This document shows, piece after piece, positions 1 through 64,000 of a stretch of DNA of 64,000 nt. The DNA comes from Candidatus Thiodiazotropha sp. GTDB lineage: Bacteria > Pseudomonadota > Gammaproteobacteria > Chromatiales > Chromatiaceae. The stretch spans positions 226 to 64,225 of the forward strand of contig JBFNJI010000046.1 of NCBI GenBank assembly GCA_040793985.1, given 5' to 3'. Position numbers and translations under genes: made by a program. The notes under the pieces were generated by a model. That model did not search any database. It saw only the letters and a list, made by a program, of their open reading frames with translations, and was not told where the DNA came from. How positions within the stretch are numbered: position 1 is the first letter of the stretch; each line of letters begins with the position of its first letter.

Positions 1-2
1 AT

Positions 3-1226
3 GGATTGATCGAAGCGGAATTCATCAAACGGATTCATCATGAACTGGCCAGGCCGGAGACATGCTGTGTCGGCTATAACACGATTCGCTTTGACGATGA
101 GGTGACACGCAACACCCTCTATAGAAATTTCTACGATCCCTATGCCAGAGAGTGGCAGAACGGGTCATCCCGCTGGGACATCATCGACATGGTCCGCCTC
201 GCCCATGCCCTGAGACCGCAGGGTATCGAATGGCCGCAAAACGAGGAGGGGGTCACCAGTTTTCGTCTCGAGGTGCTCAGCGCGGCCAACAATATCTCCC
301 ATGAGTCTGCCCATGACGCCCTGTCGGATGTTCATGCCACGATCGGTTTGGCGCGATTGATACGGCAGCGCCAGCCCAGGCTCTATGATTACCTGCTAAA
401 CAGCCGCAGCAAAAACACCATCGCAGATCGTCTCAATCTGCAACGACGGGAGGCGGTGCTGCATGTCTCTTCAATGTATCCCGCGGCGCTGGGCTGCATC
501 GCTATGGTTGTACCCTTGGCAAAGCACCCGACCAATCCCAATGGGGTGATTGTCTATGATCTTCGCTACGATCCCGCCCCGCTGATTGAACTTTCGGAGG
601 AGCAGGTGCACGAACGCCTGTTTACTCCAGTCACTGCATTGCCGGAGGGTGTCGAACGCATACCACTGAAGACGGTTCACATCAACAAATGCCCGGTAGT
701 GGTGCCGCTCTCAACGATGACGAATGCGGCAGCGATGCGCTGGGAGATCGACATCGAGAAGGGAGAGCGCTATCGACGTCAACTCCTTGCCGAGCCGGAT
801 TTGCCCGGCAAGATCAGGAAGGTACAGCAGTTAGCGCAGTTCGAACCAATCACCGATCCCGACCAGGCGCTCTACAGCGGTGGCTTCTTCTCCCGCGACG
901 ATCGTCGCCGCATGGAACAGATACTCGCGACGGAGCCCGCCTCCCTGGCTCAATTCCCATTGGTCTTCGACGATAGCCGCCTGCCCGAGATGTTGTTCAG
1001 GTACCGTGCGAGAAACTGGCCGCAACTGCTCACGGCGGATGAACAGCAGCGTTGGCGGGAGTTTCGCAGATCGCGGCTGCTCGAAAGCGATGGCGGCGGC
1101 AGTATCAACCTGGACGAATATCTGGCGAAGCTGGACAGCCTTGAGGCGGATCCGCAACTGAAGCCCGAATGGCGAGAGCTGATACCTCAGTTGCTGGCGT
1201 GGGCCGAAAAGATAGCACCCGACTAG
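3..1226 (+). CDS. sbcB: Exodeoxyribonuclease I (5' truncated by window edge)
   Basis: Motifs GYNTIRFDDEVTR, YRNFYDPY, HDALSDVHATI and LFRYRARNWP are typical of ExoI; the frame is open to the window start. Confidence 0.95.
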   Translation, partial: GLIEAEFIKRIHHELARPETCCVGYNTIRFDDEVTRNTLYRNFYDPYAREWQNGSSRWDIIDMVRLAHALRPQGIEWPQNEEGVTSFRLEVLSAANNISHESAHDALSDVHATIGLARLIRQRQPRLYDYLLNSRSKNTIADRLNLQRREAVLHVSSMYPAALGCIAMVVPLAKHPTNPNGVIVYDLRYDPAPLIELSEEQVHERLFTPVTALPEGVERIPLKTVHINKCPVVVPLSTMTNAAAMRWEIDIEKGERYRRQLLAEPDLPGKIRKVQQLAQFEPITDPDQALYSGGFFSRDDRRRMEQILATEPASLAQFPLVFDDSRLPEMLFRYRARNWPQLLTADEQQRWREFRRSRLLESDGGGSINLDEYLAKLDSLEADPQLKPEWRELIPQLLAWAEKIAPD

Positions 1227-1238
1227 GGCCTGCTAAGC

Positions 1239-1523
1239 TTACTCCGCGGTCCACTTCTGCAGGGCATCGATGATCCCTTTTGCCTGATCCTTGCTGGAGA
1301 TGTTGAACTTGCTTTTCTGCATATATTCACCACTCCGTTTCTGATAGCGTCGAATGGTGAATTTATCTGCACCATAGGTCTGTTTAGCCCTGTCCCAGTC
1401 CTGATAGCGGAAAATGATCGTTGTCCAGGCCCCTTTCGATAGTACGACCTTGTCCAGTTCCTTGACGACGTCTATGCCGTCCTCTGTGTAGGTTACACTG
1501 AGTTCTTCAGGTGTCGATGCCAT
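1239..1523 (-). CDS. Small conserved-looking hypothetical protein (94 aa), possible PC4/YdbC-like fold
   Basis: Clean ORF with protein-like composition; beta-strand pattern followed by one C-terminal helix; no family recognised with certainty. Confidence 0.75.
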   Translation of the reverse strand: MASTPEELSVTYTEDGIDVVKELDKVVLSKGAWTTIIFRYQDWDRAKQTYGADKFTIRRYQKRSGEYMQKSKFNISSKDQAKGIIDALQKWTAE

Positions 1524-1566
1524 GTTGATTGCTAGTCCTTAATAAAAATATGTTTATGATTTGATT

Positions 1567-2214
1567 TCAACGGGTTTCACTGGCGCCGAACTGGCGCAAG
1601 ATTCTCACAATATCCGGATTTTTGCGCTCAATCGCCATCGCCAACGGACTCTGTCCGGCACTATTGTGAATGTCGAGGCTGGCACCGCGGTTGACAAGGT
1701 ACTTCACCACCACTCGCTGATCATTGAGGATCGCGGAGTGGAGGGGCGTATTGCCTTCGGCATCTGTATTATCAAGGGCAGCGCCCTGGCGCAGGAGAAA
1801 ACCGATTACATCCCTGTCGGCACTGCCGAGCTTTGCGGTTTCGTGCAGGGCTGTATTCGGATCGAGTTTGGCGCCACTCTCGAACAGGTAGTCGGCAACG
1901 ATGGTATTACGTGCGATCAGGGCCTTGAGCAGGGGTGTATGCCCCTGAGGATCGGAGACCTCCAGGTCGGCGCCGTTCTTAACCAGAATCTTGGTCATTA
2001 CCAGACTCCCCTTGGAAGCTGCCACATGCAACGGGCTTTGGCCGTTCATACCGGGCTTGTTGATATCGGCGTTCCAATGGATGTTGCGTTCCAGCTGATC
2101 GATATCGCCGATCTGCACTGCACGGGAGAGAGTAATGGTCGGTTCGCTGGGCTGAGTGCAGCCAATGAACGTGAAGAGGCAGAAAAGACAGCAGAGATTG
2201 AGTCTGTTAAACAT
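1567..2214 (-). CDS. Ankyrin-repeat lipoprotein
   Basis: Repeated ankyrin motifs (GQSPLHVAA, GHTPLLKAL, GNTPLHSAI, GQSPLAMAI); N-terminal hydrophobic stretch with lipobox-like FIG-C; start moved to the ATG at 2214. Confidence 0.88.
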   Translation of the reverse strand: MFNRLNLCCLFCLFTFIGCTQPSEPTITLSRAVQIGDIDQLERNIHWNADINKPGMNGQSPLHVAASKGSLVMTKILVKNGADLEVSDPQGHTPLLKALIARNTIVADYLFESGAKLDPNTALHETAKLGSADRDVIGFLLRQGAALDNTDAEGNTPLHSAILNDQRVVVKYLVNRGASLDIHNSAGQSPLAMAIERKNPDIVRILRQFGASETR

Positions 2215-2306
2215 AGGAGAGGATAGTAAATCGATCACTACCGAAGCTGCAAGCGCAGTTATCGGAGATTGGCCTCACCGCATCCGCATGATAGGGTTTA
2301 GGCCCC

Positions 2307-2699
2307 ATGATAACTAAATTGATACTTACCCTGACGGTCATCGCCATCGCCTGGTTGGTGGTCAGAAACAGGCAGCAGCGCATGCAGGCGATCTCCCATC
2401 AGGGCCGGACAGAAGCAGCCCCAAGGCCGGCGCAGAATTCCCTGTTGAAATGGGGGGCATATCTGTTGCTGGCCATGCTGCTGCTGGGCAGCGGATTCTT
2501 CCTCTTCATGCAGTGGCAGGATCTCACCCGGGTGGTCACAGTTACCGTGATCGATACCCAGACAGGTAGGAGCGTGAGTTACCAGGCACGCCGCGGTGAC
2601 ATCGAGGAGCGTCAATTCATCACCCTCGACGGCAGGGAGGTGAATGTGGCCAACAGTGAGCGGATTGAGCTGGAGTCGGCTTCCCCGAAAAGGCCCTGA
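2307..2699 (+). CDS. Hypothetical membrane protein (two hydrophobic segments plus small beta domain)
   Basis: 130-aa ORF with an N-terminal and a central hydrophobic helix. Confidence 0.75.
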   Translation: MITKLILTLTVIAIAWLVVRNRQQRMQAISHQGRTEAAPRPAQNSLLKWGAYLLLAMLLLGSGFFLFMQWQDLTRVVTVTVIDTQTGRSVSYQARRGDIEERQFITLDGREVNVANSERIELESASPKRP

Positions 2700-2710
2700 A
2701 CTGCACGCTA

Positions 2711-2738
2711 CTCCAGGTTTTTCCGGATCTGCCGATAT
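2711..2738 (+). promoter_or_regulatory. Possible sigma-28 promoter upstream of the K+ channel
   Basis: CTCCAG-N14-GCCGATAT versus consensus CTAAAG-N14-GCCGATAA; the -35 match is weak. Confidence 0.3.
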
Positions 2739-2862
2739 AACTGCAAAGCCTTGACCCCTCCCCCTGGGGAGTGGTGATTTCAGGTCAATCTGTATAATGG
2801 AAATCGGTGGGCAACCTCTTCATATGTCATTCTCCCGTCGTGTCATCAAGCAGTGTTATGCC

Positions 2863-4416
2863 ATGCAGGGTTCGTCCCGCTACACAGGCGTAAAGCAGGC
2901 GGTCTACAATCTGCTAGAGAATCCGCAGGCACCGATCCGTCCCTACTTCGATATCTTCATGATCCTGCTTGTGCTGACCACGGTCTGGCTGCTCATCTAT
3001 GAAGTGAAAAATGACCTGGGAGCCGTTGGCGATCTCGTCGAGATGGTTGCCGTGGGGATATTTATCGTCGAGTATCTGTTGCGTTTCTGGATATTCAACG
3101 ATAGCCACAAGGTGATCCTGGAGCGTTACGAGCGGGCCGAATTCATCAATGAACCCTTCCATCTCTGGCCAGCGGTGTGGCAGGCGTTGCTGGGTAAGCT
3201 GAAGTATGTCATCCGGCCGTTGGCGATTATCGACCTGTTGGCGATCATTCCCAGCTATCGACCGTTACGTTTTCTGCGCATCTTTCTCCTTTTTCGTCTC
3301 TTCAAGCTGTTTCGTTACACCCGCAGCATCAGTGAGTTCGTCAAGGTACTGTCGGAGAAGCGGATCGAACTGGTGACCCTGTTCATCTTCATGGCCTTCA
3401 TCACCTTCACCGCAGCCACCGCCATTTTCTTTTTTGAGGCCGATCAGCGAGATGCCCAGATATCGGGTTTTTTCGACAGTGTTTACTGGGCGCTGGTGAC
3501 CATGTCCACGGTCGGCTATGGCGACATCACACCCCAGACCACCGAGGGCAGGGTCATCACTCTGGTGCTGATTATCGCGGGTCTGGGCGTGATCTCCTTC
3601 TTCACTTCCATCATCGTCTCCGCCTTTGGCGAAAAGATCGATGAGATCCGCACCCATCGCATCTATTCAGAGATTGAGCGCAAGCGCATCGATACCCTGA
3701 TCTGCGGCTATGGACGTGTCGGCCAGGTTGTTGCCGAACGCATGGCGGCGGACAAGCGCAGTTTCGTTGTGGTCGATCCGGTGGAGGAGAACGTGCGTAA
3801 CGCCAAAAAGCTGGGCCACCTGGCGGTGGTCGGCGATGGCGAGGATACCGAATTGTTGATGAGCATTGGTATCGAAAAACGTATCCAGAACCTGCTCTGT
3901 CTCACCGGCGACGATGTGGTTAACGTCTATATCACCTTGACCGCAAGACAGGTCAATCCGGATATTGAGATCATCTCCCGCGCCAACCATCGGGAGAATA
4001 TCTCCAAGCTCTATCGCGCCGGTGCCAGCTATTGTGTCACCCCTTACGAGGTATTTGGCCTGATTGCAGCCGAGTACGCGGGGCAACCTGTTGCCTTCGA
4101 GGCTGTGTATGGCCTATTGACCGGCCAGTCCCACGAGGGAATTGAGGCGGTACGCATCAAGGCGGAGTGTGTGCTGGTTGGGCGCAGCCTGGAGAGTATC
4201 GATTTCAAAAGACGCAAGCTGACCGCATTTGGGGTGATCCGCGAAAGAGATAGCGGTGCCTCGCAAGAGCATGCCAACTACGACCTGAAGGGGCGCCGTT
4301 TCTTTTTCAATCCAGGTAAAAGGTTCATGCTCGAGAAGGACGATCTGCTGGTATTGCTGGGACATGAATACAGCGTGGTTCATTTTCGCGACTGCCTGGA
4401 GAGGGGGACACTCTGA
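2863..4416 (+). CDS. Potassium channel (6TM ion-transport domain plus RCK/TrkA-N and TrkA-C)
   Basis: Selectivity filter TMSTVGYGD, S4-like RPLRFLRIFLLFRLFKLFRY, RCK motif ICGYGRVG; likely start is the ATG at 2863. Confidence 0.93.
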   Translation: MQGSSRYTGVKQAVYNLLENPQAPIRPYFDIFMILLVLTTVWLLIYEVKNDLGAVGDLVEMVAVGIFIVEYLLRFWIFNDSHKVILERYERAEFINEPFHLWPAVWQALLGKLKYVIRPLAIIDLLAIIPSYRPLRFLRIFLLFRLFKLFRYTRSISEFVKVLSEKRIELVTLFIFMAFITFTAATAIFFFEADQRDAQISGFFDSVYWALVTMSTVGYGDITPQTTEGRVITLVLIIAGLGVISFFTSIIVSAFGEKIDEIRTHRIYSEIERKRIDTLICGYGRVGQVVAERMAADKRSFVVVDPVEENVRNAKKLGHLAVVGDGEDTELLMSIGIEKRIQNLLCLTGDDVVNVYITLTARQVNPDIEIISRANHRENISKLYRAGASYCVTPYEVFGLIAAEYAGQPVAFEAVYGLLTGQSHEGIEAVRIKAECVLVGRSLESIDFKRRKLTAFGVIRERDSGASQEHANYDLKGRRFFFNPGKRFMLEKDDLLVLLGHEYSVVHFRDCLERGTL

Positions 4417-5144
4417 TGAGCCGCCTCGATACCCTGATCTTCGGTTGCGGTGCGTTGGGCCAGGAGGTGGCCATGCAGCTTGCGGAGCGTAACATTGAGG
4501 CCTACCTCTACAGCAACGACCTGGATGAAGTTGGCGCACTGTTGGCGAAGGGGATGCAGGCGGCGGTAGTCGATTTCAAAAACGATGACAAGCTGCGTGA
4601 AATCGGCATCGGCAGATGGGTAAAAACGATTTTCTGCCTCTTTTCCGACGAGCCCAGCAATCTCTTTCTGACCCTCTCCGCACGCGCCCTCGATGGCGAT
4701 CTCAAAATTATCTGCGTTTGTGAGTCAACAGCTTCGGGGCAGCGCTTGATGGCGGCGGGAGCGACCAAGGTGATCGATCCCTACGAGATCAGCGGACACA
4801 GGGTGCATGAACGGATTACCAGGCCCTATCTGGTGGAAATGCTGGAGAGTTCGCTGTTCGGTAAACATATCGATATCGCCGAGATAGAGATACCCGATCC
4901 CAGCAGGCTCAATGGCGCCATGCTGGACGACCTGCAACTGGGGAATCTGTTCAACCTGATCATTATCGGGGTGGTCGATCTGGAGCTTGGTCGTGAGCTG
5001 ATTTTCGCAAACAGCGGTATCTCACATCGCCTCGATGCGGGGGATATCTTGGTTGTGATCGGGCCAGACGGGGAGATTTCCCGCCTCAAGCAGGCGATTG
5101 CCGACGATTCGCTGGAACCGGTAACCGGCCCTGGTGATCCATAG
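4416..5144 (+). CDS. Stand-alone RCK (TrkA-N/TrkA-C) protein, probable K+ channel regulatory subunit
   Basis: IFGCGALG Rossmann motif and TrkA-C-like C-terminus; TGATG overlap with the channel gene. Confidence 0.88.
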   Translation: MSRLDTLIFGCGALGQEVAMQLAERNIEAYLYSNDLDEVGALLAKGMQAAVVDFKNDDKLREIGIGRWVKTIFCLFSDEPSNLFLTLSARALDGDLKIICVCESTASGQRLMAAGATKVIDPYEISGHRVHERITRPYLVEMLESSLFGKHIDIAEIEIPDPSRLNGAMLDDLQLGNLFNLIIIGVVDLELGRELIFANSGISHRLDAGDILVVIGPDGEISRLKQAIADDSLEPVTGPGDP

Positions 5145-5233
5145 AGTAGACCCTATCCCCATGCGGTGGTGTCGAATAGCGGATCGATGCGCTGACTTTC
5201 CGACATGACTCCAATCAGCAACCAAGCTTGAGA

Positions 5234-5504
5234 CTAGGGCCTGTTAACACGAATCCAATGCGCCCTGTCGCGTCTGAAAAAGCGCCAATCAAGGCGCGAG
5301 GAGCATAGTTTGGTTGTTCCAAATAAGCGACGAGCAACGCCGAATGGCGCTTTTTCAGGTGCAACCCGGAGGGCTGGGGCTGTTTTTTCACCCAGCGGCG
5401 TTATCGTTCGCTCATGTAGAATAACTACACTACGCTCATTCTGCCTTGCTGGGCACAAAAACAGTCCAAGCAGGGCGCATAGGATTCGTGTTAACAGGTC
5501 CTAG
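5234..5504. mobile_element. Non-autonomous MITE-like element (271 bp including CTAG at each end)
   Basis: Terminal inverted repeats CTAGGGCCTGTTAACACGAATCCAATGCGCCCTG and reverse complement CTAGGACCTGTTAACACGAATCCTATGCGCCCTG (2 mismatches in 34 bp); no transposase; internal palindromes. Confidence 0.85.
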
Positions 5505-5854
5505 GCAGGTGCGTTCTGCAAAACAGTCGCGAGTTGACTACCTGCATTGGCGGCCTGGGCCTTGGCTGCAGTGTTGGGTGATGCGGCAATCTGCTGGAGC
5601 ATGCTGGCTAAGGTCGAACGCGCCTCTTCAGCTGTGTTCAATGGTGTCTCTGGCGGTGCTATGCTGTTGTTTTCCATATCGAAGAGACGACGTGCCTGAT
5701 CCACCTCGACGGTTGGAGCGTCAGCTTTTGCGGCCTCGGATTGTTGTGTTGATGCCGACGTTGCCGCTTCGGCTGTCTTGTGATCGGTGTGTGACCGCCC
5801 CGACTGCTCAGTTGTCGTATTGATGGGCTTATCGCTGTTGACAGGGCTGATCAT
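5501..5854 (-). CDS. Hypothetical protein; low-complexity N-half, C-terminus resembling the flagellin C-terminal helix
   Basis: AGGAG RBS before the ATG at 5854; C-terminal QQIAASPNTAAKAQAANAGSQLATVLQ; stop codon lies in the right-hand CTAG of the MITE. Confidence 0.7.
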   Translation of the reverse strand: MISPVNSDKPINTTTEQSGRSHTDHKTAEAATSASTQQSEAAKADAPTVEVDQARRLFDMENNSIAPPETPLNTAEEARSTLASMLQQIAASPNTAAKAQAANAGSQLATVLQNAPA

Positions 5855-5924
5855 GTAACTGACTCCTGATTTAAAGACGAAAAATTGGCGCATTCAGCTG
5901 AGATTCACGTTATACATGAGATAA

Positions 5925-5940
5925 TGCGAGAAACATGCCA
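5925..5940 (-). promoter_or_regulatory. Sigma-54 (-24/-12) promoter for the 5854 gene
   Basis: Minus-strand TGGCATGTTTCTCGCA has GG and GC at the exact consensus spacing (TGGCAC-N5-TTGCW). Confidence 0.55.
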
Positions 5941-5992
5941 AAAGGCTGACACAGTGTAATTCCATACTTAATTGGCCCGGGGAGGGCAACGG

Positions 5993-6907
5993 ATGAGGGT
6001 ACGAATTCATGGCCTATTGCTGATCCTGGCACTGACACTCTCGGGTCATGCCATGGCGGCAAAAGCGCCTGTGCTGGGTGAGCATCTGGAATACAAGCTG
6101 AAATTCCGCGGTCTGGTGACCGGTTTCGTGGAGATGGATATCGCCAAGATGGTCCTGGGCGTGGAGCAGGAGATGGGGCGGGTTGAAGACAATCCGGCTT
6201 TCGTTACCCATCTTCGGCTCACCACCGAACCCTACCGCAAGGCGGAGATGATATACCCGGTGAGACTGCACTACCGCAGCTGGCTCGATGCCAAGAAACT
6301 GCATCCGCTGGTGGCGGTTAAGTCGCTGAAAACAAGGAAGCAGAAGGAGGAGCTGTTGTGGTTCGACCATACTCAGGGGGAGGCCTTCCACTACCAGTCA
6401 GGGGAGTTGCAGGAAGGCGAAAGCGACAGCCCTCCGAAAAGCCTCCAGGGGATTACCGCGCTATCCGATCAGCAGTGGGGAAAGCTGCTGCAGGCCCACC
6501 AGGTCAGCTTTGGCGAAACCGAGGCATTGGACTACATCAGCTTTCTGCATCGCCTGCGCACCATGCCGCTGAAACCTGGAAAACAGATCAATTTCTCCAC
6601 CTTTAACGGTAAGGAACTCAACGCCTACCAGGTGAAAGTGGATCAGGAACGGCTGGTGCGTGCGGGTTGGAACCGCCCCGCATTCAAGATCAGGATGTGG
6701 GAGGTCGATAGGGAGAACGGTAAAAGAGGGAAAATGGTCGATCTTTGGTTGAGTGATGACGACGAGCGGCTGTTGTTGCGCTTCTACGCAGAGCGCACCT
6801 TTGGCGCCATGGAAGGGATCCTGGAGACAGGGCGTCCGACAGAGGGCAAGGATGAGGGCTTTTCAGAAGCGACCCAATCGTCCCTTGAGACCTATCTCGG
6901 GTTTTGA
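5993..6907 (+). CDS. DUF3108-like exported protein
   Basis: Signal peptide (LLLILALTLSGHAMA); LDYISFLHRLR and LWLSDDDERLLLR segments resemble DUF3108; GGAGG RBS before the ATG at 5993. Confidence 0.65.
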   Translation: MRVRIHGLLLILALTLSGHAMAAKAPVLGEHLEYKLKFRGLVTGFVEMDIAKMVLGVEQEMGRVEDNPAFVTHLRLTTEPYRKAEMIYPVRLHYRSWLDAKKLHPLVAVKSLKTRKQKEELLWFDHTQGEAFHYQSGELQEGESDSPPKSLQGITALSDQQWGKLLQAHQVSFGETEALDYISFLHRLRTMPLKPGKQINFSTFNGKELNAYQVKVDQERLVRAGWNRPAFKIRMWEVDRENGKRGKMVDLWLSDDDERLLLRFYAERTFGAMEGILETGRPTEGKDEGFSEATQSSLETYLGF

Positions 6908-6992
6908 GGTGGGACCGAACTACGGAAGCGTCGGGTGCGTCGCGTGGCGTCGCCGCTTCCAGCGAGTACGTGATCGATAATCGTTATACAGA

Positions 6993-7784
6993 CTACTCGT
7001 CCGCAATCTTGAATTTGGCTTTGCCTTTGTCTTGATCCGAATCCTGGGCCTGTTGATCGATTTTCAAATGATCGATATTCGGGATAGGCGCGGCATCGAC
7101 AGGTTTCTGGCAATCCTCGAGGGTTCCCTGATTGGCCGGTAACACATCCAGGGCCGAGGTATCGATGTCGGGCGGTTGTGCCGGGGTATCTTCAATCAGA
7201 GTCACACCGGGGCTGTCCAGCATCAAGGCGGAGGTGTCGATTTCGAGGAGTTCCGGTTCCGGGGTCTCATCCAACGTGCTTCCCGGCCTCTCCATCTGCA
7301 TAGCACTGATATCCGGGATCTCCGCAGCTTCTATCTTCGGTGTGCAGTCGCTGAGATCGAAGCCCTGCGCCGACGAGAGTTCATAGTCCGGTACCGCAAT
7401 CGGTGTAACCTCGTCACCGCTGGTCGCCGGTTCCATGGGGCCGTCCGCAAAACCCAATTCCTCCGCTTCCTGCCGGGGAGGGGAGGCGGGTATGCTGGGT
7501 GCCGGGCGGTCTGCGGTTTGAGGCTGTGGTCTGGGGGCAGGTGGAGGTTCGCCCGCTGGCACGATATCAACCAGTCCGCCTGCATCGCGAAAGGTGACCC
7601 GGAACTTGATCGCCCGGTCCATATCCACGCCCCTTTTGATAGGGATCGGCTTGCCACTGAAGAGGCGCTCCAGCTTGTCGCCCTCCAACTTGAAAACTGC
7701 GCCAATTTTGCGTTTTACCTCGGCCGGATCATTATCCTTGATAATGGCGCCGGAGAAGTAGACATCGTAGCTATCAGCAGTCAT
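6993..7784 (-). CDS. Hypothetical protein: small N-terminal alpha/beta domain, Pro linker, acidic ~26-aa repeats
   Basis: YDVYFSG...LERLFSGKPIPIKRG N-domain; repeats PDISAMQM, IDTSALML, IDTSALDV. Confidence 0.8.
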   Translation of the reverse strand: MTADSYDVYFSGAIIKDNDPAEVKRKIGAVFKLEGDKLERLFSGKPIPIKRGVDMDRAIKFRVTFRDAGGLVDIVPAGEPPPAPRPQPQTADRPAPSIPASPPRQEAEELGFADGPMEPATSGDEVTPIAVPDYELSSAQGFDLSDCTPKIEAAEIPDISAMQMERPGSTLDETPEPELLEIDTSALMLDSPGVTLIEDTPAQPPDIDTSALDVLPANQGTLEDCQKPVDAAPIPNIDHLKIDQQAQDSDQDKGKAKFKIADE

Positions 7785-8653
7785 GGCTGGGTATCTCCAG
7801 ATTTGTGGCCACCGTTCCAGGGCCGTCTATTAATACTGTAGACATCCTTACCCTGATGAAAAGGTATCAAAAGCATTCCCGTGAGCCGGGTCGTCATTTT
7901 AGGGTCTCTCAACGAACTTATACCTATATCCATGCCCTGCTGTCCCAGACGGGGCTGTTGGCAGTAGGTACCCATCAAGCGGTCCCAAAGCGAAAGGTTG
8001 AAGCCGAAATTACTGTTTGTCTCATTAGGCTCCACCGAGTGGTGCACGCGATGCATGTCGGGAGTCACGATGAGCAGGCGCAGTATCTTGTCTAGTGCTG
8101 TGGGGAGCCGGACATTGCCGTGATTGAACATTGCCATACCGTTCAATACCACCTCGAAAATGATCACCGCCACGATCGGAGGACCCAGTGCGGCGATGGT
8201 GGTGATCTTGATCAGCATAGAGAGAATGATCTCGATGGGATGAAAACGGGCCCCGGTGGTGAGATCGTAATCCGGGTCGGCATGATGCACCCTGTGCAGT
8301 CGCCACAGCATCGGCACGGCATGCACCATCACATGCTGCAGATAGATCACCAGGTCCATCAGCAGAACCGCAATCACGATGCTGAGCCAGAGGGGCAGGT
8401 CGACGGCGTTCAGCAGGCCCCAGCCGTTATCCGCGGCATGGCTTGCCATTCCCACCGCTGCCGCAGGGAACAGCAGACGCAGCAGCAGGCTGTTTAAAAC
8501 CACGATGCCGATATTTCCGACCCAGCGTTGAGAGCGGGTATAGCGCCGTTTGCGGCATGGTGATGCCACTTCCCACAGTGCCATAGCGGCGAAGATCGTG
8601 AAAAAGGCTGTGAGCCTGATTGAAAGTTCGTGGTCGAGTATAAAATCGGGCAT
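7781..8653 (-). CDS. Fatty acid hydroxylase / sterol desaturase family protein
   Basis: His boxes QHVMVH, LHRVHH and MHRVHH; NSNFGFNLSLWDRLMGT motif. Confidence 0.92.
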   Translation of the reverse strand: MPDFILDHELSIRLTAFFTIFAAMALWEVASPCRKRRYTRSQRWVGNIGIVVLNSLLLRLLFPAAAVGMASHAADNGWGLLNAVDLPLWLSIVIAVLLMDLVIYLQHVMVHAVPMLWRLHRVHHADPDYDLTTGARFHPIEIILSMLIKITTIAALGPPIVAVIIFEVVLNGMAMFNHGNVRLPTALDKILRLLIVTPDMHRVHHSVEPNETNSNFGFNLSLWDRLMGTYCQQPRLGQQGMDIGISSLRDPKMTTRLTGMLLIPFHQGKDVYSINRRPWNGGHKSGDTQP

Positions 8654-8803
8654 GAGTGGTCTTGTGGGCGGTTTTTACCCTATTGGGGTATGGTAGCGTC
8701 TATAATTGTAAGGATATTATAAGTAAAACAGGGTAGGGAACCCCTCATTCATCTTCAGGGTGGCGATCTTAAGACCCGCTAACTGTTAAAGAAGTATTTA
8801 CTT

Positions 8804-9370
8804 ATGTTTGAGAAAGATCCACGCACCTTCGCTCCCGAATACAAGAACCTGTCGCCGGAACAGAAGGCGATGGTGAAGCTTGAAATCACCCTGACCAACT
8901 TCTTCAAGACCTTCGACAAGAGCATGTCGCGCTGGGAGAAGATGATCTATCCCATGCTGGTGGTCGTTGGGGTGCTTGGTCTCTCCGGGTTCTATCTCAT
9001 CTACAACGTGACCACCGATATGCGTACCCTGACCGAGCAGGTGGATCCCCGCATGGAAGAGCACCTGCAGTCGATGTCGGATAACATGGGCCAGTTGGCA
9101 AAGAACATCAATACCATGACTGGACAGATCACGGTATTGGTCGAGAAGATCGACAGCATGGAGCAGCATATAGCCACCATGGACGGTAATATCGGCGTAC
9201 TGGCCGTCGATGTGGGCAGTATGAAAAATAATTTGAATCTGATGACGGTGAATATGGCCGACATGAACCAGGCCATGCGCACGATCACGGTAAATACCGG
9301 TTTCATGAGCCGCGACATCAATCAGATGGGGCGGCCTATGGACTTTATGAACTCCTTCACCCCCTGGTGA
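8804..9370 (+). CDS. Single-pass membrane protein with Met-rich heptad coiled coil (paralogue of 25107..25628)
   Basis: RWEKMIYP-TM-GFYLIY, regular a/d heptads, C-terminal RPMDFMNSFTPW. Confidence 0.85.
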   Translation: MFEKDPRTFAPEYKNLSPEQKAMVKLEITLTNFFKTFDKSMSRWEKMIYPMLVVVGVLGLSGFYLIYNVTTDMRTLTEQVDPRMEEHLQSMSDNMGQLAKNINTMTGQITVLVEKIDSMEQHIATMDGNIGVLAVDVGSMKNNLNLMTVNMADMNQAMRTITVNTGFMSRDINQMGRPMDFMNSFTPW

Positions 9371-9409
9371 GAGTCAACCCCCGTGGCCTCTGTTGAATTG
9401 TAAGCGGAT

Positions 9410-10474
9410 TCAGGCGTTGCCCTTGTGCTTCATCCCTATGCCCTGTTGAGCCGCGAAATCGAGCATACGCTGGATCGGTGTTACCGCACGGGCCCTGACC
9501 GCCGCATCGATATGGATCTCGTTCTCCCCTGAATCGAGGACCTGCTCCAGGTTTTGCAAGGCATTCATCCCCATCCATGGACAGTGCGCACAACTGACAC
9601 AGGTCGCACCCTCACCGGCTGTGGGGGCCTCGATGAGGACCTTGTCCGGCGCCATCTGTTGCATTTTGTAGAAGATTCCGCCATCGGTGGCGACGATGAA
9701 CTCCTTGTTCTCCATTTCAGAGACGGCCTTGATCAATGCGGTGGTCGATCCGACAACATCGGCCTGGTCGATCACATTTTCCGGTGATTCCGGATGGACA
9801 AGTACCGCTGCTTCCGGGTGCAGGCGGCGGATACGCTCCAACGCCACAGACTTGAACTCTTCGTGGACCACGCATGAGCCTGGCCACATCAGCATCTTCG
9901 CGCCGGTAAGTCGCGCAACATAGCTACCCAGGTGGCGGTCCGGGCCCCACAGGATCTTCTTGTCGTGTTCCGCCAAATGCTTAACGATGGGCAGGGCGAT
10001 TCCCGAAGTCACGACCCAGTCGGAACGTGCCTTCACCTCGGCGCTGGTATTGGCATAGACCACCACCGTATGGTCTGGATGGGCATCACAGAAGGCAGTG
10101 AACTGATCGGCAGGACAGCCTTCGTCCAGAGAACAGGTGGCACCAAGGTCCGGCATGATGACCCGTTTTTCCGGATTCAGGATTTTCGACGTCTCACCCA
10201 TGAAGCGAACGCCGCAGACAACCAGGGTCTGTGCCGACTGGGCGGTGCCGAAACGGGCCATCTCCAGGGAGTCGGCGACGCAGCCGCCGCTCTCTTCAGC
10301 AAGCGCCTGCAGCTCCGCATCGGTGTAGTAATGGGCAACCAGGACGGCATCTTGCTCCTTCAGCTTAATCCTGATGCGATCCTTCAGGGCCTGCTTTTCG
10401 GCGTCACTGAGGGAGGGCCACTGCGGGTGATCTGGAACTTCTATCTTGGGAAGTTTGAGGGCTTGGGGATTCAT
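9410..10474 (-). CDS. nadA: Quinolinate synthase
   Basis: [39 protein letters not shown] and CAHCPWM motifs. Confidence 0.97.
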
Positions 10475-10489
10475 CTGATTCTCAATGTT

Positions 10490-11170
10490 CTACTTTATGA
10501 TCTCGACCCGGGAAGGGTTGATGAGCTGATAGGTTTTCGCGGGTCTGTGGTTACCGCTGCGGCAGTAGTCGCCGGTCTCCTCTATGATCTTTCGGGCAAG
10601 TATCCCCTTGCGGAAGTTCCGTTTATCGAGATCGGCATTGAGCAGAGTCTCGTAGACGGATTGCAGTTGGCTGAGGGTGAAATGGTGTGGCAGCATTTGA
10701 AACGCAATGGTGGAATAACTCAGTTTTGACAGCAACCGCTGGCGAGCCAACTGAATGATCTCGCTATGATCGAAGGCGAGCTCCGGTAGCTCATTAATGG
10801 GAAACCACTCTGCGAGCGCCGCATCGCTGGCGGCCTTGGGCGATAGGCTGTCGGATTGGCTCAGGGCAAAATAGGTGACACTGATGACCCTTTCCCGCGG
10901 ATCGCGCTGTGGCGTACCGAAGGTGTAGAGCTGTTCCAGGTAGACACCCGCGATACCGGTCTCCTCCATCAACTCTCGCTTGGCGCATGTCTCAATGTCC
11001 TCATCTATGTCCAGGAATCCGCCCGGCAGAGCCCACATCCCCTGATAGGGTTGGTTGCCACGCTGAATCAACAGCACGGACAGGGCCTGCTGGCGGATGG
11101 TGAACAGCGCAATATCGGTAGTAACCGCCGGGTGGGGGTAGTCATAACAGTGTTTCTGCTTTATGGCCAT
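10490..11170 (-). CDS. nrtR: NrtR-family Nudix-related transcriptional regulator
   Basis: Nudix box WALPGGF...AKRELMEETG plus C-terminal wHTH (FTLSQLQSVYE...RNFRK...RPAKTY); directly upstream of nadA. Confidence 0.88.
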   Translation of the reverse strand: MAIKQKHCYDYPHPAVTTDIALFTIRQQALSVLLIQRGNQPYQGMWALPGGFLDIDEDIETCAKRELMEETGIAGVYLEQLYTFGTPQRDPRERVISVTYFALSQSDSLSPKAASDAALAEWFPINELPELAFDHSEIIQLARQRLLSKLSYSTIAFQMLPHHFTLSQLQSVYETLLNADLDKRNFRKGILARKIIEETGDYCRSGNHRPAKTYQLINPSRVEIIK

Positions 11171-11230
11171 GTATCTGTCTGACGATAGCGCTTGCAATGG
11201 CGGGTCTGGAGACCGCCCGGGTCGTTTTGC

Positions 11231-11251
11231 TTAGTGTATCAAATACACATT
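11231..11251. promoter_or_regulatory. NrtR operator
   Basis: TTAGTGTATCAAATACACATT, a palindrome with the GT-N7-AC core of NrtR sites, about 60 bp upstream of nrtR-nadA. Confidence 0.75.
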
Positions 11252-11389
11252 TGATTAACCAGCACGGTTCCCCCTCCTCCGGGTGGAAGCGCGTGCGTTT
11301 CGCAAGGGCCCGTGCGAGGTTAAAGATCGCTTTCAAAATGCCGCTAAATACCTAAGTAGAAAGATATCCTTATTCGAATTAGCGCCAGT

Positions 11390-12256
11390 ATGCACACCAC
11401 CAACCAGGCAAAGCACAGGGTCCAAAAGCTGCAATACCTGCCGCCGCTTTCGGCGACGGCCAGCCGTCTCCTGGCCATGGTGGGCGACGACAGATTTTCT
11501 CTGGAAGAGCTGGCGCTTGTCATCAAGCAGGATCCGGGACTGAGTGCCAGGCTGCTCGGGCTTGCCAACTCAGCCTACTTTGGCCAAAAGAATCCGATAC
11601 TTACCATCGAGGATGCGATTATCAGGGTTTTGGGCTTGAATATGGTGAAGAGCCTCGCATTCAGTATCGCCGTCAGTGGCGTTTTCGAATCCTCAGCCTG
11701 TAGCAGCTTCGATCTGCATGAGTATTGGTGCCATGCGTTATCGATCGCCACGTTATCCCGGCAAATCAGCCTTGCTGTCAAGAGTGAAGATCCCCCCGAT
11801 GCGGATGGTGTCTATCTTGCGGGTCTGCTGTTCGATATCGGCGTGCTCGTGTTGGTACACGAGTTTCCTGAGGAGTATGCCAGGGTTCTGACGATGTCGA
11901 GGCAGCAGCCGGACAGGGACCGGTTGCAACTGGAAATTGAGATCATAGGCACTGATCATCGTCAGGCTGCGGCGTGGCTTGGTCATCGCTGGCATCTGCC
12001 AGACAGGATTATCCATATCATCTCCCAGTCAGAGAAAGATGTTGCCGCATCGAAGAGTGCGTGTGAAGCAAATCTGGTTGGTAGTGTGGCGGAGTGGATT
12101 AAGCGGCCCCTGCAAGACGAATCGGAATCGAACCAAAACCCGCCTGAGTTGGAAAACAGTTGCGGGCTGTCGAGTGAACGGCTTCAGGCTATCAGGGGCG
12201 GTTTCCTGGAAAAGGAAGAGGAGATTCATGTGATTGCTAGTATGCTGGCCAAATAG
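11390..12256 (+). CDS. HDOD domain protein
   Basis: LPPLS, IKQDPGLSARLLGLANSAYFG, AIIRVLG, AGLLFDIG and LGHRWHLP motifs. Confidence 0.92.
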   Translation: MHTTNQAKHRVQKLQYLPPLSATASRLLAMVGDDRFSLEELALVIKQDPGLSARLLGLANSAYFGQKNPILTIEDAIIRVLGLNMVKSLAFSIAVSGVFESSACSSFDLHEYWCHALSIATLSRQISLAVKSEDPPDADGVYLAGLLFDIGVLVLVHEFPEEYARVLTMSRQQPDRDRLQLEIEIIGTDHRQAAAWLGHRWHLPDRIIHIISQSEKDVAASKSACEANLVGSVAEWIKRPLQDESESNQNPPELENSCGLSSERLQAIRGGFLEKEEEIHVIASMLAK

Positions 12257-12296
12257 ACTGGGGTGTAAAGTGGATCTCTCCTTTAATCAGACTTCC

Positions 12297-13448
12297 ATGG
12301 ATTTACGAGAGCGCTTCTTCAGCCTGCTCGATTCCCTCTCTGCCTTGCGCGCTCTCTCTCAGATCAATCTTGAAGGTATCAGTGAAGAGGAGCTGATCGC
12401 CAAGGCATTGGACGAACTGGTACGTTATCAGAATGTGGAGAACTGCTCGGTTTTTAGCATCGATGGGGGAGTGCTGGACTGCGTCATCGGGATCAGCCTC
12501 GATGAAGCCCACGCAGAGTTTATCGGTAGTGAACGGATAAGACAGGTCAGGGAAACCATGAGTTTCAAGCCGGGGGAGGGCATCGCGGGTATCGCCTATT
12601 CCACTGGCCAGTTGCAGTATTGCCGCAACTGTTCGCAGAGTGATGATTTTTTACTCAATACCCTTTCAGGCGGGGAGCTCCCGGGATCGCTGATCAGCGC
12701 TCCGATCAAGATGGGTGACAAGGTGCTCGGAGTATTGAATGCTTCCCACCCCCTTCCCGAGTATTTCGAACCTTGGCAACAGCATACCTTGAGTCTCTTC
12801 TGCAGCTGTCTCGGCCAGATCATGTATAACCACAGGCTGCTCAACAATCTGGAGACGGAGGTTGCACAGCGTACTCGGGAATTGAAAGAGGCGCTTAACG
12901 AGGCGGAAGCGCACCGCAAGCGCTACCAGCAGCTGCTGACTGTCGACGAGCTGACCGGACTGCATAATCGGCGCTACTTTTTCTCCGAGGCAGAGGCCTT
13001 GCTATCGAGGGCAATTCGCCATGAGCAGAGCTGTAGCTTGCTCCTGGTCGATATGGACTATTTCAAACGCATCAACGATCAATGGGGCCAACAGGTAGGT
13101 GACCAGGTACTTATCGCCATAGCCAAGGTGCTAAAAGAGGAGGCACGTGGGGGTGACGTTCTCGCCCGCGTGGGCGGTGAAGAGTTTGCGGTGATGCTCG
13201 CTGAAACGGGGATCGGTGGCGCCGATCTGATGGCGCAACGCATCCAGGAACGCCTGGCCAAGATCGACACGGGGCGTGACCTGGTTGGATTGAGCCTTAC
13301 TGCCTGCATCGGGATGACGGCCCTCTCCACTGACTACGACCGCGAGTTATCCGTCAGCGAGTTGCTCGATCAGCTCTACTCCAAGGCTGATCGTGCCATG
13401 TACGAGTGCAAACGCGAAGGCCACAATAGCCGCAAGCGCTTTCTCTAA
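12297..13448 (+). CDS. GAF-GGDEF diguanylate cyclase
   Basis: GEGIAG/SLISAPI GAF motifs; DELTGLHNRR, DMDYFKRIND, intact GGEEF and RGGD I-site; start uncertain (GTG 12270 or ATG 12297). Confidence 0.92.
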   Translation: MDLRERFFSLLDSLSALRALSQINLEGISEEELIAKALDELVRYQNVENCSVFSIDGGVLDCVIGISLDEAHAEFIGSERIRQVRETMSFKPGEGIAGIAYSTGQLQYCRNCSQSDDFLLNTLSGGELPGSLISAPIKMGDKVLGVLNASHPLPEYFEPWQQHTLSLFCSCLGQIMYNHRLLNNLETEVAQRTRELKEALNEAEAHRKRYQQLLTVDELTGLHNRRYFFSEAEALLSRAIRHEQSCSLLLVDMDYFKRINDQWGQQVGDQVLIAIAKVLKEEARGGDVLARVGGEEFAVMLAETGIGGADLMAQRIQERLAKIDTGRDLVGLSLTACIGMTALSTDYDRELSVSELLDQLYSKADRAMYECKREGHNSRKRFL

Positions 13449-13505
13449 TCCCCGGTGCGCCGCGATTGGCTCACAGTGCCATGTCATGCCGTCCGGCACT
13501 GTCTC

Positions 13506-15014
13506 TCAAACTCGCTCCTCAGCCATCTCTGGCGCAGATTCGCTGCTGCTCGCTGTCTGCTCTGCGGCAAGCAGTTTTTCACTGCCCGACGGATTGGTGA
13601 ACTGGTCATTGAGGGTTTGAATATAGGTGTCCGTTGCCTGCAAGACCGCTCTCAGCTGCTTCCTTGATCTGCCTCCCCACCCGGCCGGGTTCTTGCTGAA
13701 GATGGACCGCCAAGGCTTGGTGCTGCGCAGGAAGGCGCTGATGGGATTGCCCTTGATACCCGTGCCGGCAAGCTGCTTGCGCAAGCCTTTCAGCAGGCTG
13801 CGGGCGGCGACCTTTCTTACCGTAAAGTGGATGGCTGTCAAGAGAATCAGCACCAGGGCGATAATCACCCAGGGCAACGGGGAGTTGAAGCCGTTCTCCA
13901 ACCAGGGTGGGGCAAAGGTGAAGCCCTGCCAATAACCGGCGTTAAACGAGAAGATCAGCAGCCCGAGGAGCAGGCCGCCCATGAGCAGGGCATCGCCCAA
14001 CAAGACCCGTTTCTTCCAACGCTCGAGGGTGGCGGTGACCAGGGGTATGCTGCGCTCCTCGATATCCCGGGCAGTCTTCTCCAGGGCGCCGACGATGCGG
14101 TAGGCGCGCTCGATTTCGACCTCTTCCATGCGGCTGTGGATCTCCTTGAGGTCGATGTCGCGTTTCGTTTCATAGCGATTGCGCAGGGCCTCGTCCTCGA
14201 TCGGGACCGCTGCATCGGGATTGTAGACCGCATAGAAGCGACCGGCGGTGAGGCCGCGTTCACCCAACGCGCGCTGCCAGGCCGCGATGACATCCTCCGG
14301 GTTGTTCTCTCTCGCGGTGGTGTCGATCTGATTCAGGATATAGAGGAATTTGCCGGTGTCGTTGCGGTGAATGGTGCGTTCGATCAGATGACTCAGGGTA
14401 TCCTGCATCGCACCGGGCTCCGGATGACGGGCATCGAAAAAGACCAGTACCAGGTCGGACAGATCGATGATGTGATCGGTAATGCGCAGGGTTGAGGTGC
14501 GCTGGGCATCGGCATCGAATCCCGGGGAGTCGATGAGGATCTTACCCCGCAGTTTTTCACTGGGAGATGTCTTGAGCTGCAGATAGGCGTCGATGCGGTC
14601 GCCTTCACCCTTCGCCACCTTTTCGATCTCATCCGACATCTGGTAGAAGGGAAAGCGGGGATCGGAGTCGAGCGCCACCCCCGGGAGGGCATGAGCGGTC
14701 GCCTCTTTGCTGTAGCAGATGACAGTGAACCTGTCGTCCACAGCCTGATTGCCGGAGCGCTGCAGGGGGGTGCCGATATAGTGGTTGATGAAAGTCGATT
14801 TGCCGGCGGAGAAGGTGCCGAGGACAGAGATCAGGGGCCACCAGGGTATCTGCATGGCAAAGGAGTTGTCCCCATCCAGCAGCCCGAGTCGAAAGGCGAC
14901 TTCATCGAGCTGGCGAAAGCTCTGCACGGTGCTGAGGAGGATTGGGTTTTCCTGTTCCAGGTGGGTTTCTAGGTGTTGCAGGCGTGCCTCTATGACCTGT
15001 CCGGCTGGATGCAT
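13506..15014 (-). CDS. Dynamin-superfamily (EHD-like) NTPase with two C-terminal transmembrane helices
   Basis: G1 GTFSAGKSTFIN, DDRFTVI, G3 IDSPG, LVFFDA, G4-like LNQID; two hydrophobic helices near the C-terminus; GAGGAG RBS. Confidence 0.82.
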   Translation of the reverse strand: MHPAGQVIEARLQHLETHLEQENPILLSTVQSFRQLDEVAFRLGLLDGDNSFAMQIPWWPLISVLGTFSAGKSTFINHYIGTPLQRSGNQAVDDRFTVICYSKEATAHALPGVALDSDPRFPFYQMSDEIEKVAKGEGDRIDAYLQLKTSPSEKLRGKILIDSPGFDADAQRTSTLRITDHIIDLSDLVLVFFDARHPEPGAMQDTLSHLIERTIHRNDTGKFLYILNQIDTTARENNPEDVIAAWQRALGERGLTAGRFYAVYNPDAAVPIEDEALRNRYETKRDIDLKEIHSRMEEVEIERAYRIVGALEKTARDIEERSIPLVTATLERWKKRVLLGDALLMGGLLLGLLIFSFNAGYWQGFTFAPPWLENGFNSPLPWVIIALVLILLTAIHFTVRKVAARSLLKGLRKQLAGTGIKGNPISAFLRSTKPWRSIFSKNPAGWGGRSRKQLRAVLQATDTYIQTLNDQFTNPSGSEKLLAAEQTASSSESAPEMAEERV

Positions 15015-15453
15015 GGTTCTCTCACTCCTCGGTTTTTCCGGCTCGCGGGTTGCTTATTCTGGTTTATGATTCTGCAATGAATCGTCGCTTTCAGACCTTC
15101 AACATTATCTTAATGCCTGCCTGGTTGGTGTACATAGTTTTTTTTAACATGTTGACAGTTTTCGTGGAGATCGGGTGTCGATTTTTGGGCGCCAGCCGAG
15201 AGGGAGGGAATTTACCCTATTCATTACCTGTGAATTTCGCCAAAGCTGAGCCTTTTAAACTCGCTTATGTTACTGAAAGTAAAAATAATATTATAATTTG
15301 CTGATATTCTTAAATAAATGATTTATAATGGTTTCTGATGAAATTTGTCGGTTGCAATGGCACTCGCCTTCGTAGATACTGGCAAATTCTTAAGTAGGGT
15401 TTGATTACGCCTACAGATGAAAAAAACGTAAAGAATTAGTGGAGGGGACCGAG

Positions 15454-15849
15454 ATGGCAGAACTGTTTTCCGAGGCATGGATGAGTGAATTTGCGACCCA
15501 CTGGAATGCGGAGCCGGAATTGGCCGATGCCTTGGCGCAAATCGGCTTCAATAGCGTAATCGGCTATGGGTTCGATGGCGACGCTTCGCCGAGAGGGGTG
15601 CTTGTGGTGGAGAATGGCAAGGCGGCGAGCGGCGAGGCCTACAACGGTCAGACCTTGAACTGGGATATCCGTGCTACTGAAGATCAATGGAATAAGTGGA
15701 TAGCGAAGCCGCCTGGCATGATGGGGCTTGGCATGGCCTTCACCTCCCGCAAGATGAAGTTCGAGATCGGTGACTATTCATCAATGATCAAGGATCCGCG
15801 CATGGCGGGTCCTTTCATCAAGAGTTTTGCCGTCATGGGACGTGTCTGA
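15454..15849 (+). CDS. SCP2-like (sterol carrier protein-2 fold) small protein
   Basis: LFSEAWM..F...WN start, WDIRA...W..W and AFTSRKMKFEIGD pattern typical of SCP2-like domains; GGAGG RBS before the ATG at 15454. Confidence 0.65.
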   Translation: MAELFSEAWMSEFATHWNAEPELADALAQIGFNSVIGYGFDGDASPRGVLVVENGKAASGEAYNGQTLNWDIRATEDQWNKWIAKPPGMMGLGMAFTSRKMKFEIGDYSSMIKDPRMAGPFIKSFAVMGRV

Positions 15850-15908
15850 GAGACAAGTCGAAGCAGGATTTCTCTAACGTGTGAATCAACACTAGGTAGT
15901 AGTGAGAT

Positions 15909-17063
15909 ATGGGTTTTAAATTGAAGGTGAAGATTGTAGTTGCCGCTTGTGTCCTCTCTGTGGCAGGCAGCGGTCTGCAGGCACAGCCTGGTATGACCGG
16001 CGGCGACCACTATGTGGTGCAGCAGACCCAAGGTGTAACACACGTCTCTCTTGGCGGTACCGTGGTGCCCTACAAGGAAGTGACCCTCTCAGCGCAACTA
16101 CCTGGCCGTGTCAATTTCCTGGCCGGTATCGAAGGCGATACATTCAAGGAGGGGGATCGCCTTGTCGAGTTGGATGACAGCGAGTTGATGGCCAAGCGGG
16201 AGGCGGCGATGGCACAACTGGCGAATGCCGACGCCCAGTTGCGCAATGCCGGTGTACAGTACAGCCGTGAATTGTGGTCGCCAAAGTCGAAATCCTCCAT
16301 GGGCGGCATGGGCATGCCTAATCTCTTTGACCAGATGTTCACGCGACCGATGGAGGATGTCTTCGGAGAGCGGGATCAGGGGGCTGAACGGCGCGCGGAC
16401 ATCTTCTCCTCGCAAACCAATATTCAACAGGCGAGGAATACCATCTATCGGGTTCAGGCCGAGATTCGGGCCATCGATGCCAAGTTGCGCGATGCCAAAA
16501 GTCTTGCTCCCTTTGATGGCGTAATCATGAAGAAATTCGTCGAAGTCGGTGATACGGTGCAGCCGGGACAGCCGCTGTTGAAATATGCCGACGTGGAGTA
16601 TCTGCAGATCGTGGTGGATGTTCCCGGACGCCTGCGTCCCGGTCTCAACGAAGGTATGATACTGCGGGCAGAACTCGATGTGGGAGATCAGGAAGTACCG
16701 GTTCGAGTTGCCCAGATATTCCCCATGGCAGATGCCCAAAGGCACACCGTGACAATCAAGTTCGATCTGCCTCAAGGGGTATCCGCTCCGGGCATGTATG
16801 CCAAGGTCCTGGTGCCTGACTACAATGCGCCGACCCGCTCCAATCCGGTGATTCCAAACAGTGCCATTCGCTACAACGGAAGCCTGCCAGGGGTCTATGT
16901 CATTGGCGAGGATGGCGAACCGATGCTCAGACTGATTCGCGTCGGTGAGAAGCTTCCGGGTGACTACGTCAGTGTGCTGTCAGGCCTGCAGGCGGGTGAA
17001 CGGGTACTGCGCAATCCGCCACTTGGCATCAGCGCCGGCTGGACCTCCTCGCAAGGCCGTTAG
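15909..17063 (+). CDS. RND efflux periplasmic adaptor (membrane fusion protein)
   Basis: Lipoyl half-motifs LSAQLPGRV..GDTFKEGDRLVELD and APFDGVI..VEVGDTVQPGQPLL; signal peptide. Confidence 0.92.
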   Translation: MGFKLKVKIVVAACVLSVAGSGLQAQPGMTGGDHYVVQQTQGVTHVSLGGTVVPYKEVTLSAQLPGRVNFLAGIEGDTFKEGDRLVELDDSELMAKREAAMAQLANADAQLRNAGVQYSRELWSPKSKSSMGGMGMPNLFDQMFTRPMEDVFGERDQGAERRADIFSSQTNIQQARNTIYRVQAEIRAIDAKLRDAKSLAPFDGVIMKKFVEVGDTVQPGQPLLKYADVEYLQIVVDVPGRLRPGLNEGMILRAELDVGDQEVPVRVAQIFPMADAQRHTVTIKFDLPQGVSAPGMYAKVLVPDYNAPTRSNPVIPNSAIRYNGSLPGVYVIGEDGEPMLRLIRVGEKLPGDYVSVLSGLQAGERVLRNPPLGISAGWTSSQGR

Positions 17064-17194
17064 TTGCGAAAGCGGAGGCATACAGGGAACCCCAAGATTT
17101 TTTCACGGAAGAAAAAAGCACTCTCTACAATTAAGTAAAAATGGGTCAGGGTCTGTGACAGGGTCTGCCTGAGATCAATGCATCGAGATTAACT

Positions 17195-20100
17195 ATGAGC
17201 CAGAACGACGAGAAACTCGATCAGCTCCACTCCACCGATCCCCACTATGAGGCGCATCTTGGTATCGCGGGGAGGACCGCTCGGTTCTTTATCCAGTCGC
17301 CGCTCTCGCCGCTCTTCTTCCTGGCCATGATGTTGATGGGGCTGTTGGGTCTGATCATAACGCCGCGTCAAGAGGACCCTCAGATCTCGGTACCGATGGT
17401 CGATATCTTCGTTCAATATCCGGGTGCCGCGGCGGATCAGGTGGCTGCATTGGCGATCGAGCCCCTGGAGCGCATCATGTCGGAGATTCCCGATGTGAAA
17501 CATGTCTACTCCGCCGCCCAACGCGGGGGCGGGGCGGTTACCATCGAGTTCGAGGTGGGGGAGGAGATGGGACCTTCCCTGGTCAAGGTTAACGACAAGA
17601 TCGATTCCAATATGGATCTGATCCCCCCCGGGGTGATGCCGCCGCTGGTGAAGGCCAAAGGTATCGATGATGTGCCGGTGGTGACCCTGACCCTCTGGTC
17701 GAAAGACCTGGATCGGGACGGAGCGCCCGATGTGGATGATGGCCAACTGCGAATGCTCGGCCACGATGTGCTGCAGGCCCTTAAGGAACTGCCCGACACA
17801 GGGAATGGTTTCGTGGTCGGTGGCAGAAGGGAGCAGGTTACCATCGAGGTATTCCCGGAACGGCTGGCGGGTTACGGGATAAGCCTTGATCATGTGGCAG
17901 ACACCATCCGCAAATCCAATGCTGAACAGCAGGCCGGTGGTGTGGAGGCGGGAAGCACCTACTCAAACGTGGTGACCGGTGCCTTCCTTAAGACCACTGA
18001 GGATATCAATCGCCTGGTGGTGGGTTCTCACAACGGGGTCGATGTCTATGTACACGACATCGCGCGGGTGAAACAGGGACCGGAGGATGCCAAGCAGCTG
18101 GTGGGTTACTACACGGGTGCCGCCAGCGATCTTGAGATAAAGGCGGACGGCGTGCCGGCGATCACCCTGGCAATAGCCAAGAAAGAGGGCTCCAACGGGG
18201 TTACCGTGGCCAATGCCATCAAGGATCGGGTTGAGCATATCAAGGGATCGCTGATCCCGGATAACGTGGAGGTCAGCGTCACCCGCAACTACGGCAAGAC
18301 AGCGGATGACAAGGTCAGCGAACTGATCTTCAAACTGTTTGTCGCCACCGGGTTCGTGTTTCTCCTGGTATTGGCGGCATTCCGCGCCTTCAGACCGGCG
18401 ATCGTGGTGGTGCTGGTGATCCCAGTGGTATTGCTGATGACCATCTTCAGCGCCTGGGTCATGGGTTACACCATCGACCGGGTCAGTCTTTTCGCGCTGA
18501 TCTTCTCCATCGGAATCCTGGTGGATGATGCCATCGTGGTGGTGGAGAATATCTATCGTCGCTGGTTGGAGGAGAAGTCCACCGATGTGGTCACTGCGGT
18601 TGACGCGGTGAGAGAGGTGGGTAATCCCACCATCCTGGCTACCTTTACCGTCATCGCTGCACTGCTGCCAATGGGATTCGTCAGTGGCATGATGGGTCCC
18701 TACATGGAACCGATCCCGGCACTGGGTTCGGTGGCGATGCTGATCTCCCTTTTCGCCGCATTTGTCTTTACCCCCTACCTCACGGTTTCTCACTGGTTGC
18801 GCCCCAGTATGCGCTATCTGGAGGTGGCCGGGGAGCGGGAGCACAAGGAGGCGGAGTGGCTGGAGCGCCTGTTCAAGCGCATCCTGATTCCGATGATCGA
18901 GTCACCCCGCAAGGCAAGACTTTTCAAACTGGTCATGTGGGGCACCTTCCTCGTCACCTGCTCCTTCTTCTACTTCAAATGGGTGGCGGTGAAGATGCTG
19001 CCCCTGGATAACAAGCCGGAATATTCGGTGGTGGTGGATATGCCGGAGGGGACGGCACTGCCGGTGACCGCCAACCTGGCGCATCGCATGGCGGAGAAGA
19101 TCCGCGTATTACCGGAGGTCACCGCGGTACAGGTCTATGCCGGAACCGCCCGGCCATTCGATTTCAACGGCATGGTCCGCCACTACTACCTGCGTTCCGA
19201 TCCCTGGCAGGCGGAAGTGCAGGTGCAGCTGCTGGATAAGACCGACCGTGATCGCACCAGTCACGAAATAGCGGTACAGACCCGGGAAATGTTGAGTGAT
19301 CTCATCAAGGGCACCGGCGCCAGAATATCGGTGGTTGAGATGCCTCCGGGGCCTCCGGTACTGCAATCTGTGGTTGCCGAAGTGCACGGGCCGAGTCCGG
19401 AGGTCAGGCGTCGGGTGGCGCAGGATCTGACCGACATATTCGAGCAGACTGAGAGCCTGCGCGACGTCGATAACTACATGCGCGATCCTTATCAATACTG
19501 GCGCTTCAACGTGGATACGGAAAAAGCGGTGCGGCGGGGAATCTCTGTCGATACCATCAATCGCAACCTTGGCATGGCCCTGGGCGGGGCCCTGGGCGAT
19601 GTCAAGCAGCGCGCCGGTCATGAACCGATCAATATAGTGATGCAGGTGCCGCTGGCCGAGCGATCGGAAATCACCCGCCTTGGCGACCTGCCGATCCAGT
19701 CGAGCAGCGGCATCACCGTACCTCTGCGCGAGCTCGGCCGATTCGAACAGGTATTCGAAGATCCGATCATCTATCACAAGGATCTGCGTGATGTGGAGTA
19801 CGTGGTAGCCGAGGTGGGCGGCAAACTTGCGGCGCCGGTCTACGGCATGCTGCAGGTGCAGGATATTCTGGCTGAGAGCGATTACAAGGCGCCGGATGGG
19901 GTCGCAATCTCTCCGAACTGGCTGGGTCCCCCGAAAAACGACTCCAATACCGGTATTGAATGGGCCGGCGAATGGACTGTGACCTTTGAGACCTTCCGCG
20001 ATATGGGGGCTGCATTTGCGGTGGCCCTGGTACTGATCTATATCCTGGTGGTCTGGGAGTTTGGCAACTTCCGCATTCCGGCACTGATCATGGCGCCCAT

Positions 20101-21325
20101 TCCACTGACACTGCTGGGCATAATTCCGGCCCATTTCCTCTTTTTCCAGGCCGGCTGGGGCGGCGAGTTCACTGCAACTTCGATGATCGGCTGGATCGCC
20201 CTGGCGGGCATCATCGTACGTAACTCGATTCTGCTGGTCGATTTCTCCATACATCAGGTACAGCAGGGCACCTCCGTGGTTGACTCCGTCATCATGGCCT
20301 GTAAGACCCGTACCCGCCCCATCATGATCACCGCTTTTGCCCTGGTGTGCGGTTCCTCAGTGATCTTTTTCGATCCGATTTTTCAGGGCATGGCCATATC
20401 CCTGGCATCCGGTGTACTCGTTTCCACCGTGCTTACCCTGATCGTGATACCCCTTGGATGTATAGCCGCGAGCAAGGATATCATCGAGGTGGCGGAAGCG
20501 ACCGCACCGGCCGGTAGCAGCTTGGCGGAGGATGGCAGGGGGCTCCCGGCAGCGGGGGAGGGGGCGATGGCCGCCGCATCAGGTGCCGCATCTGCATCCG
20601 AGGCTGCACCTAAGCGCACATCCTTACCCATGCTGGTCTGGGGTAGGGTGATTGCCGTTATCACCACACTCTTCTATCTGGTCAGAGGGGTTTTCCTGCT
20701 CTTATGGCAGATGTTAAGCGGGCTCTTTAGAAGAAAATCCCGGCAGCCTAATGTTACAAAGGCTGAGCTGACAGATAGCGGTTCAGGCGGCGGCACAGGC
20801 AGCGGTGGCGGAATGTCGGGGCCACAGAGTGGATCTCCACCGGCCTCAGATGAGGATGATGTCTCGGTAGCTGCGGCACCGAAAAGCCAGGAGGCTCCCC
20901 CTGTGGCAGCTGCAAAAGAGAGACCTGAAGCGTCTCCAAAGAAGGCGAATTCAACTCCCCCTTCAATGCCCGTGTCGGATCGGGCAACTGACAACCCGGG
21001 CGACCAGACCGATACACAAAAGCAAACCGCCAAATCCAAGCCGAAAAAGGCGGCAGTCGAGGCAAAACAGGCCAAAGCCGCAGAGAAGAGCAAGCCTGAA
21101 ACCGCAACTGCTCCCAAGAAACCGGCCGCAGCGAAACAGAAGAAACGTCCTTCAACGCTAAAGAAAAAGGTCGCGAAAAAGAAGGCTGCATCTGCCAAGC
21201 GCAAAGGTAATGGAGCACCTGAATCCACGCCTGCGAAGCCAGATCCGGCCCAAAAGCAGGCCTCCAATGTGACAGAATTTCCGATCCGCAGAAAGGTTGC
21301 GAGGAGGGGGATTAGACTCAAATAG
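17195..21325 (+). CDS. RND permease (AcrB/HAE1-like) with about 285-aa C-terminal extension
   Basis: PRQEDPQI, IGILVDDAIVVVENI, GIIVRNSILLVDF and RTRPIMITA motifs; Ala/Lys/Pro-rich tail. Confidence 0.95.
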   Translation: MSQNDEKLDQLHSTDPHYEAHLGIAGRTARFFIQSPLSPLFFLAMMLMGLLGLIITPRQEDPQISVPMVDIFVQYPGAAADQVAALAIEPLERIMSEIPDVKHVYSAAQRGGGAVTIEFEVGEEMGPSLVKVNDKIDSNMDLIPPGVMPPLVKAKGIDDVPVVTLTLWSKDLDRDGAPDVDDGQLRMLGHDVLQALKELPDTGNGFVVGGRREQVTIEVFPERLAGYGISLDHVADTIRKSNAEQQAGGVEAGSTYSNVVTGAFLKTTEDINRLVVGSHNGVDVYVHDIARVKQGPEDAKQLVGYYTGAASDLEIKADGVPAITLAIAKKEGSNGVTVANAIKDRVEHIKGSLIPDNVEVSVTRNYGKTADDKVSELIFKLFVATGFVFLLVLAAFRAFRPAIVVVLVIPVVLLMTIFSAWVMGYTIDRVSLFALIFSIGILVDDAIVVVENIYRRWLEEKSTDVVTAVDAVREVGNPTILATFTVIAALLPMGFVSGMMGPYMEPIPALGSVAMLISLFAAFVFTPYLTVSHWLRPSMRYLEVAGEREHKEAEWLERLFKRILIPMIESPRKARLFKLVMWGTFLVTCSFFYFKWVAVKMLPLDNKPEYSVVVDMPEGTALPVTANLAHRMAEKIRVLPEVTAVQVYAGTARPFDFNGMVRHYYLRSDPWQAEVQVQLLDKTDRDRTSHEIAVQTREMLSDLIKGTGARISVVEMPPGPPVLQSVVAEVHGPSPEVRRRVAQDLTDIFEQTESLRDVDNYMRDPYQYWRFNVDTEKAVRRGISVDTINRNLGMALGGALGDVKQRAGHEPINIVMQVPLAERSEITRLGDLPIQSSSGITVPLRELGRFEQVFEDPIIYHKDLRDVEYVVAEVGGKLAAPVYGMLQVQDILAESDYKAPDGVAISPNWLGPPKNDSNTGIEWAGEWTVTFETFRDMGAAFAVALVLIYILVVWEFGNFRIPALIMAPIPLTLLGIIPAHFLFFQAGWGGEFTATSMIGWIALAGIIVRNSILLVDFSIHQVQQGTSVVDSVIMACKTRTRPIMITAFALVCGSSVIFFDPIFQGMAISLASGVLVSTVLTLIVIPLGCIAASKDIIEVAEATAPAGSSLAEDGRGLPAAGEGAMAAASGAASASEAAPKRTSLPMLVWGRVIAVITTLFYLVRGVFLLLWQMLSGLFRRKSRQPNVTKAELTDSGSGGGTGSGGGMSGPQSGSPPASDEDDVSVAAAPKSQEAPPVAAAKERPEASPKKANSTPPSMPVSDRATDNPGDQTDTQKQTAKSKPKKAAVEAKQAKAAEKSKPETATAPKKPAAAKQKKRPSTLKKKVAKKKAASAKRKGNGAPESTPAKPDPAQKQASNVTEFPIRRKVARRGIRLK

Positions 21326-21429
21326 CATAAGCAGGGACTAAATCCCTGTGTTTTGCTGTCGAATACCTTAGCCTAGGCCCGGCATGGTTCCGATGGTCTA
21401 TACTCGTCTTGGTAATCTGGAGTGGTAGT

Positions 21430-22038
21430 TTGCGTATCGATGCAGCGCTATGGTTGGTCTTGATCGCCTGTCTGGTGGGGCTGGGTGAGCTCCTGGCAGG
21501 CCAGCCCTATGCCGATTTTCAGTTCCTCGAGCAATCCCAACAGAGGCCTGTTTATGGGGAAGACCGCTATCGTTGGCGTCCTTTGAACGAGGAACAGCAA
21601 GGGGAGTCGTCCACCAATCTGGTTCCCAATGTGATCGATAACGGGCGCTCCAATCGCCCACCGCCAATCATCGATTATGCCGAATCGCCCCCCGGTCTGC
21701 CTCGCGGTGTCTATCGGCCGGTCGAAAAGCGACACAACATCACTCCGCACATGGACGGGTATCGCTTTCGCACCCTAAGCCCGAGTGAGCAGCAACGCAT
21801 CAAACGACGGAATGAAGAGTACAGCCGTGCCTGGCAGCCGAACAGAAAGGAAACCAGCCAACAGTTATCATCCGAGCCCTATTACGGTTTCAAAACCGAT
21901 AGCCAGCAGGGTTACAGATTTCGCCCGGACAAGCGTTTGGAGAAACGGCAAGGTCGGAACTGGGGAGAGCCGGGCTCTTTTCCCAACGATCCGGCATTTA
22001 CCGAAGCCTATCCGGCTCAAATGTTCCGTCCGGATTAG
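21430..22038 (+). CDS. Secreted low-complexity protein with aromatic-R-x-R-P repeats
   Basis: Signal-peptide-like N-terminus; YRWRPL, VYRPV, YRFRTL, YRFRPD and MFRPD; start uncertain (TTG 21409 or TTG 21430). Confidence 0.75.
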   Translation: MRIDAALWLVLIACLVGLGELLAGQPYADFQFLEQSQQRPVYGEDRYRWRPLNEEQQGESSTNLVPNVIDNGRSNRPPPIIDYAESPPGLPRGVYRPVEKRHNITPHMDGYRFRTLSPSEQQRIKRRNEEYSRAWQPNRKETSQQLSSEPYYGFKTDSQQGYRFRPDKRLEKRQGRNWGEPGSFPNDPAFTEAYPAQMFRPD

Positions 22039-22296
22039 GTGTTGGCAAAGAACAACAGCCGTAAACCAGCGACCGATTCCGTTCGACACTACTGAAAAAC
22101 ATACACTAATGGTTTTGTAGAGGCCTGTTTACAGCTAAACTGTCTCCTAAATTGATAAAGCGTGAGGGATTTGCCAGCATTACGATCTTGGGGCCCTCTG
22201 AGCGCCTGGCGATTGCATCAGCTCTAGCTGCTGCGGTCTCGGGGGCTGTATCTATAAATATCGTTGTTAAACGGATCAACTTAACAGGTAACCCTG

Positions 22297-23511
22297 ATGA
22301 GAAAAAAGAGATTTGTGCTATTGATCCCCGGTATCCTCTTCACAATGCTGATGCCGTCGGCTTCGGCACTGGAGGGCAGTGCGCCAAGTTACAATCAATG
22401 GCGCCCCCTAGCGGATCGGAGCATGGCAGCGGAGTGGGCAGGGCGCCATCAGGGTCCGGTGCAGTCTATGAGTACAGCGCCCTGGAAGGGGGTGCAGCGC
22501 AATCCCAATCTGGATGGGCAGGCTTACCGCTTCAGGTCCTGGGGGGATGGAAAGACTCAACGCGCCCGTGTATCTATGCATGCAACACCAGGGTCTAACT
22601 ACGCGGCGTATCAGAACCGGCAATCTGTGAAGATAGCCCAAGAGGCCAGGTTTCAGATGCCCAGCTACGGTTACCAACAGCCACAACCTGCTGTCTACCC
22701 CAAACACCTCAATTGGCGACCTGTGTCTGCGGCACCTGGCACTGCCCCTGCCGCATATGGTGTTGACAACCGCTATCGCTTCAGACCCATGCAACGTACA
22801 GACAAGAGAACTGCCCCAGCGAGATGGACCTATCGGCCACTGCAGATCGATATACCAAATACCTATGTCTACCGTCCGCTCCGGGTGAACAAGCCAGCGA
22901 ACAGGGTAGATAGACATATACCGGCTCCACCGACCATGCCGCAGGTGTCGGGATACGGCTCCGGTAACAAGGATCCATACGCCTACGGTTTTGGTTACCT
23001 CGGTGCGCCTGCCCAGAGCTTGCCGTCGTCCGACTATCAACCACGCCAGCAGCCAGTCAACTATCACAACTACCGGTCGGCGGGTTCAGTTGCCGGGCAC
23101 CCGGGTTTCAATACCCATGCTTGGGGCTATCGGTTCCCACGAGACCGCTACTCACCTCGATATGCGATAAATATGCCGTTTAACAGTTACAGGTTCCGTC
23201 CACTGCGTCGACCGGGAGGGGAAAGATACCGTCATCGAGGCCCGCAGCCACCGCGTTATGCCATTAATCCTCCAGTTTATCCATCGACATTTTCACCATT
23301 GCCACCAACTCACGTCTATGCCTATCGGAGTTGGATGCCTCCCCTGGGATACCCCCATCCCGGAATGGAACAGGCATTGCGGCAGCCTGTCGCAACCAAT
23401 CGATTTGGAACCAACTGGTATGATGGTGAGGCAGATGGTGAAGGGGCATGGTATAAGCTGGCAGGAGAGCTGGAGTGGCCAAGGGTTTCGCACTTTTCAC
23501 CCGTGGAGTGA
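22297..23511 (+). CDS. Secreted Tyr/Arg/Pro/Gly-rich protein with about 10 YRFRP-like repeats
   Basis: Signal peptide MRKKRFVLLIPGILFTMLMPSASA; QWRPL, YRFRSW, NWRPV, YRFRPM, TYRPL, VYRPL, YRFPR, YRFRPL, YRHRGP. Confidence 0.82.
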   Translation: MRKKRFVLLIPGILFTMLMPSASALEGSAPSYNQWRPLADRSMAAEWAGRHQGPVQSMSTAPWKGVQRNPNLDGQAYRFRSWGDGKTQRARVSMHATPGSNYAAYQNRQSVKIAQEARFQMPSYGYQQPQPAVYPKHLNWRPVSAAPGTAPAAYGVDNRYRFRPMQRTDKRTAPARWTYRPLQIDIPNTYVYRPLRVNKPANRVDRHIPAPPTMPQVSGYGSGNKDPYAYGFGYLGAPAQSLPSSDYQPRQQPVNYHNYRSAGSVAGHPGFNTHAWGYRFPRDRYSPRYAINMPFNSYRFRPLRRPGGERYRHRGPQPPRYAINPPVYPSTFSPLPPTHVYAYRSWMPPLGYPHPGMEQALRQPVATNRFGTNWYDGEADGEGAWYKLAGELEWPRVSHFSPVE

Positions 23512-23604
23512 GGGGATGCAGAGAAGCTAACGAATATACAGGTGCTCACATATTCCCGGATGAAAGAGCGCCAGCTTCACCAAAAACATAATAAAGGGGA
23601 GTGT

Positions 23605-24240
23605 ATGATCACAGTAATCGGTAGTCTCAAAGGAGGATCGGGAAAAAGCACGGTGACCTTTAATCTTGCTGTCTGGTTGGAGATGGCGGAGGCGGAAGTA
23701 CTGGTCATAGATGCCGATCCTCAGGCGACGTTAAGCGATGTCTCAGAAGTGCGTGCAGAGGAAGGGTATGAGCCCTTGCTCAATATCAAAGACGCATCAG
23801 CGCTGTCGAGAAAGAAGCTCAGGGGTTATGATGAGGTTTTGATAGATGTTGGGACATCCGATATCGATGCGATGAAGTTGGCATTGGCACTGGCTGACCG
23901 GGTTGTGATACCGGTTCCGCCGTCTCAGGCCGATATCTGGTCGACTCAGCGTTTCATCAGCTTTCTCGATGATGCCGTGGATGGCGAACGTCCGGAGCTG
24001 CTGACTTTCATCAACCGGGCCGATACCCACCATGCGATCAGGGAGTCCGATGAGGCTGCTGCTGCACTGGTATCCTTGCCCGATGTCGATTTTATAAAGT
24101 ACCGTCTTTGCCAAAGGACGGTTTTTCGCAGGTCTTTCAGCGAGGGTCTGGCCGTCTATGAACTGGATCCGAGAGGAAAAGGCAGCAAAGAATTTTATGC
24201 ACTTACAGCTGCGCTGTATCCCAACTACATCAGTCAATGA
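23605..24240 (+). CDS. Short orphan ParA/MinD-family ATPase
   Basis: Deviant Walker A KGGSGKST, IDADPQA, LIDVG and VIPVPPS; no HTH and no adjacent parB; AGGGGAG RBS. Confidence 0.9.
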   Translation: MITVIGSLKGGSGKSTVTFNLAVWLEMAEAEVLVIDADPQATLSDVSEVRAEEGYEPLLNIKDASALSRKKLRGYDEVLIDVGTSDIDAMKLALALADRVVIPVPPSQADIWSTQRFISFLDDAVDGERPELLTFINRADTHHAIRESDEAAAALVSLPDVDFIKYRLCQRTVFRRSFSEGLAVYELDPRGKGSKEFYALTAALYPNYISQ

Positions 24241-24303
24241 GCGGGGGTTAGCTGCTGGGTTGTTTATGGGATATTCAATATCGAGTTTTCCTTGGAGAGA
24301 GAG

Positions 24304-24882
24304 ATGGGGATGATAAAAAATCTGTTAGCCTTGATTGGGTTGTTGGTTGTCTTAGCTGCGGCGGCTGTCTATGTAAAGTATGGCGATGTCTTGAAAGGCT
24401 GGGATCCTGGTGCGGGTGATACCTTCATGGAGTTTTCGCAGTTGCTGGCATCGACAAAGAATGCCGCCGAAGCGAGTGTCTGGAAAATACCCGTTGCGGA
24501 GGATCTCTCATGGGAGGATGTGGAAGAGACCATGAAATTTGTCGCCAACGAGCACAACATGGCCAATGTGGGCGAGCTGCCGTTGTACAAGGACATCGAG
24601 TCGAAATTGGGTACGGAGTATAGGTTTGTAAAGATCTATCTCTTCTGCGACTCACTGATCGCGGCCAAGATGCTCGACTACTCCGACGCCTATTCCGCCT
24701 ATCTGCCCTGTAGAATCACCCTGCTCGAGGATCATCAGGGCAAGCTCTGGTTAATGGCGCTGAATATGGACATGATGATATACGGCGGCAAGCCGCTTCC
24801 ACCCGAGCTCAAGGAACAGGCCCTGAAAGTTAAGGAATATATCCTCGATATAATGAATCGGGGTGCTAGCGGTGAGTTCTGA
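24304..24882 (+). CDS. DUF302 domain protein with N-terminal membrane anchor
   Basis: IYLFCD...YSAYLPCRITL motif of DUF302; hydrophobic N-terminus. Confidence 0.82.
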   Translation: MGMIKNLLALIGLLVVLAAAAVYVKYGDVLKGWDPGAGDTFMEFSQLLASTKNAAEASVWKIPVAEDLSWEDVEETMKFVANEHNMANVGELPLYKDIESKLGTEYRFVKIYLFCDSLIAAKMLDYSDAYSAYLPCRITLLEDHQGKLWLMALNMDMMIYGGKPLPPELKEQALKVKEYILDIMNRGASGEF

Positions 24883-24950
24883 GAACCTGTCCTGAGCCGG
24901 TATCGGGATGGCTCGGAGATGATTTGTTAACTTGTTGTAATTGTTATAAT

Positions 24951-24977
24951 AAAACCGGGCAATAGCCCGGTTTTTTT
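24951..24977 (+). terminator. Rho-independent terminator after the DUF302 gene
   Basis: AAAACCGGGC-AATA-GCCCGGTTTTTTT. Confidence 0.85.
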
Positions 24978-25106
24978 CGTGCCGGAGACAGGTCGCCGCC
25001 TGTGGTTTGTCTATAAGTATATTAGTAGATTTTGATTGTGATAAGCGGCTGCTATGCTACTATTTCATATGACCAAAATTAGAGAATTAGTATTAGGTCT
25101 TGCAAC

Positions 25107-25628
25107 ATGGTAGAAAAAAACGACCAGGATACTCAGAACGAACCGGCAGATGCGGGAGTTTCTGAGACCGATATCAGAAGTAGCCAGGACTCAATGGATC
25201 GCCTCTCAATGGCGTTCGAGACGAGTGCACGGCGTTGGGAGCTTATCGTCTATCCATCACTTTTTGCCTTCATCCTGTTGGCAGCCTATGGTTTCTATCT
25301 AATCTTCAGTCTGGCCAAGGATATCCATTTTCTCGCCTTGAGCGTCGATTCCAACATGAACGTGATGTCCAGCAACCTGATGACCATGACCGATAGTGTC
25401 AGCCAACTCTCCGCCAATGTGCGTACCATGGCCGTGAGTGTGGATTCGATGGCCCAGGATGTGAGAACCCTGCAACCCATGCTCACCAGTATGGATTCCA
25501 TGGAGGAGTCGATGAAGACCATGACTCACGCCACCTATAACATGCAGCGGGACATGCATTCGATGAATTACAATATCCATGATGTCTCGCGCCCTATGAC
25601 CTTCTGGAACTCATTTATGCCCTGGTGA
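25107..25628 (+). CDS. Single-pass membrane protein with Met-rich heptad coiled coil (paralogue of 8804..9370)
   Basis: SARRWELIVYP-TM-GFYLIF, Met-rich heptads, C-terminal RPMTFWNSFMPW. Confidence 0.85.
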   Translation: MVEKNDQDTQNEPADAGVSETDIRSSQDSMDRLSMAFETSARRWELIVYPSLFAFILLAAYGFYLIFSLAKDIHFLALSVDSNMNVMSSNLMTMTDSVSQLSANVRTMAVSVDSMAQDVRTLQPMLTSMDSMEESMKTMTHATYNMQRDMHSMNYNIHDVSRPMTFWNSFMPW

Positions 25629-25971
25629 TATGGGCTGAATCGGCCAGCATCGCTGATCCGGGATCTGACTTGCGCGTGCCGTGCTGGTGCCCATCAAAAC
25701 AACCCGTAGGGGCTATAGCGTTTTTCATCCCGATAAACCACATGCCTCTCTGAGCAGGTAATCAGTTACGGAGCATAAGTTCTCACCTCGATGCAGTCTC
25801 AAGAGGTAATTTTCCCGGTGGTGCAGTAATTTATTCCAGTCTATTTCTGATAATTATCCAGAATAGACTTATAATTCTTTGTATCAACAACCTTAACGCT
25901 CATAGGGTGACAAGTGTAACCTGCGATAAGGACATCAGTATCTACACGGACTTTTACCAGGTAAAGCGGCT

Positions 25972-28900
25972 GTGGTGGGTCTGGTGACTGAAATATCTCC
26001 TCAAATTGTCCAAATCTTTCTGTTGCTCATTGCTGTTCTCTCCCTCGGCATCGCCGCTTACAGTTGGTTTAAAGCAAAAGGCCTGAGATTTAGCGAGGAT
26101 CAGAGTCAGAAGTATCGAAATCTGTTTGATCAGGCTGGCGATGGCATAATCGTTCACGATGCCGACGGTAAAATCCTCGATGTAAATCATGCGATTTGCG
26201 ACCTGTTCGGCTATAGCATGGATGAGTTTTGCCAACTTACAGTTCCCCAGCTACACCCTTCGGATATTGCTGTTGTCGAAAAAAGCCGTGAAGCCTTCGC
26301 ATTGGTTGCACGTGACGGTCAAGTCAGATTTGAAAACGATTTCATTACCAGGGACGGAGAGATTTTGATCGGGGATGTAACCGCAAAGGTCATCCACGAT
26401 AGCGGCGGTAAATACATCCATGCCGTGTTTCGCAATGTTACAGTTCAGAAGCAGATGGAGGCTGCGCTGAAAAAACAGAATCAGCAATATCTTTCCCTGC
26501 TCGAGAATGTCAACGTCATTAGTTGGGAACTCGACCTCTCCAACACAAATTTTATCTACGTATCACCCAACGCGGAGCGCATTCTCGGATATCCGATGAA
26601 GGATTGGGTGAACATGGATTCATGGGTCTCCATGGTGCTGGTTGAGGATCGGGAATTTGCCAGAAAATATTGCACGGCTGAGGCGCTTGCCGGCCGGGAT
26701 CATACGTTTGAATATCGTATGCAGAAACAAAATGGCGAGATTATCTGGATATTGGAGGTAGTCCGGGTGATAAAGGATCAGACGGATAATCCTGTTAGGT
26801 TGGCTGGATTTATGTTTGATAACACCGATCAACATGAACTGACGGCAAAACTGGACGAGAGCCGCAGGGCTTATCGGAATGCACAAGAGATCGCGCAATT
26901 GGGATATTGGCAAATGGATATCAAGACCGGGAAAATCACCTGGTCAGATGATATTTTCCGGATGCTGGGAATGGCTCCCGAAACGGAGCTGGGGGTGGAA
27001 TTTCTTGCCAATATCGTACATCCCGATGATTGGCCAAAAGTTGAGTCATCACTAAAAACAGCCATCCGTGAAGGTACTGTGCACGAGATGGAGTACCGTG
27101 TCAGCTGTCCAGGCAGACACAATGAAATATTGTGGGTCTATTCCAAGGCGGAGCGATTGCGGGATTCCAGCGGTCAAGCAAAAAGCCTGTCTGGGATTGT
27201 GCAGGATATTACCGAACGCAAGCAGAACGAGTTGGCTCTGCGGGAAAGCGAATCATTCTTGAACGACATCTTCGACGCCATTCAGAATGGTATCAGCATC
27301 CTGGATACGGATTTCAATATTGTCAAAACAAACCGCTGGCTTGACGAGTATTATACGGACAAAAAACCCCTTATAGGTAAAAAGTGTTATCACGTCTATC
27401 AAGACAGCGATGCAGTCTGTGATTTTTGCCCGACCAAGGATGTATTGGAAACCGGTTTGCCAAAAACTGACACCTTAAAGGTACCCCTCGCGGGTGGTGG
27501 AACAGGCTGGGTCGAATTATCCGTATTTCCCGTTAAAAATGAAGCAGGTCGCATCGTTAATGTAATCGAATACATCAAGGATATTACAAAGAGAAAGACT
27601 GCGGAGAGCAGACTGGCACGTTTTCGAAATCTCCTTGAACAATCGAGTGATGTAATACTCATTATCAATGCCGATACTTCCCGCATTGTGGATGCCAATA
27701 TGGCGGCATGTAAAAGTCTGGGTTATGACCTGGATAAGCTGTTAACACTGCATGTCTGGGAGATCGATAGCAATATGGCAGATCAGGAGGCCTGGCATGC
27801 ATGGGTTGATTCCCTCGCAAAGCAGACGGATGTGGTAAGTGAAAGCCGCTATTTGAGAAATAACGGTGATCGATTTCCAGTTGAGGTTAATACCCGGCAT
27901 GTCGAAACCGAAGATGAAGATCTGATTATAGCCATTGCGCGAGATCTGAGTGACATTGTTAGAATTCATGATCAGCTTGTTGAGAGTGAGAGCAAACTGC
28001 GAACCATACTCGATAATGTCGATGCCTTTATTTACCTCAAGGATCTGGATGGCAAATATCTTTTTGCCAACAAGGCGGTACGTGATCTATGGCATGCCGA
28101 TATGGACGATATCCTTGGTTATGGCGATGAAAAGTTTTTTGATGAAGCCAGTTCACAGGCAATAAGGATCAATGACAGCAAGGTGTTGAATGAGGGCATG
28201 ATCCTGCGCGCCCATGAAACCAATACTGTTCCGCAGACTGGGAAAACCGCAGTATATCAATCGACGAAGCTGCCCCTGAGGCACGAGGATGGAGAGATCT
28301 ATGCACTGTGCGGGATCTCTATGGATGTCACCGAACAGAAAAAAGCGGAAACGGACCTAAAGGAGAGTGAACGGCGTTTCAAGATCGCAGGTCAGGCAGC
28401 ATATGACCTGATCTATGAATGGGATGTGGCCAGTGACGAGTTGAAATGGTACAGCGACATTGACCGGATACTTGGTTATGCAGAGGGTCAAATCTCCCAA
28501 AATATTCGCGCATGGCTGGATCTTATCCATCCAGATGATCTGCAATTCATGCAGGACAGTGTTGAATTACATCGCACCTCATCGAGCGATATCCAGTACG
28601 AATACAGAGTAAGACATGCGGATGGATCCTACCGGTATTGGAGTGACCATGCCTTGCCCATGCTGGATAAGGATAATAAACCGTATCGATGGGTGGGTGT
28701 TTGTGCTGATATAACGCTGCTAAAAGAGCATCAGTTGCAGCTTGAGCATAATGCCAACCACGATCTGTTAACCGGATTGCCGAATCGTGTATTGCTTAGT
28801 GATCGCCTGAAGCAGGCGATGCTCCAGGAAAAACGTTTCAAGCAGAAACTTGCTGTTGTCTATATCGATTTGGACGGATTCAAGCAGATCAATGACCGCT

Positions 28901-30423
28901 ATGGGCATGATGTGGGCGATCAGGTACTGATCGGTATGGCGAATCGGTTCAGTACATCGTTGCGTGAGGGAGATACCATATCCCGCTTTGGCGGTGATGA
29001 GTTTGTTGCCGTATTGAGTGGTGTCGGTGGTAAGGAGTCATGTGTTCCCTTGCTCAAACGCCTGCTGCAGGCGTCAACGCAGCCAATTCAGGAAAGTGGT
29101 GAATATATCCAGTTGAGTGCCAGTCTTGGTATCAGCCTGTACCCACAGGAAGAAGATGTGGATGGCGATCAGTTGTTACGTCAGGCGGATCAGGCGATGT
29201 ACCAGGCCAAGCTGGCAGGGAAGAACCGATACAGTTTTTTTGATACAGAGTATGACCGAACTCTCAGGGGTAAAAAAGAGGACGTACAAAGAATTGAAAA
29301 AGGACTGTTGGCGAGCGAATTCGAGCTTTACTATCAACCAAAGGTTAATATGAGTGATGGTAAGGTTGTGGGTGTAGAGGCGTTGTTGCGTTGGCGGCAT
29401 CCTCAGCAGGGATTGCTGTTGCCCGCACATTTCCTGCCGGTAATCGAAGATCATGCTGTTGCGGTGGATTTGGGTGAGTGGGTGCTGGATAGTGCGCTTT
29501 CCCAGCTTGCAGAGTGGGAAAGTCAAGGTTTGTTTACGGCTGTCAGCGTCAATATAGGTGCGCAGCAGTTGCAAACAACGGACTTTGTGAGGCGGTTGAA
29601 AGAGATCATGCAGCGCTATCCGGAAATTGAGCCTACTCGGTTGCAGCTCGAAATATTGGAAACCAGCGCGCTGAATGACATAAGTCATATCACAAAAATA
29701 ATGCAGGAGTGTCTTGAGTTCGGTGTGAGCTTCGCACTTGATGATTTCGGTACCGGTTACTCATCCTTGTCCTATCTCAAACATTTACCGGCAACCAGTA
29801 TTAAGATAGATCGCTCCTTCGTGCGGGACATGTTGCATGATCCCGATGACCTGGCGATTCTGGAAGGTATCCTAGGTATGGCAACAGCATTCCGGCGAAA
29901 TATCATTGCCGAGGGAGTCGAGTCGGCTGAGCATGGAGAGCTGTTGCTTAAACTCGGTTGCAAGTATGCGCAGGGTTATGGAATTGCAAAGCCGATGCCG
30001 CCGCATGAGTTTCCTGAGTGGCTGAGCAAATGGTCGCCCTTTGAGAGTTGGCAACATCAACGTCGGGTTAGTCGCGATGATCTGTCTTTGTTGTTTGCCG
30101 GTATTGAACACCGCGCATGGGTGAATGGTGTTGAAGGATCAATCCTCAACAAGGTAAGTAACTTTCCTGTTCTCGACCATACCAAGTGCCGGTTTGCCGC
30201 CTGGCTCAGTGGCGATGGGTATACAAACTATAGTCATTTGGATGCCTACCAGGAAATTGTAATGCTGCATGAGCATATACATGTTTTTGTTAAAACCCTG
30301 GCTCACAAGTGTCGGCAGGGAGAGTACGAACAAGCGGCTGACGGGCTTCCTGAGTTACGCAGACAGGCGCAGTTTCTTTTGAGCTTGTTAGATGGCTTGG
30401 TCGGTTCAGCAAGCCAGCAATGA
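25972..30423 (+). CDS. Multi-PAS GGDEF-EAL protein with C-terminal CZB domain
   Basis: About 7 PAS/PAC repeats; HDLLTGLPNR, intact GGDEF, VEALLRW, DDFGTGYSSLSYL; C-terminal HTKCRFAAW...HEHIH. Confidence 0.93.
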   Translation: MVGLVTEISPQIVQIFLLLIAVLSLGIAAYSWFKAKGLRFSEDQSQKYRNLFDQAGDGIIVHDADGKILDVNHAICDLFGYSMDEFCQLTVPQLHPSDIAVVEKSREAFALVARDGQVRFENDFITRDGEILIGDVTAKVIHDSGGKYIHAVFRNVTVQKQMEAALKKQNQQYLSLLENVNVISWELDLSNTNFIYVSPNAERILGYPMKDWVNMDSWVSMVLVEDREFARKYCTAEALAGRDHTFEYRMQKQNGEIIWILEVVRVIKDQTDNPVRLAGFMFDNTDQHELTAKLDESRRAYRNAQEIAQLGYWQMDIKTGKITWSDDIFRMLGMAPETELGVEFLANIVHPDDWPKVESSLKTAIREGTVHEMEYRVSCPGRHNEILWVYSKAERLRDSSGQAKSLSGIVQDITERKQNELALRESESFLNDIFDAIQNGISILDTDFNIVKTNRWLDEYYTDKKPLIGKKCYHVYQDSDAVCDFCPTKDVLETGLPKTDTLKVPLAGGGTGWVELSVFPVKNEAGRIVNVIEYIKDITKRKTAESRLARFRNLLEQSSDVILIINADTSRIVDANMAACKSLGYDLDKLLTLHVWEIDSNMADQEAWHAWVDSLAKQTDVVSESRYLRNNGDRFPVEVNTRHVETEDEDLIIAIARDLSDIVRIHDQLVESESKLRTILDNVDAFIYLKDLDGKYLFANKAVRDLWHADMDDILGYGDEKFFDEASSQAIRINDSKVLNEGMILRAHETNTVPQTGKTAVYQSTKLPLRHEDGEIYALCGISMDVTEQKKAETDLKESERRFKIAGQAAYDLIYEWDVASDELKWYSDIDRILGYAEGQISQNIRAWLDLIHPDDLQFMQDSVELHRTSSSDIQYEYRVRHADGSYRYWSDHALPMLDKDNKPYRWVGVCADITLLKEHQLQLEHNANHDLLTGLPNRVLLSDRLKQAMLQEKRFKQKLAVVYIDLDGFKQINDRYGHDVGDQVLIGMANRFSTSLREGDTISRFGGDEFVAVLSGVGGKESCVPLLKRLLQASTQPIQESGEYIQLSASLGISLYPQEEDVDGDQLLRQADQAMYQAKLAGKNRYSFFDTEYDRTLRGKKEDVQRIEKGLLASEFELYYQPKVNMSDGKVVGVEALLRWRHPQQGLLLPAHFLPVIEDHAVAVDLGEWVLDSALSQLAEWESQGLFTAVSVNIGAQQLQTTDFVRRLKEIMQRYPEIEPTRLQLEILETSALNDISHITKIMQECLEFGVSFALDDFGTGYSSLSYLKHLPATSIKIDRSFVRDMLHDPDDLAILEGILGMATAFRRNIIAEGVESAEHGELLLKLGCKYAQGYGIAKPMPPHEFPEWLSKWSPFESWQHQRRVSRDDLSLLFAGIEHRAWVNGVEGSILNKVSNFPVLDHTKCRFAAWLSGDGYTNYSHLDAYQEIVMLHEHIHVFVKTLAHKCRQGEYEQAADGLPELRRQAQFLLSLLDGLVGSASQQ

Positions 30424-30507
30424 ATGTACACCGATGTTTGTGATGTCAGCAGCAGAGTAATCCGGTTTGATCATAATCCAGTGCATAATGGCGCATGACT
30501 GGACACA

Positions 30508-32589
30508 CTATTCAGTGTGGAAGTCGTAATTGATGGACGTCGACGGCTCCTGGATGAAATAGCCACGGATATAGTTGACGCCGATTGACCAGAGAATGGC
30601 CAGGCTGCTGGCATCCTCCACACCCGATGCGATGGTTTTTATATTCTGATCCTGGATCACTTCGTTAAGATGGTTCAGGGCATCCTGCTTGTCCTGGTTC
30701 TCGAACAGATCTGAGAGAAATGAGCTGTGAAACTGAATGAAGTCCAAGGGAAAGCTGCCAAGGATAGCCTCCGGTTTCTTCGCCATGCCGAAATGGTGAA
30801 CACAGGTTTTACATTTGATTTTTTTCAAACCGTCGGCAAGTTTCTCCAGTTGATGAAGGTGGGAGCGCGCATTCTCATCATCGAACTGAAAGGTAACCCA
30901 GGAACCTTTCGCTTCATAATCCCGCAGACAGTCACAAATGAACAGCAGTAGGGTGTCATCTTCCAGGGTGGCACCGGAAATACTGATCAGAAAATTGATC
31001 TTTTTTCCCTGTTTTCTTTGTTTGGCCAGTTCTTCAATGGCATGGCGTATAACCCAGCGATCCAGTTCAGGCATGCGATTGAGGGAATTTACCTGATTCA
31101 GAAAGTGCTCCGGCTGGATCTCCTCCTGGTTCTCGTCTATGAGACGTACCGTCACCGCATAGTTTTCTCTGGTGTCGCCGTGCAGGCTGACTATGGGTTG
31201 ATAGGCAAGCTTGAAGGTACTGTTTTCGAAGGCGTAGCGGATCAGGTTGCTGAGGTTGGCCTCGCTAGCCGTTGCTTGGGCATCTTCCGGTAACTGGGTG
31301 TCGGTTATATAGAAGTCGTTACCGCCATTTGAGCGGGCATGCTCACAGGCATGGTAGGCCTGGGTAACGAAATCGTGGCCGCTTAGGACATCATCGGAGG
31401 AGAAGACCACACCAATGCTGCAGGTTGGTTTTATATCACCCTCTGGAAATTCGTGTGCGGCTACCGTGTTGCAGATGCTGCGGGCCATCTCTTCGGTCGC
31501 TTCCAACTCCAGGGTGGCCGAGAGGATGGTGAAGGTGTGATCGCCGAAACGTGCCAGGAGATCGTTACTTGAAGCACTTTTTCGGATCTCCCCGGCAATT
31601 TCCAGGAGCAGTGCATCACTCGACTTGATGCCGGTTTTACTGCGGATTTCAGTAAAGTTATCCAAGGTGATGTAGAAAAGCGTCTGCGGATTCTGACCGT
31701 TATCGAAGTGTTGCCTGGCCTCTTCATCCACCTGGGCGATGAAATATTGACGATTGTAGAGACCGGTCTGGACATCCTGGGTACTGAGCAGGCGAAGCTT
31801 CTCCTCGACTTCTCTGGAGATCGATTGGTCGCGAATGATGACCTGGGTACAAGACTCACCGTCGATACTGGCGGGTGTGAAATGGAGTTCGGCACTGAAT
31901 TCCGAGCCGTTATCACGAATACAGGTGGTTTTCACCTCACTCGAGTGTTCGCTGTCGGCGCTCAATTTCCGTAACAGCTTCTTGAATGGTGCGTGTTCGG
32001 CGGAAGCGATCATATCGAGTATGGGCAGGCCCTCGATCTCCTCCTCGCTGGCGAGGCCGAACAGCTCCAGATAGGCACGGTTGGCGGTAACATGCATACC
32101 TTCATGGACGTAGGCGATGGCATCTCTGGAACTCTCGGTGAGTGCATCGCAGCGTTCCTCGGCCTCTTCAAGTTGGCGTTCGACCCGTTGCAAACGACGC
32201 GCCGTCTTGAGGTGCCTGGCCTCGCGTAGAATTACCTGCACGAGATGTGCGTGGTCTTTCCTCAGTACCAGGTCGGTGACACCTTGGCGCATCAGTTCCA
32301 ACTGCAGCTCATCATCAGGGGTATCAGAGACGGCGACCACCGGGATAATGGGGTTGATTGCGCCGATAATGGCAAACATCTGGGTGGTGTCGAGGGCCTC
32401 GTTCTCCAGCGTATAGATAAGCAGATCGAGGGCTTTTTTCTCTTTTAACGCCGTACCCAGCTGATCGGCATCATGGTCTATGCGTGTGGCATGGGCCGGA
32501 TTGCCGTTGTTTCGCAAGGCATCTAGGTAGGCCTCAACCTCGGGTGTCGAATTACCTACAACCAGTAACTCAATTGCATCTTCTGGCAT
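30508..32589 (-). CDS. fimX: FimX-like REC-PAS-degenerate GGDEF-degenerate EAL protein
   Basis: 693 aa with the same domain order as FimX; GGDEF replaced by GDHTF; EAL region reads ENYAVTVRL. Confidence 0.75.
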   Translation of the reverse strand: MPEDAIELLVVGNSTPEVEAYLDALRNNGNPAHATRIDHDADQLGTALKEKKALDLLIYTLENEALDTTQMFAIIGAINPIIPVVAVSDTPDDELQLELMRQGVTDLVLRKDHAHLVQVILREARHLKTARRLQRVERQLEEAEERCDALTESSRDAIAYVHEGMHVTANRAYLELFGLASEEEIEGLPILDMIASAEHAPFKKLLRKLSADSEHSSEVKTTCIRDNGSEFSAELHFTPASIDGESCTQVIIRDQSISREVEEKLRLLSTQDVQTGLYNRQYFIAQVDEEARQHFDNGQNPQTLFYITLDNFTEIRSKTGIKSSDALLLEIAGEIRKSASSNDLLARFGDHTFTILSATLELEATEEMARSICNTVAAHEFPEGDIKPTCSIGVVFSSDDVLSGHDFVTQAYHACEHARSNGGNDFYITDTQLPEDAQATASEANLSNLIRYAFENSTFKLAYQPIVSLHGDTRENYAVTVRLIDENQEEIQPEHFLNQVNSLNRMPELDRWVIRHAIEELAKQRKQGKKINFLISISGATLEDDTLLLFICDCLRDYEAKGSWVTFQFDDENARSHLHQLEKLADGLKKIKCKTCVHHFGMAKKPEAILGSFPLDFIQFHSSFLSDLFENQDKQDALNHLNEVIQDQNIKTIASGVEDASSLAILWSIGVNYIRGYFIQEPSTSINYDFHTE

Positions 32590-32618
32590 CTGGAATCATC
32601 CTGTTTCTCTTCGTGGCA

Positions 32619-33683
32619 TCAAGCTGCTGCGGCACTCTTGCGTCTCATCCTTACTGCATCGGCCAGGATTTCCAATAGGGGCTCGCTATCCTCCCAGCTG
32701 ATACAGGCGTCAGTGATACTCTTGCCGTAGGTCAGAGTCTCACCCTCGATCCTATCCTGCCTTCCCTCAACGAGGAAGCTTTCTATCATCGCCCCCATGA
32801 TGCGTGGGTCGCCGCGTGCTACCTGGCTGGCGACATCACGTCCCACCAGGAGTTGCCTGGGGTGCTGCTTACGGCTGTTGGCGTGGCTGAAGTCGACCAT
32901 TAATCTGGGTTTGAGGCCGTTGCTCTCCATCTCTTCAGCGGCAATGTTGATACTCTCCGAGTCATAGTTGGGGCGGCTGCCGCCTCTTAGAATGACATGG
33001 CAATCCTGATTGCCGTGGGTGGAAAAGATGGCCGATCTACCCTCTTTTGTAACCGAGAGGAAGTGGTGGGGGCGGGATGACGATCTTATGGCATCGAGGG
33101 CAACCCGCATGCTGCCGTTGGTTGCGTTCTTGAATCCCACCGGACAGGAGAGACCGGAAGCAAGCTCTCGATGGGCCTGGCTTTCCGTGGTGCGGGCTCC
33201 GATTGCACCCCAGCTGATCAGATCCGCGATGTATTGCGGACTGATCAAATCGAGATACTCCGTACCTGCCGGAATACCCAGATTATTGATGTCCAGGAGT
33301 AGCTTTCGTGCCAATCGCAGCCCTTTATTGATTTCGAACCTGTCATCCAGCGTGGGGTCGTTGATCAAGCCTTTCCAGCCCACCGTGGTGCGCGGTTTCT
33401 CGAAATAGACGCGCATCACCACTTCTAGATCGTTCCGCAGCCGCTCGCGTACCGGTTGCAGGTGCCTGGCATACTCAAGAGCGGCCTCGGGGTCGTGTAC
33501 TGAGCAGGGGCCGATTATGACCAGTAGCCGGTCATCCTCGCCGTGGAGAATTCGGTGTATCTGGTTGCGTGCCGTATAAACCGTATCGGCCGCCTTCTCC
33601 GAGATCGGAAGCTCTTCGTGGATGAGTGCAGGAGGACTCAACTCCTTGATGGCGTTGATGCGAAGATCGTCAGTCTGTTTCAT
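32619..33683 (-). CDS. aroG: 3-deoxy-7-phosphoheptulonate (DAHP) synthase, class I alpha
   Basis: IGPCSVHD, MRVYFEKPRTTVGWKG, IGARTTESQAHR, DFSHANS and SITDACI motifs; the aroF/G/H isoform cannot be resolved. Confidence 0.93.
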   Translation of the reverse strand: MKQTDDLRINAIKELSPPALIHEELPISEKAADTVYTARNQIHRILHGEDDRLLVIIGPCSVHDPEAALEYARHLQPVRERLRNDLEVVMRVYFEKPRTTVGWKGLINDPTLDDRFEINKGLRLARKLLLDINNLGIPAGTEYLDLISPQYIADLISWGAIGARTTESQAHRELASGLSCPVGFKNATNGSMRVALDAIRSSSRPHHFLSVTKEGRSAIFSTHGNQDCHVILRGGSRPNYDSESINIAAEEMESNGLKPRLMVDFSHANSRKQHPRQLLVGRDVASQVARGDPRIMGAMIESFLVEGRQDRIEGETLTYGKSITDACISWEDSEPLLEILADAVRMRRKSAAAA

Positions 33684-34460
33684 GCGTTGATGTTCATATG
33701 CAGATCAAAATAAAAAAGTGATTATACATGCATAGGAATATTCAGCGATAAGCGAATGGTCGCAATATGATAGGTTTGTCAGTCAGGGTTTTACCGAATT
33801 GCAACCGGTTGGCAGCACCAATGCGCAGAGTCGCTAAAGAGTCTAAGAAATTAGTGGTTTTAGGCGGCTGGTATCCCCGCTGGGAGGGATCTGTCATTCT
33901 GCTGTCTCATCGACAGCATGAGCAGTCACAGCGATTGCGCCGCCATCTCCTGGTGATGAGCGAGGGCGGGAAAAAGAGGTCGAATTCACTTTTCAATTGG
34001 ACTCCATGGTGAGCGAGGAATGTGACATCGAGATGGCGATCAACCACTCCCACTGCCGATCCACTGCGGCCTGGCTCTGCCTGTTGGATGAAAAAAAGCA
34101 CCGCGGCAAGGCTGCCAGGACATCCCCGCGGACGCTATCCGGTGTCCTGAATGTATGCATCTGGCAAAATCCGTGGAATTATCTATAAGTATATGTATTA
34201 TTTTATTTGCTACATATAAGAATTTATTTATTTATTGTTCGATCACAACACGCTTTAGCGTTCTCTCCCGTATCTAACGATTGTTGGGAGACATGCCTGA
34301 AAACATGAGCACCGAATGTGAAAACCGCTGCGCTGGCCGTTTCAGTAGACTTGGCCGGCATGGGGCACGGAACAATCGGTATACTATGTGTGAGACGGTT
34401 AAACATGCATGAATTTAGTGATTTTTTCAGCAAACCATCAACGAGAGCAAGATTTTTAAT

Positions 34461-34763
34461 ATGGCAGAGAAGCGATACCAGGGTATAGACAAGGACCCTA
34501 CTGGCGCCATGAATCCCACTGGCAACATCATACGTGATGCCTGGGTGTTCGGTCTGATTCCCGAATCTGAGACCTGTGAGGGGTGGATGGTACAGGGGAT
34601 AAACGATCTTTATGACAAGGTTACCAAAGAGTGGGAGAAATACGGACACCTGGTATCGAATCTTCCGCCGGAGTTGGCGGAGCGGCACAGCCGGATCTAC
34701 CAACAAGCGGTTACCGATGCCAGGGAGAAGGGCTGGAATCCGGAACTGGGTGAAGATGATTGA
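34461..34763 (+). CDS. Conserved-looking hypothetical protein (100 aa)
   Basis: Clean ORF; IIRDAWVFGLIPESETCEGW and YGHLVSNLPPEL motifs. Confidence 0.82.
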   Translation: MAEKRYQGIDKDPTGAMNPTGNIIRDAWVFGLIPESETCEGWMVQGINDLYDKVTKEWEKYGHLVSNLPPELAERHSRIYQQAVTDAREKGWNPELGEDD

Positions 34764-34776
34764 GTATTGGTAGTTC

Positions 34777-35232
34777 TTGGTTATGAGTGGAAGCCTGAGC
34801 GAGACCTTCTTCCGCCCTGACGAGCTTGCCTGTGAGCGCCTGAATATTCCATCTTCGCTCTATAATCAGTGCCGGCTAATGTTGTCGCGTTGTCAGTACG
34901 AACATATCTTCATCCCTGTGCGAACCATGCAGATCCAGGCGGTGATCGATGAGGATGAGGTGATCTTTGTCGATAATCAGGCCTATGCGGTTCGCAATGG
35001 TGAAGGCGGTAAGCTGATCCGGCTGGCCTGGAAATTTCGCCGGGATCTGGAGCGGGACAATATCACCGAACCTGCGCCCATTGATTTGATCTACTATGAT
35101 GACCAGGCCCGAGAGCTGCATACTCGATTAATCGGCGACTTTAAAAAGGCCCTTGATATCATGGAAGTACGCTTCAGAGAGAACGGCTGTGAGGCGCGCG
35201 TTAAGCGGGTACTGCCGTTTCCGAAGCAATAG
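34777..35232 (+). CDS. Conserved-looking hypothetical protein (151 aa)
   Basis: Clean ORF 13 bp after the previous gene; FIPVRTMQIQAVIDEDEVIFVD motif. Confidence 0.8.
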   Translation: MVMSGSLSETFFRPDELACERLNIPSSLYNQCRLMLSRCQYEHIFIPVRTMQIQAVIDEDEVIFVDNQAYAVRNGEGGKLIRLAWKFRRDLERDNITEPAPIDLIYYDDQARELHTRLIGDFKKALDIMEVRFRENGCEARVKRVLPFPKQ

Positions 35233-35413
35233 ACCTAAAGGCATTGAAATGACAGCGACGGGCAGAGGTGGGGCAGAGTCCGAGCCTGCGTTTTGCCTGC
35301 TTGGGAAGGTATCCGGCCTTGCAAGAATCTGTCTGAAGTCGGTGCAATTTCATTGGGCACTGCGCTCAACCAGCAACGGCGCTTCTGAATAAACTCGCTA
35401 TGGCATTGGAAGC

Positions 35414-37804
35414 TTAGCCGGTCAATGCAGCGAAAACACTCGGTAATCTCTCGGGTAGACGCTCCACATTGTCTACGATGGAGTAGCCGTTTTCGCCGAA
35501 GATCCTCGCCACGTAGCGGTCCGCATTGGGATCCAGGGTCAGGCAGTAGGTGTAGACACCCTGCATGGCCAGGTCCTCCACAGCCTTCTTGGCGTCGTGG
35601 CGCAGATACTGTGGATCCCGTTCATCGATATCGGCCGGTTCACCATCGGTAACGAGCAACACCAGGCGTTTCTGCGCATTCTGCTGGGTCAGGTGCCAGC
35701 CGGCATGACGCAGGGCGGCACCCATACGGGTGGAAAGGCCACCCTTCATGCCGGCCATACGCGATTTGGCTTCGTCATCGTAGGTTTGCTCGAAATCCTT
35801 GAAGCGGTAGTACTGCACGTCGTGACGGCCGTCTGAGGCAAAACCGTGTACTGCAAAGTTGTCGCCGATGGAGTCGATGGCCCAGGAGAGCAGGCCGGCC
35901 GACTCGCGTGTGAGATCCAGGATGCTGTCTTGATCCTCGTAACCCTCTTCACCTTCGGCGATATCGCCGATCTTCTCATTGGTTGATTCGGAGAGGTCGA
36001 GCAGCAGCACAATCGACAGATCGCGTATGTGGCGTGTGATGCGAATATTGATCCGCGGATCTGGCATAACCCCGCGACGGATATCGATCATCGCCCGAAT
36101 CGCCGCGTTCAGATCCAGCTCCTCGCCTTCCTCGTAGCCGCGACGACGTACGATACCCTGCGGTTGGAGTGCATCGATCAGGTGGCGGATGCGCGAGGCG
36201 ATCGGCTTATGTTTGGTCAGGATCTCATCCATGATTTCGGGATCGCCAACACCCTGTCTGCGCTCGATCACCGTGGCCCAGTCGGGTCGTGCGAGCTGTA
36301 CGTGGTAGTCCCACTCGTTGTAGTGGTAGGGGGCGGAGACCGGCTCGACGCCCTCGCTCTCGTTCCAGCTCTTGGTGGTCTCCAGGTCATCCTCATAGGG
36401 GAACAGTTCGGATGAGAGCACAAGAATTTCGTCCGGGTTGTCGTGGGTCATCTCGGAATCGATCTCGTTGACGAACTCCATGATATTGACATGTCGCCGT
36501 ACCGTGCCGCGGGTTGCCGGCATGTAGTCGACACCCTGGGATTCGAACATGTTTTCAGAGAACTCCCAGAAGTAGCGGTTGTCATCCCGGTAGGGGATCG
36601 GCCATTCGCTGAGGATGCGCACGCTGGGTATCTTGGCGATCTCAACGATCCGGTTGTAGAAGTCGATACCGGCCATCCAGGCCATCCGCGGGTTGTAGGG
36701 ATCCTCCTCCAGTTGCGCATAGTAGTCGTCGGCAACCTGGTTGATGACCTCCAGTTCGTCACGATAGTCACGGTCCATGATCGCACGGGTGGTGCGCATC
36801 ATCAGATCCATGGTTTCGTGGGGCTTGCCAAACTCGTCGTTCTCCCCCGGCTTGGCGGCGAAAAACTGCAGCCAGAGCTTTCGCAGACCTGGAAATTCGC
36901 TGTAGGCAAGGTACTCGACGCGGGCATCCTCGAAGAGTTCGATCATACGCATCTGCGCCTGGGAGAGCTGTTCGGCTGAGATCTGTTCGCGGGTGTAGAC
37001 CATGTGCGCGGCCGCATGCGCCGCGGTTGCGCGGTAGATCTCCATGCCGTCGATACCTCGGAATGGATCGTAGGCGTCCGGCACGTGGATCTGGAAATCC
37101 TCGATATAGGGACGAATGCCCTGGCGCGATTCGAAGTCGCCGGCGGTGGGGCGCATGAAGAAGGCCCTGGCCCAGAGTGCCCGCAGGTAGAAGTTGAGTT
37201 TGCGCTGATTGTCGATAAAGAGAGTGCCACGCCTTTCCGACTGCAGAATAGAGCGGGATGATTCGGTCTGCAGACCGAAATAGGCAAGTTGACCGTCGAG
37301 ATCGCGCTGATGCGCCTGCGCACCCCACATGACCCAGCGGCGGAGCCCCCCCAGGGTCAGCTTGGAGAGCAGTTCGTCAAGATTTTCCATCATCGGGCGC
37401 AGACCGCGTGGGGCCTTGCCGGTCATCTGGTGCAGCAGTTTGAGGAAGCTGCGCATGACCTCGGCATCGCCAAGACGGGAGGCTGCAAGCGGTAGGCTTG
37501 CCAAGATCATGGTGATGACACTGCCGGAGGTGTGGGAAGAGAGTTTCATCATCGCCTCGACGATATCGGGGATGATGTCCTCGCCGACCTCCTTGGCAAC
37601 ACCCGGCATCTCCTGTACGTAGGTCAGAACCAGGTCCTGGCCGCGACCGAGGGTGCAGAAGGCACGCATGCCTTCGAGATAGTTCTGCAGGCCGCGTGGC
37701 GACATGACGCGTTGCGCCTCGTGGTAGGAGGATTCGAGCGCTTCGGCGTGCTCGTGATCGCCCTCTTCGAGACAGGTGACGTATTCTGAGAAATCGACAC
37801 TCAT
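35414..37804 (-). CDS. cbbO: RuBisCO activase adaptor CbbO (VWA domain)
   Basis: C-terminal VWA LLLDLSESTN, STRMGAALRHA, LLVTDGEPAD; follows cbbQ. Confidence 0.95.
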   Translation of the reverse strand: MSVDFSEYVTCLEEGDHEHAEALESSYHEAQRVMSPRGLQNYLEGMRAFCTLGRGQDLVLTYVQEMPGVAKEVGEDIIPDIVEAMMKLSSHTSGSVITMILASLPLAASRLGDAEVMRSFLKLLHQMTGKAPRGLRPMMENLDELLSKLTLGGLRRWVMWGAQAHQRDLDGQLAYFGLQTESSRSILQSERRGTLFIDNQRKLNFYLRALWARAFFMRPTAGDFESRQGIRPYIEDFQIHVPDAYDPFRGIDGMEIYRATAAHAAAHMVYTREQISAEQLSQAQMRMIELFEDARVEYLAYSEFPGLRKLWLQFFAAKPGENDEFGKPHETMDLMMRTTRAIMDRDYRDELEVINQVADDYYAQLEEDPYNPRMAWMAGIDFYNRIVEIAKIPSVRILSEWPIPYRDDNRYFWEFSENMFESQGVDYMPATRGTVRRHVNIMEFVNEIDSEMTHDNPDEILVLSSELFPYEDDLETTKSWNESEGVEPVSAPYHYNEWDYHVQLARPDWATVIERRQGVGDPEIMDEILTKHKPIASRIRHLIDALQPQGIVRRRGYEEGEELDLNAAIRAMIDIRRGVMPDPRINIRITRHIRDLSIVLLLDLSESTNEKIGDIAEGEEGYEDQDSILDLTRESAGLLSWAIDSIGDNFAVHGFASDGRHDVQYYRFKDFEQTYDDEAKSRMAGMKGGLSTRMGAALRHAGWHLTQQNAQKRLVLLVTDGEPADIDERDPQYLRHDAKKAVEDLAMQGVYTYCLTLDPNADRYVARIFGENGYSIVDNVERLPERLPSVFAALTG

Positions 37805-37865
37805 AACACAGTACTCGCTGGCTTCTTATAACCGTCCGTAAAGTTACCAATCGACAGTTGGCCAT

Positions 37866-37888
37866 GGTGCGGCAGGGCCGCACCCTAC
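37866..37888 (-). repeat. GTAG-type REP-like palindrome
   Basis: Minus strand GTAGGGTGCGGCCCTGCCGCACC: GTAG followed by a GGTGCGG/CCGCACC stem; single copy in the window. Confidence 0.5.
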
Positions 37889-38016
37889 CCATTCCACTCC
37901 GTTGAGGAGCAGGGGGTCGATCAACCGCTCAAGCCCGTAGGTTGGCTGGGCAGAGCGGTGTCAAAGGCGAATAGCTTCATTTGCATCTATTCGCGTTCAT
38001 TTGCGGACTTATACAA

Positions 38017-38823
38017 TCAAAAATAGGTATTCACCGCAGCGCTCAGGGTATCGCGCATATCCGGATCGTCGGTCAGCGGTGTCACCAGCGCCATCTGACA
38101 GGCGGATTGAGTGTCGATGCCCTTCGTGACCAGCTGCGCCGCGTAGACCAGAAGACGGGTTGACATGCCTTCATCCAATCCGTGTCCTTTCAGGTTGCGG
38201 GAGCGCTGGGCGATCTGCACCAGCTTCTCTGCGGTCTCCTGGTCGACGCCGCCTTCATGGGCCACGATTTCGGTCTCTACCGCGGTCTCCGGATAGTCGA
38301 AGTCCATGCCACCGAAACGCTGCTTGGTGGACTGTTTCAGATCCTTCATCAGAGACTGATAGCCCGGGTTGTAGGAGATAACGATCTGGAAGTCGGGATG
38401 AGCCTTTAACAACTCGCCCTTTTTCTCCAGCGGCAGTTCCCGGCGATGGTCGGTCAGGGGATGGATCACCACGGTGGTGTCCTGGCGTGCCTCGACCACC
38501 TCGTCGAGATAGCAGATGGCACCGATGCGGGCGGCCACGGTCAGGGGACCGTCCTGCCACTTGGTGCCGTTGATATCGAGCAGGAAGCGACCGACCAGAT
38601 CGGAGGCGGTCATGTCCTCGTTACAGGCGACGGTGATCAGCGGCTTCTGCAGCTTCCAGGCCATGTATTCGACGAAGCGGGACTTGCCGCAACCGGTAGG
38701 GCCCTTCAACATCACCGGCATACGAGCATCGTATGCGGCTTGATACATCTCAACCTCATTATGCACGGGGCGGTAATAAGGCTCCTCTGTGATCGTGAAT
38801 TGATCGCGGTCGATATCGCTCAT
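38017..38823 (-). CDS. cbbQ: AAA+ RuBisCO activase CbbQ
   Basis: [31 protein letters not shown] and STRLLVYA motifs. Confidence 0.97.
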
Positions 38824-38944
38824 CTTCCTCTCCGGGTCTGCTAGGAGTTTTGAGTGTTGAATTATGGGTTTTTGATTGTCTTTGTTTCACCACGCTGGGA
38901 TCACACAAAAAGTAAAACCCATAACTCAAGACTGAAAACAGTTG

Positions 38945-38980
38945 CAAGGTCCCGCCCGCCGAACCGGGGGCGGGACCTTG
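38945..38980 (-). terminator. Strong hairpin between cbbS and cbbQ (terminator or mRNA-stabilising stem)
   Basis: 13-bp perfect stem CAAGGTCCCGCCC/GGGCGGGACCTTG; the U-tract is weak. Confidence 0.55.
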
Positions 38981-39002
38981 TCCGCTAATTTCCCTTCAGA
39001 AA

Positions 39003-39359
39003 TTAAGCGGGTGTACCACGGTAGATAACCATGGAAGCACCGGCGCACTGGGCGTAGTTGTCCAGGCCCAGCAAACGAACATGGTTGTTCGGATGGGCTT
39101 TGTGACAGGCTTCACACTCGGCCAGGATGGCATCTACGTCGGTCTCACCGAACATCGGCAGTTTCCACATGTACCAGTAGGAACCGGTGGCGTTCTGCGG
39201 CTCGGTGTGCTCGATGGAGGGGTTCCAGCCCTTGGAGACGATGAACTCGATCTGCTTGCGAATCTGATCGGCGTCCATGGCCGGCAGGTAGGAGAAGGTC
39301 TCGAACTTGCGGCTGGCAGTATCGGTAAGACTGGATTGATAGTCTTGCATTTCACTCAT
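39003..39359 (-). CDS. cbbS: RuBisCO small subunit (form IAq-type)
   Basis: [27 protein letters not shown] and HVRLLGLDN; N-terminal extension; linked to cbbQO with no carboxysome genes. Confidence 0.97.
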
Positions 39360-39402
39360 TGGTCTATTCCTCTAAATGTCGAATTTGATTGGGTCGATTC
39401 AC

Positions 39403-39428
39403 TGATGACCGGCAACCGCCGGTCATCA
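39403..39428. other. Stem-loop in the cbbL-cbbS spacer
   Basis: 11-bp perfect stem TGATGACCGGC-AACC-GCCGGTCATCA. Confidence 0.6.
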
Positions 39429-39440
39429 ATTGACTGGCCA

Positions 39441-40859
39441 TTACTTATGGGAAACGTCCAGCTTGTCGACGGTATCGAATTCGAACTTGATCTCTTTCCA
39501 GGTCTCCATAGCCGCTTTCAGCTCTGGGCTGGACTTGGCAGCGTTGGTAAGGATGTCCTTGCCTTCCTTCTCCAGCTCACGACCCTGGTTACGAGCCTCG
39601 ACACAGGCCTCAACCGCAACACGGTTGGCAGCCGCGCCAGCCGCGTTGCCCCAGGGATGACCCAGGGTACCGCCACCGAACTGCAGTACGGAATCGTCGC
39701 CGAAGATGCTGACCAGCGCAGGCATGTGCCATACGTGGATACCACCGGAAGCGACCGGCAGTACGCCAGGCATGGAGCCCCAGTCCTGATCGAAGAAGAT
39801 ACCGCGGCTGCGGTCTTCCTTGATGTAGCTGTCGCGCATGATGTCGATCCAGCCCAGGGTAGCGTCACGGTCGCCTTCCAGCTTACCGACAACGGTACCG
39901 GAGTGGAGGTGATCACCGCCGGAGAGACGCAGGGCCTTGGTCAGTACGCGGAAGTGGATACCGTGATGGGGGTTACGGTCGAGAACCGCATGCATCGCAC
40001 GATGGATGTGCAGCAGCATGCCGTTGTCACGACACCACTGGGCCAGACCGGTGTTGGCAGTGAAACCGCCGGTCAGGTAGTCGTGCATGATGATCGGTGC
40101 GCCCAGCTCTTTGGCGTACTCGGCACGTTTGTACATCTCTTCGGGGGTCGGCGCGGTTACGTTCAGGTAGTGACCCTTGCGCTCACCGGTTTCCGCCTCT
40201 GCCTTGTGGATGGCTTCAACAACGTAGTTGAAGCGCTCACGCCAGCGCATGAAAGGCTGGGAGTTGACGTTCTCGTCGTCCTTGGTGAAGTCAAGACCGC
40301 CGCGCAGACCTTCGTAGCAGGCGCGACCGTAGTTCTTGGCGGAGAGGCCCAGCTTGGGCTTGATGGTACAACCCAGCAGCGGACGACCGTACTTGTTCAT
40401 CTTGTCGCGCTCGGACTGGATGCCGTGAGGCGGACCGTTACAGGTCATCACGTAGGCCAGCGGGAAGCGTACGTCTTCCAGACGCAGGGCACGCACGGCC
40501 TTGAAGCCGAATACGTTACCGACCAGGGAGGTAAATACGTTGACTACGGAGCCTTCCTCGAACAGATCGATCGGATAAGCGATGAAGGCGTAGAAGCAGG
40601 TGTCGTCACCGGGGACGTCTTCAATGGCATAGGCGCGACCTTTGTAGTAGTCGAGGTCGGTCAGCAGATCGGTCCAAACGGTGGTCCAGGTACCGGTGGA
40701 AGACTCGGCAGCAACGGCTGCTGCGGCCTCTTCACGGGGTACACCAGGCTGCGGGACAACCTTGAAGCACGCCAGGATATCGGTGTCGGCCGGGGTATAC
40801 TCCGGCATCCAGTATGTTTCGCGGTACTCTTTTACGCCCGCATCATATTTCTTGGCCAT
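39441..40859 (-). CDS. cbbL: RuBisCO large subunit, form IA
   Basis: [42 protein letters not shown] and [13 protein letters not shown]; 472 aa. Confidence 0.99.
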
Positions 40860-41174
40860 GTTAACGATTCCTCCAGATTTAGGATTGCGTTGCCTTGAAA
40901 TACAGCTTGTGGAAAAAACTTTCCATGCTGCCAGTCAAAAAAAATCTTTGTCTAAATAACCTTAAACAAGGTGCAGGTAGTATAGGGGGGTAGGCGCTTA
41001 TGTGAAGTCAGATCTTTTAATTGGAATCATAAGGTAAAACTTATATCATATGCAGGAGACGGATAAATTTCCTGATAATTCCGTTTTATGGGCTCATGTC
41101 TGAAACAGAGATCGAGGTTGGGCGCCATGACGGGACCGTACCCGAGCGATTGAGCAAATGAGAGAAGGCTATTC

Positions 41175-42083
41175 ATGCACACAACTTTGAGGCAGATGCG
41201 GGTCTTCACCACTGTCGCCAGTCACCTGAACTTTACCCGTGCGGCACAGGAACTCCATCTCAGTCAGCCGGCGGTTTCGATGCAGGTCAAGCAGCTCGAG
41301 GAATCGGTGGGGCTTCCCCTGTTTGAGCATGCCGGCAAGAAGATCCAGCTCACCGAGGCCGGTAGAGAGATGTATCAGTATGTGCGGACCATCTTCCAGA
41401 CTTTCGAAGAGATGGAGGAGGTCTTGGATGCATTGAAGGGGCTGGATACGGGGCGCATCAATATTGCCGTGGCCAGCACGGTCAACTATTTTGCACCGAG
41501 ACTGCTCGCCGGCTTCAGTCGCCAATATCCTGGGATCGACCTGAGCCTGGATGTCACCAACCGTGAACGGTTGATGGGCCTGCTGAAGAACAACGAGATC
41601 GATGTCGTGCTGATGGGCTTGCCTCCGGAGGATATAGACCTGGTCTATGAGCCCTTCATGGAGAATCCGCTGGTGGTGATCGCGCCACCGGGGCATGCGC
41701 TGCAGCATGAGCGGAATATCCCGGCACAACGTCTGGCAGACGAGCTGTTCATCATGCGTGAGGAGGGTTCAGGCACCCGGCTGGCCATGGAGCGTTTTTT
41801 CACTGAACAGTCGATCCCCCTCAGTACCGGGATGCAGATGACGCGAAACGAGGCCATCAAGCAGGCGGTACGTGCCGGCATGGGGTTGGGTGTGGTCTCC
41901 ACCCACACCATCGAACTGGAGGTGGAGACCGGCCGCCTGGTGGTGCTTGACGTGGTTGGATTTCCCCTGCGGCGTCACTGGTACATGGTCTATCGCAAGG
42001 GCAAGCGGCTCTCGCCACCGGCCAGGGCCTTCCACGATTTTGTGTTGGCGCAGGCCCGGCATATCAGGCAGGAGCCCGTGTAA
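41175..42083 (+). CDS. cbbR: LysR-family regulator CbbR
   Basis: LysR HTH (NFTRAAQELHLSQPAVSMQVKQLE); divergent from cbbL. Confidence 0.92.
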   Translation: MHTTLRQMRVFTTVASHLNFTRAAQELHLSQPAVSMQVKQLEESVGLPLFEHAGKKIQLTEAGREMYQYVRTIFQTFEEMEEVLDALKGLDTGRINIAVASTVNYFAPRLLAGFSRQYPGIDLSLDVTNRERLMGLLKNNEIDVVLMGLPPEDIDLVYEPFMENPLVVIAPPGHALQHERNIPAQRLADELFIMREEGSGTRLAMERFFTEQSIPLSTGMQMTRNEAIKQAVRAGMGLGVVSTHTIELEVETGRLVVLDVVGFPLRRHWYMVYRKGKRLSPPARAFHDFVLAQARHIRQEPV

Positions 42084-42284
42084 TCGTCGTTGATCCCACA
42101 GCTTCGCAGTATGACCGGGTCCGGTATCGGAATCCTTTGGGGCCCGCCTTGTTTATGGCTCAAGGGTTTATCGCCCATGGCATGCACGGACTTCCTGCTT
42201 GGGTTAAAATCAACTATTCAGCTCGAGCGTTGTCATAGCCAACCATGCAGCACCAATCTTTCACCGTTGTGAGGCCTCAAAAAA

Positions 42285-44198
42285 ATGGCGGATAGGGGCA
42301 AATCAGACCAAAACCCGGACAGACTGAGCGCATACCCCCTTCTGAGCGAAGTCAGACTGCCTCGTGAGCTGCGCCAGCTGGACCAGGTGAAGCTCAGGCC
42401 CCTGGCTGCAGAGATGCGGCGATTTCTCATCGAGTCCGTCTCCCAGACCGGGGGGCACCTGGCCGCAGGGCTCGGCGTGGTGGAGCTGACCATCGCCCTC
42501 CACTATGTCTTCAACACTCCCTATGACCGCCTGGTCTGGGATGTGGGGCACCAGGCCTATCCGCACAAGATCCTCACCGGTAGAGGGGATCGCATGGCCA
42601 GCCTGCGGCAAAAGGGAGGGCTCTCCGGATTTCCGAAGCGTGTTGAAAGCGAGTATGACACCTTCGGTACCGGCCACTCCAGCACCTCCATCGGCGCAGC
42701 CCTCGGTATGGCCGTGGCGGCTAAACAGAAGGGAGAAAAACGTAATGTGGTGGCGATTATCGGCGATGGCGCCATGGGGGCCGGGATGGCCTTCGAGGCC
42801 CTCAACCAGGCGGGTGCACTGGACCAGGATCTGCTGGTAATCCTCAACGACAACGATATGTCGATTTCGAAACCGGTGGGCGGCTTCAGCAATCACCTGG
42901 CCCGTCTGCTCTCGGGAAAGGTCTATACCAGCATGCGCGAAGGGGGCAAGTCGGCCCTTAGCCATCTCCCCCACCAGGTCGGTGATCTGGTCGGCAAATG
43001 GGAAGAGCACATGAAAGGCCTGGTAATGCCGGGGACCCTGTTTGAGGAGATGGGATTCAACTACATAGGCCCCATCGACGGCCATGATTTCGATACCCTG
43101 GTTGCCACCCTGCAGAACATGCGCAGCATGACCGGCCCCAGGCTACTCCATGTGGTGACCCAGAAGGGGAGGGGCTATAGCCACGCAGAGAGAGATCCCT
43201 GCGTCTACCACGGGGTGACCCCATTCGATCCCGATACGGGGAAGATGGAGAAGAGCGGCGGCGGCAAGACCTATACCCAGGTGTTCAGCGACTGGCTCTG
43301 CGCTGCCGCCAAACGGGACGACCGACTGGTGGCCATCACCCCGGCGATGTGTGAAGGCTCGGGCATGGTGGAGTACGCCAAGCACTATCCAAACCGCTAT
43401 TTCGATGTGGGCATCGCGGAACAGCATGCGCTCACATTTGCCGCCGGATTGGCCTGCGAGGGTTTGAAGCCGGTGGTGGCGATCTACTCCACGTTTCTCC
43501 AGCGCGCCTATGATCAGCTGATCCATGATGTATCGCTGCAGGACCTCGATGTGACCCTGGCGGTGGACCGGGCGGGACAGGTCGGTGCGGACGGAGCGAC
43601 CCACGCTGGCAGTTTTGACCTGAGTTATGCTCGCCTGATACCCAATATGGTGATAATGGCTCCGGGGGACGAGCGGGAGTGCAGCCGCCTGCTGCAGACC
43701 GCCTTCGACTATCAGGGTCCCGCCATGGTGCGTTACCCCCGGGGTAGCGGTCCCGGTGTGGAAATGGATGCCTCTGCCACAACCCCGCTGCCGATCGGCG
43801 AGGGTGAGATACTCCGCAAGGGCAACCGGGTGGCAATCCTGGTATTTGGCACGCTTCTGTCGACGGCGCATCGCGTGGCGGATCACTTGGACGCGAGCCT
43901 TGCCAATATGCGCTTTATCAAACCGTTGGATGGCAAACTGATCGATCAGCTGGCAGCCAGCCACCAGATTCTGGTCACCCTGGAGGAGAATGTGGTGATG
44001 GGCGGGGCCGGCTCTGCGGTGAATGAGTATCTGACTGCCGCCGGCCGGCAGTTGAGGGTACTCAATCTCGGATTACCCGATCGCTATATCGATCATGCCA
44101 GTCACCAGGAGCAGCTTGCAGAGGCCGGACTTGATTTCGATGGCATAGTTGCGGCCGTAGAGCGGGTCAACAGAGAGACGAAGTTACAAGTCGTCTGA
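42285..44198 (+). CDS. dxs: 1-deoxy-D-xylulose-5-phosphate synthase
   Basis: [46 protein letters not shown] and [11 protein letters not shown] motifs. Confidence 0.98.
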
Positions 44199-44238
44199 GT
44201 CGGGTCTGATAGTTCGGTTTTGGCCTGGTGGGGACACC

Positions 44239-45018
44239 ATGATTGAGATTTCAGGCGTCAATGCCTTCGAAGACAACTATATCTGGATGCTACGGAATCC
44301 CTCCTCATCCCTGGCTGTCGCGGTGGACCCGGGCGATGAGATCCCGGTGCTGACTTGGTTGCGAAACAACGGCTGCCGTCTCAGCGCAATCCTGATTACA
44401 CATCACCATTATGATCACGTGGGCGGTATTGCTGAACTGTGTGAAGCCTACCCGGAGGCCGCTGTCTATGGCCCGGCAAACGAATCCGTACGCGGTGTGA
44501 CCCATCCCCTCAGGGAGGGTGATAGGCTGCAGATCGCCGGGCTGCAGGCCGATTTCCAGGTGTTGGAGGTACCGGGGCATACAGCCGGGCATATCGCTTA
44601 TTTTGGTGAGGGGGTGCTATTCTGTGGAGACACCCTGTTTGCCGCCGGCTGCGGTCGTGTATTTAGCGGTACCTTCGAGCAGCTCTCGGATTCGCTGCAG
44701 CGCATAGCCGCGCTACCGGGCGACACTCGGGTCTACTGCGCCCATGAGTATACCCTCGCCAATTTGGGATTTGCGCAGTGGGTAGAGCCGGAAAACAGCG
44801 ATTTGGCCCGTCGTATCGGGCGGGAGCAGGAAAAGCGGGAGGCGGGGTCGCCAACCGTGCCTTCAATACTCAGCGAGGAGTTGCTGACGAATCCCTTCTT
44901 GCGTACCACCGAAGATTTGGTTGTAAAGGCGGCGGAGCGGGCCTCAGGCCGCAGCCTGTCCACGCCCCGTGAGGTGTTTGCCGCACTGCGGCAGTGGAAG
45001 GACAGCAACTACGATTGA
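44239..45018 (+). CDS. gloB: Hydroxyacylglutathione hydrolase (glyoxalase II)
   Basis: THHHYDHVGG, PGHTAGH, FCGDTLFAAGCGR, CAHEYT and TNPFLR motifs. Confidence 0.93.
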   Translation: MIEISGVNAFEDNYIWMLRNPSSSLAVAVDPGDEIPVLTWLRNNGCRLSAILITHHHYDHVGGIAELCEAYPEAAVYGPANESVRGVTHPLREGDRLQIAGLQADFQVLEVPGHTAGHIAYFGEGVLFCGDTLFAAGCGRVFSGTFEQLSDSLQRIAALPGDTRVYCAHEYTLANLGFAQWVEPENSDLARRIGREQEKREAGSPTVPSILSEELLTNPFLRTTEDLVVKAAERASGRSLSTPREVFAALRQWKDSNYD

Positions 45019-45101
45019 TTTGTACTTGGGCCCGGTTCCAGATGAATTGGTTTCCCGCACAGCATGGCCGCATAGCCGCAAGGGCCATGCGGCCGATCGT
45101 C

Positions 45102-45974
45102 CTAGACGTTACGGGCGTCCATCATACGTTCGATAATGGGCTGCAAAATGATCTCCATGGCGAAGCCCATCTTGCCACCGGGCACGACGATGGTGTTGCG
45201 ACGTGACATGAACGAGCCATCGATCATCGACATCAGATACGGGAAGTCGGTATCGAACTTCTTTATATCGCTGAAACGGATAACGACGAAGCTCTCATCC
45301 GGTGTCGGGATGTCACGGGCGATGAAGGGGTTTGAGGTATCGACCGTGGGCACCCGCTGGAAGTTTATATCGGTACGGGAAAACTGCGGTGTGATGTGAT
45401 TGATATAATCGGGCATGCGACGCATGATCGTGTCGACAATTGCCTCTTCGCTGTAACCGCGCTCTGCATTGTCACGGAAGATCTTCTGGATCCATTCCAG
45501 GTTGACGATGGGTACCACGCCAACCCCCAGGTCCACATACTTGGCGACATCGACATCGCCATCAACCACCATCCCATGCAGGCCTTCATAAAAGAGCAGA
45601 TCTGTGTCCTGATCAATGGCTTCCCAGGGGGTGAATTCACCGGGCTGTTGGTCGCAACCGAGACGCGCATTGTGCTCGGCGGCTTCCTCCTGACTGTGCA
45701 GGTAGTAGCGTTTTTCTCCGCCTCCGGTTTCGCCATAGGTTTTGAAAAGTTCGGCAATCTTGTCGAACCGATTTGCTTCAGGGCCGAAATGGCTCATGCC
45801 TGCAGCCATTTTTTCGCGCATTTCAACCCGTGTATAGCGGTGGAAGCTGTCACCCTCGACAACGGCGGATTTGATGCCGTCCCGATAGAAGATATGTTCG
45901 AAGGCGCGCTTTACAGTGGTAGTACCGGCGCCTGATGAGCCGGTTACGGCGACCACAGGATGCTTTTTGGACAT
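45102..45974 (-). CDS. prk: Phosphoribulokinase (proteobacterial type)
   Basis: VTGSSGAGTTT, EGDSFHRY, LFYEGLHG, FQRVPTVDTSNPF and VPGGKM motifs; ATG at 45974. Confidence 0.97.
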   Translation of the reverse strand: MSKKHPVVAVTGSSGAGTTTVKRAFEHIFYRDGIKSAVVEGDSFHRYTRVEMREKMAAGMSHFGPEANRFDKIAELFKTYGETGGGEKRYYLHSQEEAAEHNARLGCDQQPGEFTPWEAIDQDTDLLFYEGLHGMVVDGDVDVAKYVDLGVGVVPIVNLEWIQKIFRDNAERGYSEEAIVDTIMRRMPDYINHITPQFSRTDINFQRVPTVDTSNPFIARDIPTPDESFVVIRFSDIKKFDTDFPYLMSMIDGSFMSRRNTIVVPGGKMGFAMEIILQPIIERMMDARNV

Positions 45975-46470
45975 GTGCTTCTCCCTCAATCAAATTCGTA
46001 ATATTGTTTTGCCCGGTTGGCCTTCAGGGAGGCTGTTTTGCTCTCTACCGGACAGGGTTCTTAGTAAAAATTGGTGCCAACTATAACACGGTAAATCCCG
46101 ATTTCCAGCGACAATGAGATGCATGTGGCGATTGATTCCTACGCCAGGAGTTGGCTAATGGCCGGCTAAAATTTTCTGATCGGCAATCACGGTCGGCTCT
46201 GGCGTGAAACTGGCGGGAATTGCATAAGCAATTGATAAATGAAAGTATTTTACCCTGTTGAGGAGCCGGTAAGTGGCAAGCCCTGAATGCGGGTTGGCAT
46301 TCAGCCAGATTTGGGGAGCGGTATTGGCAAGGCTGAGGAAATCATCGAGGGACTACCCGCTCTCAACCATCACGAAGAAATCGGCTGATTCGGTTGTAGT
46401 GCTCCTCTCCTGGCTTGATGTATGGGTCTTTTTGAGCAAATAGCCGCTATACGGCAGGTATGCGAATCGG

Positions 46471-46605
46471 CCAAACCATCAATGTTGTTATGTCGCCAAA
46501 CGGGCTGAATGCGCCACCCGCATTCGCGGCGACCGCGATATTGATGCAGGCCGAGAGGATACATTTCGGTTTGATCCCGCCCACGGCGAGGACCACCGCG
46601 CACAA
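46471..46605 (-). pseudogene. Isolated fragment of an NhaD-type Na+/H+ antiporter gene
   Basis: 45 codons reading LCAVVLAVGG..CINIAVAANAGGAFSPFGDITTLMVW, the NhaD signature, with no recognisable flanking antiporter sequence. Confidence 0.8.
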
Positions 46606-55321: not shown

Positions 55322-57315
55322 CGCCGGGGGTCCGCCGGTGCCAGCTTGTAGTCGGTTACCGGTGGCAGATCAGGCGTCTGCTGGAAAGCCTCTTCCGCAG
55401 GCTGTGGATCAAATGTTGTCTGGTCGCTGCTGCCGAACCGGCCCAGACGCGGGGCGTAGCCGCTGACCTTCGCCATGCCGCTCTCCATATCCGCCCAGGC
55501 AAGGAGTCTGTGGATGCGGTTATTCTGATCCAGGTAGAGGGTACCGCTCTTGCCACTGAACATACGGTCTGGTTCAGTCTGCATCTGCTGCAGCTGAGTC
55601 AGCAGGTTGTAACTGTCGATGCCCATTGCATAGAGCCGGGCATAGCGTCCCTTGACGCCTGGTATCAGCCTCTCCAGGTTGTTCCGCGACAGCGGTCCCC
55701 CCTGGCCCTCTTCAAACAGCCAAGGCGTATCGACGAAACTTATTTTACCCAGGTCCCGATCGAGTTCCTGCTGTGCCACGCCGGTGTAGATATGGGAGGT
55801 GGAGAGAATCGGCAGGCTCCCCGCGTGGAAGAATTTAAGTTGTGGCCGCAGTTGCCTCGCCTTCTGCGGGCGTGCTGCGAGAAAAATGAAGTCGGCATCC
55901 TTGCGGGCACGGGATTCCGACTCCAACTGGCGTCCCAGCAATTTCTTCAGGGCATGACTCCTGGCCTCGCTTTCGTTGATATTGAGCAGCATGCGAATCG
56001 GTACCGAGAAGTCGTTTTCATGGGCATTGTAGGGTTGCTGTTCCATCACCTGGCCACCCAGTGTGATCCAGCGTTCATGAAAACTGCCAGCGATACGCGC
56101 TCCCCACTCTCCGGATGGCGTCAAGATCAAGGCCGTCCTGTGGCCTTCGAGCCAGGCACGCTCCGCAATCTGTCGTGCCTCATCTTCGGGGGCGAGGCCG
56201 AATTGAAACAGGTTCGGGTGGGTGAGTTCTGAATCATCGACCTGATTCAGCGCCAACACGGGGTGATCCAGATACTCCAGACTCAACAACATCCTGACCG
56301 CATCCTTGTTCAGGGGGCCAACAACCATTTTCGCACCCTGCAGAATTGCCTGCTGATAGATATGCAGGACATCCTTCAGTTCGCTGCTGTCATAAAACTG
56401 CAGGCTTGGTCGCTGTGTCGGAGGCTGCTGATACCAGGCTGCCATCAGCCCGTCTCGCACCGCCGCCGCCACCTTGGCGTAGGGTCCGCTGCGGGGGAGC
56501 ATGACTGCGATATGGTCTTCACTGCTGAAACCCTGCTGTTCCAGGTATCCTGCGAGCAAGGTCTGCAATGCAGGGTGCTGCGGAAATTGCTCCCGCCACG
56601 CTGCGAGCATGCTGCTCAGTTCAGTCGGATCGGTTAGCTGCAGTTTGATGACCTTGGCAAGTTCCATCCAGCCTATCAAGGTGGCTGGCGGTGGTGGTTG
56701 CAACATGCTGAGTGCGGTGTCTGTCATGCTGGACAGGGTCTGTACCAGCAACTGCTGCGATTCCAGGCGTGACTCAGCATCATCCTCGAACAGCAGATCG
56801 AGGACATCGAGTTCACGGGCGCTTTCCAGCAGGTTTCCCGACAGGCGGAATATCTCCGCCATGTTCCTGTGATAGTGACGGCGCAGAATCGGCGGTGCAT
56901 CGACACCGGGTGCCGGCTCCATCAGATCAAGTGCCTGTTCGATGTCTCCTTCCGATACCGCAATCTCGGTACGCAACATGCGCCATTTCAGGGTGAAGTC
57001 GGGGTCGCTGTCATAGGACTGCAACTGCTCAGCCAGCATTCTGCTCCTTGCCTGGTCGCCGGCCTTTAGCCAGTATTCCGCCGCTTCCAGCGTGAGCCAC
57101 TCGCGTTGCGGTGATGCACTCTCCACCGCGAGGGACTCGAGGCGCTCGGCGGCGGCGGCGAAATCGCCGCTCTCCAGCATGAGATCGATCTGTAGCCTAA
57201 CCTGGGGAGGTAATTCCGTGGGTTCGTAGGTGCTAACCTTGGGTGCCGTGGTACAGCCCTGTATCGCCAGAAGCAGTGCGGCAGATAACAGCAGTAGGAG
57301 TCGATCAATTTGCAT
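55318..57315 (-). CDS. lpoA: Penicillin-binding protein activator LpoA
   Basis: Lipobox IQGC, W...FPQHPA, IAVMLPRSG, VVGPLNK, FGLAPEDEA and LYAMGIDSY motifs; between rsmI and yraN. Confidence 0.9.
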   Translation of the reverse strand: MQIDRLLLLLSAALLLAIQGCTTAPKVSTYEPTELPPQVRLQIDLMLESGDFAAAAERLESLAVESASPQREWLTLEAAEYWLKAGDQARSRMLAEQLQSYDSDPDFTLKWRMLRTEIAVSEGDIEQALDLMEPAPGVDAPPILRRHYHRNMAEIFRLSGNLLESARELDVLDLLFEDDAESRLESQQLLVQTLSSMTDTALSMLQPPPPATLIGWMELAKVIKLQLTDPTELSSMLAAWREQFPQHPALQTLLAGYLEQQGFSSEDHIAVMLPRSGPYAKVAAAVRDGLMAAWYQQPPTQRPSLQFYDSSELKDVLHIYQQAILQGAKMVVGPLNKDAVRMLLSLEYLDHPVLALNQVDDSELTHPNLFQFGLAPEDEARQIAERAWLEGHRTALILTPSGEWGARIAGSFHERWITLGGQVMEQQPYNAHENDFSVPIRMLLNINESEARSHALKKLLGRQLESESRARKDADFIFLAARPQKARQLRPQLKFFHAGSLPILSTSHIYTGVAQQELDRDLGKISFVDTPWLFEEGQGGPLSRNNLERLIPGVKGRYARLYAMGIDSYNLLTQLQQMQTEPDRMFSGKSGTLYLDQNNRIHRLLAWADMESGMAKVSGYAPRLGRFGSSDQTTFDPQPAEEAFQQTPDLPPVTDYKLAPADPRR

Positions 57316-57366
57316 GGTCTGGTTTCTGTGGCAGGATTGTGAGTCCATTCTACATCAGGAACAGTC

Positions 57367-58221
57367 GTGTCAAAGGGCGTACTTTACGTTGTTGCCACAC
57401 CGATCGGCAATCTCGAGGATATTTCACAGCGTGCATTGCAGACATTGCGTCGAGTCGATCTGATTGCTGCTGAGGATACGCGGCATACCCGCCCACTACT
57501 AAAACACTACGGCATCGATACGCCACTGCGCGCGTTCCATCAATATAACGAGCATGCACAACTGGAGCAGTTGTTGCAAAGCTTGGATGCCGGGCAGTCG
57601 ATCGCCCTGGTCTCCGATGCGGGTACGCCGCTGATCAGCGATCCGGGATTCCCCTTGGTAAGGGAGTTGATAGCGCGGGGAGGAGAAGTGGTCCCTGTGC
57701 CCGGTGCCAGCGCTTTGGTCTGTGCCCTTTCCGCGGCCGGTCTTCCCACCGACAGGTTCCTGTTTCTCGGTTTTCCGCCGCGCCAGGCAAAGCAGCGCCT
57801 CTCCTGGCTGCGAACCCTTTCCCACGAGGCGGCGACATTGGTGTTTTATGAGTCGAGTCACCGTGTGGTCGATTCACTCTCCGATATGCGTCGGGCCTTC
57901 GGTCCCGAACGGGAGTGTGTCATTGCGCGGGAGCTGACCAAGCTGCATGAGACCATCCTCAGAGGCAGCCTGGAGCTGCTGATCGAGGTTCTGCAGCAGG
58001 ATAGGGATCAACGTAAAGGCGAGTTCGTCATCCTCGTCAGAGGGTCGAATGAGGAATCCGGCGAGCGCGTCGAGGTCGATGTTGAGCAAATGCTGGTCAC
58101 GCTATTGGTGGAACTACCTCTCAAACAAGCCGTCTCATTAGCATCCAAGATCTCGGGCCATAAAAAAAATATACTCTATAAACAGGCACTTAAGATCTCC
58201 GAAGCCAAAGATGTGAAGTGA
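57367..58221 (+). CDS. rsmI: 16S rRNA (cytidine1402-2'-O)-methyltransferase
   Basis: LYVVATPIGNLEDI, AEDTR, SDAGTPLISDPG and RELTKLHE motifs. Confidence 0.97.
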   Translation: MSKGVLYVVATPIGNLEDISQRALQTLRRVDLIAAEDTRHTRPLLKHYGIDTPLRAFHQYNEHAQLEQLLQSLDAGQSIALVSDAGTPLISDPGFPLVRELIARGGEVVPVPGASALVCALSAAGLPTDRFLFLGFPPRQAKQRLSWLRTLSHEAATLVFYESSHRVVDSLSDMRRAFGPERECVIARELTKLHETILRGSLELLIEVLQQDRDQRKGEFVILVRGSNEESGERVEVDVEQMLVTLLVELPLKQAVSLASKISGHKKNILYKQALKISEAKDVK

Positions 58222-58291
58222 TGCCAGGTTATTTGCGCATTTCTTTACAATAATTAGCGGTTAGTAGCGTTCAATTTTTCGTTGCGTCGCC

Positions 58292-58912
58292 ATGCACAGA
58301 GTCTATTTTCTTACAGTTTGGTTGTTTCTGACAGCATGCTCGTCGAGCCTGCTGGCCGGCAATGACCTGGAATTCGCTCCCTTCGCCGGGCAAAGGTTCG
58401 GCGGCTCCTTCGAGCTGGACTCGGACTACAGTCGCATGGATGTCGATAATTCTAACGACTGGGGCTTTACCATCAGCCAGGCCGCCTCCGATACGACGCG
58501 GTACGAGTTTCTCTACAGCCACCAGGATTCGTCGCTCGCCGACACCACCGATCCCGACAACGCCTTCGACCTCGACATTCACTATGTCCATCTGGGCGGT
58601 ACGGTTGATGTCCATACCCTCAATTACCGGAAAGAGAAGATCACACCCTATATCACCGGTGGCCTCGGGATGACCATCATGAATCCTTCTCACAGAGGCT
58701 ATGAGGATGAAACCCGATTCTCACTCAGTGTCGGTGGCGGTTTGAAGTGGTATCCCACGGAGCGGCTCGGCATACGTTTTGAGATGCGCGGCTACAGCAC
58801 CCTCATCGATTCCAATGAAACCCTGTTCTGCGATGCCGGATGCAGCTTGCAGATAGAGGGCGATGCCTTTCCCCAATTCGAAACCAATCTGGGTCTGATA
58901 TTCAGTTTCTGA
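58292..58912 (+). CDS. Outer-membrane beta-barrel protein (OmpA-like/opacity-type)
   Basis: Signal peptide, amphipathic beta strands, PYITGGLG, C-terminal Phe (GLIFSF). Confidence 0.85.
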   Translation: MHRVYFLTVWLFLTACSSSLLAGNDLEFAPFAGQRFGGSFELDSDYSRMDVDNSNDWGFTISQAASDTTRYEFLYSHQDSSLADTTDPDNAFDLDIHYVHLGGTVDVHTLNYRKEKITPYITGGLGMTIMNPSHRGYEDETRFSLSVGGGLKWYPTERLGIRFEMRGYSTLIDSNETLFCDAGCSLQIEGDAFPQFETNLGLIFSF

Positions 58913-58977
58913 TTCTCTTGCGGTTATCCCGGACCCGTTGACAGGCTCTAGTCAATCCTCTGGTGCAGGCGGTATAT

Positions 58978-59005
58978 AAAAAACCCTCTCGGTTAGGAGA
59001 GGGTT
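58978..59005 (-). terminator. Rho-independent terminator after hsp20
   Basis: Stem AACCCTCTC/GAGAGGGTT followed by a U-run on the minus strand. Confidence 0.75.
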
Positions 59006-59038
59006 CTTAAACAGCGTCGTCCATAAAGACTCACTGCC

Positions 59039-59482
59039 TCAATGGGTCACCTCGATGCGTTTCGGCTGTTTTCCCTCTGTTTTCGGGATGATGACCTCAA
59101 TCACGCCATCCTTGCCATTTGCTTCGACAGCATCTGCATTGGTGTTGTCAGGCAGCGAGAAACGACGATAGAAAACGCCATGAGAGCGTTCGATGCGTTT
59201 GAAGTTGTCTCTCTCCTCCTTCTCTTCAAACCTGCGTTCACCGCGGATCGTCAACACACCATGCTCCATGGTGACCTCGATATCTTCAGGTTTTACACCT
59301 GGAATATCAGCTCGGATAACATACCTTGTATCCTCTTCCTTGATATCGACCGCCGGTGCCCACTCACCTCCCACCACGCGAGAGGTATCATCTTCTCGAT
59401 GCAGGAGCGGGTGGAACGCACGGTCAAGTTCCTGACGCCAATCTTCCAGTGTGCGCCATGGGTCGTAACGTGTGATGTTCAT
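59039..59482 (-). CDS. Hsp20/alpha-crystallin small heat-shock protein
   Basis: PAVDIKE, ADIPGV, GVLTIRGER, ERSHGVFYRRFSLP and GVIEVIIPK motifs. Confidence 0.96.
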   Translation of the reverse strand: MNITRYDPWRTLEDWRQELDRAFHPLLHREDDTSRVVGGEWAPAVDIKEEDTRYVIRADIPGVKPEDIEVTMEHGVLTIRGERRFEEKEERDNFKRIERSHGVFYRRFSLPDNTNADAVEANGKDGVIEVIIPKTEGKQPKRIEVTH

Positions 59483-59518
59483 GATTTACCTCCTATAAAC
59501 TACCCGTTCCTACTATAA

Positions 59519-59547
59519 ATATGGTCCCGGTCGAGGGGTTTTTCAAT
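59519..59547 (-). promoter_or_regulatory. Sigma-32 promoter of hsp20
   Basis: ATTGAAA-N14-GACCATAT versus consensus CTTGAAA-N13-17-CCCCATNT. Confidence 0.65.
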
Positions 59548-59724
59548 ACCTCGAAGCGGGCTCTTGTCATTCCCTGGTACGGGTTTCAAGTTATTGATAA
59601 GTATGAAGTAAAATTGGCTTGTTCGGGGCGGGGTCTTGCCGTTCCAGGAGCTGATCCCATGTCCTCTTCGATCAATGCGGGATTGCCGCCGCGCACTCAA
59701 CCGGTTCGATCTCCGATCGTGGTT

Positions 59725-61860
59725 TCAGGGTCGTTTGCCGCCGACGGTTGGGCCACCTCTGCGGCGCTGTTTACGCTTCGTTTGAGCGGCTTTTTTCACC
59801 CCGCCATCCCGGTTTCCGCCTCCCCGCTTGACGGCTGCTTTAGCCAGCCTTCCCCTGTCCGGTTGCCAACTTGGCACCAGATGACGTTTGCCGTTACCAA
59901 TCAGGTCGGCCCTTCCCATTTTGTTCAAGGCATCCCTCAACAGCGGCCAGTTTTCCGGGGCGTGGTAACGCAGGAAGGCCTTGTGCAGACGTCGTTGTCT
60001 TAGACCTTTGACCACTCGCACCCGTTCAGCGCCGGGGTGTATGCGGCGTAGCGGATTTCGCCCTGAATGATACATCGCCGAAGCGATGGCCAGGGGTGTG
60101 GGTAGAAACGCCTGCACCTGGTCGGGACGAAAAGCGTTGCGCTTCAGCCATAGGGCCAGGTTGAGCATGTCTTCGTCGCTGGTTCCCGGATGGGCGGCGA
60201 TGAAGTAGGGTATCAGGTACTGCTCTTTACCCGCCGCGGCGGAATACTTGTCGAACAGTTTTTTGAAACGGTGGTAGCTGTCGATACCCGGCTTCATCAT
60301 CCTGTCGAGGGGGCCGGCCTCGGTGTGCTCCGGCGCGATCTTCAGGTAACCGCCCACATGGTGGGTCACCAGCTCGCGGATATATTCCGGGGAGCGCACC
60401 GCCAGGTCGTAGCGCAGCCCCGATGCGATGAAGACCCGCTTGATGCCGGGCAGCGATCGGGCTCGGCGATAGAGGCTGATCAGCGGACGGTGATCTGTGT
60501 CCAGGTTGCTGCAGATATCGGGGTAGACACAGGATAGGCGGCGGCAGGCAGATTCGATCTTTCGATCTCTGCATGCGAGCCGATACATATTGGCGGTGGG
60601 ACCGCCCAGATCCGAGATATTGCCGGTAAAACCGGGTACATGGTCACGGATCGCCTCTACCTCGCGTACCACCGAATCCTCCGATCGGCTCTGGATGATA
60701 CGCCCCTCGTGTTCGGTGATGGAGCAGAAGGTGCAGCCGCCGAAACAACCGCGCATGATGTTGACCGAGAAGCGGATCATCTCCCAGGCCGGGTTGCGTG
60801 TATTACCGTAGGCTGGGTGGGGCTGACGGGAGTAGGGGAGCTCGTAGAGCCGGTCGAGCTCCTCTGTCGTGAGTGGTAAGGGCGGCGGGTTCAGCCAGAC
60901 GTCCCGCTTGCCATGGCGCTGGACCAGGGCACGGGCGTTGCCCGGGTTGGTCTCCAGATGGAAGACCCGGGAGGCGTGGGCGTAGAGCAGGTCATCCTCC
61001 AGCACCCGGTCGTAGCAGGGGAGGCGCACCACCGTATGCTCTCGATCGAGCCCCGCGGGACGCTGGTGGGGGGTGAAGCGCACTGGTTTGGATTCACAGG
61101 CGGATTCCGCCTGATAGGGATCTGGATGGTGCTGTTTGGGACCCGGTTCATCGAGCTGGGTCGAGTCGATTTCACTCCACCCCGGGGGCAGGCCCTGGCG
61201 CATGAGACCGGTGCCCCGAATATCGGTGATCTCGCCTATCTTCTCACCCCCGGCCAACCGATGGGCCAATTCAACCACTGCCCGTTCCGCGTTGCCGTAG
61301 ATCAGCAGATCCGCCTTGGAGTCGGGCAACACCGAACGGCGTACCTTGTCGGACCAGTAGTCGTAGTGGGCGATACGGCGCAAACTCGCCTCGATGCCGC
61401 CGATCACCACCGGTATCCCCTTGTAGGCCTCCCGCGCCCGTTGGGCGTAGACAATCACCGAACGGTCTGGCCTTTTGCCTGCCTCCCCGTTCGGTGTATA
61501 GGCATCGTCGCTGCGGACGCGCCGGTCGGCGGTGTAGCGGTTGACCATGGAGTCCATGTTGCCGGCCGTGATACCGAAAAAGAGATTGGGCTTCCCGAGC
61601 AGGCGAAAGGCCTCAGCACTGCTCCAATCGGGCTGGGCGATAATCCCCACGCGGAATCCCTGGGCCTCCAGCAGGCGACCGATCAGTGCCATGCCAAAGC
61701 TGGGGTGGTCAACATAGGCGTCGCCGGTGACGATGATGATATCGCAGCTGTCCCAGCCGAGTGCCTCCATCTCCTCGCGGCTCATGGGCAGCACCGGCGC
61801 CACGCCGAAGCGCGCGGCCCAGTAGGGGCGGTAGGAGAAGAGCTGGATGGCATGGGACAT
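59725..61860 (-). CDS. ygiQ: YgiQ-family (UPF0313) radical SAM protein
   Basis: [32 protein letters not shown] (CxxxCxxC) and YFIAAHPG motifs. Confidence 0.94.
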
Positions 61861-62059
61861 GGGAGCGGATTATAGCGTGGATTCGCTTGCAGAGAGCCCA
61901 TGGCAGGAGATGTCAACGGATAGTCGGCGGATAGAATCTAAATCCTATAGATCTAAGCTGACCGATCGGCAGGTAATTGCAAAAAGGTGCGGAGCTGGTA
62001 GCGCCGTTGATCCTAGGGCACCGAACTGCTGGGGTTTGGTGCGGAATGCGCAGTCAGTA

Positions 62060-63766
62060 TCAGGGATTGAGATCGGGCAGGGGAGGCTTGGCGGAGGACT
62101 TGGCACTCAGCAGTCCTTGCGGAAACAGGCTCAAACTGGGTCGTATCTCATGTTTGAAGGCAGCCTTCCAGACCTCAAAATCGATTCTATGATGGCCATA
62201 TACAGACTCCTCCAATTCGTGAATCAGACGCTGGATTACCTCGGGTCTTGCCTTGGGGTGAAATCCCAGAATATGTTTGCCGATGACGCTGAATGGCGCA
62301 TTCAGCGGCAGCCCCATATGCTTATTGGCAAGGAATCGCAGGGTAAATCCCCAGATCTCGGGATCCCGTTCCTCATCGACGAAGCGTACACAAAACCAGA
62401 AGCGTACCGACAGGGGCAGCATGCCGACGAGGTTGCGACGCCAGCGCGGCCAATGGGTGGCGGGGTGGAGTACGGCGGTGGTATTGCGCAGCTTGGCCTT
62501 GAGGGGCGAAAACGCAGGGGCCATCTGTCGCATCGGACGTTGCAGGAAGCCAATCAGGGGTTCCAGGGGTGAGTGTTGTCCTCCCCCCTTTTTGCGATGG
62601 GAGATCCAGAGCGCCATCCAGTAGCCGAAGATCACACCGAATACCAGGGTCAGGGGTATCCAGAATGCCGATGAGGTACCGGCAGGAAACAGGGTGGTCT
62701 CCTCGTCGGAGTCGAAAAAACCGGTCGATCTGCGGTTGCCACTGACTGCGATCGGCTGTAGGGGTATAGAGGCGCGTTGTGCCATGTGGCTGCGTGTGTT
62801 CCACCAGTTTATGCTCAGCTGGGGAAGCTTCAGGTCACCGCCGTATTGCGGTACCAGGGTGAATCGCTCCAGGCGACGGCCGAGGAGCTTACTGTCACTC
62901 CTGCTCAGCTCAGTCTCCACCTGGTTCTCTTCGCGGTAGACACGAAATGCCTCGGATTTGAGTTGCTGCTCGAGGGAGGGGAGCTGCTCCCCGGGGATAC
63001 CGACGGCATTAATTTCGGTTGCCAGTGTAAAGGGCTTGCCAGCTGCGGCCTTGAGCTTTTTCGGTAGACTGATCTTCAGCGATAGATGTTCACCCGGCAG
63101 CCAGGGAGAACTCTCAGGATTACTCTCTTTTATACCCAGCTCTAGCGGCTTGGAACTGGTTGCCTCGAATGACCGGTTTCCCCTGTTGTAGCTACCTGCC
63201 TGGTCCTCCTCACCCGAGACACTGATCCTGGGGAGCTCATGGAGGCCAGCTCTAAGGGGGGTTAGGACGTAGAAGAAATCGTTAACTATCTGCCGTTTCC
63301 CACTGCGGATGCGGGAGTAGGAGACCGGGCCCTCAAGCTGTTTCAGAATGAACTGGTCGCTCTGTGGAACCTGGGGTGTTGCGGTCCGCAGGTTGTTTTG
63401 ACTGATGACACTGAGGGTGAGAATCACGCTCTGCTGCACATAGGGTTTCTTTATCGACAGGGTGGTTTCAAGCTGGGGTGGTTGGGCTTGTGTCGAACGG
63501 TAACCCTGAGGTGCATAGCCGGGGTATTGGTGACGCGGCCATGCGCCATAGGGCGATTGGCCGGTTGCCGGCTGCGTCTGCGACGGAGTGCCTGTCTGGC
63601 GCTGGTTTGGGGGGGCAAAGTTCCACTGTCCCGGAGGCATTCCCAGCCAGGGTTGGTTACCTTGATAGGGATTCGCCGTGACAGGGTTCGGAACGGCCAA
63701 CAGGCCGAGCACGATCATGACGAGCCCCAAGGGCAGTCTGCCACACTGTGTCAACAGATAAGTCAT
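62060..63766 (-). CDS. BatD-family protein
   Basis: YVQQSVILTL, YVLTPLRAG..ELP and FTLVPQYGG.LKLP.LSINWWN Ig-like repeats, C-terminal TM; TAATG coupling to the upstream gene gives a start at 63766. Confidence 0.8.
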   Translation of the reverse strand: MTYLLTQCGRLPLGLVMIVLGLLAVPNPVTANPYQGNQPWLGMPPGQWNFAPPNQRQTGTPSQTQPATGQSPYGAWPRHQYPGYAPQGYRSTQAQPPQLETTLSIKKPYVQQSVILTLSVISQNNLRTATPQVPQSDQFILKQLEGPVSYSRIRSGKRQIVNDFFYVLTPLRAGLHELPRISVSGEEDQAGSYNRGNRSFEATSSKPLELGIKESNPESSPWLPGEHLSLKISLPKKLKAAAGKPFTLATEINAVGIPGEQLPSLEQQLKSEAFRVYREENQVETELSRSDSKLLGRRLERFTLVPQYGGDLKLPQLSINWWNTRSHMAQRASIPLQPIAVSGNRRSTGFFDSDEETTLFPAGTSSAFWIPLTLVFGVIFGYWMALWISHRKKGGGQHSPLEPLIGFLQRPMRQMAPAFSPLKAKLRNTTAVLHPATHWPRWRRNLVGMLPLSVRFWFCVRFVDEERDPEIWGFTLRFLANKHMGLPLNAPFSVIGKHILGFHPKARPEVIQRLIHELEESVYGHHRIDFEVWKAAFKHEIRPSLSLFPQGLLSAKSSAKPPLPDLNP

Positions 63767-63999
63767 TACCAGGGTCTTGTCTCGGTATCGCGGCCGCCAC
63801 GACTGCGTAGGTATTTGTACTCTTCCAGCCTGAACTGTTGATGCATCAGTTGGGCAGGATCCCCCTCGATCTGGTCGAGCCACTGTTCCATCAGGGTGTT
63901 GGCTCCAGCGAAACGGTCCCTCTCTTCGTTACCGCCAGCGCTCTTCTCCCCATTCTCCGGGGCTTGGGGTTGACCGCTTTGATCCACCCTCTCTACCGC
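63766..63999 (-). CDS. C-terminal end of a BatB/BatC-like VWA-TPR protein (truncated by window edge)
   Basis: EQWLDQIEGDPAQLM...RPW C-terminal motif directly upstream of batD. Confidence 0.7.
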   Translation of the reverse strand, partial: AVERVDQSGQPQAPENGEKSAGGNEERDRFAGANTLMEQWLDQIEGDPAQLMHQQFRLEEYKYLRSRGGRDTETRPW

Positions 64000-64000
64000 A

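Follow-up and report, generated by a model that had tools for sequence, protein, structure and literature searches.

A conserved RND–ParA gene cluster in Candidatus Thiodiazotropha and its co-occurrence with sulfur-globule coat genes

Gene content of the locus

The locus lies in a 64,000-nucleotide stretch (the window) of contig JBFNJI010000046.1 of a Candidatus Thiodiazotropha genome, the source of which is a clam symbiont. All nine genes proposed in an initial annotation were recovered as open reading frames at, or a few codons from, the positions first noted, and their family assignments stand. The features are as follows.

8804–9370, + strand: unlinked paralogue of the Met-rich coiled-coil protein (same ORF cluster as 25107–25628)
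13506–15014, − strand: putative dynamin/EHD-like NTPase (502 aa; Pfam Dynamin_N)
15015–15453: AT-rich spacer separating the operon from the divergent dynamin-like gene (~439 bp)
15454–15849, + strand: cytoplasmic protein with predicted SCP2 fold (131 aa; AlphaFold2 model), the operon's first gene in this lineage
15909–17063, + strand: RND periplasmic adaptor (MFP; TIGR01730)
17195–21325, + strand: RND, whole gene (1376 aa; ACR_tran at residues 29–1087, then ~290 more residues)
17195–20491, + strand: 12-TM, HAE1-like RND permease body (ACR_tran E = 4e-140)
20492–21325, + strand: RND C-terminal extension (linker, hydrophobic segment, disordered tail)
21302–21322, + strand: RRGIRLK, invariant terminal peptide of the RND tail, a candidate ParA-contact motif (orthologue comparison)
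21409–22038, + strand: secreted basic low-complexity "slot" protein after the RND (signal peptide; YRWRP, YRFRT, YRFRP)
22297–23511, + strand: second, larger secreted Pro/Arg/Tyr-rich protein (signal peptide; three YRFR[PS] motifs)
23605–24240, + strand: orphan short ParA/MinD-type ATPase (KGGSGKS; no HTH, no parB)
24292–24882, + strand: membrane-anchored periplasmic DUF302 protein (PF03625), accessory and lineage-restricted
25107–25628, + strand: single-pass Met-rich coiled-coil-like protein (11% Met)

The AT-rich divergent spacer, first put at 424–440 bp, was confirmed; GC content is 0.48 across 15001–16000 and about 0.57–0.59 in the flanks. One 10/12 sigma-70-like site occurs at 15301–15329, at chance frequency, a search of the spacer found no sigma-54 site, and GGAGG lies 8 nt 5′ of the ATG at 15454. 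Neither promoter-like sites nor terminators of the kind originally placed before the last gene were more frequent than in shuffled sequence.

The product of 13506–15014 matches Pfam Dynamin_N (E = 3.7e-14, 53.6 bits, cut-off 27), and its best solved relatives are EHD4 (PDB, E = 4e-6) and EHD2. As in bacterial dynamin-like proteins (BDLPs) and eukaryotic EHD ATPases, the Dynamin_N G domain precedes a helical region and an element that would bind the membrane. Unlike the tandem BDLP pair, however, this putative NTPase is encoded by a single gene, its G4 motif reads NQID, and it would be anchored by two transmembrane helices; hydropathy places hydrophobic helices at residues 336–361 and 374–404, a predicted two-helix membrane hairpin. 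The 131-aa SCP2-like protein had no Pfam match and is assigned an SCP2 fold from its AlphaFold2 model (pLDDT 94), for which Foldseek returned 2cx7 (TM 0.77) and also UbiJ-SCP2. The DUF302 protein matches PF03625 at 42.5 bits, and the Met-rich protein carries RWELIVYP before its TM helix and ends in FMPW. Its paralogue at 8804–9370 is syntenic in Sedimenticolaceae-type loci and is possibly related to the module.

The MFP matches TIGR01730 (E = 4e-46, 157 bits), and the closest PDB entries to the RND are TriC (6vej), MdtB, and MexK. Like the HAE1-type tripartite pumps AcrAB-TolC, TriABC-OpmH, MdtABC, and MexJK, the RND has 12 TM helices, an ACR_tran domain, and a DD proton-relay motif (VDDAIVVVEN), and the gene beside it encodes an MFP built of lipoyl, barrel, and hairpin domains. 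Its scores, however, fall far below the curated multidrug RND cut-offs (best NCBIfam model RND_permease_2, 420 bits against a cut-off of 1250), no OMF gene was found in any cluster examined, and both proteins carry additions foreign to those pumps. In the AlphaFold2 model of the MFP, helices at residues 91–123 and 157–196 are separated by a low-confidence loop of 33 residues, a Met-rich insertion at the hairpin tip; the insertion is conserved, with the stretch GMGxPNLFDQMF kept across lineages. The RND in turn ends in a tail of ~290 residues with an extra hydrophobic segment and a terminal RRGIRLK. By its low curated-model scores and the MFP tip insertion, the pump is classed from sequence as an atypical RND.

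Conservation of the cluster and of the RND tail

Neighborhood profiling bore out the proposal that these genes form a conserved module rather than chance neighbors, with synteny in ~70 loci from Thiodiazotropha, Sedimenticola, tubeworm symbionts, and Chromatiaceae-type and Ectothiorhodospiraceae-labelled genomes. The core consists of the divergent dynamin/EHD-like gene, MFP, RND, secreted low-complexity protein(s), ParA, and the Met-rich coiled-coil protein; it is intact in ten ParA-centred loci of other genera, and variants occur in other gammaproteobacterial lineages. ParA orthologues with 61–98% identity were present in 256 of 301 genomes of the host's order, and 61 of its 73 sampled genera carried this marker. 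Of the 70 loci with enough sequence, 51 have a dynamin orthologue ≤6.5 kb upstream of the RND; the gene is divergent in 50 of them and co-directional in the other, which is from another family (G036, with a 76-bp gap at this gene); the A. vinosum-type locus has no adjacent dynamin gene, and in G033 the gene sits in a housekeeping block. The Met-rich orthologue was found 3′ of ParA in 42 of 44 loci with enough DNA. SCP2 and DUF302, initially counted as parts of the module, proved not to be core, as the cluster lacks both in ten Chromatiaceae-type loci, where the SCP2 gene stands alone outside it. The SCP2 gene is inside the operon in loci retrieved with SCP2 as query and solitary in other genera (50–58% identity), and DUF302 occurs in Sedimenticolaceae-type loci and G036. 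As the initial annotation had supposed, no description of this gene set as a system was found in the searchable literature.

The strongest internal clue, which is new here and was missed by that annotation, is the RRGIRLK end of the RND tail. The extension comprises a 34-residue hydrophobic segment (nt 20624–20725) and a Lys/Ala/Pro-rich disordered tail (pI 10.4), which hydropathy alone would place on the cytoplasmic side. Tails of 191–343 residues occur in 77 of 79 RND orthologues and are otherwise hypervariable, yet all 77 carry RRGI[RK]L ≤15 residues from the C-terminus, and a ParA gene lies 36–4734 bp downstream in all 72 with enough downstream DNA. Both tail-less orthologues lack the motif and ParA alike; thus, RRGIRLK strictly co-occurs with ParA. 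The arrangement resembles the orphan ParA/MinD positioning systems McdA-McdB (carboxysomes), PpfA-TlpT (cytoplasmic chemoreceptor arrays), and BcsQ (cellulose synthase), in that a short ParA bearing the deviant Walker A signature lysine is encoded beside its presumed cargo with no ParB or centromere, and in that a disordered stretch with a short basic peptide at its end is the candidate adaptor. It differs in that the putative adaptor belongs to a transporter, as the C-terminal tail of the RND, in that the ultimate cargo would be outside the cytoplasm, and in that the ParA scores below the NCBIfam partition-ParA cut-off (NF041546, 129 against 180 bits).

Slot proteins and the distribution of sulfur-globule coat genes

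The two secreted proteins have pI values of 9.5 and 10.2 and three aromatic-R-aromatic-R motifs each, and in the whole genome theirs are the only ORFs of ≥80 aa with at least two such motifs. Of 72 loci, 53 (the A. vinosum-type locus L115 among them) have a motif-bearing ORF in the slot after the RND; the 22297–23511 protein itself is recognizable by sequence almost only inside the genus. Like SgpA-D of Allochromatium vinosum (SGP, PF17228), the slot proteins are secreted, low-complexity, and Tyr/Gly/Pro-rich, whereas those in this window are Arg/Pro/Tyr-rich, strongly basic, and much larger. Membership of the YRFRP proteins in the SGP family was rejected for want of a PF17228 match; the four SGP genes of this genome are all on other contigs.

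In five related operons (L056, L059, L078, L082, and L102), a genuine SGP gene lies between RND and ParA (46–70 bits, cut-off 26.7), which upholds the link to globules within an orthologous operon of a related lineage. In phyletic profiling, too, the module tracks sulfur-globule coat genes. SGP matches were found in 37 of 38 genomes with the SCP2 gene or operon. Within the order, 61 of 68 SGP-positive genera have the ParA orthologue and all five SGP-lacking genera lack it; these genus-level counts are uncorrected for phylogeny and could stem from a few losses in clades that do not store sulfur. Across 16 further families of the class, SGP matches were confined to the genomes G033 and G036, the sole carriers of dynamin and RND orthologues. 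In one A. vinosum table, the orthologues Alvin_1759–1764 changed only 0.65- to 1.48-fold; this table is no test of the sulfur link because both conditions oxidize sulfur.

Proposed function and alternatives

We give an even chance to the reading that this locus is an instance of a conserved module that spans the envelope in sulfur-storing Gammaproteobacteria, with a function tied to periplasmic sulfur globules. The initial annotation had proposed a module for building, filling, and positioning an envelope inclusion, the sulfur globule being the obvious candidate; building, filling, and positioning are steps that we infer. The conserved cluster, the co-occurrence of tail peptide and ParA, the SGP-matched distribution, the atypical pump, and the carrier folds (SCP2 here, DUF4412/LolA-like in relatives) favor the globule reading; the operon in a Competibacteraceae genome with no Pfam SGP match, the unlinked SGP genes of this genome, and a dynamin gene missing beside the A. 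vinosum-type locus and displaced in G033 count against it.

The RND-MFP complex would sit in the inner membrane. Basic residues flank the extra hydrophobic segment on both sides, so that it would dip into the membrane as a re-entrant hairpin, leaving the long disordered tail on the cytoplasmic side. There, RRGIRLK may be a handle for a dimer of the orphan ParA, probably stimulating its ATPase; basic peptides of ParB, McdB, and MinE stimulate their partner ATPases. By this grip, ParA would space and partition pump complexes over the nucleoid or membrane. Several parts may contact or nucleate the hydrophobic sulfur deposit from the periplasmic side: the Met-rich MFP tip loop, the coiled-coil Met-rich protein, DUF302 (and, in other lineages, a LolA-like DUF4412 protein in the same proposed role), and the secreted low-complexity proteins, of YRFRP type here and SGP type elsewhere. 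The membrane-anchored dynamin/EHD-like NTPase would shape or sever membrane round the globule. The SCP2-fold protein may pass hydrophobic cargo to the pump; a cytoplasmic donor would, however, be mechanistically awkward for an RND pump, a class that draws its substrates from the periplasm or outer leaflet.

Rather unlikely, in our estimate, is ParA-positioned export of a general hydrophobic envelope component (lipid, quinone, hopanoid-like, or other amphiphile), with SCP2 acting in the cytoplasm, LolA-like or DUF302 proteins in the periplasm, and a globule link due to shared ancestry of sulfur oxidizers. The SCP2 fold, the DUF4412/LolA-like gene in relatives' clusters, the HAE1-like DD motif, one Competibacteraceae genome with the operon and no Pfam SGP match, and the lack of strong regulation in the A. 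vinosum table, both of whose conditions are sulfur-oxidizing, would all suit it. Hopanoid HpnN and the sterol Bst system of Methylococcus are comparable, being lipid-trafficking RND transporters encoded, as here, with soluble hydrophobic-ligand carriers; they belong to different RND subfamilies, however (the HpnN model reaches only E = 8e-4 on this RND), and to our knowledge lack the ParA, dynamin, and coat-like proteins present here. SGP genes embedded in five of the operons, the coincidence of SGP and cluster in exactly two of the 16 families, and the absence of conserved lipid-biosynthesis genes beside the cluster argue against such export.

A system secreting, anchoring, or organizing low-complexity surface or matrix proteins (adhesion, biofilm) under cyclic-di-GMP control is improbable: one to four secreted disordered proteins are encoded 3′ of the pump and GGDEF/EAL genes border the cluster in this and several related genomes, but we know of no RND pump that exports proteins, the slot proteins have their own Sec signal peptides, those that can be identified are sulfur-globule coat proteins, and several Sedimenticola loci without a slot protein retain pump, ParA, and Met-rich protein. 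More doubtful still is an ordinary tripartite drug or metal efflux pump with unrelated neighbors and TolC from elsewhere. In its favor, the Met-rich segments of the MFP loop, SCP2 protein, and coiled-coil protein would hint at Cu(I)/Ag(I) handling, the MFP weakly matches the CzcB family, and at least eight OEP genes are encoded outside the window, which leaves the window's confirmed lack of an OEP/TolC gene, first held against a drug pump, without weight. Against it, the RND scores higher with HAE1 (420 bits) than CusA/CzcA models (235 bits) and has a DD rather than metal-type TM4 motif, the MFP hairpin tip, which normally meets TolC, is interrupted in the AlphaFold2 model, and ParA, tail peptide, Met-rich protein, and usually the dynamin gene accompany the pump across the whole order and beyond.

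For sulfur globules, coat proteins alone have been described, and no assembly or positioning machinery is known (PMC10386293). Read as a globule-linked envelope module, the cluster offers a concrete candidate for the apparatus by which sulfur globules would be built and placed.

Gene content and conserved core of the cluster

Candidatus Thiodiazotropha is a sulfur-oxidizing symbiont of lucinid clams. Every open reading frame named in the initial annotation of the cluster was confirmed in the window, with eight genes on the plus strand lying beyond an AT-rich spacer of 439 bp that separates them from a divergent dynamin-like gene. The genes discussed in most detail are the following.

Principal genes of the cluster
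13506-15014, minus strand: dynamin/EHD-like protein of 502 aa (Dynamin_N, E 3.7e-14)
15909-17063, plus strand: membrane fusion protein (MFP), the pump adaptor
Plus strand, after the MFP gene: RND permease of 1376 aa (PF00873, E 4e-140, residues 29-1087)
21409-22038 and 22297-23511, plus strand: two slot proteins, between the RND and ParA genes

The dynamin-like protein matched PF00350 over residues 62-213 (Pfam; 53.6 bits against a cut-off of 27), its only solved relatives found by sequence in the PDB were the eukaryotic EHD4 (E 4e-6) and EHD2, and two hydrophobic helices beyond its helical region are predicted from hydropathy to form a membrane anchor. The first plus-strand product, of 131 aa, matched neither the Pfam SCP2 model nor any other Pfam family; it is predicted to adopt an SCP2 fold, as its AlphaFold2 model (pLDDT 94) aligned in Foldseek with 2cx7 (TM 0.77, E 4e-7) and also with the UbiJ-SCP2 structure 6h6o. 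Downstream of the ParA gene are a membrane-anchored DUF302 protein (PF03625, residues 102-158, 42.5 bits against a cut-off of 23) and a single-pass Met-rich coiled-coil protein. An unlinked paralogue of the latter (window 8804-9370) adjoins nadA, carries the same RWELIVYP and ...PW ends, and keeps its synteny across Sedimenticolaceae-type loci. Methionine enrichment recurs throughout the module, in an insertion at the MFP tip, in an SCP2 loop (PPGMMGLGMAF), and in the Met-rich coiled coil.

A scan found no sigma-54 promoter 5′ of the operon, and promoter and terminator scans gave counts no higher than chance. An anti-phage defence system was rejected, PADLOC yielding weak P-loop noise only. 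One GAF-GGDEF and two PAS-GGDEF-EAL genes flank the cluster (window 12234-13448, 25972-30423, and 30508-32589), a GGDEF-EAL gene lies directly 3′ of the Met-rich gene in four of the fetched loci (L084, L089, L099, and L100), and in Allochromatium vinosum the EAL gene Alvin_1756 is three genes away from the corresponding locus; these c-di-GMP genes may reflect regulatory coupling to the cluster.

The order of all cluster parts was constant within the genus. Among 80 loci from named genomes, fetched by alignment to the SCP2 protein and with their open reading frames clustered, a recurring order was found of SCP2, MFP, long RND, one to four secreted low-complexity proteins, and ParA, often with a DUF4412/LolA-like gene before ParA and DUF302 and Met-rich genes after it. 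This order was present in Sedimenticola (the cultured S. selenatireducens DSM 17993 among them), in tubeworm symbionts, and in MAGs labelled Chromatiaceae, Ectothiorhodospiraceae, Thiotrichales, and Competibacteraceae. Because this sample is biased toward SCP2-headed operons, the ParA protein was used as a second probe against 301 genomes from 73 genera of the host's GTDB order, and orthologues (61-98% identity) were recovered from 256 of the genomes and 61 of the genera. Ten ParA-centred loci from other genera were compared for arrangement: the dynamin gene was divergent in nine, followed by MFP, tailed RND, and slot protein, then DUF4412 (7/10), ParA, and the Met-rich protein (9/10). Neither SCP2 nor DUF302 occurred inside any of these ten clusters, and in the same genomes an SCP2 homologue (50-58% identity) stood alone without conserved neighbours; SCP2 was thus rejected as an operon marker. 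The gene set proposed in the initial annotation is therefore conserved and widespread, but not in its entirety: by gene content the core consists of dynamin, MFP, tailed RND, slot protein(s), ParA, and Met-rich protein, to which particular lineages have added SCP2 and DUF302. The SCP2-fold protein itself is nearly universal in the order (269/301 genomes), standing without conserved neighbours in Chromatiaceae-type genomes (L105-L111; for example, L107 14965-15369); the neighbouring gene in L107 (14173-14859, minus strand) codes for a secreted protein rich in Gly, Tyr, and Pro whose C-terminal part is folded.

Of the 70 loci with enough sequence, 51 had the dynamin gene no more than 6.5 kb upstream. 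It was co-directional across a 76-bp gap in a genome of another gammaproteobacterial family (G036), but it was not alongside the A. vinosum-type locus and was absent from the distant loci that carry a sulfur globule protein gene in the operon. Its linkage is thus frequent and not obligatory. An association by local synteny alone was dropped, as the divergent arrangement in nine of ten Chromatiaceae-type loci was kept with differing other flanks. In a further family (G033), a dynamin-like orthologue (56% identity, L022 7755-9401) sits in a housekeeping block, ispG-hisS-[dynamin]-yfgM-bamB-der.

An atypical RND pump with a conserved tail peptide and an orphan ParA

The RND permease carries the TM4 Asp-Asp proton relay in its translation (VDDAIVVVEN), as in HAE1-like pumps, and its nearest solved relatives are TriC, MdtB, and MexK; it scored well below the curated multidrug cut-offs, with 420 against 1250 bits for NF033617, the best NCBIfam model, and 278 against 940 bits for TIGR00915. 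The MFP, which adjoined the RND gene in all 79 loci, scored 157 bits against a cut-off of 94.9 for TIGR01730, and its AlphaFold2 model (pLDDT 81) has a hairpin of normal length (helices 91-123 and 157-196). Whereas canonical adaptors have a tight turn at the hairpin tip, that of the cluster MFP bears a conserved, low-confidence, Met-rich insertion of 33 residues (GMGMPNLFDQMF); the insertion occupies residues 124-156 (SSMGGMGMPNLFDQMFTRPMED) and could not be placed by AlphaFold2. No OEP/TolC gene was present in the window or in any cluster examined; at least eight OEP genes occur elsewhere in the genome, so the pump may have a TolC partner encoded there. The pump is atypical among HAE1-type RND proteins.

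Past TM12 the permease continues for ∼290 residues, comprising an Ala/Gly linker, a 34-residue hydrophobic segment with basic residues on both sides, and a Lys/Ala/Pro-rich stretch (pI 10.4) that ends in ...ARRGIRLK. This putatively cytoplasmic tail was surveyed in 79 complete RND orthologues (≥50% identity) from the fetched loci, corresponding to ∼70 independent genomes, as ten loci duplicate Thiodiazotropha genomes. Tails of 191-343 residues were present in 77 of the 79 and ranged from basic to acidic between lineages, with the terminal peptide constant: RRGI[RK]L occurred within 15 residues of the C-terminus in all 77. A ParA orthologue lay 36-4734 bp downstream of every tailed RND with enough downstream DNA (72/72), and the two orthologues that lack a tail, which both belong to G033, had neither the motif (0/2) nor a ParA (0/2). 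In G036, the RND gene is directly followed by an additional ParA-like gene that seems to be broken by a frameshift (L021 12314-13212), and the intact ParA orthologue is further downstream.

The short ParA protein has a deviant Walker A with the signature lysine (N-terminal GSLKGGSGKST) and matches AAA_31, CbiA, and MipZ in Pfam; it scored 129 bits for NF041546, below the cut-off of 180, and no parB-like open reading frame was found in the cluster. A motif that contacts ParA or stimulates its ATPase is expected to stay unchanged as a short peptide while the disordered region that it terminates is hypervariable, and to be inherited together with ParA. On the strength of this invariant ending and the strict co-inheritance with an orphan ParA, RRGIRLK is a candidate ParA-contact or ATPase-stimulating motif.

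Association of the cluster with sulfur globules

Sulfur globules are a textbook trait of purple sulfur bacteria, Beggiatoa-type bacteria, and chemosynthetic symbionts. The two slot proteins of the window are secreted, basic, and of low complexity, and neither matched the globule coat family PF17228 (SGP) in Pfam; the four SGP genes of this genome are all on other contigs (C14, C1, and C16). Proteins with aromatic-Arg-aromatic-Arg motifs fill the slot in 53 of 72 loci, probably including Alvin_1762 of A. vinosum, and within this genome the motifs are confined to the two slot genes.

Across the host's order, SGP was present in 68 of 73 genera, 61 of which had the ParA orthologue, and the five genera without SGP (g21, g35, g57, g69, and g71) all lacked it (Fisher p ∼5e-5, at genus level and uncorrected for phylogeny). 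In a class-level comparison of 16 genomes, one from each of 16 other families, SGP matches were confined to G036, above cut-off, and G033, a weak match (E 3.9e-4), and these were also the only two genomes with both dynamin and RND orthologues. In an Ectothiorhodospiraceae-labelled lineage, a PF17228 gene was located inside the operon, between RND and DUF4412/ParA, in five of six tested loci (L056, L059, L078, L082, and L102; 46-70 bits against a cut-off of 26.7). Co-occurrence within the order, co-occurrence across the class, and gene neighbourhood thus provide three independent lines connecting the cluster to globules. Counter-evidence comes from several Sedimenticola loci in which the slot protein is entirely absent, and from a Competibacteraceae MAG (L065) whose operon encodes MFP, a tailed RND ending in RRGIRLK, ParA, a TPR protein, and a Met-rich protein, with no Pfam SGP match. 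A Gly/Tyr-rich frame lies between RND and ParA in L065; it may encode an unrecognized coat protein or a different cargo.

The A. vinosum copy appears to be Alvin_1759-1764, as judged by matching gene order to a published gene table (PMC11267869). These genes change 0.65- to 1.48-fold in that table, but both conditions oxidize sulfur, so the values are uninformative about a globule link. Among sequencing runs, the DNA of the window was found only in a mollusc metagenome, which is probably the source of its assembly, and in no RNA run. In the searchable literature, the text of papers makes no mention of Alvin_1759-1764 and the cluster's gene set has no description; the module is undescribed there. 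According to the 2023 study of SgpD, Sgp coat proteins are the only known globule components, and SgpA-D are known while the nucleation, feeding, membrane holding, spacing, and inheritance of globules are not (PMC10386293). A Thiomargarita preprint considers dynamins in general, as speculation only.

Proposed role and implications

The initial annotation had read the locus as possible sulfur-globule machinery. Its parts do form a real module, tied to globules by phyletic pattern and neighbourhood; the roles assigned to it, in building, filling, and positioning, we only infer. The evidence leaves the reading as a sulfur-globule module evenly poised, and the module may anchor, nucleate, feed, or partition globules, or export some envelope lipid. 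In the mechanism we propose, a cytoplasmic ParA would position and partition the periplasmic sulfur globule, an organelle outside the cytoplasm, by gripping the cytoplasmic tail, tipped with RRGIRLK, of an RND-MFP complex; this complex would span the inner membrane and nucleate, feed, or anchor the globule, and the membrane-anchored dynamin/EHD-like NTPase would shape the membrane around it. This specific model, with globules positioned by ParA by way of the RND tail, is a tentative proposal that we consider rather doubtful.

Two implications do not depend on the sulfur reading. As an RND with an invariant tail peptide and a constant orphan ParA, the pump would represent a new type of ParA cargo, and the RND scaffold would thereby serve a new use. 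If the ParA-positioning model is true, the cluster would constitute the first genetic toolkit by which bacteria build and inherit a storage compartment outside the cytoplasm. The orthologous locus in the genetically tractable A. vinosum would make the nucleation and feeding of globules, their membrane holding, their spacing, and their inheritance directly testable, and in lucinid, tubeworm, and other symbioses the gene set likely matters for sulfur storage by the symbiont.

What the first reader, a model, noticed from the sequence alone, without database searches (positions are those of the whole stretch)
21430..23511. Two tandem secreted proteins built on a shared aromatic-Arg-x-Arg-Pro repeat
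Seen: both have signal peptides, no recognisable folded domain, and repeated motifs such as YRWRPL, YRFRTL and YRFRPD (first protein) and QWRPL, YRFRSW, NWRPV, YRFRPM, TYRPL, VYRPL, YRFRPL and YRHRGP (second), set in Pro/Gly/Gln/Tyr-rich spacers. The second ends in a distinct NWYDGEADGEGAWY block. Inference: regularly spaced Tyr/Trp plus Arg stickers are typical of self-assembling or phase-separating proteins. This is compositionally reminiscent of sulfur globule proteins, but with a motif I do not recognise from SgpA/B/C. They may be a new coat or scaffold family.
Basis: partly seen in the sequence, partly recalled or inferred. Interest (0 to 1): 0.72.

Follow-up and report, generated by a model that had tools for sequence, protein, structure and literature searches.

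The report
Secreted disordered YRFRP-motif proteins, sulfur-bacteria cluster
Two neighbouring genes of a clam-gill sulfur-oxidising symbiont encode exported, unstructured, arginine/tyrosine/proline-rich proteins of no described family, in a gene-cluster slot where a few related bacteria carry a true sulfur-globule coat protein, so they are candidate but unproven sulfur-globule proteins.

Summary
P1 (21430..22038) and P2 (22297..23511) are real genes of a Ca. Thiodiazotropha genome. dN/dS is 0.15-0.43, synteny is conserved across the genus, and orthologues appear in gill metatranscriptome assemblies.

Both proteins have Sec-type signal peptides and no Pfam, NCBIfam or PDB match. AlphaFold2 models them as disordered. 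They share a collinear set of [YW]R[FW]RP motifs (hhalign probability 90.5%). These are the only two ORFs in the 4.6-Mb genome with two strict copies of the motif.

Both genes sit in a cluster conserved across Chromatiales: dynamin-like GTPase, SCP2, MFP, tailed RND pump, [slot], ParA, DUF302, Met-rich membrane protein.
- P1 belongs to an undescribed "YRFRG...YRFRPLT" family. About 65 of 80 named loci carry it in this slot (Allochromatium, Thiocapsa, Sedimenticola and others).
- P2 is confined to Thiodiazotropha and two sister genera.
- In four MAG loci the same slot holds a true sulfur globule protein (PF17228).

So the sulfur-globule coat or scaffold idea has positional and taxonomic support, but no direct evidence. 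Four canonical SGP genes lie elsewhere in this genome. A sulfur-unrelated role as a pump accessory remains a serious rival.

The parts
21430..22038 (+). P1: 202-aa exported disordered protein (mature about 21 kDa, pI 9.3). Member of a Chromatiales-wide undescribed 'YRFRG...YRFRPLTxxExxR' family.
   Evidence: ORF and translation. The same 202-aa product is on record. Orthologues keep synteny. dN/dS 0.15-0.30. An HMM built from 58 non-Thiodiazotropha slot proteins ranks this ORF first of the genome's six-frame ORFs, E 4.6e-4.
21430..21501 (+). P1 Sec-type signal peptide, MRIDAALWLVLIACLVGLGELLAG. The cut site is inferred.
   Evidence: Read from the sequence. A hydrophobic N-terminus is conserved in 20 orthologues. 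AlphaFold2 models helix 3-23. The 'LIAC' lipobox-like string is not conserved, so a lipoprotein reading is rejected.
21568..21585 (+). P1 motif 1, YRWRPL (aa 47-52).
   Evidence: R48 W49 R50 P51 L52 are invariant in 20 orthologues.
21673..21813 (+). P1 conserved core, DYAESPPGLPRGVYRPVEKRHNITPHMDGYRFRTLSPSEQQRIKRRN. It holds the family signature GYRFRxLxPxEQxR and a short basic helix.
   Evidence: A dense run of invariant columns from D82 to N128. Helix 118-134 has block-mean pLDDT 66-79. The same signature is seen in Allochromatium, Thiocapsa, Marichromatium and Chromatium.
21913..21930 (+). P1 motif 3, YRFRPD (aa 162-167).
   Evidence: F164 R165 P166 D167 are invariant.
22094..22154 (+). Conserved element in the P1-P2 spacer. 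It includes the inverted repeat GTTTAC-N3-TAAAC and a promoter-like TAAACT. Probably P2's own promoter or operator.
   Evidence: Runs of invariant columns across six species whose P2 proteins are only 31-57% identical to this one. No Rfam family matches. A sigma-54 reading is rejected because the -12 GC is not conserved.
22297..23511 (+). P2: 404-aa exported, fully disordered protein (mature about 43 kDa, pI 10.2; Pro 13%, Arg 10.5%, Tyr 8%, no Cys).
   Evidence: AlphaFold2 mean pLDDT 42.9. Found in 28 of 31 genomes of the genus, with one faint hit outside it. 50 clusters among 1.84 billion representatives. dN/dS 0.33-0.43.
22297..22368 (+). P2 Sec-type signal peptide, MRKKRFVLLIPGILFTMLMPSASA. 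The cut site is inferred.
   Evidence: Read from the sequence; conserved in alignments A1 and A2. There is no twin-arginine motif.
22399..22542 (+). P2 N-terminal motifs QWRPL (aa 34-38) and YRFRSW (aa 77-82). They are collinear with P1 motifs 1 and 2.
   Evidence: hhalign of A1 against A4, probability 90.5%. Alignment A1.
22774..22881 (+). P2 conserved core: YRFRPM (aa 160-165) followed by RWTYRPLQIDIPNTYVYRPL (aa 176-195).
   Evidence: Invariant columns F162 R163 Y179 R180 P181 I186 P187 Y190-P194. R193 and P194 are still invariant, and most of the rest near-invariant, in the 26 distant members of A2.
23188..23244 (+). P2 motifs YRFRPL (aa 298-303) and YRHRGP (aa 311-316).
   Evidence: R299 R301 P302 are invariant.
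23413..23490 (+). P2 C-terminal module NWYDGEADGEGAWYKLAGELEWPRVS. It is the most conserved part of the family and occurs nowhere else in this genome.
   Evidence: W374-G377, D380, G381, G383-Y386, W394, P395 and V397 are invariant. The module is kept in distant members. It is the only genome ORF matching WYDG..D..G.WY. It is absent from the Sedimenticola-type proteins in the same slot.
21331..21359 (+). Terminator-like hairpin just after the RND stop codon. It suggests that P1 is transcribed on its own.
   Evidence: Consensus scan only. It fits the higher contig depth over the P1 orthologue than over the RND gene in two RNA runs.
15909..21325 (+). Context: MFP (15909..17063) and RND permease (17195..21325). 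The RND carries a roughly 290-aa Lys/Ala/Pro-rich tail ending RRGIRLK. No outer-membrane factor gene lies nearby.
   Evidence: Pfam and NCBIfam hits. Synteny holds across the genus and the family. Tails ending RRGIRLK are seen in other genera.
23542..25628 (+). Context: orphan ParA-type ATPase (23542..24240), DUF302 protein (24292..24882) and Met-rich membrane protein (25107..25628).
   Evidence: ParA is conserved in 67 of 83 genera of the family. Synteny.

Best explanation
P1 and P2 are Sec-exported, intrinsically disordered, basic Arg/aromatic/Pro-rich periplasmic proteins. They fill the variable 'exported low-complexity protein' slot of a gene cluster conserved in sulfur-oxidising Chromatiales. 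The cluster holds a dynamin-like GTPase, SCP2, MFP, a tailed RND pump without an outer-membrane factor, the slot, an orphan ParA, DUF302 and a Met-rich membrane protein.

I read them as structural scaffold or matrix proteins of a periplasmic deposit, most likely the sulfur globule. In this reading they act beside the canonical SGP coat proteins rather than replacing them.

Proposed mechanism (inferred, not shown):
- The few invariant [YW]R[FW]RP(L) motifs are short linear docking sites, presented several times on a flexible chain.
- They bind a conserved folded periplasm-facing partner of the cluster. The candidates are the MFP or RND porter domains, DUF302, or the Met-rich stalk.
- DUF4412 cannot be the obligate partner, because Thiodiazotropha lacks it.
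- The Arg/Tyr-rich spacers would add cation-pi self-association.
- P2's unique WYDG...DGEGAWY...WPRVS module would be a separate anchoring or binding end.

Shown: the genes are real and under purifying selection; export signals; disorder; motif sharing; cluster membership; SGP in the same slot elsewhere.

Inferred: periplasmic location, partner binding, self-association, and any link to sulfur.
For: Real, constrained genes:
- dN/dS is 0.15-0.43 against 0.03-0.12 for the neighbouring genes.
- Synteny holds in 7 of 7 species of the genus examined.
- Orthologues lie in contigs of six gill RNA runs.

Export and disorder.

Motifs beyond chance. P1 and the N-terminal half of P2 are collinear.

The cluster is kept across the family:
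- ParA was found in 67 of 83 genera.
- RND and ParA flank a variable gap in all 10 loci from other genera examined, and other cluster genes are seen where the fetched stretch reaches.
- That gap always holds exported low-complexity proteins with YRFRP-type motifs.

Named organisms carrying the cluster are all Chromatiales that store sulfur: Allochromatium, Thiocapsa, Chromatium, Marichromatium, Thiorhodococcus, Thiosymbion, Sedimenticola. About 65 of 80 loci have a P1-like protein in the slot.

In four MAG loci with the same RND-[slot]-DUF4412-ParA-DUF302-dynamin order, the slot gene is a sulfur globule protein. Three of the four were scanned and pass Pfam's own PF17228 threshold (73.2, 39.3 and 27.8 bits against a cut-off of 26.7).

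Published precedent:
- All known Sgp proteins are Sec-exported and repetitive.
- sgpD lies next to a hydrophobe/amphiphile exporter gene (PMC10386293).
Against: - There is no direct evidence of location or function.
- The restriction to sulfur-storing bacteria is one clade, so it may only reflect shared ancestry.
- The genome has four canonical SGP genes elsewhere, and SGPs are among the most highly expressed symbiont genes (PMC11171427). P1 and P2 orthologues show only moderate contig depth, and contig depth is a poor measure.
- P1 and P2 are strongly hydrophilic (GRAVY -1.5 and -1.0) and basic, whereas SgpA-C are described as extremely hydrophobic.
- P2 is confined to about three genera, so it cannot be a general globule component.
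- Homology of P1 to the Chromatiaceae slot proteins rests on short motifs (best E 4.6e-4).
Confidence: 0.4

Rival explanations
1. P1 and P2 are periplasmic accessory or adaptor proteins of the tailed RND-MFP exporter, with no link to sulfur globules. The cluster would move a hydrophobic envelope component, such as a lipid or pigment. The route would run from an SCP2 carrier through the pump to a LolA-like DUF4412 carrier. P1 and P2 would dock on the pump through their YRFRP motifs and stand in for the missing outer-membrane factor or guide the cargo.
For: - They lie immediately downstream of the MFP and RND genes in every genome examined.
- No TolC-type gene lies in the cluster.
- In other genera the slot also holds a DUF4412/LolA-like protein.
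- Conserved short motifs in drifting sequence are typical of docking on a folded partner.
- A third exported protein with YRFRPLD and KFRPLD motifs lies beside TolC-like and HlyD-like ORFs elsewhere in the genome. Those two were judged by eye only.
Against: - A terminator-like hairpin follows the RND gene.
- Depth differs between the P1 orthologue and the RND gene in two RNA runs, which suggests separate regulation.
- This reading does not explain why true SGP genes fill the same slot in four loci.
- No known RND system uses such proteins.
Confidence: 0.3
2. They are generic envelope or surface proteins, for example a periplasm-spanning spacer, a peptidoglycan or outer-membrane binding protein, or an adhesive. 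They would evolve fast under host or phage pressure, and their place in the cluster would be incidental.
For: - They evolve 3-8 times faster at non-synonymous sites than their neighbours.
- P2 is limited to symbiont-rich genera.
- Their basic Tyr/Arg/Pro-rich make-up resembles adhesive and wall proteins (the comparison itself is from general knowledge).
Against: - The slot and the motif persist across free-living and symbiotic Chromatiales over large distances, so the linkage is not incidental.
- dN/dS stays well below 1, with no sign of diversifying selection at whole-gene level.
Confidence: 0.15
3. P2 is a McdB-like cargo adaptor for the ParA ATPase encoded directly downstream.
For: P2 is adjacent to an orphan ParA, disordered, basic and fast-evolving. 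These are features of McdB proteins, from general knowledge.
Against: - P2 has a conserved Sec signal peptide, so it should be on the other side of the inner membrane.
- ParA is conserved in 67 of 83 genera. In 51 of the 61 named loci where a ParA gene could be placed, it directly follows DUF4412 with no P2-like gene between them.
Confidence: 0.03
4. These are chance low-complexity ORFs or decaying genes.
For: Low complexity, no domain, and overlapping antisense ORFs.
Against: - The frames stay open in 28 of 31 genomes of the genus.
- The two indels reported inside the P1 and P2 orthologues are each 3 bases long.
- dN/dS is below 0.45.
- Motifs are invariant.
- Orthologues are transcribed.
Confidence: 0.02

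Closest known systems
Sulfur globule proteins SgpA/SgpB/SgpC (Pfam SGP, PF17228) of Allochromatium vinosum and other sulfur-storing bacteria
   Same: They are Sec-exported, repetitive, low-complexity and Tyr-rich, and have no enzymatic domain. In four related loci an SGP gene occupies exactly the cluster slot that P1 occupies here.
   Different: - P1 and P2 give no match to PF17228.
- They are Arg/Pro-rich, basic and very hydrophilic, not Gly-rich and hydrophobic.
- P2 is 3-4 times larger.
- Four true SGP genes exist elsewhere in this genome.
SgpD (Alvin_2515) of A. vinosum
   Same: It is a lineage-restricted, Sec-exported globule protein with regularly spaced prolines. It was found late, by proteomics, and is encoded beside a hydrophobe/amphiphile exporter gene (PMC10386293). 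It sets a precedent for non-SGP-family globule proteins.
   Different: SgpD is reported to have two long helices predicted with very high confidence. P2 has none, and P1 has only one 17-residue helix. The sequences could not be compared because SgpD was not on hand.
McdB, the disordered adaptor of McdA (ParA-type) carboxysome positioning
   Same: It is a disordered, basic, fast-evolving protein encoded next to an orphan ParA.
   Different: McdB is cytoplasmic, whereas P2 carries a conserved signal peptide. ParA is kept in many genera that lack P2.
Sticker-and-spacer, cation-pi proteins such as mussel foot proteins and Arg/Tyr-rich phase-separating domains. This is an analogy of mechanism only, from general knowledge.
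   Same: High Tyr/Trp plus Arg content, Pro/Gly/Gln spacers, pI about 10, predicted disorder, and aromatic-Arg adjacency 3-5 SD above shuffles.
   Different: There is no sequence relationship. Here specific motifs are conserved, not merely composition. Even spacing of aromatics is weak. Condensation has not been tested.

Membership tests
SGP (PF17228) sulfur globule proteins | Match to the Pfam SGP model at or above 26.7 bits | tested here: not met
   P1 and P2 hit no Pfam family at E <= 0.01. The controls work: four genome loci pass and three slot proteins from MAG loci pass.
SGP (PF17228) sulfur globule proteins | Sec signal peptide (periplasmic export) | tested here: met
   Conserved n-h-c N-termini with small residues at -1 and -3, read from the alignments. 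No dedicated predictor was available.
SGP (PF17228) sulfur globule proteins | Small (about 10-13 kDa), Gly/Tyr-rich, extremely hydrophobic | tested here: not met
   Mature P1 is 21 kDa with GRAVY -1.50. Mature P2 is 43 kDa with GRAVY -0.98, Arg 10.5%, Pro 13% and Gly 8%. The Sgp properties are taken from PMC10386293.
SGP (PF17228) sulfur globule proteins | Physical presence in the globule envelope | not testable with these tools
   This needs globule proteomics or fusion-protein microscopy.
SgpD-type globule protein | Long helices predicted with very high confidence (coiled-coil-like) behind a Sec signal | tested here: not met
   P2 has no helix beyond the signal peptide and one 4-residue turn. 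P1 has one 17-residue helix with block-mean pLDDT 66-79.
SgpD-type globule protein | Sequence similarity to Alvin_2515 | not tested
Undescribed Chromatiales 'YRFRG...YRFRPLT' slot family (P1-like) | Exported protein encoded directly downstream of the tailed RND gene, carrying the [YF]RFR[GP]... and GY[RHQ]FRPLTxxExxR motifs | tested here: met
   - P1 lies 105 nt downstream of the RND gene and has GYRFRTLSPSEQQR.
- 49 loci carry two motifs and 17 carry one, of 80 named Chromatiales loci.
- An HMM built from 58 non-Thiodiazotropha members ranks P1 first in the genome, E 4.6e-4.
- The match rests on short motifs, so homology as opposed to motif convergence is not fully settled.
McdB-like ParA adaptors | Cytoplasmic protein that contacts ParA | tested here: not met
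   A conserved cleavable-type signal peptide.
Sticker-spacer phase-separating proteins (mechanistic class, not a homologous family) | Disorder with enriched, evenly distributed aromatic and Arg stickers | tested here: inconclusive
   Disorder and enrichment are met. The aromatic patterning z-score is -0.83 for this P2 and -0.8 to -2.4 for six relatives.
Sticker-spacer phase-separating proteins (mechanistic class, not a homologous family) | Demonstrated condensation | not testable with these tools
   This needs purified protein.

The most novel reading that the evidence does not exclude
P1 and P2 are a new class of sulfur-globule matrix proteins. Their YRFRP motifs would tether the growing periplasmic globule to the outer-membrane-factor-less RND-MFP pump. 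The pump's RRGIRLK-tipped cytoplasmic tail would in turn be held by the orphan ParA. The cluster would then be the long-missing genetic toolkit that builds and positions an extracytoplasmic storage organelle, with interchangeable coat proteins (SGP or YRFRP-type) in one slot.
Probability: 0.18. Interest if true: 0.85.

Novelty: new variant of a known kind. Interest (0 to 1): 0.58.

Why it matters
How sulfur bacteria build, coat and place their periplasmic sulfur globules is largely unknown beyond four coat proteins in one model species. It is also unknown how stored sulfur is handed back to the cell.

These two proteins are annotated only as 'hypothetical'. They belong to a cluster kept together across purple sulfur bacteria, Sedimenticola and animal symbionts. 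In a few genomes a true globule protein sits in the same slot.

That gives concrete, testable candidates. The P1-like gene exists in genera with cultured strains (Allochromatium, Thiocapsa, Sedimenticola), and genetics and an mCherry localisation assay are published for A. vinosum. For lucinid symbionts, it names two conserved, transcribed, fast-evolving exported proteins that standard annotation and 'top expressed genes without hypotheticals' tables leave out.

If the sulfur link fails, they still represent an undescribed kind of periplasmic disordered protein tied to an RND pump.

Tried and rejected
Searches that found nothing:
- Pfam and NCBIfam scans of both proteins.
- PDB profile searches.
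- Rfam over the whole window.
- Literature searches for the motif and for the cluster. The three YRFRP hits are all unrelated, and the cluster query returned only irrelevant papers.

Readings considered and rejected:
- P1 as a lipoprotein. The 'LIAC' string is not conserved in orthologues.
- Tat export. There is no twin-arginine motif.
- A sigma-54 promoter in the conserved P1-P2 spacer. The GG-N10-GC spacing fits in this window, but the -12 GC is not conserved.
- P2 as a McdB-like ParA adaptor, because of its signal peptide and because ParA is kept where P2 is absent.

Homology not established: hhalign of Thiodiazotropha P2 against the Sedimenticola-type Pro/Arg/Tyr-rich protein in the same slot gave only 21% probability. 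I claim positional equivalence, not homology.

Other limits:
- No RNA run holds this exact species, so expression rests on orthologues in other species.
- The genome search closed, before a class-wide survey of the RND gene.
- Read laying closed, before canonical sgp genes could be used as an expression yardstick.
- Fold search was not run, because both models are too low in confidence to give meaningful matches.
Full report
**What is there**

The window comes from a Candidatus Thiodiazotropha genome, a sulfur-oxidising gill symbiont of lucinid clams. The source names of the closest proteins say so, and the only public run holding this stretch is a mollusc metagenome.

Two ORFs lie on the + strand, downstream of an MFP/RND pair and upstream of a ParA-type ATPase.
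- P1 is 21430..22038 (TTG start, 202 aa). The same 202-aa product is on record. An alternative in-frame TTG lies at 21409.
- P2 is 22297..23511 (ATG start, 404 aa).

**Are they real genes?** Yes.
- The order dynamin-like, MFP, RND, P1, P2, ParA, DUF302, Met-rich protein is kept in all seven other species of the genus that I fetched.
- A P2 profile finds an open frame in 28 of 31 genomes of the genus.
- Pairwise dN/dS is 0.15-0.30 for P1 and 0.33-0.43 for P2. The seven neighbouring genes give 0.03-0.12. Selection is purifying, but 3-8 times more relaxed.
- Contigs assembled from six gill metatranscriptome runs of two studies cover the orthologous loci. In two runs the P1 orthologue has several-fold higher depth than the RND gene.
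- Contig depth is a poor measure of expression. In two other runs a single 9.4-kb contig spans the locus, so DNA carry-over cannot be excluded there.

**The observation**

Both N-termini have the layout of Sec signal peptides, and this is conserved in orthologues.

Neither protein hits Pfam, NCBIfam or any PDB chain.

AlphaFold2 with family alignments gives these results:
- P2 has mean pLDDT 42.9. No residue reaches 70, and there is no secondary structure beyond the signal helix and one 4-residue turn.
- P1 has mean pLDDT 54.8. It shows only the signal helix and one 17-residue basic helix.

Composition of the mature proteins:
- P2 is 43 kDa, pI 10.2, with Pro 13%, Arg 10.5%, Tyr 8% and no Cys.
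- P1 is 21 kDa, pI 9.3.

- Across all six-frame ORFs of the 4.6-Mb genome, [YFW]R[FWY]RP occurs 35 times in 4.3 M residues. P1 and P2 are the only ORFs with two copies.
- Aromatic-Arg adjacency lies 3.3-5.2 SD above shuffles.
- A profile-profile comparison aligns the N-terminal half of P2 with P1 so that three motifs fall in the same order: WRPL, YRFRP, YRFRP (probability 90.5%, E 1.4e-6). The two are probably paralogous in part.
- The claim of regular spacing is the weak point. The aromatic patterning z-score is -0.83 for this P2 and -0.8 to -2.4 in relatives.

**What is conserved**

In P2, conservation is confined to islands:
- the signal peptide;
- YRFRPW;
- YRFRPM;
- (W)TYRPxQIxIPNHYVYRPL;
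- RFRPL;
- a C-terminal NWYDGxxDGEGAWYKLxxxxxWPRVSQ module, which is the best-kept part and is unique in the genome.

In P1 the islands are YRWRPL, a 47-residue core ending GYRFRxLxPxEQxRIKRRN, YRFRPDKRL and NPAFTEAYxxPxFRP.

Invariant short motifs in otherwise drifting, indel-rich sequence are the usual signature of linear docking motifs in a disordered chain.

**Distribution**

P2 is narrow.
- It has 50 clusters among 1.84 billion representative proteins.
- The order-wide sample gave hits in 2 of 61 genera.
- Recognisable but very divergent copies with the WYDG-type end lie in the RND-ParA slot of two sister genera.

P1 is broad. The whole locus is kept across the family.
- ParA was found in 67 of 83 genera.
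- RND and ParA flank a 1.7-4.8 kb variable gap in all 10 loci from other genera examined.
- That gap always holds an exported low-complexity protein with YRFRG/YRFRPLT-type motifs.
- It often also holds a folded DUF4412/LolA-like protein, which Thiodiazotropha lacks.
- In Sedimenticola-like genera it also holds a 300-350-aa Pro/Arg/Tyr-rich exported protein where P2 sits. Homology of that protein to P2 is not established (hhalign 21%).

I used the DUF4412 protein as a handle in the named genome collection. It returned 80 loci, essentially all Chromatiales:
- Sedimenticola selenatireducens, S. thiotaurini and S. hydrogenitrophicus;
- Allochromatium, Thiocapsa, Marichromatium and Thiorhodococcus;
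- Chromatium okenii, Thiocystis, Lamprocystis and Thiococcus;
- Candidatus Thiosymbion.

One record is titled a Bdellovibrio MAG, which is probably a mis-binned contig.

In 49 loci the ORF directly upstream of DUF4412 has two motifs, and in 17 more it has one. A typical example reads EYRFRGDP...GYRFRPLTEQERER...GWRP.

An HMM built from 58 of these proteins, none from Thiodiazotropha, ranks P1 first among the 33,213 six-frame ORFs of this genome (E 4.6e-4). That is weak in absolute terms, but it is specific. The database names for these proteins are all 'hypothetical protein'.

**The link to sulfur globules**

The genome has four canonical PF17228 genes on other contigs, so P1 and P2 are not the SGP coat.

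Notes from earlier agents of this scan said that true SGP genes sit inside the same kind of cluster in other genomes. I tested this on my own loci.
- jackhmmer seeded with this genome's SGP proteins found four hits among all ORFs of the 97 loci scanned.
- Each of the four is the ORF directly upstream of DUF4412, which is the P1 slot.
- Three of the four loci show the RND gene on one side and ParA (plus DUF302, the Met-rich protein and/or the dynamin-like gene) on the other. The fourth is too short to reach the RND gene.
- Three of the four were scanned, and all pass Pfam's own SGP threshold (73.2, 39.3 and 27.8 bits against 26.7).

So one slot of one conserved cluster holds either an SGP protein or a YRFRP-type protein. 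That is positional support for a related role.

Published work adds two precedents (PMC10386293):
- Every known Sgp is Sec-exported and repetitive.
- sgpD, a non-SGP-family globule protein found only by proteomics, lies beside a hydrophobe/amphiphile exporter gene.

**Why this is not proof**
- All carriers form one clade, so 'enriched in sulfur-storing bacteria' cannot be separated from ancestry.
- P1 and P2 are very hydrophilic and basic, whereas SgpA-C are described as extremely hydrophobic.
- Thiodiazotropha SGPs are among the most abundant transcripts and proteins (PMC11171427). P1 and P2 orthologues look only moderately expressed.
- P2 is too narrowly distributed to be a general component.

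**Mechanism proposed**

I commit to this reading, at about 40%. The two proteins are exported, flexible, multivalent scaffold proteins of the periplasmic deposit served by this cluster, most likely the sulfur globule.

Their YRFRP(L) motifs would dock on a conserved periplasm-facing partner of the cluster. The candidates are the MFP or RND domains, DUF302 or the Met-rich stalk. DUF4412 cannot be required, because it is missing here.

The Arg/Tyr-rich spacers could add cation-pi self-association. P2's WYDG module would be a second, lineage-specific binding end.

The main rival, at about 30%, keeps the docking idea but drops sulfur. In it, P1 and P2 are accessories of a pump that exports some hydrophobic envelope compound along an SCP2, RND and LolA-like route.

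A McdB-like role for P2 is rejected, because of the signal peptide and because ParA persists without P2.

**Regulation**

A terminator-like hairpin follows the RND stop codon. The 259-nt P1-P2 spacer contains a roughly 60-nt block that is nearly invariant across species. It includes GTTTAC-N3-TAAAC and a -10-like TAAACT. This suggests that P2 has its own regulated promoter. No Rfam family matches.

**Novelty and verdict**

Both families are undescribed in the libraries and in the papers I could search.

I file them as a new variant of a known kind: exported low-complexity envelope proteins of sulfur bacteria. They are not members of SGP.

Interest is moderate to fairly high. The interest comes mostly from the cluster and from the fact that the P1-like gene can be tested in cultivable purple sulfur bacteria.

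This prevented a class-wide survey and an sgp expression yardstick.

Noticed in passing
window 20470..21325 (the RND C-terminus); also loci L030-L036: The RND permease has an extra hydrophobic segment and a roughly 290-aa Lys/Ala/Pro-rich tail. The tail's body varies freely between genera, but it always ends ...RRGIRLK.
   Followed up: partly
window 25972..30423: A 1483-aa gene lies between the Met-rich protein gene and the next conserved gene. It looks like a PAS/GGDEF/EAL signalling protein by eye; I ran no family scan on it. No orthologue lies at this position in the seven other Thiodiazotropha species compared, which give only 21-35% partial matches elsewhere. It is therefore a recent insertion next to the cluster.
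   Followed up: no
window 22094..22154: A nearly invariant roughly 60-nt block in the P1-P2 spacer. It includes the inverted repeat GTTTAC-N3-TAAAC and is conserved across species whose P2 proteins are only 31-57% identical to this one. Probably a promoter or operator. It matches no Rfam family.
   Followed up: partly
own genome G000, contig C1, 542631..543287 (- strand): A third exported low-complexity protein (218 aa, Pro/Tyr/Gly-rich) carries YRFRPLD and a C-terminal KFRPLD. It was the second-best genome hit of the P1-like HMM (E 0.35). It lies convergent with ORFs that look TolC-like (447 aa) and HlyD-like (254 aa) by eye only; I ran no family scan on them. This may be a second link between this motif and efflux-type adaptors.
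   Followed up: partly
own genome G000, contig C14, 93047..93690 (loci L023, L026): Two tandem canonical SGP genes. The second encodes a 226-aa protein with an SGP domain (46.8 bits) fused to a long Glu/Ala/Gln/Lys-rich C-terminal region that looks helical.
   Followed up: no
loci L030-L034, L036 and L037-L116, compared with window 22039..22296: A folded exported DUF4412/LolA-like protein (about 260 aa) sits between the P1-like gene and ParA in Sedimenticola and Chromatiaceae. It is missing from the Thiodiazotropha cluster. The whole genome gives only a faint 25%-identity hit on another contig.
   Followed up: yes
window 23542..24240: The orphan ParA-type ATPase is one of the best-conserved genes of the locus. 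It is 57-80% identical across 67 of 83 genera of the family. No ParB-type hit was seen among the neighbouring genes I scanned.
   Followed up: partly
locus L034 (Allochromatium tepidum), between the DUF4412 and ParA genes: A 406-aa ORF that looks like a TnpB/OrfB-type transposon protein is inserted inside the cluster. This was judged by eye only.
   Followed up: no
locus L052: A contig titled 'MAG: Bdellovibrio bacteriovorus' carries the Chromatiales-type cluster, with a P1-like gene at 4868..5668. It is probably a mis-binned contig.
   Followed up: no
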